Below are positions 1 to 64,000 of a DNA stretch of 64,000 nt, in pieces; within the stretch, counting starts at the first letter, position 1, and each line of letters opens with the position of its first letter. The notes below the pieces were generated by a model, which saw only the letters and a list, made by a program, of their open reading frames with translations, was not told the DNA's origin and made no database searches. The stretch is from an uncultured delta proteobacterium (GTDB taxonomy: Bacteria; Myxococcota_A; Polyangia; Polyangiales; Polyangiaceae). The translations under genes were made by a program, and so were the position numbers. The stretch is taken from contig CAVXQJ010000001.1 of the NCBI GenBank assembly GCA_963763745.1, positions 194,431 through 258,430 on the forward strand, in the 5' to 3' direction.

Positions 1-927
1 CATGTGCAACCCCTTCGGGTCCATCGCGATGTCCGCTTTGAGCGCGGTCGATTCCAAAAGCACGAGCGCCTGATCGTCGTATTGCGAACAGAGCCACTCG
101 GGCGCGTCGGTCGTGAGGTAGTTCACGTCGATCTGGAACGAGTGGGCGTTCGTCGGAACTTTGAGCGACACGTCGAGCTCGGTGAGATCGTTCACCGTCG
201 TCGGGTCGCTTCGGTTTTGCGTCTGGTTGTTGTTGTCGAGACACGAGAACGTGCCCGGCGTGAGCGGGTACGTCGTGCCGGTTTTGTTGAACGACGTGCC
301 TTGTTGCGGCGCGACGTAGCCGGTGTCGTTCTCGTCGGCGGCGATGCCGTTCGAGAGCGCGGCCATCGACGAGCCGAATCGAACCGTGAAGACGCCCCAG
401 TCGGGCGCGACTTGGTGCGCGCGATCATCGGCGACGGTCGGGAAGCTCGCCCCGGTCACCCACGGATCGCACATGTCCATCGCGTGCGCGAAGTCGGTCG
501 CGTTGGTCGTCGTGCTCGTGAGCGCCATGTCGCACACGATGACTTCATCGGTCACGCCATTGCAGTTGTCGTCCGCGCCGTTGCTCGAAATCTCGAACGC
601 GCCCGGGTTCACGTTCGGATCGTTGTCGTTGCAATCGACGCACGCGTTGTAACCGTCTTTGTCGTTGTCGATCTTGTCGCACGTCACGCACGCGCTCGCG
701 ACGCATTGATCGGTGAGGTTGCACGCCGTCCCGCACCCGCCGCAGTTCTTGGGATCGCTCGACGTGTCGATGCACGTGCCGTTGCAGCGCGTTTGAGTCG
801 GCGTGCACCCCTGCGGCGGCCCGGCCTCGTTTTGCGACGCGTCACCCGTGCTCGCGTCGAGGTCCGTGTTCGGCGTGCCGCTGCACGCGCCAAGAAGAAG
901 AATCGGCGACAGTTGCCAAAGTTTCAT
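1..927 (-). CDS. Cys-rich lipoprotein with MopE-type putative metal-binding repeats (N-terminal part; runs off window start)
   Basis: Hand reverse-translation from ATG at 927-925 gives MKLWQLSPILLLGACSG (lipobox LGAC), then repeats CxxCDKIDNDKDGYNACVDCNDNDPNVNPGAFEISSNGADDNCNG matching the Myxococcus MopE Cu-binding motif. Frame stays open to position 1. Not in the ORF track because it lacks an in-window stop. Confidence 0.7.
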   Translation of the reverse strand, partial: MKLWQLSPILLLGACSGTPNTDLDASTGDASQNEAGPPQGCTPTQTRCNGTCIDTSSDPKNCGGCGTACNLTDQCVASACVTCDKIDNDKDGYNACVDCNDNDPNVNPGAFEISSNGADDNCNGVTDEVIVCDMALTSTTTNATDFAHAMDMCDPWVTGASFPTVADDRAHQVAPDWGVFTVRFGSSMAALSNGIAADENDTGYVAPQQGTSFNKTGTTYPLTPGTFSCLDNNNQTQNRSDPTTVNDLTELDVSLKVPTNAHSFQIDVNYLTTDAPEWLCSQYDDQALVLLESTALKADIAMDPKGLHM

Positions 928-937
928 GGCCAAAGTT

Positions 938-1792
938 TCATGGGTTGAAGACTTCATCGCCGCCGCCGCCGCCTTGGGGCTTGGGTTTGGGCTTGGGTGT
1001 GGGCGTCGTCGTGACGGTGGTCGTCGTCGTGACGGGCGGCGGTTTCGGTTTCGGCGTCGTCACTTGCGGTGGCGGTTTGGTGTTCGATGCCACGACTTCA
1101 TTCGACGACCGCCCAAACTCGGCGGGCTCGGCGAGCACCGCGCGACCGAGGTCCGCGATGAAGTCCTCCGTTTCGCGGCGATCGAGCCGCGCGTTCTTCG
1201 AGATGTCCGCGAGCACGTCGAACGATGCAGCCATCTCGTCGTGCACGTCGGCCATCGTCGTGCCGCCTTGGCGGAAGAAATCCGCCTTCACGCGCGGCTC
1301 GAGATCGCGTCCGACCTTTGCGAGCTCGTCGCAGCGAGCGGGTACGTCGCGCAGCGCGCGCTTGCGTTTGATCTCCGCGTCGACTGTTGCTTGTAGCGCT
1401 TTGACGAAATCGCGCATCGACTGATCAGCACGCGCCTCCGACGCGAGCATGACCTTGCCGTCGTCGTCGCGCAGATCGAGCCGTGTTGGCCCCGTCACGT
1501 GAGCGATGGAGACGAGCCGCTCGTGTGTCGCTTGGAGGATCGTGACGTCGACGGCATCCGTCGCGATCTTGAGCGCGTCGATGAGCGCGCGGCGCGAAGC
1601 CTTCTTGTCGTCGGACCACCCCGACGCTTCGACTTGGAGCGCGTGCACTTTGGTGAAGTAGTCGTCGTACTGCGCTTGCCCGGTTTGAAAGGGCTGACCG
1701 GCGCGAATCTTCGATTGCGGCTCGAAGAGCGTGCAGCCCGCGACGAGCACGAACACGGCCAATTTCGCGAGGAAACTATGTGCATTCTGCAT
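938..1792 (-). CDS. hypothetical lipoprotein with Pro/Thr-rich C-terminal tail
   Basis: 284-aa ORF; signal peptide with lipobox LVAGC; normal amino-acid composition; PKPKP/TTTT tail. Confidence 0.6.
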   Translation of the reverse strand: MQNAHSFLAKLAVFVLVAGCTLFEPQSKIRAGQPFQTGQAQYDDYFTKVHALQVEASGWSDDKKASRRALIDALKIATDAVDVTILQATHERLVSIAHVTGPTRLDLRDDDGKVMLASEARADQSMRDFVKALQATVDAEIKRKRALRDVPARCDELAKVGRDLEPRVKADFFRQGGTTMADVHDEMAASFDVLADISKNARLDRRETEDFIADLGRAVLAEPAEFGRSSNEVVASNTKPPPQVTTPKPKPPPVTTTTTVTTTPTPKPKPKPQGGGGGDEVFNP

Positions 1793-4465
1793 TTATTTCT
1801 CCGCGCATTGAATGGGCGCCGCGCGCACCTCGAAGCTCTTGCCGCTCGATGCGAGGAACGCAACGACGCCTCGCCCACCCTCCGCCACCGCAGCCTGACC
1901 TTGACCCGCGTTCATGCCTTCGGTCGACGCGGTGAACGCATCGCCCACGGGACCGCTCTCGCCGAACGCGATGCCGCGCACTTGGTGGCTCGACACTGGC
2001 CCCTCCGTCCACACGAGGAGGAAGCGTCCCGCGCCGAGCGTCGTGAGACCGGGCGACATCGCTTGCTCGCCGAGCCCGCCGGGCGGAAGCGAAAACGATT
2101 TCGCTTGGACGTTCTCCTCGCCGACCTTGAACGCGACGTAGCGGATGCCCCATGGGTCGGTGCTCGCCACGCGATCGGCCCACGCGACCATCACGTGATC
2201 GCCCGACACGGCGACCGCGGGCGATCCGATCTGCGGGCCGAGACCTTGCGCGTGACCGAGCGCGCCGAGCGGCGCGGGAGGATTTCCGCCGAACGCACCG
2301 AAGTGAATCGCGCCGGCCTGACGGAACGCGATGGCGAATCCGCCGTTCGGCAAAGCTTCGCCGCGGAGCGCTTCGACGGGCGCTTCCGCGTCGGCGAGCG
2401 ACCAGAGCTTCACGCCTTTTTCCGTTCCGTGCGGCGCCCACGCGATGCCGCCGTCCATCGCGCCGACGTCGATGGGCGGCGACGCGCGCAGCGTGCGACG
2501 ACCTTGGAGCTTGTCGCCTTTGTGATCGGAATCGACCGCGGCCTTCGACGTATCGAGCGCGAGCACGCGACGCACGGGATCGTTCGAGCGAAGATGCAGC
2601 GCGCTCGCCGATGCGAGCGACGTCGCGTCGAGCACTTCGAGCGTGGCTTCTTTCGGCGCGACGGCGAACCCGAGCGCGAACTGTCCGCCGATCGCAGCGA
2701 CCTCGACGCCGCTCCCGATGAGCGCCTTCGGCGCGACGTCGTGCGGCGCGCCAGCCGCTTTGCACGTCATCGGGCGCGTGGGCATCTTGGGCGCGGGAAG
2801 GATCGATTCACCCGTGCCGCTCGATTGCGCGATCGCCGAGGAGGACGTGCTCGCCGACGAAGACGCCACCGAAGATCCCGACGAGCTCGTCCCGAACGCG
2901 GCCTTCACGCCTGCAACGAGAAGAATGAGAACGACGAACGCAGAGCCGCCCGCGATCACGGGCAAGAACCACGGCGGTTTGTCCTTCGTGCGCTCGCGGA
3001 GATCCGCGTAGGCGCGTCGCGCTGCGTCTTGTGCGCGCTCGGCGCGTTCGCGCGCGAGCTGTTGCAAGTCATGGAGCTTTGCGCCGCTCGCTCTCGGCGC
3101 GGGCGCGAACGGCTCGACGCGCGGCGGAGGAACGCTCGAATCGGTGCGCGCTTCTTCTTCTTTGATCGCGGTCCTGCGCGTCGTCGCCGCGACGTCGCTT
3201 TGCGAGAGCGGCGCAGGAGGCGGGGACTGCTGCGCTTTGTCGAGCGCAGCGCGGTTTTGCGCGAGCATGTCGGGACCGAGCCCCGCCATCGTGCGCGGTC
3301 TCTCCGCGGCGATGAGTGGCTGCGCCTTCACGACTTCGATGCGCGCCTCCGACGTGAGATCCGACGAGCTGAGCTCCATCGGACGCGGCGCTTCCGAATC
3401 GCGCGTGCCCGGCACCCGCGGCGATTTCGGAATGTCGATCCCCACTGCGCCTTCGCCCCATGGCGGCGGACGAGTCACCGCGTGCGTGACGCTGCTTGGC
3501 TCGGGCGGCGGAACGACGATCGGCGGCGCTTCCTCGTGCGACGCCACCGGCGGCCCCGCGTTCGGCACCGTGTCTTCGCCGAACATCATGAGCGTCGGGA
3601 ATTTGCTGCTCGGTTCCTTCGGCGGTTCGTAGACCGGCGCGGGCGCAGGAACGGGCGCGGGTGCGACGGGAAGCGGATCGAGCCTTGGCATCGGCGGAGG
3701 CGCGGGCGCGATCTGAAGCGTCTGACGACTTTGCGAGATCGGAGGCAGCTCGACGGACGGCGGCGCGACGCCCGCCGGTGGGCGCTGCGTTTCTTTGTAG
3801 ACGCTGCGCACGTTGCCCGGCGAGGGCGCGGTGCGCGCGAGATGCGCGGGCGGGCTTTTCGCGATGGGTTGAGCGGGCGCCGGTGGCGGCGGCGCGATGG
3901 ATTTTTTCTTCGCGGCGGGCGGAAGCGGCGGCGGCGCGCTGCTCTTTCGCTGCGTCTTTGCGGGGAGCGGTGGAGGTTGTTTGCTCGTCGGCAGCGGGGG
4001 CGGTTTCGATGCGACGGGTTTGGTCGCCGTCATCGAAGGTTTCGTGATCGTCCGCGGCGGCCCCGGCGCGGGCACGGGCGCGACCTTCGGTGCATCGACC
4101 TTCGTATCGGAGCCGAGCGCGGGCGGAACTTGCGGTTGCGTTTGTGGAGCGAGCGGAACGTAGCGCGGCGGCGGCGGCGGCTCGGCAGGTCCCGTCGGAA
4201 CCGGTTTCGCTTTTCCTTCGAAGGCGTCTTGCGCGGCGACGATGAAATTCGGTGGAGGAGGCACGTCGCCGTTCGTGGGCGCAGCGGCCTTTCCCGTCAG
4301 CTCCGGAACATCGTGCGCCGGTTTCCACCCGGTCCAACCGCGCGTCCAGACGGGCGCGTTCGCGGGGATCACACCGCTCTCGAGTGCCTTGCGCAGATCA
4401 TCTTCGCGGACGAGCCGCTGCTGTCCGGTGGGGTCCGCCCAGCGCCATTCGGTCTGGTTGCTCAC
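1793..4465 (-). CDS. DUF4339 (GYF-like) domain, proline-rich, single-TM protein with extracellular C-terminal domain
   Basis: N-terminal EWRWADPTGQQRLV...VWTRGWTGWKPAHDVPEL matches DUF4339; ~400 aa PxxP-rich linker; TM WFLPVIAGGSAFVVLILLVAGV; start inferred at in-frame GTG 4465 (no ATG close to the domain). Confidence 0.55.
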   Translation of the reverse strand: MSNQTEWRWADPTGQQRLVREDDLRKALESGVIPANAPVWTRGWTGWKPAHDVPELTGKAAAPTNGDVPPPPNFIVAAQDAFEGKAKPVPTGPAEPPPPPRYVPLAPQTQPQVPPALGSDTKVDAPKVAPVPAPGPPRTITKPSMTATKPVASKPPPLPTSKQPPPLPAKTQRKSSAPPPLPPAAKKKSIAPPPPAPAQPIAKSPPAHLARTAPSPGNVRSVYKETQRPPAGVAPPSVELPPISQSRQTLQIAPAPPPMPRLDPLPVAPAPVPAPAPVYEPPKEPSSKFPTLMMFGEDTVPNAGPPVASHEEAPPIVVPPPEPSSVTHAVTRPPPWGEGAVGIDIPKSPRVPGTRDSEAPRPMELSSSDLTSEARIEVVKAQPLIAAERPRTMAGLGPDMLAQNRAALDKAQQSPPPAPLSQSDVAATTRRTAIKEEEARTDSSVPPPRVEPFAPAPRASGAKLHDLQQLARERAERAQDAARRAYADLRERTKDKPPWFLPVIAGGSAFVVLILLVAGVKAAFGTSSSGSSVASSSASTSSSAIAQSSGTGESILPAPKMPTRPMTCKAAGAPHDVAPKALIGSGVEVAAIGGQFALGFAVAPKEATLEVLDATSLASASALHLRSNDPVRRVLALDTSKAAVDSDHKGDKLQGRRTLRASPPIDVGAMDGGIAWAPHGTEKGVKLWSLADAEAPVEALRGEALPNGGFAIAFRQAGAIHFGAFGGNPPAPLGALGHAQGLGPQIGSPAVAVSGDHVMVAWADRVASTDPWGIRYVAFKVGEENVQAKSFSLPPGGLGEQAMSPGLTTLGAGRFLLVWTEGPVSSHQVRGIAFGESGPVGDAFTASTEGMNAGQGQAAVAEGGRGVVAFLASSGKSFEVRAAPIQCAEK

Positions 4466-5090
4466 GTCCGACTCGCAACATGGAGGGTACCACTGAAGTG
4501 GGCGGCGTGATCGCGAGGACGAGACACTGGACGTGGGGACAGCACGCACCCCGCAGCGCATCCGCGCAGGCGGCTTGCGTGGCGCCCGTCGTGCGGACGT
4601 CGTCGACGAGCAGCACGGGCGTTCGAATTTCGCGCCGTGCGCGAAACGCGCCGCGCACGTTCTCGAGGCGCGCCGCTCGGTCGAGCTCCGCTTGTTTCGC
4701 CGTCGGACGAACGCGCGCGAGCGTGCGCGCGTCGAACGTCAGGCCGAGCGCTTTCGCGACGGGCCGCGCGAGCAGCGCCGCTTGATTGAACCCGCGCTCG
4801 AAGAGGCGCGACGGATGAAGCGGAACGGGAACGACGACCGCGCCGCGCGCGATCTCCATCTTCGCGGCTTCCGCCGCGAGGAGCGCGCCGAGCGGCCGCG
4901 CGAGCTCTGGAACGGGCCCGTATTTGAAGCGCGTGATCGCCGCGGCGAGCGCGCCGCCATAAACGAACGGCGCGCGTGGATCGGTGCTCCTCTGAACCGT
5001 CGCCGCGCACCCGACGCACAAAAGGGCGCGCGCGGAGGATGGGGCATCGCACGCAGCACATCGGTGCGGCTCGAGGATCGAGAGGAGCAC
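4398..5090 (-). CDS. comF: ComF family protein (phosphoribosyltransferase-type, double zinc ribbon)
   Basis: CAACDAP...CVGCAA zinc ribbon plus PRTase motif VLLVDDVRTTGAT; 3' end overlaps the inferred start of the downstream gene. Confidence 0.75.
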   Translation of the reverse strand: MLLSILEPHRCAACDAPSSARALLCVGCAATVQRSTDPRAPFVYGGALAAAITRFKYGPVPELARPLGALLAAEAAKMEIARGAVVVPVPLHPSRLFERGFNQAALLARPVAKALGLTFDARTLARVRPTAKQAELDRAARLENVRGAFRARREIRTPVLLVDDVRTTGATQAACADALRGACCPHVQCLVLAITPPTSVVPSMLRVGREQPDRMALGGPHRTAAARPRR

Positions 5091-5114
5091 GCTGCCCCAT
5101 CGGGCGCGCGCGCC

Positions 5115-5606
5115 TCAGTGTTGCGTGCGTTGAAGCGTCGCCGACGCGCTGCCACCCGCGCCGACCCATCGCCAGCGAATCGTGTCGTCCTCGATCACGT
5201 CGATGTAGATCTGCGCGTTGTTCGGGCAGCCGTTGAACGGATCGACCTTCACGCTCTCCGAGCCTTCCCAGTGTTTCGCCGAGCCGGAGTGCAGCGTCCA
5301 ATCCGCGCGGCAGCGGCGGTCGCTGTAATAAACGTGCCCCGTCAGTTGATGAGGGGCGTGCTTCTCGAACGTGACCGTCATCGGCCATGTCTTGTTGCCG
5401 ACGTGCCACGCGGTTCCTCCCCACGACCCGGTGAAGTCCTCCGCTGCGGAAGGATCTTCGACGTCGTCGGGCGTTTCGCTCGATGGGTCCGTCATGATGG
5501 GCGCGATGGGCGCGGCTTCGCCCATCGGAACCGTCACGAGCTTCGGCGCGATCGCGCACGCGCTGGAACAAAAGCCGAGGAACGCGGCAAGCGCGACGCG
5601 CTTCAC
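5115..5606 (-). CDS. hypothetical secreted protein
   Basis: 163-aa ORF with N-terminal signal peptide MKRVALAAFLGFCSSACA; protein-like composition; start overlaps hydrolase stop. Confidence 0.5.
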   Translation of the reverse strand: MKRVALAAFLGFCSSACAIAPKLVTVPMGEAAPIAPIMTDPSSETPDDVEDPSAAEDFTGSWGGTAWHVGNKTWPMTVTFEKHAPHQLTGHVYYSDRRCRADWTLHSGSAKHWEGSESVKVDPFNGCPNNAQIYIDVIEDDTIRWRWVGAGGSASATLQRTQH

Positions 5607-6385
5607 GCCGCCTCCAATGTTTGAAGCGCATCGCCGATGACGTCGGGCGCGAGCAGCGACACCGCGTGTGCGACGCGCGGAAGCATCACGAGGCGCGCGT
5701 GTGGAATGAGCGACGCGAGCCGCTCTCCGTTTTCGGGCGGAACGAGAATGTCATCCGCGCCGTGCACGACGACGGTCGGCTGCGAGATGCCTCGCACGCG
5801 CTGCCCCGTCCAGTTCGTCATCACGGCCGCGAAGTGTCTCACGAAGGTCGGCATCGAGAGCGGATCGTGCGCGAGCGCTTCGGGCCATCGCGCGAGGTGC
5901 ACGTGCGCGCGATCGAGCTCGTGCTCGGGCAAGAGGAGTCGATTGAATTCGCGAACGCGCGTCGTGTTTCGTTCGAGCGGCGCGCGCAAGAGAAGACGAA
6001 GCGTGCTCGGCGCGGGGAGCTTCGCGTGCGGAAGGCCGGGCGTCGTCGCGAGGAGCACGAGCGCGCGCACGTCGCTCGGGTGGCGCATCGCCACGTGCTG
6101 CGCGATCATTCCGCCCATCGAGATGCCGACGACGATCGCGGGGCCTGCGTCGGCTTCGCGAATCACGCGCGCGACGTCGTCCGCCATTTGCGGCAATCGA
6201 TAGGGCCTGCGCGGTTTGTCGCTCCGGCCCGTGCCACGATTGTCGAGCGTGATGACACGCTTCGCGCCGCGCGCGAGCGCCTTCGCGGGTTGATCGAACC
6301 AAAATCGCGACGAGAGCCCGAGGCCCTGAATCATGACGACGGCAGGTCCCCGCGCGTCGCCGTGCGACTCCCAATGAATGCGCAT
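5603..6385 (-). CDS. alpha/beta hydrolase fold protein
   Basis: C-terminal 260 aa of the track ORF 5603..7633: HG-type oxyanion region VVMIQGLG, nucleophile elbow GISMGG, conserved VHGADD; ATG placed at 6385-6383 (MRIHWESHGD); the upstream part of the track ORF is Arg-rich artefact. Confidence 0.75.
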   Translation of the reverse strand: MRIHWESHGDARGPAVVMIQGLGLSSRFWFDQPAKALARGAKRVITLDNRGTGRSDKPRRPYRLPQMADDVARVIREADAGPAIVVGISMGGMIAQHVAMRHPSDVRALVLLATTPGLPHAKLPAPSTLRLLLRAPLERNTTRVREFNRLLLPEHELDRAHVHLARWPEALAHDPLSMPTFVRHFAAVMTNWTGQRVRGISQPTVVVHGADDILVPPENGERLASLIPHARLVMLPRVAHAVSLLAPDVIGDALQTLEAA

Positions 6386-6395
6386 CTCCAATGGA

Positions 6396-6426
6396 CTCCC
6401 ATCGGCGCCGGAGGCGCCGGAGCAGG
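6396..6426. repeat. 29-nt GC-rich intergenic hairpin repeat, copy 1 (CCATCGGCGCCGGAGGCGCCGGAGCAGGT)
   Basis: Identical 29-mer also at 9593-9623; contains self-complementary GGCGCC units able to form a 7-8 bp G/C stem with a 3-4 nt loop; lies between the LeuA-like stop and the hydrolase start. Confidence 0.8.
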
Positions 6427-7686
6427 TTAACGGCGAACGCGCTTCACGACCGCCATCACTTCGTCTTCCGTCATGATGTGATCGAGGCCTTTGGCGGCCG
6501 CGAGGATTTCTTTGGTGAGCGCATCGTCCGGCTCGATGTTTCGCTCGCGGAGGTAATAGTTCACGTTGGACGCGCCGCTCATGAAGCCGATGAGGATCTC
6601 TTGTTTGCGGCCGAACATTCCCGCGGGCACGCCGCTGTAGATGCGATCCGCGAGCCACGCGTCGCCCTTTTGCATCGCTTTGATGATCGCCGCGGCGTGC
6701 ACGCCCGTCGCCGTGCGAAACGCATCGCGCCCGACGAGCGGATAGTTGAGCGCGACGTTCCAGCCGACGGCTTCGGCGACCGTCGCGCAGTACTCCATCA
6801 GCTTCGTGAGATCGCGATCGAGCAATCCAAGGAGCTTCATGTTGAGGAGAATGAGCTCCATCTGCGCGTTGCCGACGCGCTCGCCGATTCCGAGCGCGGT
6901 GCCGTGAACGCGGTCGGCGCCGAACTCGAGCGCCCACAGCGCGTTCTCGAGCGCGAGGCCGCGATCGTTGTGACCGTGCCAGTCGATGCCGATGTTCTTC
7001 GCGCCCGTCCCCGCGATGATGCTCTGCGTGAAGCGGATCAAGTTGCGCACGCCGTCCGGCGTTGCGTGACCGACGGTGTCCGACAGACACAAACGCGTCG
7101 CGCCGTGATCGATCGCCGTCTTGAAGAGCGTCGAGAGAATTTCGGGGCGCGAGCGCGTCGTGTCTTCCGTGACGTACGCGACGGGCAAGCCCGCCTTCAC
7201 CGCGACGTCGATCGCCTCCGCGCTCTTCTTCGCGATGCTCGCCGCGTCCCAATCCTCCGCGAATTGCCGAATCGGCGACGAGCCGATGAACGCGTACACC
7301 TCGACGGGGATGCCCGCGCGCTGCGAGATCTCGACCATCGGCGTGATGTCGGAGACGACGGTGCGACCCGCGCACGCCACGCGGATCTTCATCTTGCAGT
7401 CGACGATCTCCTTGCACATGCGCAGCACGTCTTCGAACGCGCGCTTGCTCGAGCCCGGCAGGCCGATGTCCGCTTCGTCGATGCTCAAATCTTCCATCAA
7501 ATGGAGGATGCGCAGCTTCGATTCGATCGACGGATCGCGCACCGACGGGTTTTGCAGACCGTCGCGCAGCGTCTCGTCGAAGAACGACACGTTGTTCGCA
7601 ATCAGCCGCCCGCGCCGATCGACCTCGTTCCAATCGTAGATGAGATGTCCCGCTCGATCGGAGTCGGTCATCGCGTTGCCGCTCAT
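6427..7686 (-). CDS. 2-isopropylmalate synthase/homocitrate synthase family (HMGL-like DRE-TIM) protein lacking the C-terminal regulatory domain
   Basis: LRDGLQ metal-site motif, HGHNDRGLALENALWALEFGADRV...GERVGNA, and a LeuA type-2 subdomain-I-like C-terminus; start taken at MSGNAMTDSD after discarding the Arg-rich N-terminal extension. Confidence 0.7.
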   Translation of the reverse strand: MSGNAMTDSDRAGHLIYDWNEVDRRGRLIANNVSFFDETLRDGLQNPSVRDPSIESKLRILHLMEDLSIDEADIGLPGSSKRAFEDVLRMCKEIVDCKMKIRVACAGRTVVSDITPMVEISQRAGIPVEVYAFIGSSPIRQFAEDWDAASIAKKSAEAIDVAVKAGLPVAYVTEDTTRSRPEILSTLFKTAIDHGATRLCLSDTVGHATPDGVRNLIRFTQSIIAGTGAKNIGIDWHGHNDRGLALENALWALEFGADRVHGTALGIGERVGNAQMELILLNMKLLGLLDRDLTKLMEYCATVAEAVGWNVALNYPLVGRDAFRTATGVHAAAIIKAMQKGDAWLADRIYSGVPAGMFGRKQEILIGFMSGASNVNYYLRERNIEPDDALTKEILAAAKGLDHIMTEDEVMAVVKRVRR

Positions 7687-7714
7687 GGAAAAACTATAGC
7701 ACGCACACGCGCGC

Positions 7715-9577
7715 TCACGCGGTCGGCGGCTCGCCGCCTTCGCCCTCTTGCGGGCCGTACATCTTCTCGGCGATCGCGAAGACCATCGCCTCGAGCGTTT
7801 GGTGCGCTTCGCGGAGCTCGGCGAGATCGCCGTTGCCGTCGAGGAGCGCCCGGAGATGCGTGGCCTGTTGGCGCGCACTCTCGAGCACCTCGCCGTCGAC
7901 GAGATCGGCGTAGCCCTCGAGCGCGGCGTTCGTGGTGTAGAGGAGCGTCTCGGCTTGGTTCTTCAAGTTCGCGAGCTCGCGTCGCATGTCGTCGGCGGCT
8001 TGGAATTTTTCGCCTTCCGAGACGAGGCGATCGACGTCTTCGCTCGAGAGCCCGCTCGTCGCCGTGATGTTCATCGCGTGCGCGCGACCCGTGCCGAGAT
8101 CTTTCGCTTCGATGTTCACGACGCCGTTCGCGTCGATCTTGAACGTGACTTGGATCTTCGGGACGCCGCGCGGCGCAGGGGGAATGCCGGTGAGCTCGAA
8201 GCGCGTGAGCGAGCGGTTGTCCGCGGCCATCGTGCGCTCGCCTTGGAGGACGTGAATCGGCACGAAGGATTGGTTGTCGACGCTCGTCGTGAAGATTTCG
8301 CTCTTCTCGGTCGGGATGGTCGTGTTGCGCGTGATGAGCGGCGTGAACACGCCGCCGCCCGTCTCGACGCCGAGCGAGAGCGGCGTCACGTCGAGGAGGA
8401 GCACTTCGACGTTGCCTTGCCCCTCGAGCACCGCGCCTTGAAGCGCCGCACCCGCCGCGACCACTTCGTCCGGGTTCACGCCCTTGTGCGGATCTTTTCC
8501 GAAGAACTCTTTCACCGCCTTCTGCACGGCGGGCATGCGCGTCATGCCGCCGACGAGGACGACGTTGTGGATGTCGTGCGGCGTGAGCTTCGCGTCGTTC
8601 AGCGCTTTTTTGCAGGGCTCGAGCGTCGCGTCGATCAGATTCTGCGTGAGCATCTCGAGCTCGGTGCGCGTGAGCGTCTTCACGACGTGGAGCGGCTCGC
8701 CCTTCGAGCTCGTCGCGATGAAAGGCAGATTGATTTCCGTTTCGAGCGACGACGAAAGCTCGTGTTTTGCCTTCTCCGCGGCTTCCTTCAAACGCTGAAG
8801 TGCCATGCGGTCTTTGCGCAAATCCACGCCGTGTTCTTTTTCGAACGACTCGGCGATTGCGTCGATCAAACGCTGGTCGAAGTCTTCGCCGCCGAGGTGC
8901 GTGTCGCCGTTGGTCGCTTTGACGGAGAAGACCCCGCTGTTGATCTCGAGGACCGAAATGTCGAACGTGCCTCCGCCCAAGTCGTAGACCGCGACGCGCT
9001 CGGTTTGTTTCTTCTCGAGGCCGTATGCGAGCGCGGCGGCCGTCGGCTCGTTGATGATGCGCTTGACGTCGAGGCCGGCGATTTTTCCGGCGTCCTTCGT
9101 CGCTTGGCGTTGCGCGTCGTCGAAGTATGCGGGCACCGTGACCACCGCGGCGGTGACCGGCTCGCCGAGAAACGCCTCGGCGATCTCTTTCATCTTCGCG
9201 AGCACGAACGAGGACACTTCGGGCGGCGACATCTCGCGACCGGACGCGACGACCCACGCGTCGCCGTTCGGCGCTTCGATGATCTTGTACGGCGCGAGCT
9301 TGAGCTGCCGCTGCACCTCTTCGTCTTTGAACTTGCGGCCCATCAAACGCTTCACCGCGTAGACGGTGTTGGTCGCGTTGGTGACGGCTTGGCGTTTCGC
9401 GGCTTGACCGACGAGGCGCTCGCCGCTCACGGGAAAACCCACGACGGACGGCGTCGTGCGCGCGCCCTCCGCGTTCGGAATGATGCGCACGTCGAGCTTG
9501 CCTTGCGCACCGGTCGCTTCGACGACTGCAACGCACGAGTTCGTCGTGCCGAGGTCGATTCCGATGACCTTCCCCAT
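7715..9577 (-). CDS. dnaK: molecular chaperone DnaK (Hsp70)
   Basis: [18 protein letters not shown]..., DLGGGTFD, full-length 620 aa Hsp70 signature sequences. Confidence 0.95.
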
Positions 9578-9592
9578 GCGTGCCTACGGTAT

Positions 9593-9623
9593 ACCATCGG
9601 CGCCGGAGGCGCCGGAGCAGGTA
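9593..9623. repeat. 29-nt GC-rich intergenic hairpin repeat, copy 2
   Basis: Same 29-mer as 6396-6426; lies between the grpE stop (9625) and the dnaK start (9577). Confidence 0.8.
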
Positions 9624-9624
9624 A

Positions 9625-10152
9625 TTAGCTCGACTTCGGCTTCGCGACCACGACCATGGCCGCGCGCAAGAGCTTCTCGCCCTCGCGATAACCCGGTTGG
9701 ACTTCGGCGACGACGGTGCCTGGCGCGTGCTCGTCGGTTTCCAATTGCTGAATCGCTTCGTGCATCGACGGATCGAACATCGCGCCGACGGTGGGAACGC
9801 GCCCGATGCCGGAGCGGCCGATCGTGCTCTCGAACTGCTTCAAGATCATCGTGAGGCCTTCGGACACCGCCTTCACGTCCGTCGCCTTGAGCGCGCTCTG
9901 GATCGCGCGCTCGACGTTGTCGAAGATGGGCAGCAGATCCTTGAGCAGATCTTCGCGGCCGCCGCGGCGCGCGTCCTCGAGCTCACGGCGCGTGCGCTTG
10001 CGGAAGTTGTCGAAGTCGGCGGACGTGCGAAGGAGCATGTCCTTGAGCTTCGCCGCTTCTTGCTGCACGCGCTCGAGCTCGGTCAGCTCTTCGGCGGGCT
10101 CCGACGTTGCCTCCGTGGGCTCCGGGGTCGTGTTCTCGTTGTCGTCGTCCAT
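9625..10152 (-). CDS. grpE: nucleotide exchange factor GrpE
   Basis: 175 aa; acidic N-terminus, coiled-coil, [11 protein letters not shown] and C-terminal beta-domain typical of GrpE. Confidence 0.9.
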
Positions 10153-10154
10153 CG

Positions 10155-10853
10155 TTACGGCGCCAGAGTAAGTACGCTATCGGCTTTCTGCACGGAAAAG
10201 TAAAGTCCTCGGGCGTAGAGGCGACGGCGGTCTTTCTCGGGCAAATCCCCGCTCCGCGCGCGCACGGCGTGGTCGAGCAAGATTCCGGCGGTGACGCTGA
10301 CGTTGAGGCTGTCCGTGAACCCGCGCATCGGCACGCGGACGCGGCGCGTGCACGCGGCGGCGAGCTCTTCGGTGACGCCGTCGTGCTCGTTTCCGAGCAC
10401 GAGCGCGAGACGCGGGATGCTCGCGAGATCCTCGGGCAAGAGCTCGCCGGCGGGATGCGCCGTCACGAGCTCGAAATCGTTTTTCAAGACGCCGACGACG
10501 TCGGCCACGCTCGCGTGACGCACGACATCGACCCATTTCGCGGAGCCGCGCGCGACCGAGCCCGCGGTGAGAAAACGCTCTTGTCGCTCGACGACGTGGA
10601 TCGTTTGGACGCCGAGCGCCTCGCACGATCGCACGACTGCCGCGCCGTTGAACGGATCGTGCGGCGCATCGAACACGACGCTCACGCTCGCGAGGCGCGC
10701 TTCGATCACTTCGAGGATGCGCGCGCGTCGCCGCTCGAGCACGAGCGGCTCGAGAAGCCGAATCACGCGCTCGGGATCTTCGCGCTCGATCCGCGCAATT
10801 TTGCGGGGCACGAGTGCATCTGCATCCATGACTTCCGCGGTGCTTCGCCGCAT
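10155..10853 (-). CDS. SpoU/TrmH-family RNA 2'-O-methyltransferase
   Basis: C-terminal 232 aa of track ORF 10155..12269: [23 protein letters not shown]...[10 protein letters not shown]...[12 protein letters not shown] (SPOUT motifs); ATG at 10853; stop adjacent to grpE start. Confidence 0.8.
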
Positions 10854-10955
10854 AGGGTCTCGCTTACCTGTTTCTTTCGCAAACAGTGGGCGAAAACGGC
10901 TCGAAGGCGTACGCTTTTGTGGCCTCTCGTCCGTCCAACGGACCAGGTTTCCCCG

Positions 10956-13900
10956 ATGGCGCGCCCCTCCAACCTCTTGTCGAGCCTTCCGCCGCTTCCG
11001 AAGCGCCGGCGGCGCGTGGGGTCGCGGGTCGGGCGCGCGTTTGCGCGGTTCTTGACGCTGCTTTTGGCGCTCGCCGGCGTGCTCCCGGTGGCGTGCATCG
11101 GGCTCGTGCGGTCGGCTTATGCACGCGATTGGGCCATGCGCGAGACGGCCAAGGCGCTCCACGATCAGGGCATCGTCGCGCACTTCGACGTGCTGCTTCA
11201 CCTCTGGCCGCTCTCGATCGAGCTCGCCAACGTGAGCATCGATTCGTCCGATGGTGGAGGCCCCGCGCTCACGGCGCGCCGCGCGACGGTGCGCCCGCGA
11301 TTTTTCGCGTTGATGAGCGGGAAGCTCATGATCGACCAAATCGACATCGAAGCGCCGCACGCGCGCCTCGTCGTGACGGACGGCAAGCTCCAGAACCTCG
11401 CGATCAAACCGCAACCGGAGCAAAAGAAAAAAGGCCCGCTTCACCTTCCGTTCAATGCGTTCGCGATCACCGACGGCGACGTGGATCTGACGGTCGACTC
11501 CGTGCACGTGCAAGCCCACGAGCTCGATCTCGACGTGCAGACGGACGACGAAGAGAGCGGCACGTCGCTCGAGATCGCGCTCCGCGCGGGCGAGAGCTAC
11601 GTCGTCAGGCAGCGGCAAACGCCCGACGGCGACAACGCGTTCGACGAGGACGCGGTGTGCTCGATCGACGCGCGCGTTCGCCTCACGCCCGAAGACGTCA
11701 CCGTGCGCCGCTTCGAGCTCCAAGGCACCGCCGACCTCGATCCCGGCAAGCTCACGACGCCTCCGTGCAAGCTCGGCAAAGACGACCAACGACGCGTCGA
11801 GCTCGAGCTCGCGCACGCGCGCATGAAGCTTCCGAAAGAGGGCGAGCTCCCGAGCGACATCAGCGGTCACATCCGCGCGCGCATTCCGGTCGGCGCTGCG
11901 ACGCGCCTCGCGAAGTTGCCCGAGGTCGAAGGCTGGGTCGGCGTCGACGCGGACGTGCGCTACGCGGCGGGCATGCAGATGCCCGAGGTGAGTGGGCGCG
12001 TGACCGCGGGCGGCATTCGCGTCGATCGCTACCACTTCGCGGACGTCGTCGACGCGGACATCGCGATTCGCAACAACGTGATTCGCAGCCCGCGCATGAT
12101 CGTGCAGCTCGCGGGCGGAACCGTTCACCTCAAGGACGTTCACGTGGAGCCGCTCGCGAAGACGCTCGGCGCGGCGGCCGACATCGAGAACGTCGACTTC
12201 GCGTCGCTCATGGTCGCGCTCGGCGTCGCGCAGCACCCGCACGTCGGTTGGGACATCGTCGACATCCACATGGCGAATTTCGGCGGCTCGCTCGACCCGC
12301 TCAAGCTCGACGGAGACTTCACGACGACGACGAAGAACTTCGCCGTCTGGGACAAATGGGTGAAGGACTCAACGCGCCAGAAGCTCATCGGCTTCAGCGA
12401 GGCGAAGCTCGGCGCGCACCTCGCCGTGCGTCCCGACTCGGTGCAATTCAAGAACGCGCGCGGCGATCTCCCGCACACGCACGTCGACGGCGGTTTCGTG
12501 CTGCTCGGGTACAACAACGATCTACGCGTCGACGTCGAGAGGGCGCACGTCGACCTCGCCGACATCACGCCGCTCGCGGGGATTCCCATCGCGGGCGTCG
12601 CGGACGCGAAGGTGCACGTCGGCACGTCGATGAACGACCCGAAGGTGGCCGGCGACGCGACGGTTCAAAACTTCTCGATCGCCGACATGCCGTTCGGGAA
12701 CATCACCGCCGCGCACGCCGACGTCGATCGCAACGGCGACATGCAGATCCTCACGCTGAAAGGCGTGAAGGCGCAGAAGAACAAGAGCACGTACGAGATG
12801 CCGCAAGGCAAGGTCGAGTTCGGCGGCGAAGCGAGCATGAAGATGGACGCGAACGTCATCGCGCAGAGCTTGAACCTCCGCGACTTGCTCGACGTGTTCC
12901 ACATGAACGAAGACCCGCGCTTCGACGGCATCGACGGAAATCTCGCGGGCGACACGACGCTCCACTTCGTGCTCGGCGGCCGCGAGGACGAGTGCGGCGG
13001 CGGCGCGATCAACTTGCACGCGAGCCCGCACCTCTCGTCGGTGGAGCTCTACGGCGAAAAATTCGACGACGGCGACGCGGACATCGATTTGCGCTGGCGC
13101 GATCGCGCGGCGGGCTTCGAAGGCGCGGACGTCGACGTGCACGCGTTCACGCTCCACAAAGTGCGGCGCGAGAAAGACGGCGCGACGTTCGGCTCGCTCC
13201 TCGGCTCGGCGACGATCAAACCGGGCGGCATCCTCCACGGAAACGTCGTGCTCGAAGGCGTCCCGCTCTCTCGCTTGCAAACGCTCGGGCCGATCGCGCC
13301 CGAGCTCGACGGAACGGTGTCGGGTCTCGCGCAAGTCAGCGGCACGATCGAAGCGTTCACCGCAGACGCGGACATCGACGTGTCGCCCGTGCACGTGCGC
13401 AGCGCCGACCTCGGCGCATCGAAGCTCCACGTGACGATGACGCAGCTCCCATCGAAGGCCAACATCGTCGGCAAGACGAGGTGCGGCGCGCCGATGCAAG
13501 GTCCGTTCGACAAGGCCGCGTACATCGCGGACACGTCATCGCACGGCGCGTACGTCGTGACGGGCGATTTGTTCGGCGGGCAGATTCATCTCGACCGCGT
13601 GAGCGCATCGCGCGCGAAACAAATGGAAGTCTCCGGCGCGCTCAAAGTGCAGAAGCTCGCGCTCGACACGGTGGTCAAAGCCGCGGGCCTCACCGAGGGC
13701 GGGCTCGCGAAGCTCTCCGGCGAGCTCTCGGGCGACGTGAACATCGATCACATCAAGCAAGGCGACTACGCGAGCTCGTCGGCGAGCTTCATCCCGCGAT
13801 CGCTCACGCTCATCGATGAGGGAAAGAAGCTCGTCTTCAAGCCCACGGGCTCGCCCATCGTGCTCGCTGGTAACAAGGTAACATTGCCCGCGATCGAGCT

Positions 13901-15377
13901 CGATTTGTCCGCTGCGGGCGGGGTGAGCGGCGCGGTGACGCTGCAAGGCGGGCTCAAGGATCCGTTCGGCGATCCGACGCTCGACGTGCGCGCGGATCTC
14001 GCGCCGGTCGATCTCTCCGTGCTCGCGGGCGTCGTGCCGAAGCTCGATCGCGCCGCGGGGACGTTGTCGGGCTCGGCGCGCATCACGGGGCGCGCCGCGG
14101 ATCCGCAGGTCGAAGGCGAGGCGAAGCTGCGCGCGAGCGAGCTCTTCGTGCGCGGGTTGCCGGCGCCCGTGAACGATCTCGAAATCGACGCGCGCGCGGA
14201 CGCGTCCGAGGTGCGCATCACGCACGGCACGGCGAAGTTCGCGGGAGGCACGCTGTCGCTCGGCGGGCGCGTTCCTATCAAGAACCTCGGTCTCGGCAAC
14301 GTGGAGCTCACGCTCGGCGCGCGCAACGTGCGGCTCGCGCCAGCCGACGGAATCGCCGCGGGCCTCGATGCCGATCTCACGCTCACGATCGACGACGCAA
14401 GCGTCGACAAACGCAAATTGCCGAACCTCGCCGGCGATATCGCGATCGCGTCGCTCGACTACACGCGCCCCATCAACCTCGCCGGCGACATCGGCTCGCT
14501 CGGCGCCGCGAAGCGCACCGAGATCGAAACGTACGACCCGACACAAGACGCGATCACGCTCGATCTCCGCGTGCGCGCGAAGGCGCCGCTCCGCATCAAG
14601 AACAACCTCGTCGAGACCGCGATCCAATTCGACAAGCCGCTGCAAGTCACGGGCACGAACCAGCGCTTCGGTCTGCGCGGTGAGATGCACGCGCTCCCCG
14701 GCGGGCGACTGCGATTGCCGTTCGGGTCGAGCGTCTTCGACATCCAGCAAGCGATCGTGCGCTTCGACGATCCCTCGCGCATCGCGGCGCACGTCGACAT
14801 CCAAGCGACGACGGAATATCGCCGCACCTCGAGCCAGAGCTCCACCGGCGCGACGAGCGCGGGCGGAACGACGGGCACGACGTGGCGCATCGCGCTCCAC
14901 GCGTACGGCGACACCAACGATCTCAAAGTCGATCTCTCGAGCGATCCGCCGCTCTCGAACGAGGACATCGTCTTGCTCCTCACGATTGGAATCACGCGCG
15001 CCGAGGCCGATCAGATTCAAGCGGGCACGCTCGGCGCGGGCATCGCGCTCGAAGCGCTTTCGTCCATCACCAACGCGTCCACCGCCGTGAAGAACGCGGT
15101 GCCGATCATCGACGACTTCAAATTCGGCAGCGCATACTCGCCAAAAACGGGCCGCAGCGAGCCCACCGTGCAAGTCGGAAAACGCATCACGAAGAACGTC
15201 AGCGCCAACGTGGCGACGACGCTCTCCGACGAACGCGAGCTCTACGCGAACATCATGTGGAAGCTCGGAAAGAATTTCAGCGTGCTTGGCTCGTACGACA
15301 ACGTCAACAATGACGTAACATCCAGCGCGGTCGGGAACCTGGGCGTCGACTTGCGGTGGAGAGTTGAGTTCAAATAA
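10956..15377 (+). CDS. tamB: translocation and assembly module protein TamB-like (DUF490/AsmA-like), 1473 aa
   Basis: ATG at 10956 within track ORF 10107..15377; N-terminal TM anchor, long beta-rich repetitive body; position immediately upstream of an Omp85 gene. Confidence 0.75.
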   Translation: MARPSNLLSSLPPLPKRRRRVGSRVGRAFARFLTLLLALAGVLPVACIGLVRSAYARDWAMRETAKALHDQGIVAHFDVLLHLWPLSIELANVSIDSSDGGGPALTARRATVRPRFFALMSGKLMIDQIDIEAPHARLVVTDGKLQNLAIKPQPEQKKKGPLHLPFNAFAITDGDVDLTVDSVHVQAHELDLDVQTDDEESGTSLEIALRAGESYVVRQRQTPDGDNAFDEDAVCSIDARVRLTPEDVTVRRFELQGTADLDPGKLTTPPCKLGKDDQRRVELELAHARMKLPKEGELPSDISGHIRARIPVGAATRLAKLPEVEGWVGVDADVRYAAGMQMPEVSGRVTAGGIRVDRYHFADVVDADIAIRNNVIRSPRMIVQLAGGTVHLKDVHVEPLAKTLGAAADIENVDFASLMVALGVAQHPHVGWDIVDIHMANFGGSLDPLKLDGDFTTTTKNFAVWDKWVKDSTRQKLIGFSEAKLGAHLAVRPDSVQFKNARGDLPHTHVDGGFVLLGYNNDLRVDVERAHVDLADITPLAGIPIAGVADAKVHVGTSMNDPKVAGDATVQNFSIADMPFGNITAAHADVDRNGDMQILTLKGVKAQKNKSTYEMPQGKVEFGGEASMKMDANVIAQSLNLRDLLDVFHMNEDPRFDGIDGNLAGDTTLHFVLGGREDECGGGAINLHASPHLSSVELYGEKFDDGDADIDLRWRDRAAGFEGADVDVHAFTLHKVRREKDGATFGSLLGSATIKPGGILHGNVVLEGVPLSRLQTLGPIAPELDGTVSGLAQVSGTIEAFTADADIDVSPVHVRSADLGASKLHVTMTQLPSKANIVGKTRCGAPMQGPFDKAAYIADTSSHGAYVVTGDLFGGQIHLDRVSASRAKQMEVSGALKVQKLALDTVVKAAGLTEGGLAKLSGELSGDVNIDHIKQGDYASSSASFIPRSLTLIDEGKKLVFKPTGSPIVLAGNKVTLPAIELDLSAAGGVSGAVTLQGGLKDPFGDPTLDVRADLAPVDLSVLAGVVPKLDRAAGTLSGSARITGRAADPQVEGEAKLRASELFVRGLPAPVNDLEIDARADASEVRITHGTAKFAGGTLSLGGRVPIKNLGLGNVELTLGARNVRLAPADGIAAGLDADLTLTIDDASVDKRKLPNLAGDIAIASLDYTRPINLAGDIGSLGAAKRTEIETYDPTQDAITLDLRVRAKAPLRIKNNLVETAIQFDKPLQVTGTNQRFGLRGEMHALPGGRLRLPFGSSVFDIQQAIVRFDDPSRIAAHVDIQATTEYRRTSSQSSTGATSAGGTTGTTWRIALHAYGDTNDLKVDLSSDPPLSNEDIVLLLTIGITRAEADQIQAGTLGAGIALEALSSITNASTAVKNAVPIIDDFKFGSAYSPKTGRSEPTVQVGKRITKNVSANVATTLSDERELYANIMWKLGKNFSVLGSYDNVNNDVTSSAVGNLGVDLRWRVEFK

Positions 15378-18300
15378 GCCGTTCATCATAGCGGCGTTGT
15401 TGGTCGCGTTCCTGATTCACTCCGTGCTCGCGCACGCGGGCGTGCCTTTGTCCGTCACGCCGCTGCCCGCGCCGGAGCTACCGCCGATCAACGCAGCGAC
15501 CGTGCAAGTACCGTCGCCCGCGCCGGATCTGAGCGCGTACGAAGGAAAGCCCGTGCGCGCGGCGGAGGTCGTCTTCGACGAGGATCCGTGGGACGACATC
15601 AAGCCGCGCCCGCTTCGCATGGTGCACATCGGCGATCCGTTTCGCGCGGAGATTGCTCGCACCGCGATGCTCGAAGCGCTCGCCAATGGGCTCGCGGGAA
15701 ACGCGAAGGTGAACGTCTTCAGCGAAGGCGACGGCGTGCACATCCGCGTCCACGCGATTCCACGTCGCGTCATCGACGGTCTGCGCGTCGAGCTCCATCG
15801 CGCGCAAGTCGACCGCGAAGAAATTCTCCACGAGTCGCAGCTCGAGGAGGGCGGCGAAATTCTCGGCAGCGAGATCGCGGCGCGCAAAAAGCGAATCGAG
15901 GTCGTCCTCGCGCGGCACGGCTTCCCGCAAGCGCAAGCGGAGATCTCGACGCGCGGAACCGACACCGAGGGCCACGTGCTCGTGCTCCTCGACGTGAACG
16001 TCGGACAACCGCGCAAGGTCGCGCGCCGCATCTTTTATCCGTTCGGCGCGAAGCCCGCGGACCTCGAGCCGTTCACGAAGCAATACGACATCGACGAGGG
16101 CGATCGCATCGACGAGGCCGCGCTCCAGCAAGCCGATCTCGCGCTCGAAAACAAATTGCGCGCGGCCGGTTGGTACGAAGCCGCGGTGAAGCACGACATC
16201 GTGCTCGTCCAATACGCGAGCGGCGCCGTCATCACGCTCCGCGTTCGCATCGACAGCGGCCCGCGCTACTTCACGCGCTTCGACGGCAACGCGCACTACG
16301 ACGCCGACGCCCTCACGAGCGCGCTCGCGCTCGAGTCCGATCCCGACACCGGCGAGCAACACCTCGCCGACAAGATTCGTCGCTTCTACGTCGCGCGCGC
16401 GTTCCTCGACGTGATCGTCACGAGCGAGCTCCGCGGGAAACCGACGGACGAGTCACGCTACCTCGTCCTCCACGTTCGCGAAGGGCGCCGCACCGCGGTC
16501 ACCGCGCGGCAGTACCCGTGCGTGCGCGATCAAGACATCGCGCATCTCGACGCGGGCGGGCCAAGCTCGGCGTCGGCAATCGGACGCGAGATCGACAGCT
16601 TCCTCGACGAGGATCTCCCCGGCGCGGACTTCGTCTCCGATCCCGATCCGCGCGCCATCGATCGCGATCTCGGCGGTGGAGGCGGGACGCGCTCCGCGCC
16701 GATCGATCTCGATCCGAGCGCGACGTACTCGCCCGAGACGTACGACAAGGGCATTCAGCACGTGCAGGAGCTCTATCGCAACGAGGGCTTCATGAGCGCG
16801 CTCGTCGGGCCCGTTCAAGTCATGCGCCGCCAATGCGATCCGCACTCGCCGCCCGGACGCTGCGTGCCAATGCCGTTCACGCAGCAGCTGCCGGAGGCGT
16901 GCAATTACGATCGCAGCGGGCTCCCCACGCCGGTCGCGCCGCTCGATGCGAGCTTCACGTGCACGCCCGATCCCACGCACGGCGTCGAGTGCGAGCCCGC
17001 CGTGCGCCTTCGCATCCCGATCCGACTCGGGCCGCGCACGTCGCTCTCGGACGTCGCGTTCTTCGGTGCAAAATCGATCAGCGAAAAAGAGCTCGCAGAC
17101 TCCGCCGCGCTCGACCTCGGCAAGCCCGTCAGCACGCTCAAGGTCGACGAGGCGCGCCGGCGCGTCGTCGATCGTTATCGCGAGGAAGGGTTCTACTACG
17201 CGGACGTGAAGTACGACGTCCAACGCTCGCTCGACAACACGCAGGCGCGCGCGCGCTTCGACGTGAACGAGGGCGATCGCGTCGTCGTCACGCAGATCGT
17301 GATTCAGGGAAACGCGATCACGAACGAGTCGGTCATTCGCCGGCGCGTCGCGCTCAAGATCGGCGAGCCGTTTCGCACGAGCGACGTGCGCAAGACGCAA
17401 GAGCGCATCGCGACGCTCAACGTCTTCACGAGCGTCAGCGTCGTCTTGCAAGACGCGCAGGTCCCGCAAAAAAGAAAGACGGTCATCATCACCGTGTCGG
17501 AGAAGCCGACGCAGTACCTCGAGCCGTCGCTCGGTTTCTCGACCGGTGAAGGCGCGCGCGGCTCGCTCGAGTACGGCTACACGAACCTCTTCGGCAGCGC
17601 GATCAGCGCCGTCATTCGTGCGCGCGTCTCGTACCTGCCCGATTTTCTGATTTCGGATCCGACCATCCTCCAGAATTTCCAAAAGCTCAGCGTCGGCGAT
17701 CGCATCGCGTATCGCGTCACGCTCTCGCTCGGCTTCCCCGACATCGGGCTCGGGCCCGACGTCCGCGCGAACCTCGACGGCGTGTATCTGCAGGACGTCG
17801 AGCGCTACTTCATCATCGACAAGGCGGCGTTCATTCCGACCGCGGTTTTCCGGCCGATCAAGCAACACGCCTTCGCGCTCACGGTGAGCGCCGAGTACAA
17901 CAACCTCAACGTCTTCAACAACCAGTCACCCGCCGAAGCCGTGGCGCTCAGCGGCGGCAACCTCGACGTGCAGCGCTTGCTTCGCGCACCCGCGGGTCAG
18001 AGCGCGGTGCTCTCGCAGCGACTCTTGTGGACGTGGGACCGCCGCGACAACGCGTTCAACGCACACAAAGGAACGTTCTTCAGCCTCAACGCCGAGCACG
18101 TGAACTGGTGGCCGCTCGGCGTCCCGGCGAACGAAACCATTTGCACGATCTGCTCGAACCTCAACCAGGTGCCGCTCTTGCCGCAGACGGTCGCGCCGAC
18201 GCCGGGACACTTTCTCAAGCTCGGCGAGACGTTCTCGGGATATTTCCCGCTGCCGTTCTACAAAAAGATCACCGTCGCCGCGACGCTCCGCATCGGCGCG

Positions 18301-18733
18301 ATCGTTCAGCTCGCGAGCGGCTCGACGACGTATCCCGATCGCTTCTACTTCATGGGCGGCATCGACTCGCTGCGCAGCTACCTGCAAGACAGCATGATGC
18401 CGCAGGACGCCGCCGACCAGATCGACGAAGAAGATCATCACACCGGGCCAGGTCGCCATTCGCGGCGGCAACCTCCTCGTGAATCCGCGCGTCGAGCTTC
18501 GCATTCCCATCACGGGTCCGCTCGAGACGGTGCTCTTCTTCGACACGGGAAATCTGTGGCAGGACGCGTCGTACATCTTCAACAACGGAATCTCGTTCCG
18601 CGCCGCCGTCGGCTCCGGTATTCGCGTGCAAACGCCCGTGGGGCCGATTGCGCTCGACTATGGAATCAACCTCACGCGTCAGGAGGCGTACGAGGATTTC
18701 GGCGCGCTCAATTTCGCCATCGGTCTTTTTTAG
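15364..18733 (+). CDS. Omp85/BamA-TamA family outer-membrane protein with POTRA repeats (~1120 aa); apparent +1 frame disruption near 18440-18450
   Basis: TTG start 15364 with signal peptide; POTRA-like repeats; Cys-rich insertion; C-terminal strands and terminal F are in the +1 frame (track ORF 18479..18733: VELRIPITGPLETVLFFDTGNLW...AIGLF); joining needs removal of one base from a short GGG/CC run. Confidence 0.75.
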
Positions 18734-19836
18734 AAGAAACGTCGGAGCACGACGCCGGCGATCGCGCCGCCCGCGACGAGCCACGTCGAGTTGACGCGAA
18801 AGCGGAAGAGCACGACCGCGCCGACGATGGCGATGATCGCGGTAGGCACGTCGACGATGGCCGCGACGGCGAGCTGCACGGTGACCACCGCCATCAGTGC
18901 GACGGACGCCGCGCTCACGCCGTCGAGAAACGCGCTGGCGCTCTTCGAGCTTCGGATGCGCGCGAGGAGCGGTCGTGTCAGAGCGACGAGCGCGAAGCCC
19001 GGAAGAAAAATCGCAATCGTGGATACGATCGCGCCCGGCACGCCGCCCACGAGATAACCGATGAACGTCGCGCTCGTGAACACGGGGCCCGGCGTGACTT
19101 GACCGACGGCGACCGCGTCGAGGAGCTGCGCTTCGGTGAGCCAATGGAGTCGCACGACGAAATCGTCGCGCAAGAACGCGAGCAGCACGTAGCCGCTCCC
19201 GAACACGAGCGCGCCGATCTTCAAGAACGCGAGGAACAGTCCGAGCAAGCTCGCGTGCGCGGCGGTCGTCGCGATCGTGGGCGCGACGATCACCGCGCGC
19301 GATGCGTTCGGATCCTTCGCGCCACGCGCGACGGTGGTCGCCGCGCCGGACGCGAGCAAAATCCAAAGCGGCGTCACGCCGAGCGCGGATGCGATCGCCG
19401 CACCCAAAGCGACCGCACCGAGCCACCACGAACCCTTCACCGCTTTCGGCGCGAGGCCCGCGAGCGCTTGCGCGATCACGCCGATCACGATGGGCTTCAC
19501 GCCGTAGAGCACACCCGCCATCTGCGGCAGCGATCCGAATCGCGCGTACGCCCATGCGAGCGCGAGCACGATCAACGCGGCAGGCGCGATGAAGCACACA
19601 CCACCGAGCACGAGCCCGAGGAAGCCGGCGCGCTCGTACCCGATGTAGATCGCCATCTCCGTCGAGCTCGGACCCGGGATGAGATTCGACGCTGCGAGCA
19701 ATTCGAGAAACCGCTCGTGCGTCAGCCATTTTCGGCGACGAACGAATTCGTCCTCCATGATCGCGATGTGCGCGGCGGGTCCGCCGAATGCGGTCAGCCC
19801 GAGCCGCAAAAACGCGCGGGCGACTTCCCCCCTCAC
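18730..19836 (-). CDS. chrA: chromate transporter ChrA (CHR family)
   Basis: FLRLGLTAFGGPAAHIAIMEDEFV...LIPGPSSTEMAIYIGY and a second CHR repeat; start assigned to GTG 19836-19834, which overlaps the TAG of the upstream DUF962 gene (TAGTG). Confidence 0.8.
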   Translation of the reverse strand: MRGEVARAFLRLGLTAFGGPAAHIAIMEDEFVRRRKWLTHERFLELLAASNLIPGPSSTEMAIYIGYERAGFLGLVLGGVCFIAPAALIVLALAWAYARFGSLPQMAGVLYGVKPIVIGVIAQALAGLAPKAVKGSWWLGAVALGAAIASALGVTPLWILLASGAATTVARGAKDPNASRAVIVAPTIATTAAHASLLGLFLAFLKIGALVFGSGYVLLAFLRDDFVVRLHWLTEAQLLDAVAVGQVTPGPVFTSATFIGYLVGGVPGAIVSTIAIFLPGFALVALTRPLLARIRSSKSASAFLDGVSAASVALMAVVTVQLAVAAIVDVPTAIIAIVGAVVLFRFRVNSTWLVAGGAIAGVVLRRFF

Positions 19837-20201
19837 TACGCGGGCTGCGGCGCGTGCGTGCCGTTCGTCTTTTTCGAGACGTGGCGCGCGTGCTCGCGCA
19901 CTTGGTAGATGCGCTTCTTCGTCAAGAATTCGATCCACTCGACGGTGATCCACACGGGGCCGATCGCGAGGTATCGCAGGTCGCGCGTGAACGACGGCTT
20001 TTTGCCTTCGAACACGTGGCCGACGAATTGAAAGGCCCAGCCCGTGCTGAACATGCCGAGCCCGACAGGCGGCGCGATGGGAATGACCGGCAGCGACGCG
20101 ACGATCATCGGAATGCCGATCATGTGGCATGCCTTGTTGACCGGATGCAGGTGGTCTTCGTGGTATTGGCGCATGTAGTCGTGGAAGGACATCGTCGACA
20201 T
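19836..20201 (-). CDS. DUF962 (Mpo1-like) small membrane protein
   Basis: MSTMSFHDYMRQYHEDHLHPVNKACHMIGIPMIVASL...; protein-like ORF in an alternate frame relative to the Arg-rich extension of the chrA track ORF. Confidence 0.7.
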   Translation of the reverse strand: MSTMSFHDYMRQYHEDHLHPVNKACHMIGIPMIVASLPVIPIAPPVGLGMFSTGWAFQFVGHVFEGKKPSFTRDLRYLAIGPVWITVEWIEFLTKKRIYQVREHARHVSKKTNGTHAPQPA

Positions 20202-20227
20202 TGCGTTGCGAGTTTAGCACGCGGAGA

Positions 20228-20315
20228 GGGCTTTAGGCTTTGGGCTTTAGGCTTTAGGAGAAGAGCGATCACGCTTCTGCTTCTTGCCAAAGCCCAAAGC
20301 CCAAAGCCCAAAGCC
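20228..20315. repeat. ~88-nt near-perfect palindrome: (GGGCTTTR)x4 - 28-nt spacer - (AAAGCCC)x4
   Basis: Left arm 20228-20258 is GGGCTTTAGGCTTTGGGCTTTAGGCTTTAGG; right arm 20287-20315 is its reverse complement as heptamer tandem repeats; sits in the divergent region between the DUF962/chrA and tldD starts. Confidence 0.85.
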
Positions 20316-20326
20316 AAGAGGGCGCA

Positions 20327-21889
20327 GTGAAGCGCAGAGAGTTTCTCGTGCTGACGGGCGCATTGCCGCTCGCGTGCTCGCCTCCGCCCGCGCGCGTGCC
20401 GCGCGTCGTGCGCATCGAAGACGTGCTCGGGAGCGCGCTCGACGCGGCGAAGCGCGCGGGCGCGGCGTATGCGGATGCGCGCGTCGTGAGGCGGCGCGAT
20501 CAAGGCGTCTCGACGCGCGAGGATCACGTCGTCGACGTGCACGACGACGAGTCGTACGGAATCGGCGTGCGCGTGCTCGTCGTGGAAGGCACGCAGTCGT
20601 GGGGATTCGCCGCGACGGCCGACGTCGACGAAGCGAGCGCGGCGCGCGCCGCGGAGCGCGCAGTGGCGATCGCGCGCGCGGATCTCGGGCCGCGCAAGCG
20701 CCCCATCGTGCTCGCGCCCGTCGCGATTCATCGCGACAAGTGGGCGACGGCGTTCGAGACCGATCCGTTCGACGTTCCCGTCGCGGAGAAAGCCGCGCTG
20801 CTTCGCGACGTGTGGAACGCGGCGCGCGAAGTGAAACGTGCAAAATACATGGATGGAAACGCGCGCGCGCAAGACGAGCACAAGACGTTCGCGTCGACCG
20901 AAGGCGCGCTGATCGAGCAACGCATCGTGCGCGTGTCCGCGGGCTACTCCATCACCGCGACGGACGATGCGGGCGACTTCGTCTCGCGCGCGCACGAGCT
21001 CCCGCCGATGCAAGCGGGCTGGGAGCACGTCGCGCGATCGTCTTTGAAACGCGACGCGCGAAAAATCGCGGAGGACGCAGCGGAGAAGCTCGCCGCCGAG
21101 AGCGTCACGCCCAAGAAGTGCGACGTGATCCTCGCGCCGAGCAACCTGTGGCTCGTCATCCACGAATCGATCGGCCACTCGACCGAGCTCGATCGCGCGC
21201 TCGGTTACGAAGCGAACTTCGCAGGCACGAGCTTCGCGACGCCGGACAAAATCGGAAAGCTCGAATACGGCGGCGAGAACGTCACGTTCTACGCCGACAA
21301 GACGACGCCCGGCGGGCTCGCGACGTGCGGCTACGACGACGACGGCGAAAAAACGCAGAAGTGGAACCTCGTCGAAAAAGGAAAGCTCGCCGCGTTCCAG
21401 ACGACGCGCGATCAAGCCGCGTGGATCGGCGAGAAGCGCTCGCGCGGGTGCTCGTACGCAGAAGATTGGTCGTCGATTCCATTTCAACGCATGCCGAACG
21501 TGTCGCTTTTGCCGCCTGAAACGAGCACGACGCGCGACGTGTCGATCGAGGACATGATCGCCGCGACCGACGACGGCGTGCTCATCAGCGGCGATGGATC
21601 ATGGTCGATCGATCATCAGCGCTATAACTTCCAGTTCGGTGGTCAGACGTTTCACGCGATCAAGAATGGGAAGATCGCGGGCGCGCTGCGCGACGTCGCG
21701 TATCAATCGAACACCGTCGACTTCTGGCACGCGTGCGACATGGTCGGCGGCGAGCGGCATGTTTCGCTCCACGGATCGCTCGTCGACGGAAAAGGCGAGC
21801 CGCCGCAATCGAACGCGGTGAGCCACGGTTGTCCGCCCGCGCGATTCAAGAACATCAACGTGCTCAGCACCAAGGTGACGAAGCCGTGA
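20327..21889 (+). CDS. tldD: TldD family metalloprotease with twin-arginine signal
   Basis: MKRREFLVLTGALPLA Tat-type leader; TldD/PmbA fold motifs (HESIGHSTELD); 520 aa. Confidence 0.85.
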   Translation: MKRREFLVLTGALPLACSPPPARVPRVVRIEDVLGSALDAAKRAGAAYADARVVRRRDQGVSTREDHVVDVHDDESYGIGVRVLVVEGTQSWGFAATADVDEASAARAAERAVAIARADLGPRKRPIVLAPVAIHRDKWATAFETDPFDVPVAEKAALLRDVWNAAREVKRAKYMDGNARAQDEHKTFASTEGALIEQRIVRVSAGYSITATDDAGDFVSRAHELPPMQAGWEHVARSSLKRDARKIAEDAAEKLAAESVTPKKCDVILAPSNLWLVIHESIGHSTELDRALGYEANFAGTSFATPDKIGKLEYGGENVTFYADKTTPGGLATCGYDDDGEKTQKWNLVEKGKLAAFQTTRDQAAWIGEKRSRGCSYAEDWSSIPFQRMPNVSLLPPETSTTRDVSIEDMIAATDDGVLISGDGSWSIDHQRYNFQFGGQTFHAIKNGKIAGALRDVAYQSNTVDFWHACDMVGGERHVSLHGSLVDGKGEPPQSNAVSHGCPPARFKNINVLSTKVTKP

Positions 21890-23211
21890 GCGCGCGCGGA
21901 TTCGAAATCGGCGATCGACTGCTCGCGCTCGCCGCAAAGCTCGGCGCCGAAGCGACGGTGAACGTGCGCGAGCATGCGATCGGGCAGGTTCGTTTCGCGG
22001 CGAGCGAGATCACGACGGCGGGCGAGGCGAGCTCGGTGGACGTCACGCTCGGGCTCGCGTTCGGAAAGCGCCACGCGAGCGCGACCACGAACCAAACGAG
22101 CGAAGACGCATTGCGCGCTTTGGTGGAACGCGTCGCGTCGCTCGCGCGCGCCGCGCCGGAGGACCCGGAGCATTTGCCGCCGATCGGCCCCACGCGATAC
22201 GTGCAGAATGCACGCGCTTGGGACGAGGCGTCCGCGACGCTGAATCCCGCGGCGCGCGCGGCGGCGGCGCGCGCGGCCATCGCGCACGCCGATGCGAAGT
22301 CGCTCGTCATCGCGGGGTACGTGCAATCGCACGGCACGAAGACGACGCTCGCGGCGAGCACGGGTCTTCGCGCCGAGCACCAGACGACGTGGTCGCAAAT
22401 GACGACGACCGCGCGCACGCCGGATGGAGCGGGCTCGGGTTGGGCGGGCACGCAAGCGACGCGCGCATCGGACATCGACGGCGCGGAGCTCGCGAGGCAA
22501 GCCGCCGATCGCGCGGAGCGATCGCGCGGCGCGGTGAAGATCGATCCGGGCCACTACACCGTCGTCCTCGAGCCGGTGGCCGTCGCCGACTTGCTCGCGT
22601 TTCTCATCGAGGCGCTCGACGCGCGCGCAGCGGACCAAGGCCGCTCGTTTTTTTCTTCGCATCGCGTCGGCGATCCGATTTGGGATCCGCGCGTCGTCTT
22701 GCGCTCCGATCCGCTCGACCCTGCGACGCCCGGCGCGCCCTTCGACGACGACGGCGTGCCACTCGCACCGACGACATGGATCGAATCGGGCGCGACGAAG
22801 AGCCTGCATTATACACGCTTTTGGGCCCAGAAATCAGGGCGACCGCCGACTGGATCGCACGATGCGTGGCACCTCTCCTCGACGCAGCCTGCGGCGCCGT
22901 CCGCCGCTGCGCTGATGGCCGGCGTGAAGCGCGGCCTCCTCGTCACGCGATTTTGGTACACGCGTTGGCTCGATCCAAAACAGATCCTCATCACGGGCCT
23001 CACGCGCGATGGCGTCTTCTTGATCGAAGACGGAAAGCCGACGCGCGCCGTGAAGAACTTCCGCTTCAACGACTCGCCCGTGAAGATGCTCACGCGTCTC
23101 GTCGGCATGACCTCGCAGACGTGGCGCACGCCCGCCGAGGATCGCATCTTGCGCGTGCCCGTCGTGTGCTGCGACGACTTCGAGATGGCGAGCGGGAGCG
23201 ACGCGGTTTGA
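21886..23211 (+). CDS. pmbA: PmbA/TldE family metalloprotease partner
   Basis: GTG start overlapping the tldD stop (GTGA); TldD/PmbA-family C-terminal domain (GLLVTRFWYT...GLTRDGVFLIEDGKP). Confidence 0.8.
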   Translation: MSARGFEIGDRLLALAAKLGAEATVNVREHAIGQVRFAASEITTAGEASSVDVTLGLAFGKRHASATTNQTSEDALRALVERVASLARAAPEDPEHLPPIGPTRYVQNARAWDEASATLNPAARAAAARAAIAHADAKSLVIAGYVQSHGTKTTLAASTGLRAEHQTTWSQMTTTARTPDGAGSGWAGTQATRASDIDGAELARQAADRAERSRGAVKIDPGHYTVVLEPVAVADLLAFLIEALDARAADQGRSFFSSHRVGDPIWDPRVVLRSDPLDPATPGAPFDDDGVPLAPTTWIESGATKSLHYTRFWAQKSGRPPTGSHDAWHLSSTQPAAPSAAALMAGVKRGLLVTRFWYTRWLDPKQILITGLTRDGVFLIEDGKPTRAVKNFRFNDSPVKMLTRLVGMTSQTWRTPAEDRILRVPVVCCDDFEMASGSDAV

Positions 23212-23876
23212 TGAGGTTCGGGCTCATCGGAGACATTCACGCGGAGGACGAGCGACTCGCCGCGGCGCTCGAGATTTTTCGCAAAGAGAAAACCGACGCT
23301 GTCTTGTTCGTCGGCGACATCGCCGACGGGACGGGCGATCTCGATCGGTGCTGCGCGCTACTCCGCGCGAGCGGCGCGCTCGGCGTGCGCGGCAATCACG
23401 ATCGCTGGCTCGTCGAGGACACGATGCGCTCGCTCAAGAATGCGCACACGCGCGATGGGGTCGAGCCCGCGACGCTCGCATTCCTCGAAGCGCTCGATGC
23501 GACGCGCGAGATCGAGACGAAGCTCGGCGCGCTCCTCTTGTGTCACGGCGTCGGCGAGAACGACATGGTCCGCGTGCACGCGGACACCGACGGCTACGCG
23601 CTCGAAACGAACGACGACCTCGCCGCGCTGCTCGTCGCGAATCGCCATGCGCTCGTCGTCGGCGGTCACACGCACGAGCGCATGGTGCGGCGGTTTCACG
23701 CGAGAGCGCTGAGGCTCGAGGGAGACGCGTCGCTCGTGTTCGTGAACCCCGGCACGCTGGCCGGAGATGCGACGCCGTGTTGTGCGATTTTGGATTTCGA
23801 CGAAGAGCGCGTTCGCTATTTCGAGCTCGAGGACCCGAGCACGCCGCTTCCTTCGGAGATCATTCGATTGCCGTGA
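23211..23876 (+). CDS. metallophosphoesterase (YfcE-like calcineurin-fold)
   Basis: MRFGLIGDIHAEDERL...LFVGDIADG...GNHD...GGHTH motifs; ATG overlaps the pmbA stop (TGATG). Confidence 0.75.
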   Translation: MRFGLIGDIHAEDERLAAALEIFRKEKTDAVLFVGDIADGTGDLDRCCALLRASGALGVRGNHDRWLVEDTMRSLKNAHTRDGVEPATLAFLEALDATREIETKLGALLLCHGVGENDMVRVHADTDGYALETNDDLAALLVANRHALVVGGHTHERMVRRFHARALRLEGDASLVFVNPGTLAGDATPCCAILDFDEERVRYFELEDPSTPLPSEIIRLP

Positions 23877-23897
23877 GTGAGCGCTTGAGGCAGTTCG

Positions 23898-24875
23898 TCA
23901 CTTCGGTTTGCGGGCGAGGTCTGCGTCCTGTTCGTTTTGAGCCAAGATTGACTGGACCTGTTGTCGTGAGATTCGGAGCTTGCGTGCTGCAGCGGTTCGA
24001 TTCCCCGCGCACGCATCGACCATATGACGAACCGCGAGCTTCCGTGCATGCGTGACGGCCGCGTGCAAACCCGTTGTCGCCTCCGCAAGGAATTCCGCGA
24101 CCTCGCCCTCCGAAACGCTCTTCAGCCGCGTGCCACTCCGATGTCGTTGCGGGGGTAGACTCAGCACGCGCGATGCGAAGTCATCGACGTTCAAATTCTC
24201 TTTCGGCACGTACCGCGCGTTGAGGGCATCGGCGCGCGCCTCCGCGTCGTAATCGTCGAGAGCGGTCAGTACAAATGCAGGTCCATCAAACGCGCGTCCG
24301 CGCGCGTCGGGTGTGCGTGCATACTCGAGAAAGAGCAACCCGCTTCGGTCCGACGAGCTGCCGAGTCGCACATCGACGATGAGTACGTCGAGCCCGCCGT
24401 GCTCCAAGCGCGCAACGGCACCCACGAGGTCCGCCGCTTCCGCAATCACCACGTCGAGCTCGGCAAGTCGCCCCACGCTTCGAATGATGCGAACGAGCGA
24501 CGAGCGAAAGCCTGAGTCGTCATCGACGATGAGCATTCGCAATGGATGCGTGCTGGGCCCCTCTCGCCTCACGACGCGATTGGACAGAGAATCCACGCGC
24601 GGTGCAAGACAGAGCCTCGAAATGAGGGAGACGATGTGGGACGAGCGGTGATGATCGCTCGGTGACAGCGCGATAACCCGCGCACTCGGAACGCCTAGCT
24701 CCACACGCGCGTGCTCGCTCAAAGGCACAGTCGTGACAATCACATCGGCGCGAATGCTCGAAGGAACGTCGTCCAACCGATGCGCTTCCGTCACGTGTGC
24801 GCCGATCTGTCGCAGCGCCTTTGCAATCCAGCTGCGTTCGTGCGCTCCACGCAAAACGAGGACGTTCACATCCAC
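23898..24875 (-). CDS. response-regulator-like protein: degenerate receiver + canonical receiver + Fis-type HTH, no sigma54 AAA+ module
   Basis: Second domain MLIVDDDSGFRSSL...LDVLIVDVRLG is receiver-like; C-terminus GNRTAAARKLRISRQQVQSIL is a Fis/NtrC-type HTH; GC noticeably lower than flanks. Confidence 0.65.
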   Translation of the reverse strand: MDVNVLVLRGAHERSWIAKALRQIGAHVTEAHRLDDVPSSIRADVIVTTVPLSEHARVELGVPSARVIALSPSDHHRSSHIVSLISRLCLAPRVDSLSNRVVRREGPSTHPLRMLIVDDDSGFRSSLVRIIRSVGRLAELDVVIAEAADLVGAVARLEHGGLDVLIVDVRLGSSSDRSGLLFLEYARTPDARGRAFDGPAFVLTALDDYDAEARADALNARYVPKENLNVDDFASRVLSLPPQRHRSGTRLKSVSEGEVAEFLAEATTGLHAAVTHARKLAVRHMVDACAGNRTAAARKLRISRQQVQSILAQNEQDADLARKPK

Positions 24876-25020
24876 TCATCGGTGCGCGCAGACCGAAGTT
24901 GCGTCTCCGATGCACTCACCTGAACGAGCGTGCGGAAAATATTTTTGCGCTCCTCAAGCATCTCGAACGGTGATGAACCTGAATCGTGGACGGACGTGCG
25001 TTCACGAAACGAGGAGCCCC

Positions 25021-26802
25021 ATGAAACGCATACGCGTGGAGAGAGAAAGACTTGTCGCAGCCGTTCGCATCGGCGGAGTCATGGTCGCTGCGGCGACCTT
25101 CTGCAATGCGACTTGCAACTCGCCACCGACGGGAAACCTGGAGGTGCTCTCCAACGGGACTCCCGCGTTCGATTCAGCCACCGGCTTTGCGCAGTCGTTC
25201 TTCTCGAGCGACAACGCACTCGGGCCAGCGCAAGAGATCGCGCTTTCATCGAGTCGTGTCGTCGTTCGGTACTCCGACTCGTTCTCGACTTTCAATTCCG
25301 ATCCGACCGTGAATAGCTCGCAAGAGGAGGTGCTCGTTCTGACGCGCGACCCGATCGAATATCGCCACACGTTGGAATCGATCGTTGGGCCCGATCCAAC
25401 AATCAACCACACCGATCCGGGCCGGTTCTTGGAATGGGCCGCGCAGACGTTTGCGCCAGGTGACACGTGGCCGATAACGGACACGACGCTCGAACCGAAA
25501 GGCGTGATGCTTCCCAATGCAATCAGCTTTCCTTATCCAAATGCTTCTACGTCGCCCCAAACTGATTGGCTCATGACGCAAGCGATGTTTACCGGCTCGG
25601 CATCAACGCCCTTCGTCGGGCCGGCTGGATCGTTTGGCGGAACCATCAAAGGCCTCAGCGTCATGCGGCGTGGGGTGTGTTCCTTTGAACAGTCCATTAC
25701 CGATGCTTTGTCATCGATCACGGACATCCCACTACACGGCGACATCGGGATTGCCGGTTATGACATCTCCGGCGGCCTGGCGTCGTTCGTGTCCTACGCA
25801 CCCAATGGTGGGTTCGTCGTCAGCGCTCAGATCGACGGCTTCGAGCCTTTGTTGCCGCCGCTTCCCCCAATTCCCACGACCTTTCAAATCCTCGTCAATT
25901 ACACGTATAACTATGCTCTTGACGATGGCATTTTTGCCGTCGAGCCAACCCAAAACACGTACAACGTGTCCGAGGTATCGGGTATTGCGGGCGGCCAATT
26001 TTTCGGCGTTTTGAACAAGACGGTTCCAGACGACGTGAAGCTCAGTGCGCTCGAAGGAAAGCGGGGATCGTTCAAAGGCGGACAGGCGCAACCCATTCCA
26101 GCTCTGTTTGCAGGTGGAGCGAGCACCGTATGCTCGGACACGAGCAAGCAAAGACCGTCGAGTTGCTTCACGTTGTGTGCGTCCTCGGACACCGTCGACA
26201 TGACGAATCCAGGCACGTTCCCGCCGGAGGAGGATCTCGGCGATCCGACCACGATCGATCCACCGAGCTGGCATGACAGTGCGTTCTGCGGATTTCCAGC
26301 GGCGGCGATTGCGGGGATCACCACGTCAGCCGCTTCGACCTATTCAGGAATGACGCCAACCGGTCCAACGGACTTGAGCAACGCGGTGCTTGAACCGCTG
26401 AACGGCGACACGACCAAGCTCCATAACTTCCGGTGCAACTTCCATCCACGGTACGAGGCCGGTACGACGAGCACGACAGATCCTCTGACGACCGGGCACC
26501 CGTTCAACATCGGCGAGAAACCGCTCCTTACGGGGCCGCCGGTGTGCGAGGTCATCGTACGCATCAAGCGTATCAATGTATTTCCAGATGCCGCAGAGGC
26601 CGTGTTCTTCGACGGGCCAGATCTGCAGCATGTCGATCCGATCGAGTTCGGTGGTACGACACTCACCGGCCTCGGCAACGAAGCATTCGCGCTATTTCTC
26701 GGCTTGCAGACGATAAGTCCAGGTTCGTCTGCGCAATTGTGCTCCCGCCATGCGGAAACAAACCTCGTCACGAGATCGTGTGCACATGCGCTCTTGCATT
26801 GA
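25021..26802 (+). CDS. hypothetical secreted protein (593 aa)
   Basis: ATG 25021 preceded by GAGGAG 5 nt upstream; signal peptide; GC ~58% versus ~70% genome; no recognisable domain. Confidence 0.55.
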   Translation: MKRIRVERERLVAAVRIGGVMVAAATFCNATCNSPPTGNLEVLSNGTPAFDSATGFAQSFFSSDNALGPAQEIALSSSRVVVRYSDSFSTFNSDPTVNSSQEEVLVLTRDPIEYRHTLESIVGPDPTINHTDPGRFLEWAAQTFAPGDTWPITDTTLEPKGVMLPNAISFPYPNASTSPQTDWLMTQAMFTGSASTPFVGPAGSFGGTIKGLSVMRRGVCSFEQSITDALSSITDIPLHGDIGIAGYDISGGLASFVSYAPNGGFVVSAQIDGFEPLLPPLPPIPTTFQILVNYTYNYALDDGIFAVEPTQNTYNVSEVSGIAGGQFFGVLNKTVPDDVKLSALEGKRGSFKGGQAQPIPALFAGGASTVCSDTSKQRPSSCFTLCASSDTVDMTNPGTFPPEEDLGDPTTIDPPSWHDSAFCGFPAAAIAGITTSAASTYSGMTPTGPTDLSNAVLEPLNGDTTKLHNFRCNFHPRYEAGTTSTTDPLTTGHPFNIGEKPLLTGPPVCEVIVRIKRINVFPDAAEAVFFDGPDLQHVDPIEFGGTTLTGLGNEAFALFLGLQTISPGSSAQLCSRHAETNLVTRSCAHALLH

Positions 26803-26869
26803 TCCATCGACGCAATCTGCTGGCACCGTCGACCGAAATAGCCCATCTTCATCTCATCGGTGACGGACG

Positions 26870-27646
26870 ATGCGAATGGCAAATATCTTGCGCGCGCGAG
26901 TTGCGACGCTAGGTTGCGTCGTACTTTGGGCCTGCGGTGGTATCACCACCGACGGTGACGCTAGCGTCGATGGCAGTAGTGGAGATGGCGGCTCACTCGA
27001 TGCGTGCATCGCCGCTGACGACGCGTATGTCATCTGCAACGGCAACCAAGGATGTTTTCCTCCTACCGCGCAAGGCGCTCATAGCGCTTGCGAGAATTGC
27101 TTGTCCGGGCCGAACACACCCAGCCAGCCTGGTTTGTGCATCTCGGCGACCACGAGCGTTCCGCAGGGCATTGCCACCGATGGTCAACTGTACGTCGTTG
27201 CGGAGCCTGCCGCACCGAACGCGTGGGATCCATTCCCGTTCGAAGTCGGCGAGCTCTTTGCCAACAACGGCGGCGCGCCCCAGGTACGTTACGCGGATTG
27301 GAAGCCATGGAGTGGCGCACCGCTTCCCTCCCCAACGACCTGCCCGACCTTCGTCAATTTTCGCATTTGCGGCGGCAATTGCGGGAGCTGCAACACCAAC
27401 GAAACATGCACCGGGCGTTCACCCGATCATCCGTGGGGTCTTTGCGTACCTACGCTAGCTGGTTGCGACAATAACGGCGCGGATGGGGGTTGGATTGGAT
27501 GTGAGGCTGGCACCACGTGCCTTGCATTCCAGACTTCGACGGACGGTCAACCCATTGCGGACAAGCACGGGTTCTGTTTTTCCGGTTCAGCATGTCAAGA
27601 GGCGCAAGCGAACTACGCAGGCGGCGTTGTCTGCAATGGCCAATAA
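26870..27646 (+). CDS. Cys-rich secreted lipoprotein
   Basis: Lipobox VVLWAC; about 30 cysteines in CxxC/CxC patterns; low-GC island. Confidence 0.55.
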   Translation: MRMANILRARVATLGCVVLWACGGITTDGDASVDGSSGDGGSLDACIAADDAYVICNGNQGCFPPTAQGAHSACENCLSGPNTPSQPGLCISATTSVPQGIATDGQLYVVAEPAAPNAWDPFPFEVGELFANNGGAPQVRYADWKPWSGAPLPSPTTCPTFVNFRICGGNCGSCNTNETCTGRSPDHPWGLCVPTLAGCDNNGADGGWIGCEAGTTCLAFQTSTDGQPIADKHGFCFSGSACQEAQANYAGGVVCNGQ

Positions 27647-27675
27647 GACATTTGCCGGCAACTGAGGTGATGATC

Positions 27676-28260
27676 ATGAAGACGTCTCGGCGCGCGCTTG
27701 TCGCGAGCATCTTGCTCGCCGGTTGTGGAGGTTCGGTCGCTTTGGTGGATGGCGGCGTATCGGACAGTGCCAGCAACGACGCGCTGGTTGTCGATGCGAA
27801 TGTGGACGCACCGAAGGATGCCGATGCTTCGACCTCCGACGGCAATCCGAAGCCCTTCGATGGTGGCTGCAACACGGTCGTCAACAGCTCTCCATTCACC
27901 GTTGACATCACACAGACGACCGTGACTCCACCAACACCACAAGGCGGCTCGATCGCGAACGGAACGTACTATCTCGAAACGATCAACGATTATGGAAGTA
28001 TCAGTGGGACGCTCGCATTTGGCGCGCGTGTCACCGTCGCGCTTCAGGGAACGGACTTCGAGTTCGTGCTCGACCTGTCCAACGTGACGTCACGTGGGTC
28101 CGAGACGCTCACGACGAATGGCACGAACTACAATGCGAGCGAGAGTTGCCCGACCGTCACGACCGTTGGAAGCGGAACGTACACGGCGACTCCGAGTGAG
28201 CTTCGCCTTTACGAGAATGCTGACGGCGGCGTGCTAGAAAGCATTTACGCGCACCAGTGA
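27676..28260 (+). CDS. hypothetical lipoprotein
   Basis: GAGGTGA 7 nt upstream of ATG; lipobox ILLAGC; Ser/Thr/Asn-rich mature part. Confidence 0.55.
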   Translation: MKTSRRALVASILLAGCGGSVALVDGGVSDSASNDALVVDANVDAPKDADASTSDGNPKPFDGGCNTVVNSSPFTVDITQTTVTPPTPQGGSIANGTYYLETINDYGSISGTLAFGARVTVALQGTDFEFVLDLSNVTSRGSETLTTNGTNYNASESCPTVTTVGSGTYTATPSELRLYENADGGVLESIYAHQ

Positions 28261-28304
28261 CGTACTCGAGTGACCGCCCACGCGACACGCGTTAACGTGA
28301 CGGT

Positions 28305-28895
28305 GTGACCCCGACGAACGCGTTGGTTTGTGCCGCCATCGGCGCGGTGCTCGGCGCGGCGCTGACGTGGAGCAAGCCGGGCGAGCGCGCGCCGTGGTCG
28401 CAGACGCACGTCGTCGGCGGCGCGTATCGCGGGCAGGAGATCGTCATCATTGCGAGCCCTGCGCGCGTTCGGCTCGCTGCGGCGATCGCGTGGGGAGTCA
28501 TCGTCGTCAGCTGCGTTCACGCGGCGATGCTCGCGCTCGAAATGATGTCCACGACGATAACGACCTCGGGTGGTGGTGATTGCGCGACGTTTCCGTGCGA
28601 CAGCCAACCGCGCATCATGGTCGTGAGGAATGCGCCGCCAGAAGTGCTGCTCGTCGACCTGCTTTGCATCATCGCGACGGGCACGTTCATCGGCGCGCTC
28701 GGTAGTTGGGCGATGCACGCGCCACACGATTCGGCGAGCGCGCGGCGCATCAGCCCGCTCGTCGCGAGCGCAATGCTCGTCGTGCTCGCGCTCGCACGCG
28801 GCCCGGTGACGCCGATCTTCTTCGGCTTCTCCGTGCTGCTCGCGGCGTGCGTCGCCGTGTCCGCCGCGTTCGTCGCGTTCGCGCGAATGAAGTAA
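28305..28895 (+). CDS. hypothetical membrane protein (about 4 TM helices)
   Basis: GTG start; hydrophobic helices (LVCAAIGAVLGAAL, AAAIAWGVIVVSCV, LCIIATGTFIGALGSW, MLVVLALA...); moderate support only. Confidence 0.4.
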   Translation: MTPTNALVCAAIGAVLGAALTWSKPGERAPWSQTHVVGGAYRGQEIVIIASPARVRLAAAIAWGVIVVSCVHAAMLALEMMSTTITTSGGGDCATFPCDSQPRIMVVRNAPPEVLLVDLLCIIATGTFIGALGSWAMHAPHDSASARRISPLVASAMLVVLALARGPVTPIFFGFSVLLAACVAVSAAFVAFARMK

Positions 28896-28918
28896 CGCGC
28901 GCAGTGATCGCCGCTCGA

Positions 28919-29293
28919 TTACCGTGACGCAACTTGCCAATCCGCGTACGCACTCGCCATGGCGGCGGCGGCTTCTTCCGGACGCACTCCTCCGACGCCG
29001 GTACAGAGTCCGGGACAGTAGATGGATCGCACGTTCTCGGGATGCGACGCCGCAACACGCAACACTGCGCGCATCGCGTCGCGCACGAGCTCCTGCACTT
29101 TCGGAATCGCCGCTGCGTAAGCGGCATCGATCCCTCCGTCCATCAAACCATCGGCGTTCGCGGGCGAAACGACCGTGTTCTCTGCGAGTGACACGAGATC
29201 GCCCGAGAGGACGCTCACTGCGGGAAAGCGCGCGAACGCCTTCTTCAAGGCTTCGACGACGTCAGCATCCAGGTCGACGAATGTGAGCTTCAT
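28919..29293 (-). CDS. mini macro-domain-like protein (124 aa)
   Basis: VLSGDLVSLAENTVVSPANADGLMDGGIDAAY resembles the macro-domain ADP-ribose-binding N-terminus, and SIYCPGLCTGVGGVRPEEAA resembles the C-terminal loop, but the central ~50 aa of a canonical macro fold are absent. Confidence 0.45.
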   Translation of the reverse strand: MKLTFVDLDADVVEALKKAFARFPAVSVLSGDLVSLAENTVVSPANADGLMDGGIDAAYAAAIPKVQELVRDAMRAVLRVAASHPENVRSIYCPGLCTGVGGVRPEEAAAAMASAYADWQVASR

Positions 29294-29822
29294 GTCGTCT
29301 TACGCATTCTCGTCGACATCGCTTTCGTTCTCGCTTCCCGTAACGAAAAAGCGATCGAGGTATTCGCCGGGCTCGAGATCGCTCTGACGAATCAGTGAGA
29401 AGACCTCGGCGCCGGGCCCGACGGTCCATAATCGTTTGCCTCCGCTTCCGCGAGGCGGATGGCTTCATCGAACGAAGAAGCGCGCCAAAGCGTCACGCGC
29501 TCCTCGTAGGCGGCCGACGGAAGCAGGAAGACACATCGAACCGAATACCAAGGCTGCTTCACCCGGTCGACGCGGCGGGGCTCGAACCCGCAAGCCTCTC
29601 GGCCGGAGTTTCATCGATGCACGTCCACGCGGACGCGCGCCGATAGAACTCCGTGTGTCTGCCATTTCCACCACACGTCGATGGAAATCAAGACGCGTCG
29701 TGGGAATGTTCCTGACGCTGGCGTCCGTGAAGATCGCGATGAACAAGTTCTCGTGGCCGCTTTACGTCAAGCACGAGTCCGCCGGAGGCGGACTTGGGAT
29801 GTCGTCAATCGATGCGTTCTTC

Positions 29823-29871
29823 GCCACCCCGAACGGAGTCGGAGTCGGGGTCGGAGTCGGGGACGGAGTCG
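29823..29871. repeat. hexanucleotide tandem array (GGAGTC)x7 with GGGGTC/GGGGAC variants
   Basis: GGAGTCGGAGTCGGGGTCGGAGTCGGGGACGGAGTCGGAGTC read directly; lies just 3' of the phosphoesterase gene (minus strand). Confidence 0.85.
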
Positions 29872-29891
29872 GAGTCGGAATTCGATGCGAA

Positions 29892-30812
29892 TCAATCCCC
29901 CGGATCCGACCCCGACACGTTGTCCGCCTCCATCGACTGCTTCCCGTCGAAACGCACGACGTCCACGTCGACGCGATCGCCCGCGACGTCGATCACCAAG
30001 AAGTGATGAAACGCATGCTCGGGCCCAGCGTGATTGAGCGGCGCGCCCAAGCCACCCGTGATGTACCCGCGGATGCCGCCTTGGTTCACGCGGATGAATT
30101 GATGCACGTGGCTCGAGAGGATCAGCTCGACGCGCGCGTGTTGGAACATCGCGAGCGCGGCGTCGGAGTCCGCCTCGCCCTGCGCGCCGTCTTCGTCCAT
30201 GCCGTGCGACGACACGCCGTTGTGCGCGAGCGGTTTGTGCATGCCGACGAAGATGTGGCGCACTTCGGGATTGCCGCGCGCGTCGTCGAGATCTTTCTCG
30301 AGCCACTCGAGCTGATCTTTTCCGAAGCCGGCTTGGCTGACGTTGTCGAGCGCGATGAAGTGGACGTGGCCGGGGAGGTTCGCCGAGTAGACGACTTTGT
30401 CGTCGAGCAGGCTGCGAATTGGCGTGTACTTCGTGCCGAGGAAGTTCTCGCGGAATTTTTTCTTTGCGCCGTTCTCGCCGATGCCGAGCGCGCCGAGGAG
30501 CTTCACTTCGTGGTTGCCGAGCGCGGGATAGAACGGGACGCCGCCGAGGTTGTCGAGCTCCGCGCGGAAGTGCGCGTCGAACTGCGGCGTGAGCTCCATG
30601 TCGCCGAGAAAGAGAAACGCGCTCGCGCCGCGCGCCTTCGCTTCGCGAAACGCCCACGGGAGAACGTGCGCTGCATCGTCGCGCGAGTCGCCGCCCGCGA
30701 TGAAGCGAACGTGCCCGTCGGGAACGGGAACCGCCACGACGGGCGGAGCCTTCGCCTCGGGCCCACACGCGAGGACGATCGCGAATGCGGCAAACGTCGT
30801 AACCGGTTTCAT
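29892..30812 (-). CDS. metallophosphoesterase lipoprotein (calcineurin-like)
   Basis: MKPVTTFAAFAIVLACG lipobox; GDxxD/GNHE/HxH phosphoesterase motifs; ATG 30812 overlaps the stop of the FGE gene (ATGA). Confidence 0.75.
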   Translation of the reverse strand: MKPVTTFAAFAIVLACGPEAKAPPVVAVPVPDGHVRFIAGGDSRDDAAHVLPWAFREAKARGASAFLFLGDMELTPQFDAHFRAELDNLGGVPFYPALGNHEVKLLGALGIGENGAKKKFRENFLGTKYTPIRSLLDDKVVYSANLPGHVHFIALDNVSQAGFGKDQLEWLEKDLDDARGNPEVRHIFVGMHKPLAHNGVSSHGMDEDGAQGEADSDAALAMFQHARVELILSSHVHQFIRVNQGGIRGYITGGLGAPLNHAGPEHAFHHFLVIDVAGDRVDVDVVRFDGKQSMEADNVSGSDPGD

Positions 30813-31639
30813 TTCGCGCAGCGGATTCCGACGACGACGCTCTTCTCCGTCGTCAAGTGTCCATTGCGCGTCGCGGCCGTCGCGGTCTTCTCCGTGTACC
30901 AACCGCCGCCGCGATACATGCGATACGGCGTCGCACATGCGTGTTGTGGATAATTGCAATACGGGCTCGACGTCCACTCGTAGACGTTGCCTGCCATGTC
31001 GAGGATTCCGAAAGGCGACGCGCCGCGCGGATACGAGCCGACGGGCGCGGTCTCCGCGTAGCCATCGTTGCCCGGGTACATCGCCTTCTTCGTTTCGTTG
31101 TGCACAGTCGTCGCGTATGCGACGCACTCGTCGCCGCACGCGTTGAGCAAGCGCGCATTCGGCGGTTGATTGCCCCACGGATATCTTCGTCCGTCGGTTC
31201 CGCGCGCGGCGTACTCCCACTCGGGCTCCGTCGGGAGACGCGCGCCGATGTAATTGCAATACGTCATCGCCTGATTCCAATCGACGCAGTTGACTGGATG
31301 ACCGCCGCGCGCCGCGTTCTGCGAGTTGCACATCGCGTCGCTGCCGGGCGCGGTGCACGTTCCCGCGGAGACGCACGCGTCGTACTCGGCTTCGGTGACT
31401 TCGAGTCGCTCCATGCAGAAGCCCGTGACCGTGAGCGAGTGCGCGGGGTGCTCGTCGGGCTCGCCTTCGGTCGCGGGCGAGCCCATCATGAACGTGCCCG
31501 ACGGAACGCGCATGAAGCCCGGCGGGCAACCCGTGCTCACGGCGAGCTGTGCGCGCGCGTCCGATTTTTCCCCGCGCGTCGCGAACGAAATCGCGACGAC
31601 GACCATCACGCCAAGGGCACCTTTGATTCGAAAATGCAC
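30809..31639 (-). CDS. FGE-sulfatase (SUMF1/formylglycine-generating enzyme) domain protein
   Basis: Signal peptide; GNVYEWTSS and RGGGWY motifs typical of the FGE-sulfatase domain. Confidence 0.8.
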   Translation of the reverse strand: MHFRIKGALGVMVVVAISFATRGEKSDARAQLAVSTGCPPGFMRVPSGTFMMGSPATEGEPDEHPAHSLTVTGFCMERLEVTEAEYDACVSAGTCTAPGSDAMCNSQNAARGGHPVNCVDWNQAMTYCNYIGARLPTEPEWEYAARGTDGRRYPWGNQPPNARLLNACGDECVAYATTVHNETKKAMYPGNDGYAETAPVGSYPRGASPFGILDMAGNVYEWTSSPYCNYPQHACATPYRMYRGGGWYTEKTATAATRNGHLTTEKSVVVGIRCAK

Positions 31640-31710
31640 GCCCGGAGGCTAGCACACCGTAAAAAAGGGCATTTGGAGATAGGCGTCCTTTTTGCTTGGC
31701 GGAGAATCCG

Positions 31711-34326
31711 ATGATGAAGAAGAGCTTCTTTCTTGGATGCGCGGCGCTCGTCACGGCGGCTGCGCCTTCGCTCGCGCAGACGCGCGCGGCGGTGATCGAT
31801 CCGAACATCGTGCGCGCGCTCGACACCGGGCTCACCGGTCCCTTCGTGCGGAGCGCGCCCGTCCCTGGAAAAACGACCGTGCTCATCGAGCTCGCGTCGC
31901 CCGCGACGCCGGCGATTTCGTCCATGCTCGCGCGTTCGGGCGTGAAGCTCGCGTTCGCGGAAGGAAAAGCGCTCGCGTACGACAGGTTCGTTCCCGCCGA
32001 CGTCACGCCGCAGAGCCTCGCTGCGCTCGCGAAGATGAGCGAAGTGAAACGCGTCACGCTCGCGAGCGCGCGCGGTCCGCTCCCGCTCGATCAATCCGCC
32101 ACGCTCATGCGCCTCGCCGATGCGCGCGGCGCGCGCGCGGATCTCGACGAGCTCGACGGCGACGGAACGCTCATCGCCGACATCGACTCGCTCGTCGATC
32201 CGTTCCAGCCCGCGTTCTTCAAAGGCGACGCTGGTTACTTCGATTGGATCGATCAGGACGGCGATGGAGTCTTCACGCCGGGCAAGGACGCGATCGATCT
32301 CGATCAAAACGGAACGGGCGACGCGAGCGAAGTCGCCGAGCTCATCGAAGCCAAGCAAGTCGACTACTACGGCAAAGACACGGGCGCGCGCGCGAGCGAC
32401 GCGTTCGATCCGTCCGTGGATTTTCTCTTCATCGACTCGAACGGAAATGGCGCGCGCGATTTCGGCGCATCGAACGGGTTCGACGACACGACGCCCGCGT
32501 TCGGCGAGCCGCTCTTCGTGCCCGACGACGTGAACAAGAACGGCACGCTCGACGTCGGCGAGCGCGTCGTTCGGCTCGGCACGTCGAAGTTCCGAAAGAT
32601 CTACGTCAACCTCGATTACCCGCCGTACACGGCGAACCACACGTACGTGCGCGGCGTCGATCTCTCCGCGTCGAAGATCGATTACTCGAGCGGCGGGCTC
32701 GAAGGATTTCCCGATGCGTTCCACGCGACGGGCGTGAACACGATTTTGGTTGGCGACGTTCCGCTCGTCGGGCGCAGATGGGTCGGCATCGCGCCGAACG
32801 CGGACGTGGAAGTCGCGTGGGACGTGGAGCAAACGCAGCAGGGACTGCCGGTGAAAGGGCTCACGTGGGCGCTTCAAGACAAGCCCGACGTCGGTCTCTT
32901 CGAGCTCGCCGTGTGGACGAGCGTTCCCGTCGATGGAACCGACGCGCTCTCCACGATGATCGACACCGCGGTGAACAAAGGAGCCTTCACCGCCACGTGC
33001 CCGACGGGCGATCAAGGCTCCGCGCTCAAGCACGCGCACGTCGACCTCGCGCCGGGCGCGCAACAGGCGATGCATTGGACCCTTCCGGCGAAAGACAAAG
33101 CCGGACAAGGTCCGCTCTCGTACGTCGAGCTCTCGATGGACATTCGCGGCGCCGAGCCCGAAGCGGTGATGCTCTCCGGTCCGACCGGCGAGAGCGCCAA
33201 CATGATGCAATTTCTCATGGGCACGCTCTCGACGGGCGACTCCTATTACGTGACGACGCAGCAGACGACGCGCGGCACGTGGATGTACGACGTGATCCTC
33301 TACGTCGACACGAACCAACCGCCGTTCCCGACGGGCACGTGGAGCGTCAGCGTGACGGGCAACGCGTCGACTGCGATCACGGTCGATGGCTTCGTCGCCG
33401 ACGACAAATCGAGCTGGGCCGTCGGTGCTGCGTGGGACGAAGCGATCGCGACGAACGCGGGCACGATCGGCGCGCCTGCGACGGCGGATCATTGCATCGC
33501 GGTGAACGCGGCGCCCGATCACGTCTCGACGCCCGCCGAGCCTTGGTACGATTTGCATTTCTATCCCGAGTACGACGTCGCGCCGAACTACACCGAGACG
33601 CAAGGACAGATTCGCGCGTACTCGCCGCGCGGCCCGCGCATCGACGGCATCATGAAGCCCGACATCACCGCGCCCGACAATCCGTGGGTCGCGAACGAGT
33701 GGATGCCGTCGCTGAAATATCCGTACGGATCGTATTCGGTGTTCGGTGGAACGTCGGGCGCGTCTCCGCACGCGACGGGCGTCGCGGCGCTCCTCGCGCA
33801 AACGGGTTTGCACGGCGACGCCGCGCGCGACGCGATTCGCACCGGCGCGATCGTCGACTCGGACACGGGCGCGGTTCCGAACGGCGATTATGGATTCGGA
33901 CGATTGAGCGCGGCGGGCGCGCTCGGCGTCGCGAACGCGGGCGTGGAGCCTTCGGTGAAGATCAACGTCACGAGCGCGAACACGCAAGCGGGCATCACGC
34001 TGACGCTCGACGCGAAATCGAACGACGGAAACGACGGCGCGCTCCAAGCGAAGTGGGACGATGGCTACGACGGAACATGGGACACGCCTTACGCTGCGAT
34101 AGCAACGCACTCCGTCTCCGCGAACACCCCCGGAAAATATCCGTTCAAGGTGCGCGTGCGAAACGCGGGCGGTCGCGTCGCCGAAGCGGTCGTGTGGGCC
34201 GACGTGACGGACACCGTCGTCACGAGCTCGGGATGCAGCTGCAACACGGCGCCTTCGCGCACGGAGATGGGCTTCGCGGGCTTTGCGCTCGCGCTCGCCG
34301 CCTTCGCGCGCCGCCGCCGCCGTTGA
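31711..34326 (+). CDS. S8-family subtilisin-like serine peptidase with MYXO-CTERM sorting domain
   Basis: AVIDPN Asp motif; GTSGASPHATGVAALL Ser motif; C-terminal GCSC...GFAGFALALAAFARRRRR = MYXO-CTERM; GGAG 7 nt upstream of ATG 31711. Confidence 0.85.
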   Translation: MMKKSFFLGCAALVTAAAPSLAQTRAAVIDPNIVRALDTGLTGPFVRSAPVPGKTTVLIELASPATPAISSMLARSGVKLAFAEGKALAYDRFVPADVTPQSLAALAKMSEVKRVTLASARGPLPLDQSATLMRLADARGARADLDELDGDGTLIADIDSLVDPFQPAFFKGDAGYFDWIDQDGDGVFTPGKDAIDLDQNGTGDASEVAELIEAKQVDYYGKDTGARASDAFDPSVDFLFIDSNGNGARDFGASNGFDDTTPAFGEPLFVPDDVNKNGTLDVGERVVRLGTSKFRKIYVNLDYPPYTANHTYVRGVDLSASKIDYSSGGLEGFPDAFHATGVNTILVGDVPLVGRRWVGIAPNADVEVAWDVEQTQQGLPVKGLTWALQDKPDVGLFELAVWTSVPVDGTDALSTMIDTAVNKGAFTATCPTGDQGSALKHAHVDLAPGAQQAMHWTLPAKDKAGQGPLSYVELSMDIRGAEPEAVMLSGPTGESANMMQFLMGTLSTGDSYYVTTQQTTRGTWMYDVILYVDTNQPPFPTGTWSVSVTGNASTAITVDGFVADDKSSWAVGAAWDEAIATNAGTIGAPATADHCIAVNAAPDHVSTPAEPWYDLHFYPEYDVAPNYTETQGQIRAYSPRGPRIDGIMKPDITAPDNPWVANEWMPSLKYPYGSYSVFGGTSGASPHATGVAALLAQTGLHGDAARDAIRTGAIVDSDTGAVPNGDYGFGRLSAAGALGVANAGVEPSVKINVTSANTQAGITLTLDAKSNDGNDGALQAKWDDGYDGTWDTPYAAIATHSVSANTPGKYPFKVRVRNAGGRVAEAVVWADVTDTVVTSSGCSCNTAPSRTEMGFAGFALALAAFARRRRR

Positions 34327-34345
34327 AGTGACGTAAGATGCGCTC

Positions 34346-35738
34346 ATGCGCGCCCGGTGGTTGATCGCTCTCGCCGGCTTCGTGATCGTGAGCGCGTGCA
34401 CCACGCCCGCGCGCACGCCCGTCGCGCAGCCGGCGCATCCGCAACCCACGGGACCGGTGCGTCACGTCGTCGTCATCTCGATCGACGGCCTCATGCTCGA
34501 CGCGTCCGTCCATCCCGACGCACATGGTCTTCGCGTGCCGACGCTTCGCCGCCTCGTCGCGCAAGGCGCTGCGTCGATGGACGGGAGCGTCTCCGTGTTT
34601 CCGACGGTCACGTACCCCGCGCACACGAGCATGGTGACGGGCGTCAATCCCGAGCAAGCACGGCATCGTCACGAATCGCACGTTCGATCCGATCGATCGC
34701 GATTGGGGCGGGTGGCGCTGGTACGCGGAAGACGTCGCGCGCGATCCGATTTGGCGACTCGTCGAGCGCGCGGGATACACGTCGGCGATCGTGTGGTGGC
34801 CCGTCACCACGGCGTCGCGCGTGTCGTGGCGCGTTCCGGAATATTGGCGCGCGAAGAACGAAAATGATCAGAAGCTCGTGCGCGCGCTCTCGACGCCCGA
34901 CTTGCTCGAGAGCGTCGCGCGCGACGCGCCCGATTTCTGGCAGCGGTTTCGCCCGCCCGAGGTCGACGACACGTCCATCGGCGACATCGCGACGTACGTC
35001 ATCGAGCACCACAAGCCGACGCTCACGCTCGTGCACCTCATCGAGGTCGACTCGATGCAGCACGATCACGGCGTGTGGAGCAAGGAAGCGATCGAGGCGA
35101 TCGAGAAAGACGATCAGCAGGTGGGTCGCGTCCTCGCATCGCTCGATCGCGCCGGGCTCTCCGAAGACACGAACGTGATCGTCCTCTCGGATCACGGCTT
35201 CGTCGATGCGCCGAAGCTCGTCGAGCCGTGCGTGCTCCTCCGCGATGCGGGGCTCCTCGCGCTCGACGCGCGCGGAAAGACCACCTCGTGGAAAGCCGCG
35301 ATGCTGTCGAGCGGCGGACAAGCGTACGTCTACGTGCACGAAGGCGAAGGACAAGACACGCGAGACGCGGTGCGCGCGCTCTTCACGGCGAAGGCGTCCG
35401 ATCCCGAGAGCGGCATCGCGCGCGTGTACTCGCCCGACGACATCCGCGAAGCGGGCGGCGATCCGCGCGCGGCGCTCGCCATCGAAGCGTCGCTTGGTTT
35501 TCAATTCGGCCACTCGTGCGGCGGCACGTACGTCGGCGCGCACCCCGCGTACCCGGCGACGCACGGCTACGACCCGCGTCGCCCCGAGATGCGTGCGTCG
35601 ATGATGTTCTACGGAAAAAACGTTCCGCACGGCACGATCAAGGACGCGCACGTCATCGACGTCGCGCCGACGATCGCCGCGTGGCTCGGCATCGAGATGA
35701 AAGACGTCGACGGCAAGGCGCTCACCGTCGAGAAGTGA
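34346..35738 (+). CDS. nucleotide pyrophosphatase/phosphodiesterase (NPP, alkaline-phosphatase superfamily) lipoprotein; single-base frame disruption at about 34649-34651
   Basis: Lipobox IVSAC; VVVISIDG, FPTVTYPAHTSMVTG, then the frame shifts: downstream frame reads HGIVTNRTFDP...; deleting one C of CCC restores GVNPSKHGIVTN. Confidence 0.7.
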
Positions 35739-35741
35739 TTC

Positions 35742-36543
35742 GTGCCCGAAGGCGACTCGATTCACAAGCTCGCGAACGCGCTCACGCGCGCGATCGTTGG
35801 CAAGACCGTCCGCGCCTTCTCCGCGCACACCGTCATGGATCACGTGGCGCGCACGGTCATCGGCGCGAGAGTCGAGAGCGCGACGGCGCGCGGAAAAAAT
35901 CTGCTCGTCGCGTTCGACGACGGCCGCACGCTCCACATCCACTTGCGCATGCTCGGTCGCGTTCGCATCGTCGCGCCGAAACCCGCACCGCGCCGCATGC
36001 CGCAGCTGTGGATCGAATTCGACGACGTCGCCGTGATGGGTTGGAAGATCCCCGTGCTTCGTCTCTTGCGAAAGGGCGCAGCCGAGCGCGTGCCGGAGAT
36101 CGCATCGCTCGGTCCCGATCTCCTCGCGGAAGACTTCGACGAACGCGATGCGCTCGCGCGTTTTCGCGCGAACCCCGATTGCGAAAATCGGCGAAGCGCT
36201 CATGCTCCAGCGCATCGCCAGTGGCATCGGCAACGTCTACAAATCGGAGGTGCTCTTCATCGAGCGCGTCCATCCGCGCGCGCGGGTTCGCGATCTCGAC
36301 GACGCCGCGATCCTCGGGCTCGTCCGGCGCGCACGCGCGCTCCTACGCATGAACGTCGCGCGCCGCGGTCCACGCGTGACGCGCGGCCTCCTCGGCGCGC
36401 GCCACCACGTCTACGAACGCGCTGGCCGTGCGTGCTCGCGATGCCGCACCGCGATCAGCGTGATCCGGCAGGCGAACCGATCGACGTACTTCTGCGCGAA
36501 GTGCCAGGATGGTGCTGCGAAGAGTGGGCGAGCCGGGACTTGA
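35742..36543 (+). CDS. nei: Fpg/Nei family DNA glycosylase (endonuclease VIII-like); frame disruption at the CCCC run near 36174
   Basis: GTG start then PEGDSIHKL (catalytic Pro2/Glu3); H2TH IASGIGNVYKSEVLF and zinc finger CSRCRT...CAKCQ lie in the +1 frame (track ORF 36148..36543). Confidence 0.7.
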
Positions 36544-36597
36544 ACCCGGAGCCAACGGATTAAGAGTCCGCTGCTCTACCAATTGAGCTACTCGCCC
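36525..36597 (-). tRNA. tRNA-Lys (anticodon CUU)
   Basis: Reverse complement GGGCGAGTAGCTCAATTGGTAGAGCAGCGGACTCTTAATCCGTTGGCTCCGGGTTCAAGTCCCGGCTCGCCCA folds as a cloverleaf: 7-bp acceptor, D-arm, anticodon loop CUCUUAA, T-arm GGGTTCAAGTCCCGG. Confidence 0.85.
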
Positions 36598-36679
36598 GAG
36601 ACGAAGCGTCGCGTAGGTATACGCGGCTGGTTTCCCTGTCAAGGAGCGACGGGCGAGCGTGGTAGAACTGACGCGCGCC

Positions 36680-37390
36680 ATGTCACGACAAGCAGTCGTT
36701 CTCGCCGGCGGGCTCGCGACCCGGATGCGTCCCAAGACGCTCACCGTGCCGAAGGTTCTGCTCGAGGTCGCGGGGCGTCCTTTCGTCGAGTGGCAGCTCG
36801 AATTGCTTGTAAAGTACAACTATCAGCGCGCCGTGATGTGCGTCGCGCATTTGGGCGATCAGGTTCGCGAGCACGTCGGCGATGGCGCGCGCTTCGGCAT
36901 CCGCGTCGAATACTCCGACGAAGGCAAAACGCTCCTCGGAACGGGCGGCGCCCTCCGCCGCGCGCTTCCGCTCCTCGAAGAGACGTTTCTCGTCACCTAC
37001 GGCGACAGCTATTTGCCCTTCGACTACGCCGCGCCGCTCGACGAGCTCCGCGCGCACGACGACTGCGACGGCGTGATGAGCGTCTTCAAGAACGACGGGA
37101 AAATGGGACGCCTCCAACGTCGAGCTCAGTCCGAACGGCGCGTTCGTCGCGCGCTACGAAAAAGGCGCGAAAGACACCGTCTTCGATCACATCGACTACG
37201 GCGCGATCGCGCTTCGCCGCTCTACGGTCGAGGCAATCCCCGAAGATCGCGCATCCGGATTGGACGAGCTGCAAACGCGCCTCGCGCGCGCCCGCCGCTT
37301 GCGAGCCCACGTGGCCCGTGAGAGGTTTTACGAAATCGGCTCGCCCGAAGGGCTCGCTGCGCTAGAAACTCGCTTACAGGAACACCGATG
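36680..37390 (+). CDS. hddC: D-glycero-alpha-D-manno-heptose-1-phosphate guanylyltransferase (HddC-like NTP-transferase); extra A in an AAAA run near 37107
   Basis: AVVLAGGLATRMRP...PKVLLEVAGRPF; C-terminal half continues in the +1 frame (KWDASNVELSPNGAFVARYEKG...RFYEIGSPEGL) ending in ATGA overlap with hddA. Confidence 0.7.
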
Positions 37391-38383
37391 ATCGTCTCCC
37401 GCGCCCCGGTGCGCTTCTCGCTTGGTGGTGGCGGCACGGACTTGCCGACGTATTCGCGCGAGCACGGAGGATTTCTCGTCGCCGCGGCGATCGACAAATA
37501 CGTGACCGTCTGCGTCGCGAAACGCTTCTACAACAACATCCGCCTCGCGTACTCCAAGCTCGAGCTCGTCGACTCGGTCGACGAAATCGAGCACCGCATC
37601 TACCGCGAAGCGCTCCGCTACTCGGGCCTCACGAGCTCGCTCGAGCTCCACAGCGTCGCGGACGTGCCGTCGAACTCGGGCCTCGGCTCGTCGTCGAGCT
37701 TCACCGTCGCGCTGCTCAATGGCCTCCACGCGTACAAGCGCGACTATCTCTCGACCGAGCAGCTCGCGAATGGCGCGTGTCACATCGAGATCGACGTCCT
37801 CAAAGAGCCAATCGGAAAACAGGATCAATACATCGCGGCGTACGGCGGCATCACGGCGCTCACGTTCGACAAGGATGGCACCGTGCACGTCGAGCGTTTG
37901 CCCGTGAGCGAAGCCGTCATCGACGATCTCGAGACGAACCTCATGGTGTTCTATTCGGGCGTCGAGCGCTCGGCGTCTGCCGTCCTCGCGGATCAAGCGA
38001 AGACCGTGAAGGCGAACAAAGACGACGCGGTCGCGCGCATGCATCGCATCAAGGAGATGGGCTACGAGACGAAGAAGCTCCTCCTCGAAGGCAACATCGA
38101 TCACTACGGCGAGCTGATGCACGAGCACTGGATGAACAAGCGCAAGCTCGCATCCAACATGACCGACCCCGTCATCGACGAGCACTACGAAGTCGCGCGC
38201 GAGGCGGGTGCGATCGGCGGCAAGCTCATGGGCGCAGGCGGCGGAGGTTTCTTCCTCTTCTACGTGCGCCCCACCGACAAGCGCCGCGTGCACGACAAGC
38301 TCGTCGCGCGCGGTCTTCGCCCTTTGCGTTTCCGTTTCGATTTCGACGGCGCGCGCATCACCGCAAACTTTCACCGCTCATAG
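37388..38383 (+). CDS. hddA: D-glycero-alpha-D-manno-heptose 7-phosphate kinase (GHMP kinase)
   Basis: MIVSRAPVRFSLGGGGTDLP..., PSNSGLGSSSS GHMP motif; 331 aa. Confidence 0.85.
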   Translation: MIVSRAPVRFSLGGGGTDLPTYSREHGGFLVAAAIDKYVTVCVAKRFYNNIRLAYSKLELVDSVDEIEHRIYREALRYSGLTSSLELHSVADVPSNSGLGSSSSFTVALLNGLHAYKRDYLSTEQLANGACHIEIDVLKEPIGKQDQYIAAYGGITALTFDKDGTVHVERLPVSEAVIDDLETNLMVFYSGVERSASAVLADQAKTVKANKDDAVARMHRIKEMGYETKKLLLEGNIDHYGELMHEHWMNKRKLASNMTDPVIDEHYEVAREAGAIGGKLMGAGGGGFFLFYVRPTDKRRVHDKLVARGLRPLRFRFDFDGARITANFHRS

Positions 38384-38389
38384 GTCTCG

Positions 38390-39001
38390 ATGTCATTCAG
38401 CCAAGATTTTCTCGGAGAGGTTTCGAAAATCGTTTCGTCCGTCGACGCGGGCGAAATCGAAAAGATGGCGCTCGGTCTTGCCGCGGCGCGCGACGGCGGC
38501 GGCCGACTCTTCATCCTCGGCGTCGGCGGCTCGGCGGGTCACGCGAGCCACGCCGTGAACGACTTCCGGAAAATCTGCGGCTTCGAGGCGTACACGCCAA
38601 CCGACAACGTGAGCGAGCTCACCGCGCGCACCAACGACGAAGGCTGGGAGACGACGTTCGTCGAGTGGCTCCGCACGTCGCGCCTGTCGAAGGCCGACGC
38701 GCTCCTCGTGTTCTCCGTCGGCGGCGGCAACAAAGAGAAAAACGTCTCCGTGAACTTGGTGCGCGCACTCGAGCTCGCGAAGGAGCGCGGCGCGAAGGTC
38801 TTCGGCATCGTCGGTCGCGACGGCGGCTACACGAAGCAAGTCGCCGACGCGTGCGTCCTCGTGCCTGTCGTTTCATCCGACCGCATCACGCCCCACACCG
38901 AAGGCTTCTGCGCCGTGCTATGGCACCTGCTCGTCAGCCACCCCAAGCTGCAGGCCGCCAAGACCAAGTGGGAAAGCGTCGAAATAGCGGAGTTGCGGTG
39001 A
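38390..39001 (+). CDS. gmhA: sedoheptulose-7-phosphate isomerase (SIS domain)
   Basis: RLFILGVGGSAGHASHAVNDF..., SIS fold; 203 aa. Confidence 0.85.
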   Translation: MSFSQDFLGEVSKIVSSVDAGEIEKMALGLAAARDGGGRLFILGVGGSAGHASHAVNDFRKICGFEAYTPTDNVSELTARTNDEGWETTFVEWLRTSRLSKADALLVFSVGGGNKEKNVSVNLVRALELAKERGAKVFGIVGRDGGYTKQVADACVLVPVVSSDRITPHTEGFCAVLWHLLVSHPKLQAAKTKWESVEIAELR

Positions 39002-39597
39002 AGCGCGCCGTGGTGCTCGATCGCGACGGCACGCTCGTCGACGTCGTGCGCGACGAAGAGACGGGGGCGATCGTCACCGCGTTCCATCCCGATCAGCTTC
39101 GCGTGCTTCCGGGCGTGATCGACGGGTTGCGCGAGCTCGCGGCCGCCGGCTTCGATCTCGCGATCGCGACGAACCAACCGGGCCCCGCGAAAGGGCAGTA
39201 CTCGCGCGCGTCCGTCGAGAAGACGAACGCCGCGCTCGTCGCGCTCTTCGCCGCGCAAAGCATCACGATCGCGAAGGTTGCAGTCTGCATGCATCATCCG
39301 GACGGCGGCCCCGGCGGCGACGCGTCGCTCGTCGGGCCGTGCGCGTGCCGCAAACCGAAGCCGGGAATGCTCCTCGATCTGCAGCGCGATCTCGGCTTCG
39401 ATTTCAACGCGTCTTGGATGATCGGCGACACGACCTCCGACGTCGACGCCGGTCGCGCCGCGGGCATGCGCACCGGTTTGATCTTCGACGAACGCCGATG
39501 CGAGCTCTGCCCGCTCCGCGGCGGTCCGAAGTGCACGCCCGATCTCCACGCGCGCGACTTCCGCACGCTCGCGCGTCTCGTCTTGGAGAAGTCGTGA
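38998..39597 (+). CDS. gmhB: D,D-heptose 1,7-bisphosphate phosphatase (HAD-IIIA)
   Basis: GTG overlapping the gmhA stop (GTGA); AVVLDRDGTLVD, ATNQPG, MIGDTTSDVDAGRAAG HAD motifs. Confidence 0.8.
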   Translation: MKRAVVLDRDGTLVDVVRDEETGAIVTAFHPDQLRVLPGVIDGLRELAAAGFDLAIATNQPGPAKGQYSRASVEKTNAALVALFAAQSITIAKVAVCMHHPDGGPGGDASLVGPCACRKPKPGMLLDLQRDLGFDFNASWMIGDTTSDVDAGRAAGMRTGLIFDERRCELCPLRGGPKCTPDLHARDFRTLARLVLEKS

Positions 39598-39645
39598 AGC
39601 TCGACGTGGAACGCGTCTGCCGCGTTCTCTTGTGGATCGCGTTGC

Positions 39646-41769
39646 GTGTGGTTCGCGTTCTGCGCGTTCTGGGGCATCGCCGCGATGCCGACCGCGGGGC
39701 ACCTCGGCGCGGGGTCCGCGGTGTCGACGATGATCGCGGAGGCGTCGCTCCAGTGGCACACCGTCTATCCGCTCTGGGATTGGTATCGCGTCGTCGATCC
39801 GTATCCCGCCGCGGTCTACACGCACCATCCATTCGGCGTGTATTGGATGTCCGCGGTGTTCGTGAAGCTCCTCGGGCACCGCGACATCGTGTGCAACTTG
39901 CCCGCGGCGATGATGAGCGCGTCGATGCCTCCGCTGCTCTATCGCATCGGCAAGCGCGCGTGGGGCGAGGTCGCGGGCACGGCGACCGCGCTCGGGTTCG
40001 TGGTGCTCCCGATCACGATTGGCTTCTCGATTTTCCACAACGTCGAAGTCATCACGATGTTCGGCAGCGCGCTCTTCTTCTTCGGTCACCTCGAATACCA
40101 AGCGACGGGCCGCCGCCTTCATCTCGTGACGAGCGTCATCGGCGCGACGATCGGCACCTCGGGCGATTGGCCCGGCTACTTCCTCATCGCGCCGCTCCTC
40201 GCGTGGGCGTTCTTGCGCGCGTTCACGCTCCCGCAGTGGATGACGCCGCACTTGAATGCGTCGCGGTATCACACGTGGTGGGCGTGGTGCGTCGCGGCGA
40301 CGCTCGCGACGTGCGCGCTGTGGATGGGCCTCTATCAACACGTCGATCGCATCGGCGAGTGGCTCGCGCAAGGCAAGTCGCGCGGCGGCGGGAGCGACAT
40401 GCCGCTCGCGGCCGTGCTCGAGTCGCGCAAGAACTGGATCGACTTCTCGTTCACGCCGCTCGCGATCGCCGTCGGAAAGCTCGCAGTTCCCGTCATCATC
40501 GTACGCGTCCTCGTTCGGCGTCGCGACGAAGAGGTTCTCTCGCTCGCGGCGCTGTTCGGCGCGGTGCTCCAGTACGTCGTCTTCAAACGCGGCGCCGACA
40601 TCCACGTCTTCTGGCCGCACTATTTCGGCACGTACTACGCGCTCGCGGTCGGGCAGCTCGTCGCCACGGCGGAAGGCATCGGTCTCTTCGTTGGGCGATT
40701 CATCGCGCCGATGCGCTCGCGCATGATCGCCCTCGTGCTCGCGGGTCTCACGTCGGTCGTCGCGATTTTCATGATCCTGCCCGACGGCGTCCGCTCGCTC
40801 GGCATTTGGCGGAGATCGGGCGGCAAGTACGACGACCGCGGCGCGCTCTGGGACAGCGACGCGGATTTCTTGTTCGTCTTGAAGAAGGTCGCGCGCCCGC
40901 GCGTGCATCGCGGCGAGATGCTCGCGCATCAAGGCCCGTGGGGATGGGAACAAGATTGGGCGCTCGCGGGCCTGTCGGAAGAATCGCAAGACCCGACGCC
41001 GCGCGACCCGTTCTGGTTCGCGCGCGCGCGCGAGCTCGGCGCCGATCACTTGAAGCGACTCGCACCGAAGAACCACTTGCGAATCTACGGCGCCGACGGC
41101 GTCGTCGTCGTCACGCGCGGCGAGCCGAACGCTCCGCTCGATGCGTTCTCTTTGCACGAGCGCGAGCCGAATCCATTCGAGTGGATGTTCACGAACAACA
41201 CCGAGCCCGTGCGCACCCTCGACACGACGCCCGACCCGTTCTTGACGTGGGAGTGGCGCGTCCATCTCGATCAAGCCGCGACGCCGCCGACCGCCGCGCC
41301 GACGACGATCGACGAGCTTCGCATCGCGCACAACGTCGCCGTCGCCGGAGGCAACACGGACGAAGCCGAGAAGCTCCGCGAGCGCCTCGTCGACCGGCTC
41401 GATCGAACGCCCGAATCTCATTTCGACGACGGCTCCGAGCTCATGGGCATCCGCGTCACGCGCGGCGTGAAGCCGACCGTCGAGATCTACGTTCACGCGG
41501 GAGGACCCACCGCGGGCGACACGACCTTCATCGTCCGGTCGAACATCGTCAAAGCAAACCCGCTGAGCCTCGTACCCATCGACGCGACCGAGTGCGATCA
41601 CGCCGTGCCGCCCGCGCTCTCGACGAAGCTCTGGAAGCAAGGCTTCGTCTACGTGTTTCACGCGGCGCTCAATCACCGCATCGGCCTCGAGAAATATTGG
41701 GGCACGCTGGGTCGGCGGGCCGCGTCGCGCGACGGCGCGCCGCACATCGATCTCGTCGAACTGCGGTGA
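39646..41769 (+). CDS. polytopic membrane glycosyltransferase (GT-C fold, PMT/ArnT-like)
   Basis: 707-aa ORF with about 11 predicted TM helices in the N-terminal 450 aa and a soluble C-terminal domain; an alternative GTG at 39594 (GTGA overlap with gmhB) in another frame, VKLDVERVCRVLLWIALRV, could be the true N-terminus if a 1-nt indel is present. Confidence 0.6.
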   Translation: MWFAFCAFWGIAAMPTAGHLGAGSAVSTMIAEASLQWHTVYPLWDWYRVVDPYPAAVYTHHPFGVYWMSAVFVKLLGHRDIVCNLPAAMMSASMPPLLYRIGKRAWGEVAGTATALGFVVLPITIGFSIFHNVEVITMFGSALFFFGHLEYQATGRRLHLVTSVIGATIGTSGDWPGYFLIAPLLAWAFLRAFTLPQWMTPHLNASRYHTWWAWCVAATLATCALWMGLYQHVDRIGEWLAQGKSRGGGSDMPLAAVLESRKNWIDFSFTPLAIAVGKLAVPVIIVRVLVRRRDEEVLSLAALFGAVLQYVVFKRGADIHVFWPHYFGTYYALAVGQLVATAEGIGLFVGRFIAPMRSRMIALVLAGLTSVVAIFMILPDGVRSLGIWRRSGGKYDDRGALWDSDADFLFVLKKVARPRVHRGEMLAHQGPWGWEQDWALAGLSEESQDPTPRDPFWFARARELGADHLKRLAPKNHLRIYGADGVVVVTRGEPNAPLDAFSLHEREPNPFEWMFTNNTEPVRTLDTTPDPFLTWEWRVHLDQAATPPTAAPTTIDELRIAHNVAVAGGNTDEAEKLRERLVDRLDRTPESHFDDGSELMGIRVTRGVKPTVEIYVHAGGPTAGDTTFIVRSNIVKANPLSLVPIDATECDHAVPPALSTKLWKQGFVYVFHAALNHRIGLEKYWGTLGRRAASRDGAPHIDLVELR

Positions 41770-41791
41770 GCCGTCGTACCCTCTCGCGCCG

Positions 41792-42700
41792 ATGACCGTC
41801 GCGTTGGATTTCATCGTCGGCTTGCGCGAGGCGTTCACGTTGCGCCACGCGGAGGAGAGGGCCGTGGCCGACGGCGACGCGCGACGCTCGGAGACGCGTC
41901 GCCTCGCCTCGGCGGCGCGCGCGCGGCGAGCTGCTGCGCGAAGGCTCGCGAGCCCGATCGCCGCGGTCACGCTGCTCCGCGAGGCGCTCGAAATCGCGCT
42001 GTCGCGGCGCGTCAGCCCGAGACGAAGACGCCGGATGGCGCTCGACCGGCTCGCCCGTGACGCGCCGTGACCTCGCCTCGTCGGCCGCCGCTCTACGTGG
42101 ACGAGCTTCCGTTCGCCGCGCGCGGAAGCCCTCCGCGACGCGCTCGACGACGAGCTCACGCGGCGCCTCGGCGCGCTCGACACGCGCAGCGTCGTCGTCG
42201 ATTCGCGCGCTCCGCGCCGGGCGATTCGCGGCCGCGGTCGCGTTCGTGCTCGCGCTCGATCGGCACGGGCGTACGTGCGCGCGAAGCTGCTCCCGCACAA
42301 CGTGGCCGCTCGGAAAACCCGTGCTCACGAACGGGCTCGCTGCGACTCGAACGGCGGCGCGACGTCGTCGATGGACGGACGCGCGGCACGTTCGGCGTCT
42401 ACACGAACGACGCGCCCCGCCCGTTCGTGATGGTCGACCTCGAGAAGTCGCTACGCGCATCACGCGCGATCCGCGTGTTCAACCGCGGCGACGGGTGGTT
42501 CGACGACAGCCTGCCGCTCGCGATCGAAATCTCCGAGGACGACGGTCGCCGTTCCGCGAGCCCGTCGGCGAGCGCACGCAGCACTTCGACATGTGGACCA
42601 TCGATCCTGCCGCCAGGGCACGCGCGCCCGATTCGTCCGCGTCGCGAAGCTCACGCGCGGTTACATCGCGCTCAACGAAATCGAGATCTATTCGCGTGAC
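41792..42700 (+). pseudogene. discoidin (F5/8 type C) domain protein, fragmented over at least 3 frames
   Basis: MTVALDFIVGLREAF start; GTFGVYTNDAPRPFVMVDLEKSLRASRAIRVFNRGDGWFDDSLPLAIEISEDDGR, FREPVGERTQHFDMWTIDP and the terminal LTRGYIALNEIEIYSRD lie in three different frames. Confidence 0.45.
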
Positions 42701-42719
42701 TGAACGCTCCTGCCGCTGC

Positions 42720-45700
42720 GTCGCCCGCCATCGCCCTCGATGTGTTCCGCGTCATCCTCGCGCTCGGCGCGGTCGCGCTCGTCGTCGCGCCCGATCTTCA
42801 GACGATGAACAGGCTCGGCGGTCACGACTGGGACCCGATGGAGGCGCGACCGCTATCCTCGCGATCAAGACGATCAAGCACTACCACCAGTTCCCTTTTT
42901 GGAACCCGTACAGCTGCGGCGGTCACACGTGGTGGGGCGGTCTCGAGAACGGCGTGAACCTCGTCTCGCCGTTCTTCCCCGTCTACATGCTGTCCCGCTC
43001 CCGTCGCGATGCGCATCGAGGTCGTGGGCACCGCGCGCTCGGCGTCATCGGCAGCGTGGATGCTCGCCGGGCGCTTCACGAAGAGCTCCGGCCTCAAGCT
43101 GCTCGTCGCCGTCGCGTTCGCGCTGAACTCGCGGTGGTCGCTCCAGGCGTCCGTCGGGCCACACGTGGCACTTGTATTATGCATGGATTCCGTGGGCGCT
43201 CTTCTTCCTCGATCGCGCGCTCGCGATGGATCCAGCCGACACGCGGCGCGTCGCACGGTGCGCGAGCTCGCGCTCTTCGGGCTCGATGCTCGCGATGATG
43301 GTCTACAACGGCGCGATCTACCCGGTGCCGCAGGCGATCCTGCTCGCGGGCCTCTACGCGATCGCGTGCGCGGTCGCGATGCGCTCGTGGCGTCCCGTCG
43401 GGCTCACGATCGCGCGGTGGGCTCTTCGCGTTCGCGTTCTCCGCGCCGCGCCTCTTCCGATCGTCGACATGCTGCGGCGCTTTCCGCGCCTCGTCGACTC
43501 GACCGAGACGATGGACCTCGCGGCGTTCGTCGGCATCTTCACCGCGAAGACGGGTGACCCGCGACCCGGCGTCGGACCATGGGGCTGGCACGAGTACGGC
43601 GACTACGTCGGGTGGATTCCGTTCGCGTTGATGCTCGTCGCGCCGTTCGTCGCGCGTCGCGCGCGCGAGCGTGGGATGGCGTCGCGGGCGTCGTCGTCGA
43701 TCGTGCTCGGGTTCGGGCGCTTCCACCACTAGGCGCCGTGGGGCTCTCCACGACCACTTGCCGATCTTCGAGTCGCAGCACGTCCCGTCGCGCTGGCTCT
43801 ATCCCGCGGTGCTCGTGTTGCTCGTCGCGCCGCCGGCGCGATCGAGCGCGTGCTCGTGCGGCAGAAGCGTCGCACGCTCCTCGAGATCGCGTTGGTCTTC
43901 GTCGGCGCGTACGTCGCGCTCGACGTCTCGCTCGAATCGCAGCGGCCGCTCGTCGGCGCGCTCGTCGCGTCCGCAGCCGCGCCTCGAGGAGAGCTTCGGC
44001 CCATTCCACCAAGAGAAGGTCGCGCCGCCCACGCTGCGCTACGCCGAGTCCGACTGGGCGCCGCCGTCGTACCCGAGCATGATCGCGAACATCGGCGTGA
44101 TCGAGTGCAGCACGTTCCCCGGTCTGCACAGCTACTACCGCAACAAGGACGGATCGATGCCGGGGCTCGGCGCGAAAGGAAAAGGGCGAGCCGGGGTACC
44201 CCGGAGAAGCGTTCTTCGCGACGGGTGAGGGCTACGCGAGCATCGTGTCGTGGACGCCGAACGCCGTCGTCGTTCACTACAGCGAACGCGCACCCAGGCG
44301 ACATGCTGCATGATGAACCAAAATTGGGATCCGGGTTGGAGCGCCGACGGCCACGCGGCGCTCGATTGGGCGAGCGCGTCGGGACGCGCGTCGAGGCGAG
44401 CGACGGCGAGATGACGTTCCGCTATCGCTCGCGCTTCTTCGTCAGCGGCGTGTTGATTTTCTGGCGACAGTCGTCGGGCTCTTCGTCTTCCGCAAGCACG
44501 ACGCTCAAAAGCAGGCGTAGTCGTGCTCCGCGACGCGCGCCGTTTTCTTGCGAAGCATGCCGAGCGCGTCGTGTTCGGCGGCGTCGTCTCGTTCGTGTTC
44601 TTTTTTCACGCGAAGTACCACGAGCCATGGCGCGACGAAGCGCAAGCTTGGCTCATCGTGCGCGCGGAATCGCTCGGCACGCTGATGCAAGCTTGCGGTT
44701 CGAGTCGCATCCGCCGCTGCCCTATCTGATTCTCGACTCGCTCGCGCGTCTTCACGCTCCGCTCCCGCTCGCGATCCTCGCGGCGATCAACACGGCGTTC
44801 TTGCTCGGAGGGACGAACGCGCTCGTCCGCGCGATGGGCGCGTCGCGTCGCTCGGGCATCGTCTTCACGCTCGTCTGCGCGTGCACGTACATCTACGTCT
44901 ACGAGCTCGGCGTCGTCGCGCGCGCTTATGGCCTCGGCCTCGGCCTGGCGTTTTGGATGATGGCCGCGATGCACCGCGCGCTCGCGAGAGGCGAGCACCG
45001 CGATCGTCGCATCGCGGGATTTACGGGCGCTGCGTCCGCGCTGACGTCCGCGACCGCCGCCGTGTACGTCGCCGCGGCAGTCGTCGTCTTCGGCGTGATG
45101 TGGATCTCGCGCAACCGAATCGCCGATTCGTTCGCGCTCTCTGGCTCGCACCGATCGCGCCCGCCATGTGGCTCGTGAACGACGTCACGAAGCCGCTCCC
45201 CGATCGATGGATTCAATTCGAGCACCTCGAGCTGCCGCAACGCACGTGGGACGTCGACTGGCGCGAGTCGCGCAAGTGGCTGGAAGAAATCTTCGGCGTC
45301 GGCTCATCGAATAGCTGGTGGCCGACGAAGGACATCCCGCCGACGCACTTCGATTGGGCCATCGAAGGTCTTCGCATGCTCGTCGTCGCCGTCGTCGTCG
45401 TGAACGGCGTGCGCTTCGTGCGCGAGTGGCGCACCGCGTTCTTCGTGCCGGTCGCGAGCGCGCTTCAAGTCGCGGGCATCTTCTACGTGATTTTCTACCG
45501 CGGGCTTCGTCCGGACTATCGCCATTGGGCCTTCGTGATGGCGACCGTCCAAGTCGTGCTCGGCGGGCTCTGTTTGGTCGAGGCGCGGAAGAGCCTCTTA
45601 TTGAAGGCGATCCGCCGCGGCGCGATCGTGCTCCTCGCACCGTGGCTCTGGAACCAAGCGACGATCGCGTACTCCAACATCGAGCAAGACGCGTCCTATC

Positions 45701-46071
45701 CCTTTTCGCTCACGAAAGAGTTTGCGAGCTTCCTCCCGCGCGGCGCGCGCGTGATCGTCGATCGCGACGTCTTCGGCACGTCGATCTCGTATTGGCGCCC
45801 CGATGTCGTCACGCGCAGCCCCGACCACCGCGGCCGCTATTTCACCTACGTGCGCTGGGATCGCGCGGAAGCGCATAGCTCGCCGCGCGTGCTCGCGCAC
45901 GACGAGTGCGGAAAGTCCACGACGCGAACCGTCTATCTCTTCGGCAACACGGCAGACGTTCCCACCGAATGCGTGAGCCCACTGGCGCCGCCCTACACGG
46001 GGACGAAGGCGCGTACGGACGAGTACGGGCGCGAATGGGCGGTGAGCTGCAATTGCTTGCTGCGACCGTGA
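42720..46071 (+). pseudogene. YfhO-like large polytopic membrane protein, fragmented over at least 7 frame changes
   Basis: Protein-like hydrophobic segments (AILAIKTIKHYHQFPFWNPYSCGG; YYAWIPWALFFLDRALAMDP; VFTLVCACTYIYVYELGVVARAYGLGLGLAFWMM; final 396-aa intact stretch 44881..46071) alternate between all three forward frames. Confidence 0.45.
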
Positions 46072-46075
46072 TAGA

Positions 46076-47421
46076 GTGCGCGCCTCGAAAATCATGCACG
46101 ACATCGGAATTCTTGGCGGCGGCATCTCGGGTCTCTTCACGGCTTACTTTCTCGGCGGCGACGTAGAGGTCCTCGAGGGTGACGACCGAGTCGGCGGGCT
46201 CGCGCGCTGCTTCGGCGGCGAAGGCTTCCGCTCGGACATCGGCGGTCACATCCTCTTCTCGAAAGACAAAGAAGCGCTCGCCCACGAGCTCGCCGCGCTC
46301 GGCGACAACCGGCGGCAGGGCATTCGCGCGAACAAGATTTTGTACGGGGGCCTGCACGTCAAATATCCGTTCGAGAACGGCATCGACATTCTGCCGAAGG
46401 AAGATCGCGTCGACATCCTTCACTCGTTCATCGACAACCCGCACAAAGCGACGACGCCGACGAACTTTCGCGAGTGGATGTATCACGTGTTCGGCGACGG
46501 CATCACGAACCGGTACCTCCTCCCGTACAATGAAAAGATCTGGAAGACCGACCCTTCGCAGATGAGCCTCGAGTGGGTCGGACGCGTGCCCACAATCGAT
46601 CTGCGCGACTTGATCAAGACCGCGATCGGCATCCAGACCGAGGGCTACACGCACCAACTTTATTTCGACTACCCGAAGACCGGCGGATTCGAGTCGTTGC
46701 CCAAGGCGGTCGCCGCGAAGATCGCGTCGAAGATCACGACCGGCTTTCGCGTGGCGAAGGTGAAGCGCATCGACGGTGGATTCGCCGTGATCAGCACCAC
46801 CGGCGAAGAGCGCCGCTACAAACAGCTCGTCGCGACGATCCCGCTGACGACGCTCTTCGCCGCGCTCGACGACGTGCCGAAAGACGTCAACGACACCGCG
46901 CATGCGCTGCGATTCAACTCGCTGCGCGTCGTGCTCGTCGGCGTGAACGTGACGAACCTCCCCGCGTACACCGCGCTCTACGTCCCCGAGCCGAAGTCGC
47001 TCTACCACCGCGTTTGTTACAACCAAGTCTTCAGCCCCGACATGGTGCCGGCGGGCTGCAACTCGGTGTCGTGCGAGATCACCGTGCCGCCGGGCGGCGA
47101 TCTCGATTCGTGGAGCGACGAGAAGGTTCTCGAGCGCACAATCGACGATTGCATCGCGACCAAGTGATCGACAAATCGACGGTCGTGTACCGCCATGTTC
47201 ATCGCGAGAAGTTCGCCTACGTCGTCTACGACCACGGCTACTCCGATCGCGTGCGCAAGATTCGTGACTTCACCGACTCGCGCGGCATTCACCTCGCGGG
47301 TCGTTTCGCCGAGTACCAATACGTGAACACCGACGCGTGCGTGCGGCGCGCGCTCGATCTCGCGCGGCAGCTCCGCGCGGGCGACATCGCGCCCGAGGCG
47401 CGCATTCCGAAGACGTGGTGA
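46076..47421 (+). CDS. FAD/NAD(P)-binding oxidoreductase (amine-oxidase/UDP-galactopyranose-mutase-like flavoprotein); 1-nt deletion near 47160
   Basis: GILGGGISGL dinucleotide-binding motif; the C-terminal 85 aa (VIDKSTVVYRHVHREKFAYVVYDHGY...HLAGRFAEYQY) continue in the -1 frame after a premature TGA. Confidence 0.65.
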
Positions 47422-47425
47422 GACG

Positions 47426-48853
47426 ATGGCCGAGCGTTACGCAGAAGAAGTGAACTACGAGCTGGCACGCGCGATCGGACGACCGCGCACCGCGCTCGAC
47501 GTGGGTTGTGGTCGTGGTCAGAACGGCGCGCTCGCGAAAGCGAAGGGCGCCAAGGTCACGGGCATCGAAAATTGGCCGGCGTCGGTGGCCGCCGCGCGCG
47601 AGCGCCTCGACGAAGTGATCGACGCGGACATCGAAGCGGACGACGTCGACCTCGGCGCTCGTCGATTCGATCTCATCATCTTCGGAGACGTGCTCGAGCA
47701 CACGCGCGAGCCGCGCCGCGTGCTCGATCATTTCCTTCCATATCTCGAAGACGGCGGCCACGTGATCGTCTCGCTGCCGAACGTCGCCGCGTGGCCCGTT
47801 CGCTTGCAGCTCCTCGCGGGTCGCTTCGAGTACGCGAAGAAGGGCATCCTCGACGAGACGCATCTTCGCTTCTTCACGCGCGAGAGCGCCGTGCGCCTCG
47901 TCGAAGACGCGGGGCTCGAAGTGCTCTCCGTCGGGCTCAACCCGATGCTCGTGCGCGCGGGTCTCGGCGCGATCGAGAAGGTGATGGGCGGCAACCCGAA
48001 CGGCGAGGCAGCAGACGCGTCCGCCATCCTCGATAACCCGCTCTACAAGGCCTATTTGAAGGTCGTTCGACCGATCGAAGGCGAGGTCGCGAAGGTCGCG
48101 CCGAACGCGCTGTCGTTCCAAACGGTGATCGTCGCGCGCAAGCGCCCCGCGCGTCGCAAGCTCTCGCTCACCGTCGGGATGATCTCGATGAACGAAGAGC
48201 GCGCCGTCGCGTCCGTCATCGACGACATCCACGCCGCAGCGCCCGAAGCGGAGATCCTCCTCGTCGACAGCTCGAAGGACAAGACACCGGAGATCGCGAC
48301 GGCGAAAGGCGCGCGCGTCGTGCGGCAGTTCCCGCCCAAGGGCTACGGCCCCGCGATGTTCCGACTTCTCCACGAGGCGAAGACGGACGTCATCATCACG
48401 CTCGACTGCGACGGCACCTACCCGACGGATCGCATCCCGGAGCTGCATCGCATGATCGAAGAGGGCGCGGACCTCGTGAACACGACGCGCACGCGGCATC
48501 GTCCGGACGCGATGCCGTTCGCGAACTTCCTCGCCAATCGCGTCTTCGCGGGAACGGCGCACGCGCTCCACGGGCTCCCGACGACCGACGTCCACAGCGG
48601 CATGCGCGCGTATCGCACGTCGATGCTGCGCGGCATCGACGTCGACCCGAATGGCGCGGCGCTCCCCGTCGATCTCTTCGTCATTCCCGCGCGCCGCGGT
48701 TACCACCTCGTCGAAGTCGAGATCCCGTATTTCGTGCGCATCGGCGACACGACGCTCCACCGCTTCGACAGCACGATTTGGACGTTCAAACGTTTGCTGC
48801 GCGACGCGTCCGTCGGCGGCCGCACGAAGCACGGGCGCTGGGAAAATCGCTGA
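47426..48853 (+). CDS. bifunctional class-I SAM-dependent methyltransferase / family-2 glycosyltransferase fusion
   Basis: N-terminus LDVGCGRGQNG...DLIIFGDVLEH (Methyltransf_11-like); C-terminus LTVGMISMNEE...LLVDSSKDKT...TLDCDGTYP (GT2/DPM1-like); intact 475 aa. Confidence 0.8.
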   Translation: MAERYAEEVNYELARAIGRPRTALDVGCGRGQNGALAKAKGAKVTGIENWPASVAAARERLDEVIDADIEADDVDLGARRFDLIIFGDVLEHTREPRRVLDHFLPYLEDGGHVIVSLPNVAAWPVRLQLLAGRFEYAKKGILDETHLRFFTRESAVRLVEDAGLEVLSVGLNPMLVRAGLGAIEKVMGGNPNGEAADASAILDNPLYKAYLKVVRPIEGEVAKVAPNALSFQTVIVARKRPARRKLSLTVGMISMNEERAVASVIDDIHAAAPEAEILLVDSSKDKTPEIATAKGARVVRQFPPKGYGPAMFRLLHEAKTDVIITLDCDGTYPTDRIPELHRMIEEGADLVNTTRTRHRPDAMPFANFLANRVFAGTAHALHGLPTTDVHSGMRAYRTSMLRGIDVDPNGAALPVDLFVIPARRGYHLVEVEIPYFVRIGDTTLHRFDSTIWTFKRLLRDASVGGRTKHGRWENR

Positions 48854-48856
48854 GCG

Positions 48857-50148
48857 TCACCAGTCGACCCATTGGGTCATGTTGCATTTCCTGAGACCGT
48901 ACGGCCCGACGTCGCCGATGTAATAACAAAGGTCGGCTTCGCGGTAATGCCAGCGGCTCATCGCGAGCCACAAGACCAGCACGACCGGGCGCGTGCGAAG
49001 AAGGTTGCCGAGCGCGAGAAAGAGCGGAAACGCGATGAGCACGTAGCGCGACATGCCGCCGAGATAAATCTGCAAGCTGCCGTAAATGGTCAGCCCGTAG
49101 ACGAGCACGACGAGCGCGTAGAAGAACGCGCGCTCCGATGCCGCGAGGTGCTTGAACGCGAGCCGCGCTCCAAGCAAAAACCAAAGCAGCATGCCGATGG
49201 CCCACACGCTGTCGTGCACCGCGCCGTCGATGGAGTGCATGATCCATTCGGGCTTGGGATCCGATATCTGCGAGATGCTCGGGTCGTGCGAGTAAATCAC
49301 GCCGTGCGCGCGCGTGTAGATCATCGGGTCGTCGAATCGCGACCAGAAGTAGCCCATCACGACGAAGGCGCCCCACGCGGACAGCGGAAAACACGCTGCG
49401 CGCGCGATCCACGCGCCGGCGCCGCGTGGTCTATTTTGCCACGTCGCGACGAGCAAGCCGACCGAGAGCGCGACCGCGCCCGCGACTGCCGTCACGCGCA
49501 TCGCGGTCGCGCATCCCATCAAGAACGCCGCGAGCTCGAAACGCTTGTGCGCGAATGCGACGTAAGACGAGAACGTGAAGAAGAGCGTCAATGGCTCCGT
49601 GGCGACGAACACGAGATAACAAGACGCCGGATACGCGTTGAGCAGGATGAGCGAGAGCCACGCGGTCACGAGACCAAAGCGTTTCGTGATCGCTGGCCCG
49701 TCCAAAAGAAGAACGTGAGGAACGACGCGAGCAGCGACAGGCCCCAGAGCGCCAGGTCCATCGGCATCGCGTGGAGACGCGTGACGAAGCGCCCGAGCAT
49801 CGGATAGCCGGGATAGAACGTGAGCGTGCAGCGCCCGTCGTACATGAGGATGTCCGCGTCGGACATTCGGCCGCGCGGGCACGCCGTGTACCCGCGAAGC
49901 GCGATCGCGATGTAGTGCTCCGCGTCCCAACGCGCGACGGTGAGTCGCTTCGCGTTCGAAGCGTGCGTTTGATGAATCGGATCGACGAACGCCGGTGGAT
50001 CATTCGGCGCGCGATCGAACGGCTCCTGAAATCGCTGGCGCGCCATGTCCTTCGCGTCGAGCACGTGCATCGCGACGAGCAACGCCGCGAAGAAGACGCG
50101 GAACCACGCGCGCGTCAGAAGCCACTCGATCCGATCGCGCATGCTCAT
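48857..50148 (-). CDS. polytopic membrane protein, putative glycosyltransferase (GT87/DUF2029-like); frame disruption in a TTTT run near 49690
   Basis: N-terminal part (track ORF 49666..50148: MSMRDRIEWLLTRAWFRVFFAALL...) and the C-terminal ~290 aa of track ORF 48857..49930 are both hydrophobic and protein-like and join if one T is added. Confidence 0.55.
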
Positions 50149-50161
50149 GCGCTCGCCAGAT

Positions 50162-51133
50162 TCATCCGCCGAAGATTTCGCGCGCGACCTCGGACACGGC
50201 TCGCGCGACCGCTTCGTCCGACGTGTTCTTCACGCGGAAACCGAGGTCGCGAGCTTCTCTCGATTGAGGCGCGAGAACGAAACGTCGCCGGGCCAGCCTT
50301 GCGGCGTCTCGCCGAGAGTCGATGCGCGCCTTCGGGTACGGCGACGCGGCGACGACGAGCTCGGCGATGCGCTTCACCGAGGTCCAGTCGGGCGGCGCGA
50401 GGTTGTAGATGCGAGTTTCCTCGCCCTTGGCGTTCTCCGAACCGAAGAGCACGCCTTCGGCGCAGTCGGTGACGTGCAAGTATGGTTTGACTGCCGGCCG
50501 TTGCCGAGCACGTCGAGGTGGTCGGGGTGCGCCTTGAGCTTCTTGCAGAAGTCGAGGATCGCGCCGTGCGTGCCGCGCGGGCCGACGACGTTGCCGAAGC
50601 GGCAGATGTACCGCTGAAGCCGAAGCACTCGCGTACGCAGCGATGAGCGCCTCGCCCGCGAACTTGCTCGCGCCGTAGAGCGAGATCGGAAGATGTCCGA
50701 GCTCGCATCTCGGCTGCATGCCTCGGACGTGTTGCCGTAGACCGTGCCGCTCGACGAGAAGACGAAGCGCTTGATGCCGTTGAGGCGCGCCGCTTCGAGC
50801 GCGTTGTACGTCGCGATGGTGCCTTGCTCGAGATCGAGTCGCGTGCGCTCGAGACCCCAGCGCGCCTCCGGGTTCGCCGCGAGGTGGAACACGACGTCGT
50901 GGCCCGCCATGGCCTTCGAGCGCGTCGAGATCGAGCGCGTCGCCGACGACGAGCGACGCGCGTCTCGCCTCGAGGTGGCCCGCGACGAACTCGCGCTTGC
51001 CGACCGAGAGGTTGTCGAAAATCGTCACGCCGCCGCGAGCGACGAGCAGATCGACGAGGTGGCTGCCGATGAAGCCCGCGCCGCCGACGATGAATGAACG
51101 CATTGAAAGGCTGTTTAGCGTGTTCGCTGGCAA
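50162..51133 (-). pseudogene. NAD-dependent epimerase/dehydratase (GalE-like) fragmented by at least 4 frame changes
   Basis: MRSFIVGGAGFIGSHLVDLL Rossmann start; AGHDVVFHLAANPEARWG, YGASKFAGEAL (YxxxK) and YRFGNVVGPRGTHGAILDF segments lie in alternating frames (track ORFs 50162..51133 and 50374..50910). Confidence 0.55.
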
Positions 51134-51150
51134 GCTGCTAGAAGACCCGC

Positions 51151-51807
51151 ATGGCTATCTTCATCGACAGCTCCGACCCGAAAGAAATCAAGGACCTCTT
51201 CGGGTGGGGCGTGCTCTCCGGTGTCACGACGAATCCACTCATCATCTCGAAGGAGCGGCCCGACGCCGACCTCGGCGAAATCGTCCGCGAGATCCTGTCG
51301 GTCAGCTGGGGCGACGTCAGCGTCGAGCTCACGACCGAGACGGAAAAAGAAATGCTCGCGGAGGCCTCGCAGTATCACGCGTGGGATCCGCAGCGCATCA
51401 CGATCAAAGTTCCGATGAGCGAGACGGGCTTGCGCGTTCTTCACCAGCTCTCGAAGAAGGGCGTGAAGACGAACGTCACGTGTCTCATGTCGATGAACCA
51501 GGCGTACCTCGCGGCGCTCGCGGGCGCGACGTACGTGAGCATCTTCTCCGGCCGCGTGCGCGACATGGGCTACGACGTGAAGCCCGTGATCGAGTCGACG
51601 CGTCGCGTGCTCGATCGCGAAGGCCTCGCGTCGAAGATCATCGTCGGCTCGATGCGCCACATGATGGACGTGAACGAAGCGCTCGACGCGGGCGCACACG
51701 TCCCGACGATCACGCCGCCGATCCTCCGCAAGATGGTGTGGCACCCGCGCACGATCGAGACGATCAACGAGTTCAACACGGCTTGGAAGAACCGCGGCAA
51801 GAAGTGA
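51151..51807 (+). CDS. transaldolase/fructose-6-phosphate aldolase family (short Tal/Fsa type)
   Basis: MAIFIDSSDPKEIKDLFGWGVLSGVTTNPLIISKE...; 218 aa typical of TalC/Fsa. Confidence 0.85.
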   Translation: MAIFIDSSDPKEIKDLFGWGVLSGVTTNPLIISKERPDADLGEIVREILSVSWGDVSVELTTETEKEMLAEASQYHAWDPQRITIKVPMSETGLRVLHQLSKKGVKTNVTCLMSMNQAYLAALAGATYVSIFSGRVRDMGYDVKPVIESTRRVLDREGLASKIIVGSMRHMMDVNEALDAGAHVPTITPPILRKMVWHPRTIETINEFNTAWKNRGKK

Positions 51808-52313
51808 TGCGTGTCGCGCCGTTCGTCGCGTTCGCCGCGGCGTGCGGCGCGCGCACCGAGCTCGGCGGTGTGATTCCGGAGACGCACGGCGATGCCGCGT
51901 GTGCGCCGAGCACGTTCGATCTGCAGGTCCCCATCGAATCGCCGTGGTTCGACACCGGCATCGACGTCGTCTCGGGCGCCGACGTGAAGATCCACGCGAG
52001 CGGTACCGTCCGTTACGGCGGGAACGGGCAGCAAACGACCGACGCGAACGGCGGCAACTTCGACGGACAAAAATTCTTCTCGACGACCGTTCTCCCGACC
52101 ACCGTCGTGTGCAGCTTGATCGGAAAAGTCGGCGACACGCCCGTTCCGAGCGGCATGGAAGGCGACGGCCCCGGGTTCGTCGGCGTCGACTACCACGAGA
52201 CGATGACGACGTCGGGCCGGCTGTTTTTGGGCTTCAACGATCAACTCGGTCAGTTCGGCGACAACAGCGGCGCGTTCACCGTATCGATCACGATCGAGCC
52301 TCCGTGCCCATGA
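51807..52313 (+). CDS. secreted PA-IL (LecA)-like lectin-domain protein
   Basis: ATG overlaps the transaldolase stop (TGATG); signal/lipobox FAAAC; CSLIGKVGDTPVP...LFLGFNDQLGQFGDNSGAFTVSI parallels LecA ...GNNSGSFSVNI. Confidence 0.6.
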   Translation: MRVAPFVAFAAACGARTELGGVIPETHGDAACAPSTFDLQVPIESPWFDTGIDVVSGADVKIHASGTVRYGGNGQQTTDANGGNFDGQKFFSTTVLPTTVVCSLIGKVGDTPVPSGMEGDGPGFVGVDYHETMTTSGRLFLGFNDQLGQFGDNSGAFTVSITIEPPCP

Positions 52314-52332
52314 ATCGCGCTACGCTCGCCCG

Positions 52333-53739
52333 ATGATTCGACTCGAGTTCGTCGGCGCAGCGCAGACCGTCACGGGTAGCAAGCACCTCGTTCATACGAA
52401 GCACGCGACGATCCTCCTCGACTGCGGGCTCTATCAAGGGCGCCGCCGCGAAGCGTACGACGTGAACAAGAACCTCGGGTTTCGCGCGGCCGACGTCGAC
52501 GTCATGGTGCTCTCGCACGCGCACATCGATCACTCGGGCGCGCTCCCGATGCTCGTGAAGAGCGGCTACGACGGCACGGTCTACGCGACGCCCGCGACGC
52601 GCGACCTCTGCGCCGTCATGCTCGAGGACGCCGCGGCCATCCAGAAACAAGATGCAGACTACATCAATCGAGAAATCGACAAGCACCACATCGACATGGA
52701 GCCGGCGGACCCGCTCTACGACTCGCACGACGTCGTGAAGGTGCTCGAGCGCATCATCTCCGTGCCGTACGCGCGGAGCATTCCGATCGCGGACGGCGTG
52801 AAGCTCACGTTCCACGACGCGGGCCACGTGCTCGGGAGCGCGATCACCGTCCTCGACATCGAAGACGAAGGCACGACGAAGCGTCTCGTCTTCACGGGCG
52901 ATCTCGGGCGCAATCACATTCCGATCCTGCGCGACCCCGAGGACGTGTCCGGCACGAGCATCCTCATCACCGAGAGCACGTACGGCGATCGCCTGCACCC
53001 GCCGCTCGAAGCGATGGACGAAGCGCTCGTGAAGCTGATCAATCGCGTGCACGCGCGCGGCGGAAAAATGATCGTCCCGTCGTTCGCGCTCGAGCGCGCG
53101 CAAGAGGTCGTCTACGCGATCAAGCGCCTTCGCGTGAAGAAGCTCATCCCGCAAATTCCCGTGTACGTCGACTCGCCGCTCACCGTGAAGATCACCGACG
53201 TCTTCAAGATGCACCCCGAGTGTTACGACGAAGAGACGCGCGCGCTCATCGCGAGCCGCGAGTCGCCCTTCGACTTCGACGATCTCCACTACATCTCCGA
53301 TCGCGAGGACTCGAAGGCGATCGACCAAGACAAGGAGAGCTCGATCATCATCTCGGCGAGCGGGATGTGCGAAGCGGGGCGCGTGCTCCATCACTTGAAG
53401 GCGGGCATCGAGGACGCGAAGAACGCCGTCGTCATCGTCGGTTTTCAAGCGCCGCACACGCTCGGTCGTCGCATCGTCGAGCGCCGTCAGCGCGTGAAGA
53501 TTTTCGGCGTGGAGCGCGAGCTGCGCGCGGAGGTCGCCGTAATGAACGGGTTCAGCGCGCACGCGGACCAAACCGATCTCTTGCGCTATGCGGAGCACTC
53601 GAAGCAAACGGGAACGCTGAAGCAAGTCGTCCTCGTGCACGGCGAGCCGGGCCCGCAGAAGGTGCTCAAGGAGAAGCTCGCGGAGAGGGGCATCACGAAG
53701 GTCGCGAACCCCGCGCCGCAAGACGTCATCGACGTGTGA
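52333..53739 (+). CDS. beta-CASP family MBL-fold RNA-metabolising hydrolase
   Basis: LDCGLYQG, HAHIDHSGALP (HxHxDH), beta-CASP region and C-terminal HGE motif; 468 aa. Confidence 0.85.
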   Translation: MIRLEFVGAAQTVTGSKHLVHTKHATILLDCGLYQGRRREAYDVNKNLGFRAADVDVMVLSHAHIDHSGALPMLVKSGYDGTVYATPATRDLCAVMLEDAAAIQKQDADYINREIDKHHIDMEPADPLYDSHDVVKVLERIISVPYARSIPIADGVKLTFHDAGHVLGSAITVLDIEDEGTTKRLVFTGDLGRNHIPILRDPEDVSGTSILITESTYGDRLHPPLEAMDEALVKLINRVHARGGKMIVPSFALERAQEVVYAIKRLRVKKLIPQIPVYVDSPLTVKITDVFKMHPECYDEETRALIASRESPFDFDDLHYISDREDSKAIDQDKESSIIISASGMCEAGRVLHHLKAGIEDAKNAVVIVGFQAPHTLGRRIVERRQRVKIFGVERELRAEVAVMNGFSAHADQTDLLRYAEHSKQTGTLKQVVLVHGEPGPQKVLKEKLAERGITKVANPAPQDVIDV

Positions 53740-54325
53740 CGGCCTCGCGCAAGAGCTCGAGCATCCGATACGTGAGCCCCCACACGACTTCGCCGTTCAC
53801 GTCGAGCGCGGGGAGCAAGAGATCGAATCCGTCGCGCTGGAATCGAAACTGCGTGGCGGGCTCGTTCTTGAGGACGTTGTCGAGCGGAGCCCACACGACG
53901 CGCGCGACCTCTTCGTTCGGCGCGAGCGTCTTTGGATCGAAATGCGATTCGAGCACGAATACGAACGGCGTGACGGTGAGCTCGAACGGCATGCGCGTGT
54001 AGGGGAGAATGTCCGGGAGGCGCGCGACGGGACGCGCGAGGCGTGCGAGGTCGATGCCGATTTCTTCGCGCGTCTCGCGCGTCGCGGTCTCGAGGAGCGA
54101 TGCGTCCGCCTTGTCGCGGCGCCCGCCGGGGAACGCCATGTGCCCCGACCACGGATCCGCCGCGCGCTCCGCGCGTTTGATGAAGAGGATCTCCGGCGCT
54201 CCGGGCCGGTCGTGAATGATCGCCGCGACCGCGGCGCGGATGCCCGCATCGTCGTCGGTGCGTGGCGCGCGCACATCGCCCGCGGAGGCGAGTCGCGAGA
54301 CGAACGCATCGAGCGCAGCGGACAT
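53726..54325 (-). CDS. NUDIX hydrolase, CoA-pyrophosphatase-like
   Basis: C-terminal 199 aa of track ORF 53726..54664: FIKRAERAADPWSGHMAFPGGRRD...ATRETREEIG (Nudix box). Confidence 0.75.
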   Translation of the reverse strand: MSAALDAFVSRLASAGDVRAPRTDDDAGIRAAVAAIIHDRPGAPEILFIKRAERAADPWSGHMAFPGGRRDKADASLLETATRETREEIGIDLARLARPVARLPDILPYTRMPFELTVTPFVFVLESHFDPKTLAPNEEVARVVWAPLDNVLKNEPATQFRFQRDGFDLLLPALDVNGEVVWGLTYRMLELLREAVTRR

Positions 54326-54353
54326 GCCCCGCAATAACGCGTATGCTCGAGTG

Positions 54354-54851
54354 ATGCACAAGGGGAAATTATTCTTCATCGCTTTGGCAGCGGCTGCATG
54401 TGGCGGAGGAGGCGGCACGCCGACGAATTTCGCAGGCACGTACACCGTCACCGTCGTGGACGGCGCGGACAACTGCGGGCTCGGCAACGGTTGGACGAGC
54501 GGCTCGAGCACGAGCGGCATCCCCGCGCAAATCACCCAAGATGGCGCGGTCGCGCAGCTCACCGTCAACGGCGGCGTGGGCGCGTTGCTCTCGTTCTTCG
54601 TCGGAACGAACTCGTTCGCCGGAGACGTGAAGGGCGACACCTTCACCGCGAACTTCCTCGGCACGAAGCAGCAGGCGCAAGGCGCGTGCAGCTACACGAC
54701 GAACACGAAGCTCGAAATCACGCTCGACGCGAACAACGTCGTCAGCGGGACGATCGACTACACGCCCGCGACGAACAACAACGCGTCGTGCGGCGTGCTG
54801 AGCTCGTGCACGAACACGCAAACCGTGAGCGGCTCGCGCACGGGCCCTTAG
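54354..54851 (+). CDS. hypothetical lipoprotein
   Basis: MHKGKLFFIALAAAACGG lipobox; Thr/Gly/Asn-rich mature part; within track ORF 54216..54851. Confidence 0.6.
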   Translation: MHKGKLFFIALAAAACGGGGGTPTNFAGTYTVTVVDGADNCGLGNGWTSGSSTSGIPAQITQDGAVAQLTVNGGVGALLSFFVGTNSFAGDVKGDTFTANFLGTKQQAQGACSYTTNTKLEITLDANNVVSGTIDYTPATNNNASCGVLSSCTNTQTVSGSRTGP

Positions 54852-54935
54852 TCACAGGCAAATCGTCACTCTTCCACGATTTCTCCACAAGTTGGTGGCT
54901 TGTGCTCGCCGCGCGGCGCTCGTATTTCGGCGCGC

Positions 54936-55571
54936 ATGATCAAGACGAAGATCGATGCCGAGCTCGCCGACGCCGAACGCACGCACTCGGGTGATCCCGA
55001 ACGCGCCGAGATCATCGCGCGCACGCGTCGCTTCAAAGCGAGCTGGCTCGAGCTCGCCGAAGCGCTCACGCACGTGCGCAAGAACGACACGTGGCAGCGT
55101 TGGGGTTTCGAGTCGTTCGAGCAGTACGCGTCGCGCGAGCTGAAGCTCCGGCAAGAGACCGTCGACAAGCTCACGGGCTCGTACGCGTTCTTGCAGCGCC
55201 GCGCGCCCGCGGTATTGCGCCGCGACGGCATCAGCGAAAACATTCCGAGCTATCAAGCGATCGACTTTTTGCGCCGCGCGGAAGAGCAAGATGGCGCGCC
55301 CGAGGACGCGGTCGTCGCGATTCGCAAGAAGGTGCTCGACGACAACGCGCCGCTCCCATCCGTCGTGCGCGAGTACGGCGACGTCGTCTTTCCGATCGAC
55401 GAGGGCGAACGCGACAAGCGCGAGAAGGCCGCGCTCCGCCACGCCGCGATGAAGCTCAGAGACGCGCTCGCGAAGACGCGCGCCGTCCCGCGCGAGCTCG
55501 CCAAGGAAGTCGGCGAAAAAGTCGACGAGCTCATCACGGCGCTCGAAGAAGCGAAGAAGCGCGCCGCGTAA
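54936..55571 (+). CDS. conserved hypothetical cytoplasmic protein
   Basis: Balanced, helix-rich sequence (MIKTKIDAELADAERTHSGDPERAEIIARTRRFKASWLELAEAL...); start moved to M13 of the track ORF. Confidence 0.5.
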   Translation: MIKTKIDAELADAERTHSGDPERAEIIARTRRFKASWLELAEALTHVRKNDTWQRWGFESFEQYASRELKLRQETVDKLTGSYAFLQRRAPAVLRRDGISENIPSYQAIDFLRRAEEQDGAPEDAVVAIRKKVLDDNAPLPSVVREYGDVVFPIDEGERDKREKAALRHAAMKLRDALAKTRAVPRELAKEVGEKVDELITALEEAKKRAA

Positions 55572-55598
55572 TAGCTCCCGTATGGTACTGAGCGCAGC

Positions 55599-56384
55599 GT
55601 GCCGCTCGCCATCGCGCTGCTCCTCGGAATCGTCGAAGGGCTCACCGAGTATTTGCCCGTCTCGTCGACGGGACACCTCGTGCTCGTCTCGCGCGCGCTC
55701 GGGCGACAAGCGGGCTCGTTCGAGATCGTCATTCAGCTCGGCGCGATCCTCGCGGTGGTCGTCCATTTCCGCGCGCTCTTCGCGTCGCACCTTCGAGGCA
55801 TCGCCGCGCGCGAGCCGAAGTCGCAACGCTTCGTGACGGCGCTCGTATGCGGATTCATTCCGATCGCGATCCTCGGGAAGCTCCTCGGTCACAGGATCAA
55901 AGACAAGCTCTTCGCGCCGCTCCCGATCGCGATCGCGCTCGCCGTGGGCGGCGTCGTCATGATCCTCGTCGAGCGTTGGCGAAAGAACGAGCGCGCCGAA
56001 ACCGGCCTCGAGTACGTCACGCCGATGCGTGCATTCTACATTGGTTTGGGCCAGTGTTTTGCGCTGTTTCCTGGCGCGTCGCGCTCGATGTGCACCATCG
56101 TCACCGGTCAGCTCTGCGGGCTCTCCACGGCGACGGCCGCCGAGTTCTCGTTCTTGCTCGGCGTGCCGACGCTCGGCGCGGCGACGCTCTACGAGGCTTT
56201 CAAATCGCGCGCGGAGCTCGCGCAAACGGGCTCGCTCGCCGTCGTGGTCGGGCTCGTCACGTCGTTTCTCGTCGCGTGGGCCGTCGTGGCTGCGTTCTTG
56301 CGATACTTGCAGGCGCGGGGCCTCGCGCCGTTCGGCATCTATCGCCTCGTCCTCGCCGCTGGCGTCCTCGCATTCATGCGATGA
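55599..56384 (+). CDS. uppP: undecaprenyl-diphosphate phosphatase
   Basis: EGLTEYLPVSSTGHL and 8-TM BacA/UppP architecture. Confidence 0.9.
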   Translation: MPLAIALLLGIVEGLTEYLPVSSTGHLVLVSRALGRQAGSFEIVIQLGAILAVVVHFRALFASHLRGIAAREPKSQRFVTALVCGFIPIAILGKLLGHRIKDKLFAPLPIAIALAVGGVVMILVERWRKNERAETGLEYVTPMRAFYIGLGQCFALFPGASRSMCTIVTGQLCGLSTATAAEFSFLLGVPTLGAATLYEAFKSRAELAQTGSLAVVVGLVTSFLVAWAVVAAFLRYLQARGLAPFGIYRLVLAAGVLAFMR

Positions 56385-56391
56385 TGCGCCG

Positions 56392-57441
56392 ATGATGAAG
56401 ACGCCCGCATATGCCGCACGCTCGCCGAACGAGCCTCTCGCGCCGATGACCATCGATCGACGCGACGTCGGACCGGACGACGTGCTCATCGACATCGAGT
56501 TCGCGGGGATCTGTCACTCGGACATCCACCAAGTGCGCGGCGAGTGGGGAAACTCCAAATACCCGATGGTGCCGGGCCACGAGATCGTCGGACGCGTCGC
56601 GCGCGTCGGCGCGAACGTGAAGAAGCTCGCCGTCGGCGATCGCGGCGGCATTGGTTGCATGGTCGACTCGTGTCGCGCGTGCGCACCGTGCCGCGAAGAC
56701 CACGAGCAGTTCTGCGAGCGCATGCCCGCGTGGACGTACAACTCGACGGAGATGGATCGCAAGACGCCGACGTACGGCGGCTACTCGAAGCACATCGTGA
56801 CGAGAGAGCATTTCGTCGCGAAGGTTCCCGAGTCGCTCGACCCGGCTGGCGCGGCGCCGCTTCTCTGCGCGGGCATCACGACGTACTCGCCGCTCCGTCA
56901 GTGGAACGTGAAGAAAAACGATCGCGTCGGCGTCGTCGGGCTCGGCGGGCTCGGGCACATGGCCGTGAAGCTCGCAGCCGCGATGGGCGCGGAGGTCACG
57001 ATGCTCTCCACGTCGCAGCGCAAAGCGGCCGACGCGAAGAAGCTCGGCGCGCACGCGTTCGCGCTGACGAGCGACAAGTCGACCTTCACGAAGCTCGCGA
57101 ACCACTTCGACGTGATCATCGACACGGTCTCCGGAGATCACGACATCGACGCGTACCTCGGGCTCGTGAAACCGCTCGGCGCGCTCGCGCTCGTCGGCTT
57201 GCCGTCCAAGCCGATCCAGATCGGCGCCTTCTCGCTCATCGGCGGAAGCAAGCGCTTCGCGGGCTCGAGCATCGGCGGAATGAAGGAGACGCAGGAGATG
57301 CTGGATTTTTGCGCCGCGCACGGAATCGTGTCGGACGTCGAGGTCATCCCCGCGTCGCAAATCAACGCCGCATACGACCGCGTCGTGAAGAGCGACGTGC
57401 GCTATCGCTTCTCCATCGACGCATCGACTTTCGGAACTTGA
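56392..57441 (+). CDS. Zn-dependent NAD(P) alcohol dehydrogenase (cinnamyl-alcohol-dehydrogenase-like)
   Basis: GICHSDIH, GHEIVG, Zn-ligand cysteine cluster CRACAPCREDHEQFC, GLGGLGHMAVK Rossmann motif; ATG at 56392 inside track ORF 56029..57441. Confidence 0.85.
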   Translation: MMKTPAYAARSPNEPLAPMTIDRRDVGPDDVLIDIEFAGICHSDIHQVRGEWGNSKYPMVPGHEIVGRVARVGANVKKLAVGDRGGIGCMVDSCRACAPCREDHEQFCERMPAWTYNSTEMDRKTPTYGGYSKHIVTREHFVAKVPESLDPAGAAPLLCAGITTYSPLRQWNVKKNDRVGVVGLGGLGHMAVKLAAAMGAEVTMLSTSQRKAADAKKLGAHAFALTSDKSTFTKLANHFDVIIDTVSGDHDIDAYLGLVKPLGALALVGLPSKPIQIGAFSLIGGSKRFAGSSIGGMKETQEMLDFCAAHGIVSDVEVIPASQINAAYDRVVKSDVRYRFSIDASTFGT

Positions 57442-57465
57442 GCGGACGAGCCGTGTCGCACCTTC

Positions 57466-58132
57466 GTGGCTCCGGAGTTGCGCGCGGCCCTCGCATGGCG
57501 CGAGAGTTGCGCTGAAGGCGAATTCGACGTGGAAGGGGCCGAGCTCGAAAACAAATTGATCGAACGCCTCGTCGCGCGCGACGAGCGTGCGTTCAACGAG
57601 CTCGTGCGTACGTACGAGCGCCGCGTGTTCGGTCTCGTCTTGCGCATGCTGCCGACGCGCGCCGAAGCGGAGGACCTCACGCAAGAGGTGTTCGTTCAAG
57701 TCTTCAAGGCGATCGGATCGTTTCGCGGCGAGTCGAAGCTCTCGACGTGGATTTATCGCATCGCCGTGAACCTCTGTAAGAACCGCGCGAAATATCTCCG
57801 CGTGCGTCACTCGAACGAGCAAGACGAGATCGAAGCGGTCGCCGAGCGCACGCCGCTCGCGTCCGCGCGCAACGCGAACGTCGCGCAGATCGAGAGGCCC
57901 GACGAAGCGATGGCGGGACGCCAAGTGGAAGAGATCGTGCGGCAGGCGATCAGCGAGGTGGACGAAAACTTCCGCGAGTGCCTGATTCTCTGCGACGTGG
58001 AAGAATTGTCGTACGAGGAAATCGCGGAGATCACGCGATTTACCCGTGGGCACCGTGAAGAGCCGCATTTTTCGAGCGCGCGCGCAGCTGCGCGAGCTCG
58101 TCGAGAAAAAGCTCGGAGAGAAAATCCGATGA
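57466..58132 (+). CDS. ECF (sigma-70 family) RNA polymerase sigma factor; frame disruption in region 4 near 58040
   Basis: Region 2 EDLTQEVFVQVFK...STWIYRIAVNLCKNR; region 4 LSYEEIAEIT, then LPVGTVKSRIFRARAQLRELVEKKLGEKIR* continues in the +1 frame. Confidence 0.7.
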
Positions 58133-58392
58133 CGGACGAAGAACGACAAGACGACGCGATGCGCTCGCTCCTCAAGCGCTCGCTCACCGAGAGCGAGCGT
58201 GAGCCGCGCCCGGAGAAACCCGTCTTGCGCGAGGTTCAGCGGAAGATCCGCCAGCGCTCGAAGGGGAAGTTCTACTCCGACGGATGGAGCACGGCCGGCT
58301 CACGCATCAACTACGCGCTCGTCGCCGTCGTGATGTTGCTCATCGTCGCCATTGCTTACTTCGCGCTCGGCCCGACGGGCTTCAACCGGTGA
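58129..58392 (+). CDS. anti-sigma factor (single TM)
   Basis: ATGA overlap with the sigma stop; MTDEERQDDAMRSLLKRSL...YALVAVVMLLIVAIAYFAL. Confidence 0.55.
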   Translation: MTDEERQDDAMRSLLKRSLTESEREPRPEKPVLREVQRKIRQRSKGKFYSDGWSTAGSRINYALVAVVMLLIVAIAYFALGPTGFNR

Positions 58393-59598
58393 TGCGAGCG
58401 CGCGCGCCGCGATGGGCGCCGCGCAGAGCACGGCGAATCCGCCCACCGCGATTGCGACGCGCTCGCTCCAGTGCTCGGCGATGGCGCCACCGATCGTCGC
58501 GCCGATGGTCGCCGATGCGTAGAAGTTGAGCTGGTAGAGCGCGGTCACGCGCGATTTCGTCTCGGTGCTCGCAGTGAGCTGCACCGTGGCCGAGAGCGAC
58601 GTGAGACACGCGATCCACCCGAGGCCCGCGATGAAGAAGAACGGCACTGCGCCGAGCACGTGCGCTGCGCGCGACGCGAGCGCGATCGACGCGCCGTACG
58701 TCACGATGCCCGCGGTGACGAGCGCGCGCACGCCGAACCGTTCTCGCGCGCGCTTCAAGAGCACGCCGGCCGCGATCGAGCCGAGTCCGAGCGCGCTGAG
58801 CAGCGCGCCATACCCGCTCGCGGTCGTGCCGAGCGAGTGCTTCGCGAATGCGGGCAAGATCGCGATGACCACGCATGCGGCAGAAGAGAACGCCGCCCCC
58901 GTGATGAACACGCCGCGCAGCTTGGGCGTCTGCCACACTTCGCGAAAAGGATCCGCGAACGCACCCATGATCGAGCGCGACCGACTCGAAGGCCGTGCGA
59001 GCTCGGACGCGCGCTTCACTTCTTCGAAGCGCCAGAGCACCCAAAACACGGCGAGGAAGCTCACTGCGTTCACCGCGAAGGTGATCTCGGGTCCGGTCGA
59101 TGCGAGCAGAAGCCCGCCGAGCGCGGGACCGACCACGCGCGCGATGTTGAAGCTGATCGATCCGAGCGTGATCGCTTCGGCCGTTTGCGATTTCGGCAAG
59201 AGCTCGGGCACGAGCGTCCCCCAAGCGGGCGCGCCGAGCGCGACGGCCGCGCCGAGAAACGCGGAGAACACGAGCAGCACGCCCGGCGTCATCGTGTGAA
59301 GACGTATCGCGATCGCGGGACCGATTGCGGCCACGGCGCACGCTGCCTGACTCCACAAGAGGATGCGCCGCCGGTCGTAGCGATCGGCGAAGAACCCCGC
59401 GGGAAGCGTGAGCGCTAGCGTTGGCGCGAGAAAACATGTCGCGAGGAGCGCGACGAGCCGCGGATCGCGCGACATCGACAGCATCACCCAACTTTCGCCC
59501 ACGTCCTCGACCCACGTGCCGACGAACGAAAAGATCGCGGCGAGCCACACGGCTCGAAAAGCACGGTTCGAGAGAGGCGAACTTGGTGTTGGGCTCAT
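58300..59598 (-). CDS. MFS transporter
   Basis: 432 aa; 12 predicted TM helices; MFS-type loop motifs (GFFADRYDRRRIL); 3' end converges and overlaps the anti-sigma gene. Confidence 0.8.
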   Translation of the reverse strand: MSPTPSSPLSNRAFRAVWLAAIFSFVGTWVEDVGESWVMLSMSRDPRLVALLATCFLAPTLALTLPAGFFADRYDRRRILLWSQAACAVAAIGPAIAIRLHTMTPGVLLVFSAFLGAAVALGAPAWGTLVPELLPKSQTAEAITLGSISFNIARVVGPALGGLLLASTGPEITFAVNAVSFLAVFWVLWRFEEVKRASELARPSSRSRSIMGAFADPFREVWQTPKLRGVFITGAAFSSAACVVIAILPAFAKHSLGTTASGYGALLSALGLGSIAAGVLLKRARERFGVRALVTAGIVTYGASIALASRAAHVLGAVPFFFIAGLGWIACLTSLSATVQLTASTETKSRVTALYQLNFYASATIGATIGGAIAEHWSERVAIAVGGFAVLCAAPIAARALASPVEARRAEREVSNGDDEQHHDGDERVVDA

Positions 59599-59672
59599 GC
59601 TTGAGTGGACGCGCTGCGTCGTGGGGACTGACGTGAGTTAGGGGCGGCCAAGCAATCTGATAGCTTTTTTTC

Positions 59673-60317
59673 GTGCGTTGGTCCGAGTTGGGCGATGGAT
59701 GTCTCGATGGCGATGGGCCGGCGGACGCCGTTGGGACTGCTTTGGCGGCCATCGCGCGCGAGAGCGAACGACGCACGGGTGCGCGACCGAGTGGCGAAGC
59801 GCTCCTTTGCGCGTTTTTGGTCGCGCTGAACTGCGATGGCTCGAACGCGCCGTTCTACGCCGAGCCGCGACGAATCGAGTCGATGTCCGTGCAGCACGCG
59901 GGTCGCGACGCGCGCATCGACGCAGCCGATGGTGACGCGTGGATCGTTCACGAGCTCTTTAGAATGCTCGACGAAGTCGCCGAAGAGTACGAGGTGAGCT
60001 GGCATCGCGCGCCGTATCTTCGTGAGCTCGTGCACTACCTCGCTTTGCACTTCGTGGACGATGAGGACTCGCCCGCGGTCGTCTCCGATGCGCCATGGAA
60101 CGTTGGCGAAGCGAAGTTCGCTTTCCGCAGCGAGCGGAAACGAAGAGATCGCGCAGAGCCGCCCGACGTCGCGTCCGTGCACTCGAGTGCGCGCGCGCGC
60201 GTGAGGCACGCGAAGTTCGGCGAGGGCGAAGTCATCTCCGAGCAGGGCGACCGACTCACCGTGCAGTTCGGCGGAGAGAAGCGCGTCGTGCTGCGTTCGT
60301 TCGTCGTGTTTCTATGA
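59673..60317 (+). CDS. hypothetical protein with C-terminal UvrD-C Tudor-like domain
   Basis: C-terminus ARVRHAKFGEGEVISEQGDRLTVQFGGEKRVVLRSFV matches the PcrA/UvrD C-terminal Tudor-like motif; N-terminal domain unknown. Confidence 0.45.
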   Translation: MRWSELGDGCLDGDGPADAVGTALAAIARESERRTGARPSGEALLCAFLVALNCDGSNAPFYAEPRRIESMSVQHAGRDARIDAADGDAWIVHELFRMLDEVAEEYEVSWHRAPYLRELVHYLALHFVDDEDSPAVVSDAPWNVGEAKFAFRSERKRRDRAEPPDVASVHSSARARVRHAKFGEGEVISEQGDRLTVQFGGEKRVVLRSFVVFL

Positions 60318-60320
60318 GCC

Positions 60321-60998
60321 TCAATCCGGCGCGCGGGGACACTCGCTCAACCGAATGAGGCCACGGCGTCGCCAACCGATCGCTGCGAGCCACGTGCGCG
60401 CGCCGAAGACGGCGGGGGGGTCGCGGTCGGGCCACTCGATGCGCGCGGCGAACCCATCGAACCAAGGCGCAGACGAGAACGCGTCCACGCCCGACGCGAT
60501 GCGCGCACCGTGCTTTCGTGCGTTCATGAGGACGTAAACGATCGCATTGCGCACAGCGCGCGGCGTCGTGAGCTCACGCGCGTGAAAGCGGTCGCCCCAC
60601 ACCTTGCCACGAACATGCAGCGCGCGATTCACCGCGCGCGCAAGGCGCGTCGCGAGGCCACGCAGTCCGCGTGAAAGGGTGTCCGCATCGTGCGCCTCCA
60701 CGATGAGGTGCACGTGATCGCGCTGCACCGAGAACTGCACCACGCGAAACGCTTCGCCGACGGCGGGCGAGTGATTCGAGCCGCGGATCGCGCGCGTGAG
60801 CTCGTGGAAGATGCCGTGCTCGCGAAATGGCGGAAGACCGGCGCGCGCGCGCAGCGTGACGTGGACCGGGTGGCGCGCCTTGTGGGCGCCACGCGTGCGG
60901 TGCGGAACGTTGCGCCGTGCGCGGGGAAAGCGCGGTTTTCTGCCCGCGTTGGCGCGCTTGCCACCCCACGTCCGAAATTCGATTTGCGTCTGCCGCAT
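60321..60998 (-). CDS. IS200-like Y1 (HUH) transposase, REP-associated tyrosine transposase (RAYT)-like
   Basis: VVQFSVQRDHVHLIVEAHDA (HUH motif) and later Y1 region GKVWGDRFHARELT...YVLMNARKHG. Confidence 0.7.
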   Translation of the reverse strand: MRQTQIEFRTWGGKRANAGRKPRFPRARRNVPHRTRGAHKARHPVHVTLRARAGLPPFREHGIFHELTRAIRGSNHSPAVGEAFRVVQFSVQRDHVHLIVEAHDADTLSRGLRGLATRLARAVNRALHVRGKVWGDRFHARELTTPRAVRNAIVYVLMNARKHGARIASGVDAFSSAPWFDGFAARIEWPDRDPPAVFGARTWLAAIGWRRRGLIRLSECPRAPD

Positions 60999-61080
60999 GA
61001 ACTTGATTGGGCTATCTTTGTCATGGGCGTGACCATTGTCAAGGCGTCTGAGTGCACGCGGCTAGACAGGGGTAGGCACG

Positions 61081-61170
61081 CGGGCGAGACCGAGACGGAG
61101 ACGGACGCAGAGCCGGAGACGGACGCAGAGCCGGAGACGGTGACGGACACCGAGACGGAGACGGGGCGCG
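61081..61170. repeat. hexanucleotide tandem array (GAGACG-like) of about 14 units, with internal 18-nt duplication GAGCCGGAGACGGACGCA x2
   Basis: GAGACCGAGACGGAGACGGACGCAGAGCCGGAGACGGACGCAGAGCCGGAGACGGTGACGGACACCGAGACGGAGACGG read directly, about 85 nt upstream of the RAYT start. Confidence 0.85.
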
Positions 61171-61355
61171 TCAGCGCGTTTTGCGCGTTTTCGTCACGGA
61201 CCGCGCCTTCTTCTTCGCGCGCTTGTTCGTCGGCTTCTTCGCCGTGCTCTGCTTCTTCGTCTTCTTCTTCGGCTTCGCGGACTTCGCGCGCGTCTCGCCG
61301 AACCACCAGCCCTGTTGCGGATGAGCGAGGGATCGCGCTTGCTAGTAGTTGATGC

Positions 61356-62123
61356 TCACGCAAGCCAGCGCGCGAGCACGACCGAGATGTTGTCCGGTCC
61401 ACCGTGCTCGTTCGCGCGCTGAATCAGGCGGCTCGCCGCCGTCTTCAAATCCGACGAGTGCGTCACGATGTCGAGCATGTCGGGGTCCGTCACCGGGCCG
61501 GACAAGCCATCGGAGCAGAGAAGGTACGTGTCGCCCGCGCGCGGTTGTTCGAAGCGCGTGTCGACCTTGACGGTGTCTTTCATGCCGAGCGCGCGCACGA
61601 TGACGTTCTTGTGCGGGAAGTTCGCGATCTCTTCCGGCGTGAGGCGCTTCATCTTGATGTAGTCGTTGAGCAGCGAGTGGTCCTCGGTGAGCTGCTCGAT
61701 TTTTCCTTCGCGAATGCGGTAGCCGCGCGAGTCGCCGACGTGCGCGACGTACACGCCGTCCTCCACGGCGAACATCGTCACGATGGTCGTGCCCATTCCG
61801 CGCTGCCGCGGGTCGCGCTGCGCGCTCTCGTAGATGCGCAGGTTCGCGAGCTTGATGCCCGTGATGAGGCGGTTCTCTTCGTAGCCTTTGCTACGATCCA
61901 TTTTGTACGGCCACGTGCGCTCGGGGTCTTGCGCCGTCGAGTTGAAGAACTCCTTCATCGAGTCGACGGCCATCTTGCTCGCCACCTCGCCGGACGCGTG
62001 ACCGCCCATGCCATCGGCGACGATGTAGAGGCCCGCGTCCTCGATGATGGAGAAATTGTCCTCGTTGTGGGTTCGCTTCATACCCACATTCGTTTCGCCC
62101 GCGACTTCGATGCGCAGCGCCAT
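61356..62123 (-). CDS. PP2C-family Ser/Thr protein phosphatase
   Basis: C-terminal 255 aa of track ORF 61356..62600: GMKRTHNEDN, VADGMGGH, GDSRGY, LLCSDGL, GGPDNISVV motifs. Confidence 0.85.
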   Translation of the reverse strand: MALRIEVAGETNVGMKRTHNEDNFSIIEDAGLYIVADGMGGHASGEVASKMAVDSMKEFFNSTAQDPERTWPYKMDRSKGYEENRLITGIKLANLRIYESAQRDPRQRGMGTTIVTMFAVEDGVYVAHVGDSRGYRIREGKIEQLTEDHSLLNDYIKMKRLTPEEIANFPHKNVIVRALGMKDTVKVDTRFEQPRAGDTYLLCSDGLSGPVTDPDMLDIVTHSSDLKTAASRLIQRANEHGGPDNISVVLARWLA

Positions 62124-62140
62124 CGTGACCGACGAAGCTA

Positions 62141-63142
62141 CTACGGAGGCGCTAGAAGCGCTACGTCGACCTCGCGGTAACGTCCGGCGGCGAAGACGGA
62201 GAGCTTGAGCGTGTCGCCGACGGCGTGTTTCGAGACGATTTCGGCGAGTCGCTCGGGCGTGTCGAGCGGTTGGCCGTCGGCGACGACGATGAGGTCGGTC
62301 GTCGTGTGGAGGCCGCCGCGCTCGGCGGGGGAGTGCGGCGCGACCGCTTGGACGCGGACGCCGCGGATGCCGTTGACGGTGTCCGGCGTGCCGTTGATGC
62401 CGAGCCAGGGCGACGGCGGGACCGCGTTCGCGGGCGTGCGCGCGAGGAACATGCGAATCGAGAGAATCGGGATGAGGATCGTGACGTCGGAGCACGCAGC
62501 CGCGTCCGCGTTGCGACACGCATGACCCGCGATGCCGAGCGAGCGACCCTCCGGGTCGAGGAGCGGCGCGCCCGAGGGCGGCGCATGGTCGAGCTCCCAC
62601 GCTCCGCTCAGCGCAGTCCCGTCTTTCGCGTGCGCGTCGATGCGCGCTTTGAGCTTCGCGGGCACGACCGATGGACGACCTCCCGCGAGCGACCCCGCGC
62701 GAAGCTCGACGGTCATGGGATCCTTGTCGCTCGTGAGAAGGCCCGTCGTGTAACGACCCGAGAGCGGAACGAGGAGCGCGAGATCGAGCACCGGGTCTTT
62801 GTGCGCGGCGCGCGTGTGGACGGTGTGGCCGTCCGCGTAGCGGACGTCGGCTGCGTCGTTCGGACCGACCGCGGCGAGCGACGTGATCATGCGCCCATCG
62901 CCCTCGAGGACGACCGCGATGCCCGTCGCGCGACCGGCCACTTCGACCGTGACGAGCGCTTGGCGAATGCGATCCGTCGGGAGCCCGGTGGTCGTGGTCG
63001 CCGCCGCGTGCGATGCGCTCGGATTCGGCAGCGGCAGCAAATCCCCCGTCGCGACGCCTTCACCGAGGAGGCTCGACGCCGCCACGGCGGTCACGCCGAG
63101 CGCGAGGAGTGCGAGGAATCCACGGTGCACGTTGCCAAGCAT
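62141..63142 (-). CDS. trypsin-like serine protease with C-terminal PDZ domain (HtrA-like)
   Basis: Signal-like MLGNVHRGFLALLALGVTAVAASS; GAPLLDPEGRSLGIAGHA protease core; PDZ GVRVQAVAPHSPAERGGL...GDTLKLSV; ends 17 nt upstream of PP2C. Confidence 0.65.
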   Translation of the reverse strand: MLGNVHRGFLALLALGVTAVAASSLLGEGVATGDLLPLPNPSASHAAATTTTGLPTDRIRQALVTVEVAGRATGIAVVLEGDGRMITSLAAVGPNDAADVRYADGHTVHTRAAHKDPVLDLALLVPLSGRYTTGLLTSDKDPMTVELRAGSLAGGRPSVVPAKLKARIDAHAKDGTALSGAWELDHAPPSGAPLLDPEGRSLGIAGHACRNADAAACSDVTILIPILSIRMFLARTPANAVPPSPWLGINGTPDTVNGIRGVRVQAVAPHSPAERGGLHTTTDLIVVADGQPLDTPERLAEIVSKHAVGDTLKLSVFAAGRYREVDVALLAPP

Positions 63143-63171
63143 AGCGCGTCTTGGTACTGAATCCGCAGCCG

Positions 63172-63360
63172 ATGGAACAGCACGACAACAAGCACGACGC
63201 GGCACAAGACGAGCCGCAGACGCCGATGTGGCTGCCCATCCTCGGCATCGCGCTGTTTCTCATCGTCGGCATTTACTGGGCGACGAGGCCGGTTCCGCGG
63301 CCGCCGCCCGCGCCCGCTGCGCCGCCCGCATCGGTCGCGCCAGCCGCCAGCGCACGCTGA
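63172..63360 (+). CDS. small single-TM protein (hypothetical)
   Basis: MEQHDNKHDAAQDEPQTPMWLPILGIALFLIVGIYWATRP then Pro/Ala tail; immediately upstream of gluQ. Confidence 0.3.
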   Translation: MEQHDNKHDAAQDEPQTPMWLPILGIALFLIVGIYWATRPVPRPPPAPAAPPASVAPAASAR

Positions 63361-63361
63361 G

Positions 63362-64000
63362 TTGTCGGCGCGGTTCTGGGCCTCCGAGGAATGGAGCGCG
63401 CTTCGCGCGACGACACGGACGCGCTTCGCTCCGTCGCCAACGGGCGATCTCCACCTCGGCGGCGCGCTCTGCGCGCTCGCGTCGTTCGAGATCGCGCGCG
63501 CGGGGTCTCCACCCGGCGCGTTCGTCGTGCGCATGGAGGATCTCGATGCGCCGCGCGTCGTGCCCGGATCCGCGGAGCGCATTCTCGACGATCTCGCGTG
63601 GCTCGGCCTCGCTGGCGACGAAGACTATGTGCAGTCCGCACGCATTTCGATCTACGAAAGCGCGCTCACGGCGCTCGAAGCGCTCGACCTCACCTACGCA
63701 TGCGATTGCTCGCGCGCCGAGATCGCGCGAGTCGCGAGCGCGCCGCACGAGGGTGAAGACGTGACGTATCCGGGGACGTGCCGCGACAAAGATCCGAAGC
63801 GCGAGATGCGCAGGCCGCCCGCGATGCGTTTTCGCGCGACGGCGGGCTCGAGCATCGACGACTTCGTTCTTCGCCGCGGAGATGGCGTCTTCGCATACCA
63901 GCTCGCGGTGAGCGTGGACGATCTCGCGATGGCGATCGCGTGCGTCGTTCGTGGAGAGGATCTCGCGTCATCGACGCCGCGTCAGCTCGCGATCATGCGC
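63362..64000 (+). CDS. gluQ: glutamyl-Q tRNA(Asp) synthetase (truncated GluRS paralogue), 5' part; runs off window end
   Basis: Frame read by hand: RFAPSPTGDLHLGG (class I HIGH-region equivalent) and TYPGTCRDK, diagnostic of GluQRS; TTG start at 63362 assumed. Confidence 0.75.
   Translation, partial: MSARFWASEEWSALRATTRTRFAPSPTGDLHLGGALCALASFEIARAGSPPGAFVVRMEDLDAPRVVPGSAERILDDLAWLGLAGDEDYVQSARISIYESALTALEALDLTYACDCSRAEIARVASAPHEGEDVTYPGTCRDKDPKREMRRPPAMRFRATAGSSIDDFVLRRGDGVFAYQLAVSVDDLAMAIACVVRGEDLASSTPRQLAIMR

Follow-up and report, generated by a model that had tools for sequence, protein, structure and literature searches.

Two transcription units diverge from a short intergenic region of the window, by which we mean the whole 64-kb stretch of DNA that was analyzed. 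The leftward unit (- strand) begins with an Mpo1-like (DUF962) gene followed by chrA, and the rightward unit (+ strand) has the order tldD-pmbA-metallophosphoesterase, with tldD first. This arrangement (DUF962/chrA on one side and tldD-pmbA on the other) had been proposed from inspection of the letters, in what we call the sequence-only reading, and is confirmed by Pfam. TldD carries a twin-arginine signal, K-R-R-E-F-L. The divergent start codons are separated by 125 nt (20202-20326), not 126 nt as first counted, and this gap has a G+C content of 55% (window, 65%). The features of the region are as follows.

about 19830-18730, - strand: chrA (ChrA), next after the Mpo1-like gene; Chromate_transp, E=5e-87
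19836-20201, - strand: Mpo1-like (DUF962) gene, first gene of the leftward unit; Pfam PF06127, E=5.7e-17
20229-20258, + strand: left arm of the element, (GGCTTTR) x4.3, with GGGCTTT and AGGCTTT alternating; TRF period 7, 91% matches
20259-20286, no strand assigned: central spacer of 28 nt, AGAAGAGCGATCACGCTTCTGCTTCTTG, in which the stem is continued to a 4-nt loop
20287-20315, + strand: right arm, (AAAGCCC) x4.1, a perfect tandem array and the inverted partner of the left arm; TRF 100% matches
20316-20326, + strand: SD-like site, AAGAGGGCGCA, with GAGGG at 20318-20322, 4 nt ahead of the GTG at 20327
20327-21889, + strand: tldD, a TAT-signal TldD/PmbA metallopeptidase with a GTG start; supported by Pfam, homologues and synteny in relatives

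Structure of the element and its setting

The 88-base palindrome at 20228-20315 of the window had been described as a pair of inverted heptamer arrays, and both TRF and an inverted-repeat search bear this out. It consists of GGGCTTT AGGCTTT GGGCTTT AGGCTTT AGG, then the spacer, then CC AAAGCCC AAAGCCC AAAGCCC AAAGCC. The complementary arms (20229-20255 and 20289-20315) are 27 nt long with the G strand first, and they match at 25 of 27 positions (93%) in the inverted-repeat search. They are therefore not the exact reverse complements that had been described: AGGCTTT stands in place of GGGCTTT in two of the four left units, creating a pair of A.C mismatches on the + strand that become G.U pairs in RNA from the - strand. 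These A-type units also introduce TAG, and thus stops in all three frames. The spacer is partly palindromic, as noted before, and extends the stem through GAGCG/CGCTT and AGAAG/CTTCT, with an indel, to the 4-nt loop ATCA (20268-20271). The repeat search also detected a 41-nt gapless quasi-palindrome within the element.

The unit is confined to this site in the window. All six matches to GGCTTTRGGCTTT with at most one mismatch fall within the element, where 0.04 would be expected, and no other three-unit array was found in the 64-kb window with three mismatches allowed. GGGCTT hexamers at 977-1004 are unrelated to the element; they belong to coding Pro/Lys-rich repeats on the - strand. A 24-mer from the spacer has no match in JGI metagenome contigs, so that neither a further copy nor a strain variant of this element appears there, and the spacer sequence is unique to the locus upstream of tldD. 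A search of the element against Rfam 15 returned no match at the gathering score, with only sub-threshold look-alikes of miRNA precursors, that is, generic long hairpins.

The prediction of a long hairpin or cruciform-capable palindrome filling the divergent gap is upheld by folds of both DNA and RNA, whose z scores against shuffled sequence range from -6 to -7.4. The + strand RNA is predicted to fold with -64.2 kcal/mol (z -6.0) and the - strand RNA with -68.8 kcal/mol (z -7.4), the latter hairpin being the more regular, with an uninterrupted stem of 29 bp. Within the predicted tldD leader, the hairpin is self-contained (-64 to -72 kcal/mol) and ends 11 nt before the start, and the SD and GTG beside it are predicted to be unpaired.

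Upstream of the Mpo1-like gene, a -10-like TAnnnT sequence, TAAACT, lies on the - strand (+ strand 20211-20216), about 9-10 nt before the ATG. This TAnnnT is common to all seven relatives considered below, and TAAACT is probably a promoter element of the Mpo1-like gene. A sigma-70 consensus scan of the 125-nt gap found no promoter. No T-run terminator was found in the gap beyond either arm, the sole consensus match being the small inner hairpin. Both flanking genes have the C-rich arm as the sense strand upstream of their starts.

Orthologous loci in related genomes

The TldD of the window is 100% identical to one database protein (P0001), and the named relatives in this search are Polyangiaceae and Labilithrix MAGs. 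Because the next-best matches are only 81% identical or less, the window represents a Polyangia (Myxococcota) MAG without a close sequenced relative. Seven relatives with TldD 74-81% identical were compared (L121/L122, L123, L124, L125, L224/L225, L226 and L227). All seven keep the divergent pair of Mpo1-like (-) and TldD (+) genes. The gap between them is 14-17 nt in six relatives, which share the pattern "cat", then 14-17 nt ending in TAGC or TAAC, then "atg". In the seventh, L124, the gap is about 70 nt; there, the tldD start is shifted about 50 nt downstream, and ACG occupies the old start position, as in the window. No GGCTTT array, not even of two units, was found in the loci of the seven relatives (4-7.5 kb each). 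Alignment with these loci delimits two further features of the window.

20202-20218, no strand assigned: ancestral divergent gap of 17 nt, kept in the relatives as judged by sequence comparison
20219-20228, + strand: putative relic of the ancestral tldD start, ACG CGG AGA G; in the alignment, ATG stands there in 6/7 relatives, after ...TAGC

The codons that follow the ACG specify R-R, resembling the twin-arginine motif, and their frame runs into TAG in the first heptamer. We infer that the ACG at 20219-20221 is the decayed ATG of the ancestral tldD, in which case the present GTG start (20327) lies 108 nt downstream of the ancestral one. Because the gaps of the relatives are short and free of arrays, and because the old ATG appears to persist as ACG, the alignment identifies the roughly 105 extra bases as a derived insertion in the lineage of the window. 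The same comparison places their point of entry within, or directly beside, the first codons of the old tldD frame. The timing of the insertion and its exact junctions are fuzzy at this distance, the nearest relatives being only about 81% identical in TldD.

The 9-mer that abuts the left arm, CGCGGAGAG, recurs with 8/9 identity at 20333-20341 (CGCGGAGAG/CGCAGAGAG; null p about 0.03). We regard this direct repeat as weak evidence of a duplication, because no comparable flank repeat is present in 66 other members of the family described below.

The source of the sequence is a MAG, and palindromes and simple sequence repeats (SSRs) are error-prone in assembly, so a chimeric join or a collapsed repeat at the palindrome might be suspected. 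However, the flanks are syntenic neighbors in seven relatives, and the join is thus genuine. A read pair is also longer than the element, and the 276-kb contig continues on both sides of it. Moreover, the same architecture occurs in 72 independent contigs, and published complete genomes of Xanthomonas show it as well. We therefore consider an assembly artefact to be exceedingly unlikely.

The orthologous loci also bear on the proposal that the heptamers serve as operator half-sites, arrayed for a multimeric transcription factor in control of both divergent units. This proposal draws on the presence of inverted 7-bp repeats within a divergent promoter region and on the reported binding of heptameric direct repeats by some regulators, such as SARPs (PMC5930380). 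However, the array is absent from 7/7 orthologous regions, which lack room for it. Across many phyla, identical arrays are found at hundreds of unrelated loci, mainly at 3' ends, and their unit number is unstable. In addition, head-to-tail spacing of 7 bp would place successive sites on different faces of the helix. Mainly because the array is not conserved among relatives, the operator interpretation, which had been raised by the sequence-only reading, is largely refuted as far as the comparison of sequences goes, and we give it very little credence. The seven relatives without an array also argue against a conserved terminator or insulator. The poor conservation that we observe across orthologous regions is the outcome that the sequence-only reading had itself taken to speak against a regulatory role. 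On this comparison, it is very unlikely that the flanking genes have an operator array of their own or a conserved insulator here.

GGCTTTR arrays in other genomes and metagenomes

A scan of one genome per GTDB species with the query GGCTTTRGGCTTTRGGCTTT located GGCTTTR arrays at at least 120 genome loci, whereas we estimate that chance would produce only a handful. Hosts among the matches listed include Acidobacteriota, Cyanobacteria (many of them Chamaesiphon), Bacteroidota, Myxococcota (Kofleriaceae and others), Planctomycetota, Hydrogenedentes, Gemmatimonadota, several Proteobacteria, Verrucomicrobiota, Firmicutes, CPR and more. Also among these matches, several single genomes have multiple loci, including other Myxococcota MAGs. 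The tandem repeats in the listed loci comprise 346 arrays of period 7, 61 of period 6 and 68 of period 8, and many of the other units are one-base variants such as AGGCTGT, AGGTTTT and AGGTGTT. The genome under study has one copy within its 64 kb; further copies may be dispersed elsewhere in this genome, to judge by other Myxococcota (Kofleriaceae L002/L097/L099, L107). In a separate scan of viral contigs, only 26 matches were obtained, with no sign of an association of GGCTTTR arrays with phages.

To qualify as an inverted partner, a sequence had to show complementarity at 16/21 positions or more within 200 nt. Among the matches listed, 105 arrays had enough flank, and 31 of these (about 30%) have a partner downstream of the G strand, which is the orientation in the window. 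The partner lies upstream in eight of the 105, all of them from Bacteroidota and with AT-rich spacers of about 80-110 nt. Some inverted arrays seemed at first to bracket small "cargo" genes (L099, L107), but these are better read as arrays that follow the stop codons of neighboring genes.

In metagenome sequences, the full hairpin architecture, with three units required per arm and 10-40 nt between arms, is present in 72 contigs of 61-71% G+C, several of which apparently derive from soil or rhizosphere. Arms in this set have 3-10 units, with a mode of four (70 arrays, versus 41 with three), and the median spacer is 28 nt. Measured in the same way, the window element has 4+4 units and a 33-nt spacer, and it is a typical member of this recurrent hairpin architecture. 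The recurrence of the arrays and of this architecture at hundreds of unrelated loci in many phyla points to a generic repeat family and not to a site-specific regulator. Membership in this family is assigned by architecture and unit sequence, as judged from the contigs compared.

Every locus of the 72-contig set has its own loop and its own flanks. Likewise, six copies in one Hydrogenedentes genome have unrelated loops and flanks, while sharing the arm pattern (AGGCTTT)n(AGGCTGT)m - loop - (ACAGCCT)m(AAAGCCT)n. This common "grammar" of the arms indicates common descent or copying between loci, as opposed to independent invention. We found no conserved core in the family, loops and flanks being unique in these 72 + 6 copies, and no mobilizing enzyme or shared internal sequence was found. 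A search for target-site duplications in 66 family members, whether abutting or offset by up to 45 nt, gave nothing above null. Because they lack both target duplication and a conserved core, the GGCTTTR hairpins are not classical MITEs, and the absence of target duplication makes cut-and-paste an improbable mode of spread.

The number of units is hypervariable in the family. Two contigs whose flanks are 99.3% identical have 7 versus 11 left units and 4 versus 5 right units, and left units in this pair interconvert between GGGCTCT and GGGCTTT. The L207/L208 locus has 6 versus 4 units, and two further contig pairs are identical. Such changes raise the possibility that the window element is a contingency (phase-variable) SSR, in which slippage by +/-7 bp would alter promoter-start spacing or hairpin length and thereby switch tldD-pmbA, Mpo1-like-chrA or both. 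In line with this proposal, the SSR sits in the promoter or 5' leader region, and other family loci, L207/L208 among them, do differ in unit number from one 99%-identical strain to another. Also, an SSR in a 5' UTR of Haemophilus is reported to drive phase variation by way of RNase III processing (PMC12721329). However, the genes at issue are of housekeeping type (a peptidase and a chromate transporter), not surface antigens, and the family adjoins genes of all kinds, mostly at their 3' ends. Phase variation was moreover judged unlikely for the analogous repeats of Xanthomonas (Rehm et al. 2015, PLoS One; PMC4692102). We consider it unlikely here as well.

The arrays follow clear rules of placement. 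The A-type units of the family supply TAG or TAA stops in all frames, and the arrays are therefore non-coding; about 10% of them lie within ORFs as called by a crude ORF caller. With the same crude calling, the G-rich strand is the sense strand after stop codons (98 versus 21), and the C-rich strand is the sense strand before start codons (43 versus 10). Hairpins with the G strand first (n=47) lie between convergent genes in 18 cases, between co-directional genes in 26 and between divergent genes in 3, again by crude ORF calling. The family thus has a bias toward 3' ends. The divergent context is its rarest (3/47), and the window element could be tolerated there by luck or could have acquired a role.

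This placement is relevant to the idea of a bidirectional 3' hairpin, in which the element would act as a terminator or insulator that blocks antisense run-through between the two genes. As a description of where the family usually resides, the idea is fair. In favor of such a function, the hairpin is symmetric, arrays are enriched directly after stops, convergent sites outnumber divergent ones, and T-runs after family arms are modestly enriched (11-14% versus 4.4%). It does not describe the window copy, which lies between two start codons, where there is nothing to terminate, and which has no T-run after either arm. With an ancestral gap of only 17 nt, at least the tldD promoter has to be located upstream of the hairpin, and a terminator that worked efficiently there would shut off tldD. 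The relatives also manage without the element. Termination is thus improbable as its function at this locus.

An alternative based on DNA structure is that supercoiling drives the element into a cruciform (or into G-quadruplexes) that modulates both promoters, or that it serves as a supercoil sink or sensor. Negative supercoils accumulate between divergent units under the twin-domain model, and the element is located between two such units. The DNA hairpin is also predicted to be stable (-38 kcal/mol, z -6.5), with its 4-nt loop. For quadruplexes, four-unit arrays of the analogous published repeats form G4 in vitro (PMC4692102). However, the window element has only two GGG tracts on the top strand and three on the bottom strand, and thus falls short of the four consecutive G3 tracts of a G-quadruplex motif. 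AGGCTTT makes up about 45-49% of the units of the family, so G4 is not conserved, and we rejected it as a family property, since an AGG in about half of the units breaks the G3 tracts. Moreover, none of the orthologous promoter regions contains the element, and the family is depleted in divergent regions. A role of this kind is unlikely.

Comparison with known repeats and proposed origin

Over-represented tandem repeats of heptamers are known from bacteria, and neither their origin nor their function is established. The closest published precedent for the element is the repeats of Rehm et al. (PMC4692102), who describe arrays of GGGAATC in Xanthomonas (about 185 in each genome) and of GGGGAYT in Nostoc. 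These heptamers are 89-93% intergenic and close to ORF ends, prefer four units, and lie between divergent ORFs in 7-8% of cases, with the G strand being sense after stops and antisense before starts. In Xanthomonas, 70-75 convergent array pairs per genome could form stem-loops or cruciforms; array length varies between species, and no function was found (PMC4692102). The GGCTTTR arrays resemble these repeats in being tandems of a 7-nt unit that is degenerate at one or two positions, and also in their convergent inverted pairs, their intergenic location near ORF ends, their preference for four units, the same G-strand rule, the rarity of divergent sites and the variation of length between relatives. 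They differ in the unit, since only half of the GGCTTTR units carry GGG, and in the hosts, which are Myxococcota, Acidobacteriota, Cyanobacteria such as Chamaesiphon, Bacteroidota and others. Also, 83% of sites in Xanthomonas are shared by two species (PMC4692102), whereas here the site is empty in all available relatives, which are far more distant.

A second group of heptamers is represented by the TAACTGA direct arrays that lie just upstream of starts in Beggiatoaceae, Cyanobacteria and Bacteroidetes (MacGregor 2015; PMC4679880). Like these arrays and the STRR heptamers of cyanobacteria, GGCTTTR is the same heptamer in tandem at many intergenic sites with a patchy distribution across phyla. 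Moreover, TAACTGA arrays are often only a few nucleotides upstream of starts, as is the element, and a post-transcriptional role is suspected for them. However, they have another unit, are nearly all direct (1 inverted in 170 sets) and are without the hairpin architecture. In a preprint on Nostoc, heptamer arrays modestly affected promoter reporters.

Mobile hairpins offer further parallels. REP/REPIN sequences, which are mobilized by RAYT, and BIMEs also form hairpins of roughly 80-110 nt from two inverted halves and a short spacer, and they share with the family an extragenic location mainly downstream of genes, many copies with unrelated flanks and no target-site duplication. Yet in REP sequences each half forms an imperfect palindrome of its own and contains a conserved GTAG, whereas the arms of the element are non-palindromic tandem heptamers of variable number, without GTAG. 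The Correia elements of Neisseria, which are hairpin MITEs, are likewise short palindromic insertions beside genes; they are co-transcribed as long hairpins, can be cleaved by RNase III and can change the expression of neighbors. They are, however, bounded by terminal inverted repeats of a constant 26 bp, share a conserved core and duplicate TA, whereas the element has SSR arms, a unique loop and no detectable duplication. Foldback (FB) transposons have inverted termini made of variable numbers of tandem sub-repeats, with loops that are heterogeneous or absent, and the shared inner and outer order of unit types in the Hydrogenedentes copies is an FB-like trait. However, FB transposons are eukaryotic, differ in size by orders of magnitude and include members associated with a transposase. 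None of the tandem strings GGGCTTTGGGCTTT, AAAGCCCAAAGCCC, GGCTTTAGGCTTT and TAAAGCCTAAAGCC turned up a paper in a literature search. Thus, repeats of this kind are known, and the papers searched contain no description of the GGCTTTR unit, its hosts or the stereotyped hairpin.

The reading that we favor, and consider probable, is that the element is a lineage-specific copy of a foldback heptamer hairpin at the 5' end of tldD, not a dedicated control site. The general form of the family is (GGCTTTR)n - short unique loop - (YAAAGCC)n, as one type of dispersed heptameric SSR that often occurs in convergent inverted pairs. We propose that the hairpin was either gained or built up inside the initial codons of the ancestral tldD, adjoining the 17-nt divergent gap. 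The old ATG would then have decayed to ACG, with translation of tldD now starting at the GTG behind the GAGGG ribosome-binding site, just outside the hairpin. On the other side, the -10-like box of the Mpo1-like gene has been kept, while everything more than 12 nt upstream of this box is now heptamer sequence that displaced what was there before. Any transcript reaching farther upstream on this side would include the more regular - strand hairpin.

Given an ancestral gap of 17 nt, the tldD promoter would have to lie inside the Mpo1-like gene, and, if it still does, the tldD leader carries the hairpin. Transcripts that start upstream of the element would place a very stable stem of roughly 30-40 bp in both 5' leaders. 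Duplexes of about 30 bp with near-perfect pairing are the type of substrate that RNase III cleaves, and a 5' stem can also stabilize mRNA. Transcription through the element and processing by RNase III are therefore plausible, and the stem could act as an RNase III substrate or as a 5' stabilizer, leaving the SD and start of tldD unpaired. Slippage in unit number would be expected at the element, as at other loci of the family. Based on its derived status, the ubiquity of the family across phyla and the 3'-end bias of the family, we believe that the element is probably a neutral or mildly modulatory passenger, that is, a generic hairpin in 5' leaders.

Such a hairpin may have originated in two ways. 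It may have been acquired whole and without duplication, by REPIN/HUH-like transposition, by foldback-like behavior or by templated break repair. Alternatively, it may have grown in situ from a small local hairpin, through slippage and palindrome-templated correction. A broader proposal, which we offer tentatively and regard as possible at best, is that GGCTTTR foldbacks are cross-phylum non-autonomous elements or break-repair scars, undescribed in the papers searched, that spread without target duplication. The window copy would then be a fresh insertion into tldD, rescued by a new SD and GTG. Spread might proceed by an HUH/REPIN-like single-stranded DNA route or by templated addition of repeats at both ends of a break, the latter of which would directly yield convergent inverted arrays. 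Under this broader proposal, GGCTTTR hairpins would normally serve, or be tolerated, as 3'-end hairpins.

For the locus upstream of tldD, the result is mostly deflationary: annotation of the palindrome as an operator, an insulator or a terminator of tldD/chrA would be unwarranted. The evidence for a family of GGCTTTR hairpins is somewhat more interesting than the locus itself. Comparison of filled and empty sites indicates that a hairpin of this type can insert into the 5' end of a gene, which then tolerates it through relocation of the start codon. The family adds a third widespread unit, GGCTTTR, to the known heptamers, together with a stereotyped hairpin of four units, a loop of roughly 28 nt and four units that is present in many soil phyla. 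Its rules of orientation and context match those in Xanthomonas, which suggests a common underlying process. Identification of this process, if achieved, would explain a recurrent feature of bacterial intergenic DNA.

The divergent gap and its flanking genes

The ancestral start position of tldD, which reads ACG at 20219 in the window, also reads ACG rather than ATG in relative P0011 (L124, 2872-2945). There, it is followed by approximately 50 nt of extra, unrelated sequence and then by a downstream GTG for tldD. Because of this arrangement, either the 5' end of tldD was remodelled independently, or loss of the start preceded the arrival of the palindrome at 20228-20315.

On the other side of the gap, a TAnnnT sequence is conserved 9 to 10 nt upstream of the ATG of the Mpo1-like gene across the gap sequences that were read, those of the window (20211-20216) and of relatives L122-L125. 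Its variants include TAAACT, TATTCT, TACTCT, TAAGCT and TAAATT, among others. This conservation suggests that TAnnnT is a -10 box lying within the 14- to 17-nt divergent gap, and that the Mpo1-like mRNA is nearly leaderless.

In relatives for which the corresponding flank is visible (L121-L125 and L224-L226), chrA is not found at the position that it occupies in the window. The Omp85/POTRA (BamA-like) ORF at 15364-19908 is about 390 codons longer than its homologues (approximately 1123 aa), and its extra length passes antisense through chrA (region 18730-20220). A frameshift near 18.4 kb in the Omp85/POTRA gene, whether real or an assembly error, is suggested by this excess length, by an Omp85 domain match that ends at profile position 220 of 325, and by a distinct + frame ORF (18479-18733) that terminates at the expected end of the gene.

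Other repeats in the window

Several further repeats were identified in the window.

Additional repeats in the window
915-943: perfect 14-nt tandem duplication, GCCAAAGTTTCATG x2.1
977-1054, - strand coding sequence: GGGCTT/GGGTTT hexamer and 18-nt repeats, Pro-Lys-rich (PKPKP, TonB-like)
29834-29879: hexamer array (CGGAGT/CGGGGT) x7.7, left part of the quasi-palindrome at 29834-29916
61086-61277: dense coding-type tandem repeats (TRF): GAGACG x13; 18-nt unit x2.7, 96% identity; CTTCTTCGTCGG x5

The region at 29834-29916 is a second quasi-palindrome based on simple sequence repeats. Its hexamer array lies immediately 3' of a - strand ORF (29892-32057), and the inverted partner of the array, the 19-nt CCCCGGATCCGACCCCGAC (89% complementary), lies 18 nt beyond it. 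The duplication at 915-943 includes CAT, a possible start codon on the - strand, and therefore may represent a duplicated translation-start region. The resemblance of the 977-1054 repeats to the heptamers is superficial; their period is 6 and they read as coding sequence on the - strand.

Inverted arrays in other genomes

Two contigs from different soil metagenomes carry the same locus (L156, 1220-1330, and L195, 5700-5850), with 99.3% identity in the flanks. L156 has 7 units in the left arm versus 11 in L195, with GGGCTCT units changed to GGGCTTT, and 4 versus 5 in the right arm. At this locus, the TAG stop codon of the upstream gene abuts the first heptamer unit.

In two Myxococcota MAGs (L099, 5274-5632, and L107, 6434-6876), four-unit arrays in inverted orientation lie 300 to 400 nt apart and enclose a small gene, which encodes a 93-aa protein in L099 and, in L107, a lipoprotein-like product rich in Cys. 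In both MAGs, an outer neighbouring gene ends with its stop codon right before each array.

Paired arms can diverge as whole arrays, because a Kofleriaceae locus (L002, 1022-1150) pairs (GGGCTTT)4 with tandem copies of another heptamer, (CCGAAGT)5, 30 nt downstream. CCGAAGT is the complement of GGACTTC, and only 5 of its 7 positions are complementary to GGGCTTT.

At eight Bacteroidota loci (L039, L042, L050, L059, L070, L078, L090 and L093), the order of the arrays is reversed, with AAAGCC units preceding GGCTTT units, and the arrays flank an AT-rich spacer of approximately 80 to 110 nt. This combination of reversed order and AT-rich spacer is a Bacteroidota-specific variant of the inverted-array architecture.

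Follow-up and report, generated by a model that had tools for sequence, protein, structure and literature searches.

A compositionally atypical segment beside tldD-pmbA in an uncultured soil Polyangiaceae bacterium carries a predicted lipoprotein operon and was probably acquired horizontally

Results

The window analysed here, a 64,000-nt stretch of DNA from an uncultured Polyangiaceae bacterium, contains a segment of about 6 kb that is atypical in composition and absent from the same locus in relatives, and whose central gene pair recurs in other genomes in association with transposases. On balance, and with some reserve, we favour the explanation that this is an accessory segment of a soil Polyangiaceae, horizontally acquired from other Polyangiaceae, with a rare predicted operon of exported lipoproteins as its core. 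The segment and its flanks comprise the following features.

23214..23876, plus strand: metallophosphoesterase MPE1, left flank; native composition (GC3 0.82)
23898..24875, minus strand: response regulator of 325 aa, transcribed away from the 593-aa gene
24876..25020: 145-bp intergenic region between these two divergent genes, read from the sequence
25021..26802, plus strand: exported protein of 593 aa and probable lipoprotein; its family is unnamed, and its gene anchors the conserved operon
26870..27646, plus strand: CysA, a disulfide-rich lipoprotein of 258 aa (256 aa if started at the second Met), with 16 homologues
27676..28260, plus strand: Ser/Thr-rich lipoprotein ST, 194 aa, lipobox LLAGC, with homologues beside 593-family genes
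28305..28895, plus strand: membrane protein (4-TM gene), 196 aa, 4–5 hydrophobic segments
28919..29293, minus strand: macro-domain gene, 124 aa, best read as a remnant with about 48 central residues missing
29300..29562, minus strand: small gene with a frameshift, immediately upstream of the macro gene, two reading frames joined
29565..29591, minus strand: tRNA 3'-end-like fragment, a hairpin resembling a T-arm (GCGGG-TTCGAGC-CCCGC) and then CGCGTCG-A-CC
29834..29879: (GGAGTC)n microsatellite of 7.7 copies, at the right-hand end of the atypical segment
29892..30800, minus strand: lipoprotein metallophosphoesterase MPE2, right flank; native composition (GC3 0.84)

The segment is an outlier in base composition and tetranucleotide usage

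The mean GC content of the window is 65.4%, with 66.1% in the left and 65.8% in the right flank of the segment, and falls to 60.6% in the interval 23898–29760. The dip is deepest in the core (24.5–28.0 kb, 57.5–59.5%), where GC reaches its minimum for the 64 kb in the 1-kb windows at 24501 through 27001 (sd of the scan, 2.5 points), and it is uneven, with 65–67% at 28000–29000, where the 4-TM gene lies. A previous sequence-only reading had put the segment at 58–62% GC against about 70% on both sides; the sliding-window scan bears out the dip, but the flanks had been overstated. At third codon positions, the genes for the regulator (GC3 0.68), the 593-aa protein (0.67), CysA (0.62), ST (0.69) and the macro protein (0.70) are set against 0.79–0.85 in the flanking genes, and the 4-TM gene has a host-like value of 0.85. 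Tetranucleotide usage, normalised for base composition and compared with the rest of the window, yields r = 0.80 in the 4-kb windows 24001–28000 (z = -4.6) and 25001–29000 (z = -4.5), with a mean r of 0.937 (sd 0.030); all remaining windows reach at least 0.86, and the segment is the sole outlier of the 64 kb. The identical gene order over both junctions is found in a separate, independent assembly of short reads (Logan ERR11594405, 8,044 bp), so that an assembly chimera is ruled out.

A native, lineage-specific and fast-evolving cluster might likewise be low in GC if its secreted proteins were rich in Ser, Thr, Asn and Cys and its genes, being poorly expressed, had a weak codon bias, an explanation that we consider unlikely. 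GC1 and GC2 are indeed also low in all three lipoprotein genes, and the pair of 593-family and CysA genes has a GC3 below that of the adjacent genes in most host contexts (among them L001, L033, L043, L044 and L056; L numbers denote loci), as would fit a family-intrinsic trait, so that part of the GC3 deficit may belong to the genes themselves and not reflect recent transfer. However, the composition of the module, GC3 included, equals that of its neighbours in L003 and L040, which lie on contigs of 62–63% GC, and the low GC3 is thus not intrinsic to the 593 family; such contigs would be candidate donors as far as composition goes. A native cluster also sits poorly with the low GC3 of the regulator and macro genes, which do not encode secreted proteins, and with a tetranucleotide signal that is already normalised for base composition.

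The segment is absent from the locus in relatives and its core is associated with transposases elsewhere

The region left of the segment (two giant ORFs, a 121-aa gene, tldD and pmbA) is shared at 60–80% amino-acid identity with L004, L010 and L030, the three closest Polyangiaceae MAGs found. Synteny breaks just right of pmbA, and the gene content beyond this point differs among these three loci and the window: MPE1 follows pmbA in the window as in L030, and in L004 and L010 it is MPE2 that comes directly after pmbA, in the orientation opposite to that in the window. None of the three carries island genes at the pmbA locus, which speaks against a native cluster. Since they are distant relatives (pmbA 69–71% identical), gain here and loss elsewhere are inseparable in this comparison.

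One of the three has a copy of the module elsewhere. L010 and L001 belong to one contig, on which a 593-family member of 47% identity lies about 140 kb from pmbA, surrounded by IS66, rve, DDE_3 and resolvase genes. Transposases flank the 593-CysA pair in at least five loci; two DDE_Tnp_1 genes and a Transposase_mut gene stand beside it in L033, and the elements near it are of the IS91 type in L056/L057, IS21/Mu-like in L058 and DDE_Tnp_1 in L060. Atypical composition, absence from the locus in three relatives, a non-syntenic IS-flanked copy and transposases at other loci together support the horizontal acquisition that the sequence-only reading had suggested.

The segment shares its atypical composition, its absence in relatives, its position at a synteny breakpoint and its decaying edge cargo with small genomic islets and IS-associated cassettes. 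It differs from its IS-flanked homologous cassettes in that the search of the window for an integrase, a transposase, flanking direct repeats or a confirmed tRNA target yielded none, which would suit a native cluster, and no phage or plasmid similarity of the island was found.

Three exported lipoproteins form a conserved gene group

As judged from gene order and lipoboxes, positions 25021–28260 are an operon of three exported lipoproteins, the 593-aa protein, CysA and ST. A word search with the 593-aa protein retrieved 7 homologues, and an exhaustive profile search of its family gave 98 matches at E <= 1e-3 in a set of 1.84e9 representatives. Most full-length members have a lipobox, the family is conserved from end to end with no variable C-terminal domain, and cysteine residues are conserved.

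Gene neighbourhoods indicate that in other genomes CysA accompanies the 593-aa family as its obligate partner on the downstream side: in all 14 metagenomic loci with upstream sequence, the gene immediately before CysA is a 593-family ORF, and the pairing also occurs in L003, L033 and L039 and reaches the distant member P0091. CysA carries the conserved motif ICGGNCGxC...CTGRSPxHP[YW]GxC; it had been described as a lipoprotein with about 30 cysteines, and while it is a Cys-rich lipoprotein, the count is 20. In ST, about 130 aa make up a conserved domain that has the motifs CNT, PTPxGG and GxYYLT and a second Cys, and ST homologues (30–41% identity) adjoin 593-family genes in a subset of loci, namely L001, L003, L039 and L040. 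Its best match in a profile comparison with the PDB is a lipocalin, which is not significant (E = 0.16).

The 593-aa protein may contain a TULIP-like module

None of 46 members of the 593 family has a credible Pfam match, the sole hit being one weak Dickkopf_N, and matches to the TULIP-family entries (BPI, DUF1439, SMP and P47) were obtained for 0 of these 46. The family profile found nothing among the PDB sequences at E <= 10, and the island lipoproteins showed no sequence similarity to anything annotated. The AF2 model of the 593-aa protein (pLDDT 87.1, pTM 0.87) has a multi-domain fold in which residues ~226–345 are predicted to form a short helix followed by five long antiparallel strands and a long helix. 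Its best Foldseek matches are YceB, LBP, Takeout, SPLUNC1 and BPI, and by two methods nearly all best structural matches are TULIP proteins, P47 and OrfX3 of the botulinum cluster among them; a counterpart of the whole chain in the PDB was not found by fold search.

We tentatively propose on the basis of this model that the 593-aa protein has a central TULIP-like module of the lipid-binding type. The module may resemble a superfamily that comprises BPI/LBP/PLUNC, Takeout/JHBP, SMP and the bacterial YceB/DUF1439 and P47/OrfX, of which YceB is a cell-envelope lipoprotein, as the 593-aa protein appears to be. The 593-aa protein differs from these proteins in that there is no relationship at the sequence level and in that the candidate module would account for about 120 of the 593 residues, placed between two other domains without a match. 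The former statement that no island protein has an assignable function holds at the level of sequence, and is refined by the conserved operon and the tentative TULIP-like module.

The gene group compared with weapons of predation and competition

The lineage of the host includes predators, and a toxin/immunity set or predation module had been suggested for the island. In such an arrangement, a membrane-attacking BPI-like protein or a lipoprotein toxin would be the secreted weapon, and the 4-TM protein or a small partner would confer immunity. That every core product is exported would suit this function, as would the BPI/LBP, P47 and OrfX3 proteins among the TULIP-like matches and the accessory, mobile nature of the module, which weapons often share. 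Still, neither a toxin/immunity set nor a predation module is supported by positive evidence, and we regard a weapon as quite improbable. Pfam, NCBIfam and PADLOC reveal no toxin, nuclease, lipase, pore-former or defence domain in the island, the whole-length conservation of the family leaves no polymorphic C-terminus, and the partners are themselves lipoproteins. No conserved non-exported neighbour of the 593 family, and no conserved cytoplasmic or membrane immunity gene, is found across the loci examined. The 4-TM gene lies outside the conserved module: its product is a singleton in the databases, tblastn gave no match in the related loci examined, the protein has no similarity to the 190-aa protein of L001, and its codon usage is that of the host. 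The earlier description of a 4-TM protein is correct as to a membrane protein, with 4–5 rather than exactly four hydrophobic segments.

Two known systems bear on this comparison. Myxobacterial SitA-type lipoprotein toxins, which are paired with SitI immunity proteins, are delivered by outer-membrane exchange. Like the 593 operon, SitA/SitI represents lipoprotein cargo on mobile, strain-variable cassettes of Myxococcota, but the 593 operon has neither a variable C-terminal toxin domain nor an adjacent cytoplasmic immunity gene, and all three conserved proteins are exported. The predator Bdellovibrio uses TipA, a double-TULIP protein, together with the small beta-sandwich adapter TipB, encoded as an operon pair (bioRxiv 10.1101/2025.09.09.675085). 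Its use by a predator would count in favour of a weapon. The likeness is one of gene layout, by description, with a TULIP-type gene (here a candidate one) beside one or more small exported partners. In contrast to TipA, the 593-aa protein would have one TULIP-like module at most, and it is accompanied by the disulfide-rich CysA and the Ser/Thr-rich ST.

A divergent receiver-HTH regulator lies next to the operon

The regulator consists of about 100 N-terminal residues of no recognised type, a receiver domain (~112–213) and a C-terminal Fis-type HTH (~288–307). Both Pfam matches stay under the gathering score (Response_reg, E = 6.8e-6, 26.7 versus a cutoff of 30.2; HTH_8, E = 1.6e-3). An alignment to CheY shows counterparts of the DD pair, of D57 and of T87, which indicates that the phospho-acceptor pocket of the receiver is intact. 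No Sigma54_activat or AAA match is obtained with Pfam or NCBIfam, and about 70 residues separate receiver and HTH; compared with response regulators of the NtrC/Fis type, the receiver is likewise present and the central sigma-54-interacting AAA+ domain is absent. The domain order is that of the ActR/PrrA/RegA family apart from the extra N-terminal region of about 100 aa, and the protein fails the NCBIfam equivalog for this family (17.4 bits versus a cutoff of 250). What had been called an unusual regulator reads as an ordinary-looking receiver with a Fis-type HTH and no AAA+ domain. It is not conserved beside the module in other loci. The intergenic region holds an A/T palindrome, AAAATATTTTT, at about 24936–24947 and a ribosome-binding site, GAGGAG, 5 nt before the ATG at 25021; a sigma-70 consensus was not found in 24876..25020.

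The right arm consists of degraded genes

The macro gene keeps the N-terminal loop (VVSPANADGLMDGGID) and the C-terminal loop (PGLCTGVGGV), the two signature loops that it has in common with MacroD/YmdB and the Poa1p-like Macro_2 proteins. Its Pfam Macro match (29.7 against a gathering score of 22 bits) covers profile positions 75–118 only, and it aligns to residues 11–51 and 100–143 of E. coli YmdB only, skipping 52–99, with an identical split in NCBIfam. The complete macro fold (PF01661, ~118–170 residues, with its ADP-ribose pocket) is thus not present in the 124-aa ORF, which is best read as an internally deleted remnant, and neither as the mini-macro protein formerly proposed nor as a new class. 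The adjoining small ORF had rightly been called degraded; it is a frameshifted gene, probably a pseudogene, whose joined translation shows a weak similarity to DUF4288 (PF14119; E = 2.6e-3, 18.4 bits versus a cutoff of 27, positions 1–45 of 84).

These pseudogenes adjoin the tRNA 3'-end-like fragment, which has a T-arm, an acceptor strand, A and CC and may, with much uncertainty, be the relic of an old attachment site. Together with the inversion of MPE2 relative to relatives, this would be compatible with a decayed tRNA-targeting integrative element (prophage or ICE) that lost its integrase and second attachment site through later rearrangement. We find such an origin highly improbable, since neither ARAGORN nor Rfam recognises a tRNA at 29565–29591 even at E <= 10, about 0.9 hairpins of this kind are expected per window by chance (two occur in the 64 kb, the other being a real tRNA-Lys), no second copy of the fragment is found in the window, and integrase, phage and plasmid similarities are missing as described above. 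The (GGAGTC)n array lies at the right edge, as the sequence-only reading had it. It is intergenic, 13 nt 3' of the MPE2 stop codon, and MPE2 orthologues stop at the same ...DPGD* with no array afterwards.

Discussion

Under the favoured acquisition from other Polyangiaceae, which are the most likely source, the segment would have inserted at a rearrangement-prone site immediately right of tldD-pmbA. The 593-aa protein, CysA and ST would act jointly outside the cytoplasm, anchored to a membrane via their lipid tails, and the TULIP-like module, in which a curved beta-sheet would enclose a long helix, may hold a lipid or another hydrophobic ligand, with CysA and ST as putative adapters or stabilisers of the large protein. 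The divergent regulator plausibly controls the operon, and the right arm, with its frameshifted DUF4288-like gene and its internally deleted macro gene, would be decaying cargo.

A bolder reading, unlikely in our judgement and drawn by analogy, is that 593-CysA(-CysB/ST) represents a previously unrecognised IS-carried lipid-handling lipoprotein system, met to date only in uncultured Polyangiaceae-like bacteria, in which a new bacterial TULIP-containing family needs a disulfide-rich partner and which might extract or insert lipids at the outer membranes of prey, of kin or of the cell itself, in the manner of TipA/TipB.

As it stands, the segment is a small, probably acquired islet that is well documented; it is not surprising in kind, but can serve annotation and supply targets for structural and functional work. 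If our reading is true, it carries a new, conserved operon of exported proteins that moves between genomes. Its anchor family has about 100 detectable members in 1.84 billion representatives, none of them annotated and the named ones all from uncultured Polyangiaceae, and its large subunit combines a confidently predicted fold, for which no whole-chain PDB counterpart was found, with a possible lipid-binding module. The bacterial TULIP families described to date are, to our knowledge, few (YceB, P47/OrfX and, most recently, TipA), so that a new, mobile one with obligate partners would extend the picture of extracytoplasmic lipid handling in Gram-negative bacteria.

Composition and gene content of the segment

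The stretch between the metallophosphoesterase genes MPE1 (left) and MPE2 (right) had been described from sequence alone as a lower-GC island, and its base composition confirms this observation, with corrections. Positions 23898-29760 have a mean GC content of 60.6% compared to 65.4% for the window, and the lowest values in the entire 64 kb (57.5-59.5%) fall in 1-kb windows between 24501 and 27001. The flanks measure about 66% rather than the roughly 70% initially assumed. The dip is also uneven, as 28000-29000, in which the gene for a four-transmembrane (4-TM) protein lies, is at 65-67%. The segment comprises the following genes:

23898-24875, minus strand: regulator with a divergent but intact-looking receiver domain and a Fis-type HTH; AAA+ domain absent
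25021-26802, plus strand: 593-aa exported protein, with a GAGGAG ribosome-binding site ahead of the gene
26870-27646, plus strand: disulfide-rich lipoprotein (CysA), 20 Cys
27676-28260, plus strand: Ser/Thr-rich lipoprotein (ST)
28305-28895, plus strand: membrane protein (4-TM), 4-5 hydrophobic segments
28919-29293, minus strand: macro-like ORF
29300-29562, minus strand: frameshifted gene with weak DUF4288 similarity (E=2.6e-3, under the Pfam cutoff)

GC3 is reduced in the genes for the regulator (0.68), the 593-aa protein (0.67), CysA (0.62), ST (0.69) and the macro-like protein (0.70), compared to 0.79-0.85 in the flanking genes and 0.85 in the 4-TM gene. We further compared the base-composition-normalised tetranucleotide usage of 4-kb windows, each against the remainder of the window. 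The correlation is r=0.80 for both 24001-28000 and 25001-29000 (z=-4.6 and -4.5; mean 0.937, sd 0.030), and at least 0.86 in all other 4-kb windows.

In an alignment with CheY, the regulator's receiver domain retains residues corresponding to the DD pair, to D57 and to T87. The lipoprotein CysA contains 20 rather than about 30 cysteines. No sigma-70-like promoters were found, and terminator-like sites occur about as often as expected by chance. The 4-TM protein was also considered as a counterpart of a 190-aa membrane lipoprotein encoded 3′ of the 593 homologue at locus L001, which was rejected since the two lack similarity.

The macro-like ORF aligns with E. coli YmdB only over residues 11-51 and 100-143, a split that NCBIfam reproduces identically, so that about 48 central residues of the macro fold are missing. 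Given the missing residues and the adjoining frameshifted gene, we read the ORF as a probable remnant and not as a functional 'mini-macro'. On its right arm, the island is in decay.

Directly upstream of the frameshifted DUF4288-like gene lies a further fragment:

29565-29591, minus strand: T-arm-like perfect hairpin GCGGG TTCGAGC CCCGC, followed by CGCGTCG-A-CC (acceptor-like strand of 7 nt, then A, then CC)

The fragment resembles the 3′ end of a tRNA, probably a tRNA-Pro (C1:G72, A73; such a tRNA would end in ...GGGTTCGAGCCCCGCCGCGTCGACC), and we regard it only as a lead to a possible att relic. It is the sole such hairpin in the window apart from the real tRNA-Lys, with a chance expectation of about 0.9; ARAGORN and Rfam reject it as a tRNA, and a second or repeat copy was not found. 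The only tRNA of the window is Lys-CTT (36524-36597, minus strand), alongside which the composition profile has no island-like features.

At the end of the island, the (GGAGTC)n array occupies 29834-29879 (7.7 copies), precisely at the point where the window ceases to resemble the relatives. We considered whether it might encode a Ser-Asp tail of MPE2, as SDSDS can be read in frame past the stop. Since the MPE2 orthologues share the stop at ...DPGD* and lack the array, this was rejected and the array lies outside coding sequence. Another hexamer array, of about 13 (GAGACG) copies, lies at 61086-61164 and shows a higher-order period of 18 nt.

The island is absent from the corresponding locus of relatives

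The identical gene order spans both junctions in an independent assembly from Logan (run ERR11594405), and the arrangement is therefore not an assembly chimera. A PmbA scan of species-representative genomes identified three Polyangiaceae MAGs as the closest relatives (loci L004, L010 and L030, 69-71% identity). All three share the gene order of the left flank (a pair of giant ORFs plus a 121-aa gene, tldD and pmbA), with amino-acid identities of 60-80%, and synteny breaks directly past pmbA. There, pmbA is followed by MPE2 in L004, by MPE2 and a convergent FGE gene in L010, and by MPE1 and unrelated genes in L030. Island genes occur at the pmbA locus in none of the three. In the window, MPE2 runs opposite to its direction in L004 and L010.

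The region to the right of pmbA is a rearrangement point (window 23211-30809 compared to the three relatives). The relatives carry either MPE1 or MPE2 immediately 3′ of pmbA, whereas the window carries both, one at each end of the island and facing opposite ways; inverting the segment as a whole would bring back the pmbA-MPE2 adjacency. Within the left flank, the two very large adjoining ORFs (10107-19908, plus strand; 1756 and 1514 aa) show 60-79% identity in the three relatives. The divergent spacer between the 121-aa gene and tldD harbors a long hairpin (20228-20320) in which each arm holds four copies of GGCTTT(A/G) or its complement (93% complementary, 33-nt loop), and which is missing from the matching L010 spacer.

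The island core is a conserved lipoprotein operon

A word-based search of 5.8 billion clusters returned 7 homologues of the 593-aa protein, 16 of the Cys-rich lipoprotein and 2 of ST, and an exhaustive profile search of 1.84 billion representatives extended the 593 family to 98 members at E<=1e-3. Most full-length members carry a lipobox. Pfam gave no credible match for any of the 46 members aligned, the only hit being one weak match to Dickkopf_N. The genes recur in similar order: 593, CysA, CysB, ST in L039; ST, 593, CysA, CysB in L003; ST, 593 and another Cys-rich lipoprotein in L040; and 593, CysA, CysB in L033. Scanning metagenomes with the alignment of the 593 family gave no matches, and the CysA alignment as query yielded 20 further loci. 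A 593-family ORF lies immediately 5′ of CysA in all 14 of these loci with upstream sequence, and the CysB paralogue usually follows 3′ of CysA.

Two homologues, P0010 (906 aa) and P0091 (818 aa; Polyangiaceae MAG, the only named 593-family member looked at), join the 593 and CysA families. We rejected them as true fusions because in both a lipoprotein signal lies internally, where the two families meet, and P0091 additionally has a C-terminal sorting-like tail; we read them as probable read-through gene calls, which confirm that the two genes adjoin even in a distant member. The regulator, 4-TM and macro genes were not found in any of the related loci compared (L041-L060 lie outside this comparison). 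The island core is a conserved, unnamed lipoprotein operon.

The tail of P0091 is similar to that of an 876-aa ORF in the window (31696-34326, plus strand), which ends in a hydrophobic stretch with Cys and then RRRRR, resembling a MYXO-CTERM sorting signal; judged from its translation alone, we read this ORF as a putative subtilisin-type peptidase. In P0121 (Polyangia bacterium MAG, 296 aa), the ST domain occurs twice in tandem (CNT...PxPxGG...GxYYLT...C...Y[ST]A), which identifies this domain of about 130 aa as an independent module. In L044, a phage-tail-lysozyme and B-lectin protein is encoded about 700 bp 3′ of the 593-CysA-CysB set (2966-4189, plus strand), a possible cell-wall-attacking neighbour at this one locus.

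Probable horizontal acquisition

Several loci have transposases no more than a few kb from the 593-CysA pair:

L001: IS66, rve, DDE_3 and resolvases
L033: two DDE_Tnp_1 genes and Transposase_mut
L056/L057: IS91
L058: IS21/Mu-like element
L060: DDE_Tnp_1

L001 and L010 are pieces of one 346-kb contig; this genome, devoid of the island at pmbA, carries a 593-family gene (47% identical) and an ST-family gene about 140 kb away, surrounded by the mobility genes listed for L001. In hosts of 68-71% GC (L001, L033, L043, L044, L056), the GC3 of 593-CysA lies 0.05-0.2 under that of its neighbours, and equals theirs in contigs of 62-63% GC (L003, L040). This pattern fits repeated transfer out of lower-GC lineages. 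As the pair falls below its neighbours in these GC-rich hosts too, the deficit could partly be a trait of the genes themselves.

The window copy has neither a transposase nor an integrase, no notable direct or inverted repeat was detected on its flanks, and neither plasmids nor phages matched the island in blastn searches. Horizontal acquisition of the segment, as first proposed from its composition and secreted-protein content, is supported, although the relatives are distant and the window copy is free of mobility genes.

Predicted structure and candidate function

For the 593-aa protein, AlphaFold2 reached a pLDDT of 47 with eight close homologues, and the 46-sequence alignment gave a usable model (pLDDT 87.1, pTM 0.87). 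Foldseek found no match in the PDB at E<=1e-3; the top matches were YceB (E=0.022, probability 0.92), LBP, Takeout, SPLUNC1, BPI, latherin and JHBP, and a BFVD fold search returned nothing. Residues about 226-345 of the model run from a short helix through five long strands to a helix of 25 residues, which, judged by secondary structure, would fit the topology of these matches; the remainder of the chain has no structural counterpart. Profiles of the CysA and 593 families had no matches in the PDB, and that of the ST family matched a lipocalin alone, non-significantly (E=0.16).

A toxin/immunity set had also been suggested, for which there is no positive evidence: Pfam, NCBIfam and PADLOC hold no match for the 593-aa, Cys-rich, Ser/Thr-rich and 4-TM proteins. 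The conserved Cys residues and lipoboxes point to a probable extracytoplasmic location. The closest functional analogue found for the 593-aa protein and its partners is TipA/TipB of Bdellovibrio, in which a protein of the lipid-binding TULIP superfamily is opened by a small adapter from the same operon (bioRxiv 10.1101/2025.09.09.675085). Handling of lipids or other hydrophobic ligands would be the best, if weakly, supported mechanism, a tentative proposal that we would sooner expect to fail than to hold. The segment is a small acquired islet with a putative exported system of the lipid-binding type.

Follow-up and report, generated by a model that had tools for sequence, protein, structure and literature searches.

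A gene cluster that joins heptose synthesis to membrane glycosylation in an uncultured delta proteobacterium, a soil myxobacterium of the Polyangiaceae (Polyangiales), predicts an undescribed lipid-linked heptose donor. The window, which is the whole stretch of DNA analyzed, is 64,000 nt long (assembly GCA_963763745.1, contig CAVXQJ010000001.1, positions 194,431–258,430, forward strand), and the locus occupies window positions 36680–51133 with ∼14 genes (Table 1). Judged from sequence, the chances are about even that it encodes a transmembrane glycosylation system of the Gtr/Arn type that uses a lipid-linked heptose. Systems in which a GT-C enzyme is paired with a polyprenyl-phosphate sugar synthase are a well-known kind of transmembrane glycosylation (PMC11127046). 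Gene identities at the level of family or fold, operon coupling, and recurrent co-localization are established. The original prediction of a heptose-nucleotide pathway wired to a periplasmic GT-C enzyme, uncharacterized in myxobacteria, holds in its core idea, which is upheld by the recurrence of the genes, a GT-C fold outside curated families, the lack of arn genes in the window, and the GT2 enzyme; the locus is not intact in this sequence.

Table 1. Genes of the locus and adjoining positions, in window coordinates (frameshift counts were taken against orthologues)
Product	Position	Strand	Remarks
hddC-position sugar-1-phosphate nucleotidyltransferase	36680–37391	+	corrected protein: Pfam NTP_transferase, E 2e-14
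hddA heptokinase	37388–38383	+	intact; Pfam GHMP_kinases_N and GHMP_kinases_C
gmhA sedoheptulose-7-phosphate isomerase, SIS domain	38390–39001	+	intact; Pfam SIS_2
gmhB heptose-1,7-bisphosphate 7-phosphatase, HAD-IIIA	38998–39597	+	intact; Pfam HAD families
GT-C1, GT-C-fold membrane glycosyltransferase, uncharacterized Polyangiales family	39594–41769	+	
Membrane-anchored F5/8 type C (discoidin) protein	41792–42703	+	∼9 frameshifts (frameshift-aware alignment to L002 orthologue)
Second GT-C-fold polytopic protein, distantly YfhO-like	42696–44530	+	∼17 frameshifts
Extra polytopic membrane protein, ∼516 aa	44520–46071	+	at least 2 frameshifts; no family match
FAD flavoprotein, eukaryote-type UDP-galactopyranose mutase-like	46094–47421	+	Pfam Amino_oxidase; one frameshift near 47153
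SAM-dependent methyltransferase (residues 1–170) plus DPM1/AglJ/ArnC-like GT2 (residues 250–450)	47426–48853	+	intact
Polytopic membrane protein, ∼430 aa, small Polyangiaceae-only family	48857–50148	−	one frameshift near 49700
SDR, GDP-sugar 4-epimerase subgroup	50162–51103	−	∼7 frameshifts
Transaldolase/fructose-6-phosphate aldolase family enzyme	51151–51807	+	intact; Pfam TAL_FSA, E 1.5e-36
Small secreted PA-IL-like lectin	51807–52313	+	Pfam PA-IL, 28.1 bits (cut-off 22.5)

The four enzyme types of the complete GDP-heptose route that had been claimed are all encoded. As predicted, hddA, gmhA, and gmhB are intact, and their products find heptokinases, phosphoheptose isomerases, and GmhB or HAD-IIIA proteins as best matches. 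For the hddA product, HddA is the best NCBIfam match (E 2.6e-50, under its cut-off), and the top four PDB matches are all heptokinases (including 3k85, 2e-51; WcbL, 5e-44; and C. jejuni HddA). Each of the four NCBIfam matches of the gmhA product is a GmhA model, under cut-off, and 12 of 12 PDB matches are phosphoheptose isomerases. The gmhB product matches NCBIfam GmhB (E 1e-33) and exceeds the cut-off of HAD-IIIA. The predicted hddC gene was also found, but its uncorrected reading frame is broken by one extra A at 37100–37103 and for this reason has no Pfam match. The restored frame terminates in an ATGA overlap with hddA at 37388, and the protein is 83% identical to its intact orthologue in a related locus, L002. 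Its best NCBIfam matches are MurU (118 bits), ManC-like (90 bits), and HddC (70 bits), all under cut-offs, and its PDB matches include MurU (1e-24) and Y. pseudotuberculosis HddC (2e-16). Because the nucleotidyltransferase is nearer to MurU than to characterized HddC, GDP is not directly demonstrated as the nucleotide, and its use is something that we infer.

The stops and starts of these genes were said to overlap. This is true of the ATGA before hddA and of the GTGA overlaps between gmhA and gmhB at 38998 and between gmhB and GT-C1 at 39594, but hddA and gmhA are separated by 6 nt. Annotations of loci L001 and L002 show this 4-nt overlap too. A transaldolase-type gene that was not part of the original prediction (NCBIfam fsa_talC_mipB, 164 bits) possibly supplies sedoheptulose-7-phosphate.

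For GT-C1, the 707-aa reading frame and the GT-C fold stand as described, but the likely start is detached. Translation probably begins at GTG 39594, which overlaps the gmhB stop, and a 1-nt insertion near 39638 severs this start from the frame beginning at 39646. No curated family is matched by GT-C1. The discoidin, YfhO-like, Glf-like flavoprotein, and methyltransferase–GT2 genes named earlier are all present. Pfam F5_F8_type_C is found in the L002 orthologue of the discoidin protein (E 1e-10), whose gene overlaps the start of the next one in L002; of the first six syntenic loci, four carry a discoidin gene. The YfhO-like protein is 77% identical to its L002 orthologue after correction, and Pfam YfhO matches 6 of 30 members of its family (best 5e-8). 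An AF2 model of the orthologue (pLDDT 86.7) matches AftD (2e-6) and ArnT (3e-5) with Foldseek, and both conserved polytopic proteins carry GT-C folds.

The extra polytopic gene, a further addition to the earlier description, is missing from L002 and 99% identical to the copy on a related contig, L087. Its product has no match in Pfam, PDB, or hhalign, and only a motif suggests a likeness to GT-C enzymes. The minus-strand polytopic protein had been labeled GT87-like, and every test run (Pfam, PDB, hhalign) failed to support the label. It has no PDB or hhalign match, none of its 17 homologues has a Pfam domain, and a near-identical, intact 428-aa copy (P0259) lies on L087.

The strongest argument was absent from the original prediction: the GT2 enzyme is synthase-like and is the sole Leloir (nucleotide-sugar) transferase in the locus. 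The best NCBIfam match of the fusion protein is dolichyl-phosphate hexose transferase (E 7e-53, under cut-off), and the best matches of its GT2 domain also include AglJ, PpgS, ArnC, and P. furiosus DPMS. Searches of the PDB give DPMS (5mlz, 2e-9) and ArnC, together with 3cc8 for the methyltransferase (8e-34). We regard the GT2 as a candidate polyprenyl-phosphate sugar synthase. It is devoid of transmembrane helices, and its family matches are all below curated cut-offs. This type of GT2 is present in 6 of 6 close loci. As had been claimed for waaC/waaF and wzx/wzy/wza, none of these genes was seen in the window, nor were arn genes; neither the window nor L002 yielded a further Leloir transferase, a phosphoglycosyltransferase, Wzx, Wzy, or WaaL. 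No flippase candidate (GtrA, SMR, or MATE type) was found in the window, and none is conserved across loci.

Two further proteins could modify the sugar. The flavoprotein is a candidate nucleotide-sugar pyranose/furanose mutase, since its L002 orthologue (89% identical) matches PDB 4dsg (E 4e-29 over residues 6–410). The supposed GalE-like epimerase is indeed an SDR epimerase, but it is more exactly GDP-sugar 4-epimerase-like, a subgroup described in PMC12171764. Its L002 orthologue (86% identical, corrected) matches PhGal4E_1 (8rdg, E 1e-68), with 3ehe and 3aw9 as further matches.

A synteny search, which the original prediction had proposed, covered 86 Polyangiales loci, and in 25 of them a GT-C1 homologue has heptose genes no more than 10 kb away. 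GT-C1 identity in these loci ranges from 82% down to 33%, and gene order is rearranged. Absence from relatives or loss of function had been named as grounds for rejection; the block recurs, although the locus is not intact in the sequence. Heptose-positive loci are enriched, relative to heptose-negative loci, for the GT2 (17/25 versus 12/61, p 3e-5), the SDR (13/25 versus 3/61, p 2e-6), the transaldolase-type gene (13/25 versus 3/61), and the YfhO-like gene (16/25 versus 14/61, p 5e-4). Among the 86 loci, no cultured myxobacterium has the heptose-linked version. Many GT-C1/discoidin/YfhO-like triads have no heptose genes within 10 kb, so at the family level the triad is not dedicated to heptose. 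L001 and L005 hold additional UDP-sugar dehydrogenase and oxidoreductase genes, and therefore other sugars are made nearby.

The route that we infer, including its nucleotide, lipid-linked heptose intermediate, tailoring steps, and acceptor, would begin in the cytoplasm. There, GmhA would convert sedoheptulose-7-phosphate, possibly topped up by the transaldolase-type enzyme, to heptose-7-P, from which HddA would make the alpha-1,7-bisphosphate and GmhB heptose-1-P. The SDR, the flavoprotein, and the methyltransferase domain may then act in strain-dependent tailoring; in C. jejuni, both SDRs and pyranose/furanose mutases are established as tailoring enzymes for GDP-heptose (PMC10680097). The DPM1/ArnC-like GT2 would move the sugar onto polyprenyl (undecaprenyl) phosphate, and the lipid-linked heptose would cross the membrane by a protein not among the identified genes. 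In the periplasm, GT-C1 and the YfhO-like protein, probably with the discoidin protein, would pass heptose to an extracytoplasmic acceptor, and the two remaining polytopic proteins may supply extra steps. We tend to favor a glycan or lipid as the acceptor, rather than a protein.

Counted in favor of a lipid-linked heptose are the four heptose enzyme types with their GTGA coupling, the two GT-C folds with the synthase-like GT2 matches, the lack of another Leloir transferase with the co-localization and gene enrichment, and the subgroup of the SDR with the C. jejuni precedent. Counted against it are the missing flippase, the helix-free GT2 with matches below cut-offs, the MurU-nearer nucleotidyltransferase, triads without heptose genes, other sugar genes in L001 and L005, the absence of any polyprenyl-phosphate heptose from the searched literature, and ∼40 frameshifts in nine genes.

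Three-component periplasmic systems include GtrA/GtrB/GtrC O-antigen glucosylation, ArnC/ArnEF/ArnT, and GT136 pentofuranose systems (PMC11127046). The locus shares with them a polyprenyl-phosphate synthase-like GT2, GT-C transferases, the lack of Wzx/Wzy or a phosphoglycosyltransferase, and the logic of a lipid-monophosphate sugar donor outside the cytoplasm. It differs in having no flippase gene found, two to four polytopic transferase candidates rather than one, a GT2 that is helix-free and methyltransferase-fused, a GT-C1 outside curated families, and a dedicated heptose pathway; the searched literature describes no lipid-linked donor of heptose. Lipoteichoic-acid glycosylation by CsbB/GtcA/YfhO in Bacillus and Listeria (PMC5836110, PMC7389260) likewise combines a GtrB-type GT2 with a YfhO-family GT-C protein. 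In contrast, our locus has a Gram-negative host, a distant YfhO kinship, no GtcA, and an added GT-C1 and discoidin partner. The sugar of CsbB/GtcA/YfhO systems is GlcNAc, whereas heptose is predicted here. Known GDP-heptose systems have the same four enzyme types, a GHMP-type kinase giving the alpha anomer, and adjoining SDR and pyranose/furanose-mutase-like tailoring candidates. However, cytoplasmic Leloir transferases of a kind not present here use GDP-heptose there, their nucleotidyltransferase is HddC rather than a MurU-nearer enzyme, and the C. jejuni dehydratase/reductase set is unlike the 4-epimerase-type SDR.

A different explanation is that two separate modules lie side by side: NDP-heptose would feed conventional cytoplasmic synthesis of LPS, O-antigen, capsule, or exopolysaccharide through Leloir heptosyltransferases encoded elsewhere, and the GT2/GT-C proteins would decorate that polymer, or a different one, with an ordinary hexose (e.g., Und-P-Glc or Und-P-Man). 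The triads without heptose genes, the hexose transferase as best GT2 family match, and the other sugar-nucleotide genes of L001 and L005 are consistent with this, as is the site, which is fixed on the chromosome beside tRNA-Lys(CTT) and has variable, O-antigen-locus-like content. We nevertheless find it doubtful, since no heptosyltransferase and no other Leloir transferase turned up in the window or L002, gmhB and GT-C1 are translationally coupled, and the GT2, SDR, and heptose genes co-vary significantly.

It is rather unlikely that GT-C1 is a PMT/Pgf-type O-glycosyltransferase of secreted or membrane proteins rather than of a glycan or lipid. GT-C1 does match Pfam PMT_2, and its relatives are named ‘glycosyltransferase family 39’ by NCBI. 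The S. mutans Pgf cluster (pgfS, pgfM1, pgfE, pgfM2; bioRxiv 10.1101/2022.10.10.511621, PMC11092751) also holds a GtrB-type GT2 synthase, a 4-epimerase, and two GT-C-fold proteins, but it comes from an unrelated phylum, and only our locus adds a heptose pathway, a mutase, and lectins. Moreover, ArnT is the best structural match of GT-C1, Pfam PMT (PF02366) and the MIR domain are absent from it, and the discoidin partner and PA-IL lectin point to carbohydrate recognition.

Indel frameshifts affect at least 9 of the ∼14 genes (∼40 in total) and are concentrated in those for the discoidin protein, the YfhO-like protein, and the epimerase, and the deposited annotation calls truncated products (P0242, 270 aa; P0258, 158 aa). 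A decaying remnant with real pseudogenes would look like this, but we judge it unlikely. The damage is confined to indels, with in-frame stops nearly absent; third-position GC bias is kept; corrected identity to L002 (77–89%) is not below that of intact neighbors; and there are intact orthologues in Illumina assemblies. Indels also occur in a phosphodiesterase gene, in the housekeeping gene for Fpg and, by the coding-frame trace alone, in a BamA-like gene. The hot spots match mosaic blocks in which another assembly of this population diverges, and L087 breaks other genes while keeping the minus-strand polytopic gene intact. Because housekeeping genes are also struck and hot spots coincide with divergent blocks, assembly noise is likelier than gene decay. 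The related records are assemblies of the long-read type. Most probably, the frameshifts arose as consensus errors when a long-read metagenome was assembled, in stretches that differ between co-occurring strains.

That GT-C1 acts as a standard ArnT-type modifier of lipid A is highly improbable, as the original prediction held: it lies outside curated families with only 10–14% identity to ArnT and no NCBIfam ArnT match, its PDB profile search gives STT3A alone (E 0.003), arnA, arnB, arnD, arnE, and arnF are absent from the window, and the linked pathway makes heptose, not Ara4N. The predicted PA-IL-like lectin gene is present, and locus L006 holds a homologue of it.

The heptose and glycosylation genes of the window form a cluster that is real and conserved. 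Since the high GC content (65%) produces many spurious ORFs, genes were called from third-position GC and from the syntenic loci of five relatives (L001, L002, L003, L005 and L006). The GT-C membrane glycosyltransferase (hereafter GT-C1) of L001 is 82% identical to the window copy, and that of L002, a k141 short-read assembly that is the best reference, is 68% identical. Relatives of this protein carry the name Polyangiaceae. A Pfam scan of raw ORFs gave no match for the hddC, discoidin and YfhO-like genes, which led to the discovery of frameshifts. A frameshift-aware dynamic-programming aligner was therefore written to compare L002 and L001 proteins with the window DNA, and it supplied the frameshift counts.

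Features of the glycosylation locus and its surroundings, in window positions, with the state of the reading frame
Feature	Position	Strand	Frameshifts	Basis
BamA/TamA-like gene (outside locus)	~18428		suggested	coding-frame trace only
Lower-GC island	23764-28333			
Phosphodiesterase gene (outside locus)	34346-35735		1	aligner
Fpg gene (outside locus)	35742-36460		2	aligner
tRNA-Lys(CTT)	36524-36597	-		
Nucleotidyltransferase gene in hddC position	36680-37391		surplus A in run 37100-37103	
hddA	37388-38383		intact	
gmhA	38390-39001		intact	
gmhB	38998-39597		intact	
GT-C1	39594-41769		1-nt insertion near 39638	comparison with L001
Discoidin gene	41792-42700		9	aligner
YfhO-like gene	42696-44527		17	aligner
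Extra polytopic gene, absent from the original prediction	~44520-46071		at least 2	
Flavoprotein gene	46094-47421		1, at 47153	aligner
Methyltransferase-GT2 fusion	47426-48853			
Minus-strand polytopic gene	48857-50148	-	1	
Epimerase (SDR) gene	51103-50168	-	7	aligner
Transaldolase/FSA-type gene	51151-51807			
PA-IL-like lectin gene	51807-52313			
BacA/UppP gene	55575-56384	+		
ECF sigma factor gene (outside locus)	~58036-58127		suggested	coding-frame trace
Transposase-like ORF	60386-61007	-		

The hddA product is assigned as a GHMP-family heptose-7-phosphate 1-kinase. Its best PDB matches are heptokinases (3k85, 2e-51; WcbL, 5e-44; C. jejuni HddA, 1e-33), and its best NCBIfam model is HddA (E 3e-50), at 172 bits against a cut-off of 600. 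For gmhA, assigned as a sedoheptulose-7-phosphate isomerase, all 12 PDB matches are phosphoheptose isomerases, and all four GmhA models of NCBIfam match below their cut-offs. The gmhB product is assigned as a heptose-1,7-bisphosphate 7-phosphatase; HAD-IIIA and histidinol-phosphatase domain models score above their cut-offs, and GmhB is the best match at 116 bits, below its NCBIfam cut-off of 178. Once the surplus A is taken out, the hddC-position gene encodes a 236-aa NTP_transferase, 83% identical to its L002 orthologue. As judged by sequence comparison, the nearest characterised relatives of this protein are MurU-type uridylyltransferases (118 bits; PDB, 1e-24), with HddC behind (70 bits; PDB 6jq8, 2e-16), so that the nucleotide has to be inferred from context. 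The complete hddC-hddA-gmhA-gmhB route to GDP-heptose in the original prediction thus holds for its last three genes, which are intact and match heptose enzymes best, and is weakened at hddC, which is frameshifted and closer to MurU. The overlapping stops and starts were likewise found at all but one junction: ATGA joins the corrected hddC to hddA, GTGA joins gmhA to gmhB, and a second GTGA joins gmhB to GTG 39594, the counterpart of the annotated GT-C start in L001, whereas 6 nt lie between hddA and gmhA.

The frameshifts in Fpg and the phosphodiesterase, together with those that the coding-frame trace suggests in the BamA/TamA-like and ECF sigma factor genes, indicate that indels occur throughout the assembly and not in the locus alone. 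The damage is almost purely of this kind: a single stop occurs across all stitched translations, the third-position GC bias is kept, and the translations are 77-89% identical to L002, no lower than intact neighbours. L087, a related contig from another sample, aligns to window positions 41575-52335 as a sharp-edged mosaic. The two sequences are essentially identical in 44500-47800 and 49000-50200, whereas they are 13-25% divergent, with many gaps, in 41500-44500, 47800-49000 and 50200-52300. The frameshift hot spots of the window fall within these divergent blocks, and L087 has frameshifts of its own in the GT2 (7), PA-IL (5) and YfhO-like (23) genes, with the minus-strand polytopic gene intact. 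Alignment gaps against L087 coincide with 30 of the 34 frameshift sites in the window, a coincidence that the high local gap density renders nondiscriminating. Related records resemble long-read assemblies (e.g., 'contig_..._np1212'). We consider it likely that the frameshifts are noise in hypervariable segments, arising from collapsed haplotypes or long-read consensus. Real decay is the distinctly less probable account. The locus is indeed not intact in the window sequence, and it is conserved in relatives. If the frameshifts are noise, they caution that indels packed densely into a long-read metagenome assembly can be mistaken for pseudogenisation precisely at hypervariable loci. The mosaic itself hints either at allelic cassettes or recombination inside the glycan locus or at a consensus built from mixed strains.

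A scan with one genome per species recovered 165 GT-C1 relatives, and all 80 loci kept from it belong to records named Polyangiales, Myxococcales, Myxococcota or, less specifically, delta-/Proteobacteria. The predicted synteny of heptose genes and GT-C recurs: heptose genes are found within 10 kb of a GT-C1 homologue in 25 of 86 loci, in rearranged gene order and orientation and with GT-C1 identities ranging from 82% down to 33%. Several other genes of the cluster accompany the heptose genes. The DPM1-like GT2 is encoded in 17 of the 25 heptose-positive loci versus 12 of the 61 others (p 3e-5), the 4-epimerase-like SDR in 13 versus 3 (p 2e-6), and the YfhO-like protein in 16 versus 14 (p 5e-4); the transaldolase-type gene is present in 13 versus 3. 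When all ORFs of the 25 loci were clustered, neither a conserved flippase-like protein nor a Leloir heptosyltransferase emerged. Similarly, no small multi-TM ORF besides the known genes was found at 30-60 kb that could be a dedicated flippase of the GtrA, SMR or MATE type. The loci of cultured Sorangium, Polyangium, Chondromyces and Minicystis lack heptose genes, and no cultured host of a heptose-linked locus was found.

A tRNA-Lys(CTT) gene lies within ~100 nt of the hddC start in all five loci in which hddC was mapped (the window, L001, L002, L005 and L006), even where the remaining cluster is rearranged, and L003, L007, L008 and L014 each contain one copy. This recurrence indicates that the locus occupies a fixed chromosomal site with a conserved border and variable content. 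The triad of GT-C1, discoidin and YfhO-like genes also exists without heptose genes within 10 kb (L011, L013, L018, L019, L021, L023, L024, L034 and others), and several genomes hold at least two GT-C1 paralogues. The GT-C1/discoidin/YfhO-like machinery appears to be modular, with an exchangeable sugar supply.

GT-C1 has the GT-C architecture, a polytopic N-terminal module followed by a periplasmic C-terminal domain. Compared with L001, the insertion in the window cuts the first 15 codons (from GTG 39594) off an intact 707-aa ORF that begins at 39646. Assignment to PMT/GT39 is not supported: only PMT_2 matches (27.5 bits, cut-off 26.1), and the window protein has neither PF02366 nor MIR. PF02366 was found in one distant relative (protein P0118). 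A standard ArnT (GT83) with a lipid A modification operon had been named as the finding that would overturn the proposal; this reading of the protein and of the locus was rejected, as there is no NCBIfam match, identity is 10-14%, and the window has no arn genes. A Wzx/Wzy O-antigen or capsule locus was rejected as well.

The YfhO-like protein belongs to a family of >300 proteins. All those that are named are called 'hypothetical protein', and the named sources are without exception Polyangiaceae, Myxococcota or soil metagenome. Pfam YfhO (PF09586) matches six of 30 family members, at best with 5e-8; the L002 orthologue has no match and the L001 orthologue a weak precomputed one. A structural model of the L002-type orthologue (pLDDT 86.7) matches the folds of AftD (2e-6) and ArnT (3e-5), and on this basis the protein is predicted to be the second GT-C fold of the locus. 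In the discoidin orthologue, a cytoplasmic N-terminal region is followed by a single transmembrane helix and then by an F5/8 type C domain in the periplasm. The discoidin and YfhO-like genes of L002 overlap.

Neither PDB profile searches nor hhalign against the GT-C1 profile gave a match for the YfhO-like family, for the minus-strand polytopic family or for the extra polytopic protein, so that kinship of these three proteins to GT-C1 cannot be demonstrated by sequence. The minus-strand and extra polytopic proteins fall into no family detectable by Pfam, PDB profiles or hhalign. The minus-strand protein had been described as GT87-like, an assignment that was rejected for want of support: it has no Pfam match at E values up to 0.1, and none of its 17 homologues has a Pfam domain. 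A PimE-like identity was also rejected, since the PDB profile search, which included PimE (9dm5), returned nothing at E values up to 10. Another polytopic protein of ~650 aa (L002, 18257-20218; L005, 13900-15819), which has no Pfam match, is kept in eight of the 25 heptose-positive loci and is not present in the window.

The methyltransferase-GT2 fusion is a 475-aa protein with sequence characteristics of polyprenyl-phosphate sugar synthases of the DPM1/GtrB/ArnC type. Among the NCBIfam matches of its GT2 domain, all below curated cut-offs, dolichyl-phosphate hexose transferase ranks first (7e-53), ahead of AglJ, PpgS and ArnC, and PDB matches include P. furiosus dolichol-phosphate mannose synthase (2e-9) and ArnC. 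The domain is plausibly a candidate polyprenyl-phosphate sugar synthase. The flavoprotein, through its L002 orthologue, has full-length likeness to eukaryote-type UDP-galactopyranose mutases (T. cruzi, 4dsg, 4e-29 across residues 6-410; A. fumigatus, 2e-27), and the Pfam GLF match is merely 0.0078. The SDR matches PhGal4E_1 (E 1e-68), A. fulgidus 3ehe (1e-68) and P. calidifontis 3aw9 (3e-54), with a UDP-glucose 4-epimerase next (2e-27). Its nearest solved relatives are archaeal GDP-sugar 4-epimerases, which place it, as a putative enzyme of this kind, in the GDP-sugar 4-epimerase subgroup of Gal4E (PMC12171764). The predicted PA-IL-like (LecA-like) lectin beyond the locus was confirmed by Pfam PF07828 (28.1 bits, gathering cut-off 22.5; E 2e-6; residues 50-164).

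The DPM1/ArnC-like GT2 is the sole predicted nucleotide-sugar-consuming enzyme found in the window or L002, and translational coupling ties the operon to the GT-C gene. The most economical explanation is therefore a Gtr/Arn-type pathway. An NDP-heptose would be made in the cytoplasm and optionally epimerised, ring-contracted or methylated. The sugar would then be transferred to polyprenyl phosphate and flipped, and in the periplasm GT-C1 and the YfhO-like enzyme would use the lipid-linked sugar. A precedent for such tailoring exists in C. jejuni, where GDP-heptose is modified by SDRs and pyranose/furanose mutases (PMC10680097). Family and fold identities, gene coupling and co-occurrence have direct support; the nucleotide, the lipid-linked heptose, its tailoring and the acceptor are inferred.

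Our full proposal, which we regard as possible but short of probable, is that the lipid-linked donor in Polyangiaceae is a polyprenyl-phosphate heptose, a donor class not described so far, whose sugar may be 4-epimerised, furanosidic or O-methylated. A soluble DPM1-like GT2 would make this donor, and a hitherto unclassified GT-C family would consume it. The partners of that GT-C would be the YfhO-like GT-C and the discoidin protein as a membrane-anchored subunit, all encoded at a hypervariable tRNA-Lys-flanked site analogous to an O-antigen locus. The cluster plausibly predicts new donor chemistry. As an observation, the GDP-heptose pathway wired to periplasmic GT-C glycosylation is upheld in its conservation and not in its intactness here, and the interpretation gains partial support, its central biochemistry being conjectural. 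A multi-component transmembrane glycosylation architecture is shared with CsbB/GtcA/YfhO, with streptococcal Pgf (GT2, epimerase and two GT-C proteins) and with Gtr, Arn and pentofuranose GT136 (PMC11127046). However, the locus differs from these systems in its dedicated heptose supply, its soluble methyltransferase-fused synthase, its GT-C without a curated family, the number of its polytopic proteins and the lack of a recognisable flippase. Searches of the literature on lipid-linked heptose, on heptose with GT-C and on heptose in myxobacteria found no polyprenyl-phosphate heptose and no such myxobacterial locus.

The sugars known from lipid-monophosphate donors are hexoses, amino sugars, uronic acids and pentofuranoses. 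If the proposal is true, a heptose donor would extend this chemistry and at least one new GT-C family would be added, for which a clear in vitro assay exists (GT2 with NDP-heptose and undecaprenyl phosphate). The cluster also suggests that abundant, mostly uncultured soil predators and degraders have a surface glycan that varies between strains, with a bearing on phage and kin recognition.

Three further features of the window were recorded. At 3.3 kb downstream of the locus, past genes for a beta-CASP ribonuclease and a Nudix protein, is the gene for undecaprenyl-diphosphatase BacA/UppP (Pfam E 1e-71). The L005 cluster likewise has a BacA gene nearby, and the enzyme may be a mere housekeeping neighbour. 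The lower-GC island (~59%) lacks the usual third-position GC bias and encodes a response-regulator-like protein (minus strand) and three secreted proteins, one of them large and the other two small and Cys-rich. Rfam gave no match in 23-30 kb, so the island is not an rRNA operon. Finally, the minus-strand ORF near the end of the window, which has the motif HVHLIVE, may encode a REP-associated or IS200-like tyrosine transposase.

Follow-up and report, generated by a model that had tools for sequence, protein, structure and literature searches.

The dense disruption of reading frames over 41.70–45.11 kb of the window, the whole 64,000-nucleotide stretch of DNA analyzed here, is very probably a base-level consensus indel artefact of a noisy metagenome assembly, with the three affected genes being intact and functional. 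The 276.6-kb contig that contains the window is almost certainly metagenome-assembled and of long-read type. The three genes are part of a cell-surface glycan locus of a Polyangiaceae-type soil myxobacterium, the order of which is heptose-nucleotide pathway, GT-C, discoidin-domain gene, YfhO-like gene, accessory membrane protein, amine oxidase, and methyltransferase-GT2 (Table 1). The original prediction had proposed either a graveyard of pseudogenes in a locus that is being lost or a local misassembly. Decay was not borne out: the lesions are indels only, selection is not relaxed, and lesions are private wherever this could be tested. An assembly fault was rightly suspected, but it concerns base-level consensus quality and not structure, the region being colinear with the intact loci on contigs L025 and L027.

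Frame shifts were detected by a GC3 frame plot, three-frame translation, tblastn with intact orthologues, and a frameshift-aware protein-to-DNA aligner run with four to six independent guides. All four approaches agreed on the hopping among the three forward frames that had been described before. The earlier count of at least ten transitions was real but an undercount, approximately 24 to 32 shifts being found within 41.70–45.11 kb. Shift counts remained steady over frameshift penalties from −12 to −25, and eight intact control genes yielded 0 events with the same aligner. At least 22 events were located within 2.76 kb, whereas the background is 0.46 per kb (Poisson P ~4e-20); event density was ~8–11 per kb in the hotspot and ~0.5 per kb elsewhere. 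A guide-free codon-usage Viterbi tracker likewise picked out 42–46 kb. The hotspot had been delimited as 41792–46071; the dense shifts extend over 41.70–45.11 kb, but 45.11–46.07 kb is clean.

Table 1. Genes and frameshift events of the glycan locus. Positions refer to the window.
Feature	Position	Strand	Basis or remark
GT-C (PMT_2) glycosyltransferase gene	39594..41769 (start probable)	+	Pfam PF13231; called ORF 39646-41769
F5/8-type-C (discoidin) domain gene, N-terminal anchor, ~303 codons	41792..42703	+	frameshift-aware alignment to L025 orthologue
Discoidin indels	~42061, 42119, 42195, 42260, 42309, 42338, 42361, 42546, 42620	+	frameshift-aware alignment
YfhO-like polytopic membrane protein gene, ~592 codons	42742..44520	+	frameshift-aware alignment; stop TAG 44518-44520
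YfhO-like events, 5′ part	~42843, 42997, 43035, 43057, 43157, 43246, 43280, 43416, 43454	+	frameshift-aware alignment
YfhO-like events, 3′ part	~43681, 43697, 43746, 43829, 43965, 44182, 44285, 44310, 44378, 44458	+	frameshift-aware alignment
Separate membrane-protein gene, 515/516 codons, no Pfam family	44523..46071	+	orthologues P0121, P0123
Flavin amine-oxidase gene	46076..47421	+	single −1 error 47149; called ORF stops early, 47167
Methyltransferase-GT2 fusion gene	47426..48853	+	intact in window, inside L028-divergent block
428-codon membrane protein gene	48857..50142	−	single −1 error 49693; called ORF 357 aa
NAD-dependent epimerase gene	50168..51103	−	second dense cluster, 7 events, 50248-50913

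The discoidin-domain gene contains seven to nine indels of 1–2 nt. Its frameshift-aware alignment with the 303-aa orthologue on L025, a JGI contig, covered the full length with 62% identity and 0 stops; BLASTP of the corrected protein against this orthologue gave 58% identity (E 5e-108). The L025 protein matches PF00754 (E 1.4e-10) and PF22633 (E 6.4e-11), and by this orthology the discoidin label appears correct; the match of the corrected window protein to PF22633 is weak (E 0.052; 14.6 bits, under the cut-off of 27.8). The three frames noticed before within ~150 nt at the C-terminus were found again, with shifts near 42546 and 42620.

The YfhO-like gene harbors 13 robust events and at most 19 in total. 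Its corrected product is 79.5% identical to P0001 encoded on L025 and 84% identical to the L027 sequence over the 3′ third. At E ≤ 1e-10, 277 homologues were obtained and, among the matches listed, these are mostly intact proteins of ~600 aa. PF09586 (YfhO) was matched by 6 of the 30 aligned family members (best E 4.8e-8), and a Pfam search with the corrected window protein or P0001 gave no PF09586 match. The YfhO-like label is thus appropriate as a distant family name, but not as a closer assignment. A profile search found no relative of solved structure; the product is probably a GT-C-type glycosyltransferase. The fragments at 44523 and 44881 had also been attributed to this gene; they belong to a separate gene coding for a membrane protein of 516 aa. 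This third gene is 83% identical to P0121 and 59% identical to P0123, both intact orthologues of ~516–519 aa, and, compared with L025 and L026, constitutes an accessory insertion. Two −1 errors interrupt it, one at ~44693 and one at ~45107; from 45108 onward, the frame is undisturbed up to the stop codon. A Pfam search with the raw ORF fragments of the region gave no match because the fragments are too short.

The comparison with intact orthologues suggested in the original prediction yielded full-length corrected proteins of 62–85% identity with 0 stops. Identities were 62%, 79.5%, and 84.5% for the discoidin, YfhO-like, and third gene, respectively, as compared to 69% for GT-C and 64% for GT2 as intact neighbors; conservation of the corrected proteins is thus as good as or better than that of the neighbors. 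Omega (NG86) was 0.34 for the YfhO-like gene, with a dS of 0.39 that is not raised, versus 0.43 for both intact GT-C and GT2. The F5/8 gene gave an omega of 0.54, and the comparison of L028 with L025 yielded the same value; in the N-terminal half of this gene, conservation is poor in all copies compared. Furthermore, the window YfhO-like protein is 76–80% identical to five relatives, which are mutually 71–81% identical; hence, the window branch is not long.

Every frameshifting lesion is an indel of 1–2 nt and none is longer. Insertions are roughly as frequent as deletions; in the YfhO-like gene the aligner reported 12 insertions and 7 deletions, and 5 and 7, respectively, were counted at base resolution. 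No in-frame stop was present in the ~1400 corrected codons (~300 + 590 + 515) of the three genes; a lone stop symbol sits at a frame junction and disappeared with a closer guide. Neither larger deletions nor gene shortening were found, lengths being 302/303, ~592/599, and 515/516 codons. Real decay, as in Mycobacterium leprae and recent host-restricted pathogens, proceeds by nonsense substitutions and by deletions of varied size with a deletional bias; it is also accompanied by elevated dN/dS and by lesions common to close relatives. The present region resembles the clusters of the M. leprae type in that adjacent multi-frameshift genes lie between intact genes, but the signs of such decay were not seen: stops, relaxed selection, and a natural indel spectrum were all absent. 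It is therefore very improbable that the discoidin, YfhO-like, and accessory membrane genes are very recent real pseudogenes and that the glycan locus is being lost. The deposited sequence does contain the frameshifts, and the databases searched contain no independent copy of the window allele over 41.7–43.5 kb; yet the 24–32 indels are accompanied by neither nonsense substitutions nor deletions of more than 2 nt, and neither a deletional bias nor an excess of amino-acid divergence is seen. In bacterial mutation spectra, substitutions are approximately ten-fold commoner than indels, so that this many neutral indels should have been accompanied by several stops and some hundreds of substitutions. 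Surface-glycan loci vary between strains, their genes are often dispensable, and the mosaic with contig L028 described below shows variability here as well; frameshifts, however, also occur outside the glycan locus in the MutM-like and phosphodiesterase-like genes, and in an adjacent sugar-nucleotide pathway gene.

The transitions had been described as not obviously homopolymer-associated, and we found the same. A majority of the base-resolved indels are located outside runs of ≥3. Homopolymers were rejected as the cause, the homopolymer density of the hotspot being equal to the window average. High GC content was likewise rejected as a sufficient cause, equally GC-rich sequence (2–6 kb) being without an excess of frame switching. 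No slippery or repeat motif was found at the shift sites. A GATC motif was present at 6 of 16 indels versus 13% expected (P = 0.013), a post hoc observation that is suggestive at most.

In other bacteria, phase variation is a classic property of genes that modify glycans, a background that favors programmed or reversible shifts, through phase variation at simple repeats, ribosomal frameshifting, or transcriptional slippage, with the genes being expressed. Many purported pseudogenes have also proved to be really genes, though this was attributed to assembly error (PMC11017572). Nevertheless, such shifts are extremely improbable here: the indels do not lie at homopolymers or simple-sequence repeats, 13–19 of them occur per gene without a common motif, and many relatives encode the orthologue in one continuous ORF. 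To our knowledge, no mechanism decodes ~20 mixed +1/−1/+2 shifts in one gene.

A direct test for private lesions was provided by L028, an independent ENA contig (ERZ25039489 contig_121823) that may share the sample of the window. Both are nucleotide-identical over ~44.45–47.9 kb and 48.85–50.2 kb, ~4.8 kb in total, and 2 substitutions were counted over 44.83–47.92 kb, a length of 3.1 kb. The two blocks contain 6 single-base indels, each of which breaks a conserved gene in one assembly alone; the window is broken at ~44692, ~45106, 47149, and 49693, and the remaining two indels affect L028 at different sites. None of the four frameshifts of the window is thus common to L028, and these near-identical assemblies differ mainly by indels, as expected of an artefact. 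The L028 amine oxidase, for instance, has the C that is lacking in the window (GAT[C]TGC) and stays in frame at this site, with no substitution difference from the window. Both deletions of the third gene are absent from nucleotide-identical L028 as well as from L027, a Logan contig of 83.6% nucleotide identity to the window that is assumed to be short-read derived. In L027, no interruption occurs in the 3′ third of the YfhO-like gene, anywhere in the third gene, or in the first part of the amine oxidase; against it, the window showed 12 frameshifting gaps, all in 43680–45107.

For 41.7–44.4 kb, where the databases searched contained no near-identical independent copy of the window allele, the test is indirect. 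A protein search with a 190-aa segment of the hotspot matched only the window's own fragment and that of L028. In L028 the same two genes, YfhO-like and discoidin, carry 21 and 8 frameshifts at positions unlike those in the window, so real pseudogenes would require an independent shattering of the same genes. In the YfhO-like gene, about six shift positions of the window and L028 lie within 5 residues of each other; by a rough hand estimate this is about the chance level for 20 events in 600 residues, and the coincidences were rejected as a signal. The indels could also be real as the outcome of a localized, indel-specific mutational burst that hit the discoidin and YfhO-like genes independently in the window and L028 lineages. 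Such a burst, conceivably an error-prone repair or recombination tract located at glycan-cassette junctions, would have inactivated these genes too recently for substitutions to have accumulated; we regard it as highly improbable.

Window and L028 form a mosaic in which identical blocks alternate with blocks of 20–28% divergence, separated by sharp junctions; the glycan locus is thus variable. The dense clusters end or begin within ~100 nt of these junctions, where identity to L028 rises from ~72% to 95–100%. Assembler haplotype switching could yield such a mosaic, and the window YfhO-like protein occupies an unusually central position among its relatives, as a blended consensus might. Both observations would fit a structural misassembly, i.e., a chimeric join or collapsed repeat giving a sequence that matches no real molecule. 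This is very unlikely: in gene order (GT-C, F5/8, YfhO-like, [third gene], amine oxidase, GT2) as well as in the orientation, spacing, and length of the genes, the window agrees exactly with the intact L025 and L027 loci, and therefore nothing is mis-joined. In the colinear alignments no segment was seen to be duplicated, missing, or rearranged, and a misjoin predicts one or two breakpoints, not ~30 single-base indels. The alternation of blocks of ~100% and 72–80% identity, together with a third gene that only some relatives possess, also resembles the mosaic cassette exchange of O-antigen and capsule loci. With metagenomic contigs only, cassette exchange is inseparable here from haplotype switching by assembler or polisher; it concerns the locus and not the frameshifts.

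According to the consensus-error explanation, random insertions and deletions of 1–2 nt would have been left in the consensus at ~1% per base over 41.70–44.46 kb and again over 50.25–50.91 kb, the rate elsewhere being ~0.05%. The dense patches fall into blocks for which co-occurring or related strains have an allele of 20–28% divergence, adjoining identical blocks. Given this location, the effective read depth for the window's allele in the patches was probably low. Alternatively or additionally, polishing may have piled up reads that belong to the other allele and are anchored in the identical blocks, and this would have corrupted the consensus. The model does not explain everything, since two blocks divergent from L028, at 47.9–48.85 and 51.1–52.3 kb, are clean in the window. 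Indel-rich consensus errors in long-read assemblies that create spurious pseudogenes were reportedly described by Watson and Warr in 2019.

Similar artefacts are known from Nanopore and PacBio CLR sequencing, where indel errors result in spurious pseudogenes (PMC11017572; PMC8103633); many bacterial pseudogenes are assembly artefacts dependent on platform, assembler, and coverage (PMC11017572), and the frameshifts in Nanopore MAGs worsen at low coverage (PMC8103633). The window shares with these cases single-base indels, fragmented gene calls, conservation of the corrected sequences, errors private to one assembly, and conserved genes hit contig-wide. In contrast to typical, even long-read errors, those found here reach ~1% per base in patches of 2.8 and 0.7 kb, and most lie outside homopolymers. 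Errors of long-read assemblies are ~98% indels, and the collapse of diverged alleles adds further indels that truncate ORFs (PMC8445201). In the collapsed haplotypes of Trypanosoma brucei Lister 427, allelic differences shift read alignments, and the resulting indels truncate ORFs (PMC8445201). The dense patches here are similar in that they lie within allele-divergent blocks with identical blocks on either side, a comparable pile-up of reads being presumed here; however, Lister 427 is a diploid eukaryote of ~1% heterozygosity, and the bacterial strains or species considered here are 20–28% apart.

The flanking genes had been regarded as intact. This applies to methyltransferase-GT2, the L028 copy of which contains 3–9 frameshifts, but not to GT-C, which has a +1 event at ~39646 and a compensating +1/−1 pair at 41702/41731; the latter, at the 3′ end of the gene, forms the left boundary of the dense error block. 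The same three events were obtained against the 723-aa orthologues of both L025 and L026. The event near 39643–39646 is a probable +1 error; hence, the true start of GT-C is probably 39594, overlapping the stop codon of the HAD gene. The right flank, which includes the amine-oxidase gene, is not wholly intact either, given the −1 at 47149. The product of the 428-codon gene further downstream is 99.3% identical to an intact L028 protein of 428 aa, with one event. The epimerase cluster begins at a mosaic junction with L028 at ~50.2 kb, and the corrected protein is 85% identical to that of L025 with 0 stops. Across the syntenic block, isolated frameshifts in conserved genes were found in the phosphodiesterase (34647), MutM-like (36187), NTP-transferase (37098), GT-C (39646), and amine-oxidase (47149) genes, and a further one in the 428-codon membrane protein gene (49693). 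Frameshifts in conserved genes across the contig are thus observed, as expected of an artefact. An rRNA operon was considered as the source of the odd composition at 24–30 kb and rejected.

Frameshifts amount to ~0.5 per kb over the contig in general and rise to ~10 per kb in the patches; therefore, pseudogene counts, inference of gene loss, completeness estimates, and protein predictions are unreliable until it is polished, and the same applies to sister contigs such as L028. Fragments are already present in public databases as separate proteins, namely P0122 (301 aa) and P0132 (145 aa). Where a long-read metagenome assembly derives from a mixed population, error patches in strain-variable blocks beside strain-identical ones are to be taken as a practical warning. 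The biological import of the disruption itself is little: the genes are usual constituents of a conserved surface-glycan locus of the Polyangiaceae and most likely intact.

Examination of the window with a GC3 frame plot revealed that the high-GC3 phase switches repeatedly between 41.7 and 45.1 kb, while most genes of the window stay in a single phase over 1 kb or more. A frameshift-aware protein-to-DNA aligner was written for the analysis and run with four distant guides, a close one from the soil-metagenome contig L025 (JGI), one from the Logan contig L027, and the database protein P0121. Event counts were stable across frameshift penalties from -12 to -25, independent guides reproduced the event positions, and eight intact control genes gave 0 events. 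At least 22 events were found in 2.76 kb as compared to a background of 0.46/kb elsewhere in the syntenic block (Poisson P ~4e-20); the stretch from 45.11 to 46.07 kb was free of frameshifts. A guide-free Viterbi tracker based on codon usage counted 16 switches at 42-44 kb, 9 at 50-52 kb and 7 at 44-46 kb, and 0-5 in every other 2-kb bin of the window. The frame hopping originally predicted here was confirmed by several methods and is more marked than had been stated.

Genes and frameshift events in and around the locus (window positions; strand in brackets)
Gene	Extent	Frameshift events
Phosphodiesterase/sulfatase-like		isolated, 34647
MutM-like Fapy glycosylase		isolated, 36187 (possibly also 36410, 36680)
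HddC-like NTP-transferase		isolated, 37098
GT-C	39594-41769 (+)	isolated at 5' end, 39643-39646 (+1 near 39646); compensating pair, 41702/41731
Discoidin	41792-42703 (+)	7-9
YfhO-like	42742-44520 (+)	13 robust, at most 19 in total
Third membrane protein	44523-46071 (+)	two, 44693 and 45107
Amine oxidase	46076-47421 (+)	isolated, -1 at 47149
Methyltransferase-GT2	47426-48853 (+)	intact
428-aa membrane protein		isolated, 49693
NAD-dependent epimerase	50168-51103 (-)	dense cluster, 7 of 1-2 base: 50248, 50319, 50497, 50610, 50630, 50710, 50913

The window has a GC content of ~65% and is DNA of a Polyangiaceae-type myxobacterium; a protein search found relatives of the intact GT-C protein (39646-41769) confined to Polyangiaceae, Byssovorax and Minicystis genomes. 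A stretch at ~24700-29000 has 57-59% GC and weak GC3 periodicity; no Pfam family matched its ORFs of 689, 258, 247 and 196 aa, and no rRNA is present in it. The sole tRNA of the window is a tRNA-Lys at 36524-36597 (-). Two huge neighboring ORFs at 10047-19905 (+), TamB/AsmA-like (1776 aa) and Omp85/POTRA (1529 aa), resemble a TAM-type pair for outer-membrane assembly; they are read in different frames and share 55 nt.

The best-conserved relative locus, on L025, shows full synteny with the window in the order NTP-transferase, GHMP kinase, SIS, HAD (these four representing the heptose-nucleotide pathway), PMT_2 GT-C (723 aa), F5/8-type-C (303 aa), membrane protein (599 aa), amine oxidase and GT2. 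All its genes are single ORFs; therefore, the frame-hopping region sits within a conserved surface-glycan locus. The fragments at 44523 and 44881, previously assigned to the YfhO-like gene, are parts of another membrane-protein gene of 516 codons with two intact orthologues, the database proteins P0121 (83% identity) and P0123 (59%). This third gene is lacking in L025 and the further syntenic contig L026, but in L027 it lies between the YfhO-like gene and amine oxidase; it is an accessory insertion. Only 9 homologues of it turned up among 5.8 billion proteins, and it matched no Pfam or NCBIfam family. The discoidin label stands by orthology (E 5e-108 to an L025 protein matching PF00754/PF22633), the domain in the corrected window sequence scoring below the Pfam threshold. 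The YfhO-like label holds only as a distant-family call, with PF09586 matched by 6/30 family members; a profile search for this family gave no solved-structure relative. Both flanks had been regarded as intact; the methyltransferase-GT2 gene is, but the GT-C and amine oxidase genes are not quite.

The hotspot lesions are exclusively indels of 1-2 nt. Base-resolved comparison with L027 (83.6% nucleotide identity) revealed 13 gaps, one a natural codon indel and 12 frameshifting (5 insertions, 7 deletions), the latter all inside 43680-45107 with 0 in the following 1.4 kb. As the original prediction had suggested, they lie mostly outside homopolymers; the density of homopolymers is the same in the hotspot as on average in the window. 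Programmed or phase-variable frameshifting can practically be dismissed: the shift sites carry no repeats or motifs, and the shifts are too many and of mixed sign.

Comparison with intact orthologues, which had been proposed as a check, showed matching lengths after frame correction (302/303 codons for discoidin, about 592/599 for YfhO-like, 515/516 for the third gene), no in-frame stop in the three genes, and identities of 62%, 79.5% and 84.5%, respectively. The intact neighbors reach 69% (GT-C) and 64% (GT2), so that the hotspot proteins are no worse conserved. Nei-Gojobori omega of the YfhO-like gene was 0.34 (dS 0.39), below the 0.43 of intact GT-C and GT2. The corrected YfhO-like protein shares 76-80% of its residues with each of five relatives, which are only 71-81% identical among themselves; therefore, the window branch is not lengthened. 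In bacterial mutation spectra, base substitutions are ~10 times commoner than indels, and genuine pseudogenes are marked by a deletional bias and by larger deletions. With about 25-30 neutral indels one would therefore expect hundreds of substitutions, several stops and loss of length, none of which was observed in the hotspot genes.

A direct test was provided by a second assembly. The window's own gene calls P0122 and P0132 are fragments in a protein database, located on a 276,592-bp contig; through P0130, a member of the same 90% protein cluster, L028 was identified, an independent contig in ENA (ERZ25039489 contig_121823, 10.8 kb) aligning end to end with 41575-52335. The alignment is a sharp mosaic, with identity of 95-100% over ~44.45-47.9 and 48.85-50.2 kb and of 61-90% over 41.6-44.4, 47.9-48.85 and 50.2-52.3 kb, reflecting either a recent exchange of glycan-locus cassettes between lineages or an effect of the assembler or polisher (haplotype switching/allele conversion). 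Only 2 substitutions separate the assemblies over 44.83-47.92 kb (3.1 kb). Both identical blocks together hold six single-base indels, each breaking a conserved gene in just one assembly (the window at 44692, 45106, 47149 and 49693; L028 at the sites corresponding to 44809 and 46338). Indels outnumbering substitutions, with private lesions in both assemblies, are the hallmark of consensus error. The divergent block of L028 is broken up to the same extent as that of the window: the same pair of genes carries 21 and 8 events, but at other positions; near-coincident positions are few, about the chance expectation by a rough hand estimate. In L027, presumably short-read, the 3' third of the YfhO-like gene, the whole third gene and the start of the amine oxidase gene are uninterrupted. 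The pseudogene graveyard originally considered is not supported: the spectrum of lesions, the selection tests, the indels private to one assembly and the shattering of L028, parallel but not identical, all speak against real recent pseudogenisation, which is very improbable.

The other suggestion, local misassembly, was right in pointing to an assembly problem but not to a structural one; a structural misassembly is likewise very improbable, as it is contradicted by the perfect agreement with L025 and L027 in both colinearity and lengths. Isolated single-base frameshifts in conserved genes, at ~0.5/kb, mark the whole contig as error-prone. The corrected epimerase protein is 85% identical to its L025 orthologue. 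Both dense clusters adjoin window/L028 mosaic junctions: the last events of the first (44310, 44378, 44458) fall where identity climbs from ~72% to >95%, and the second begins ~40 nt past the identity drop at ~50.2 kb. Dense clusters of L028 likewise lie within its divergent blocks. Haplotype switching at the junctions may have contributed to the origin of the errors.

Long-read assembly errors are ~98% indels, and collapse of nearby allelic variants produces indel errors truncating ORFs (PMC8445201); frameshifts in Nanopore MAGs get worse at low coverage (PMC8103633). If the population was mixed, the depth of several strains would be pooled over the blocks they share, which would be polished well, whereas strain-specific blocks would receive only their own lower depth, and long reads that stem from the other allele and are anchored in a shared block may pile onto them; either could yield an indel-rich consensus. 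This model does not explain why, in the window, the divergent blocks at 47.9-48.85 and 51.1-52.3 kb are clean. GC content as sole cause was rejected by window composition and the Viterbi tracker. Six of 16 base-resolved frameshifting indels (45106, 46338, 47149, 49693, 44458, 43696) lie at most 8 nt from GATC as compared to 13% expected (P=0.013, post hoc), and 4/6 indel differences in the L028-identical blocks are at GATC; this weak enrichment may indicate motif- or methylation-dependent basecalling error.

In bacteria, many 'pseudogenes' are artefacts of the assembly, for which platform, assembler and coverage are responsible (PMC11017572). Very probably, the hotspot is a local concentration of base-level consensus errors within a glycan locus that is otherwise ordinary and conserved. 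Fragment ORFs of the window contig and L028 have been deposited as separate 'proteins' (P0122, 301 aa; P0132, 145 aa; P0134, 115 aa), and the assembly errors have therefore spread into protein collections. The hotspot is not a biological feature; its worth is that of a data-quality warning.
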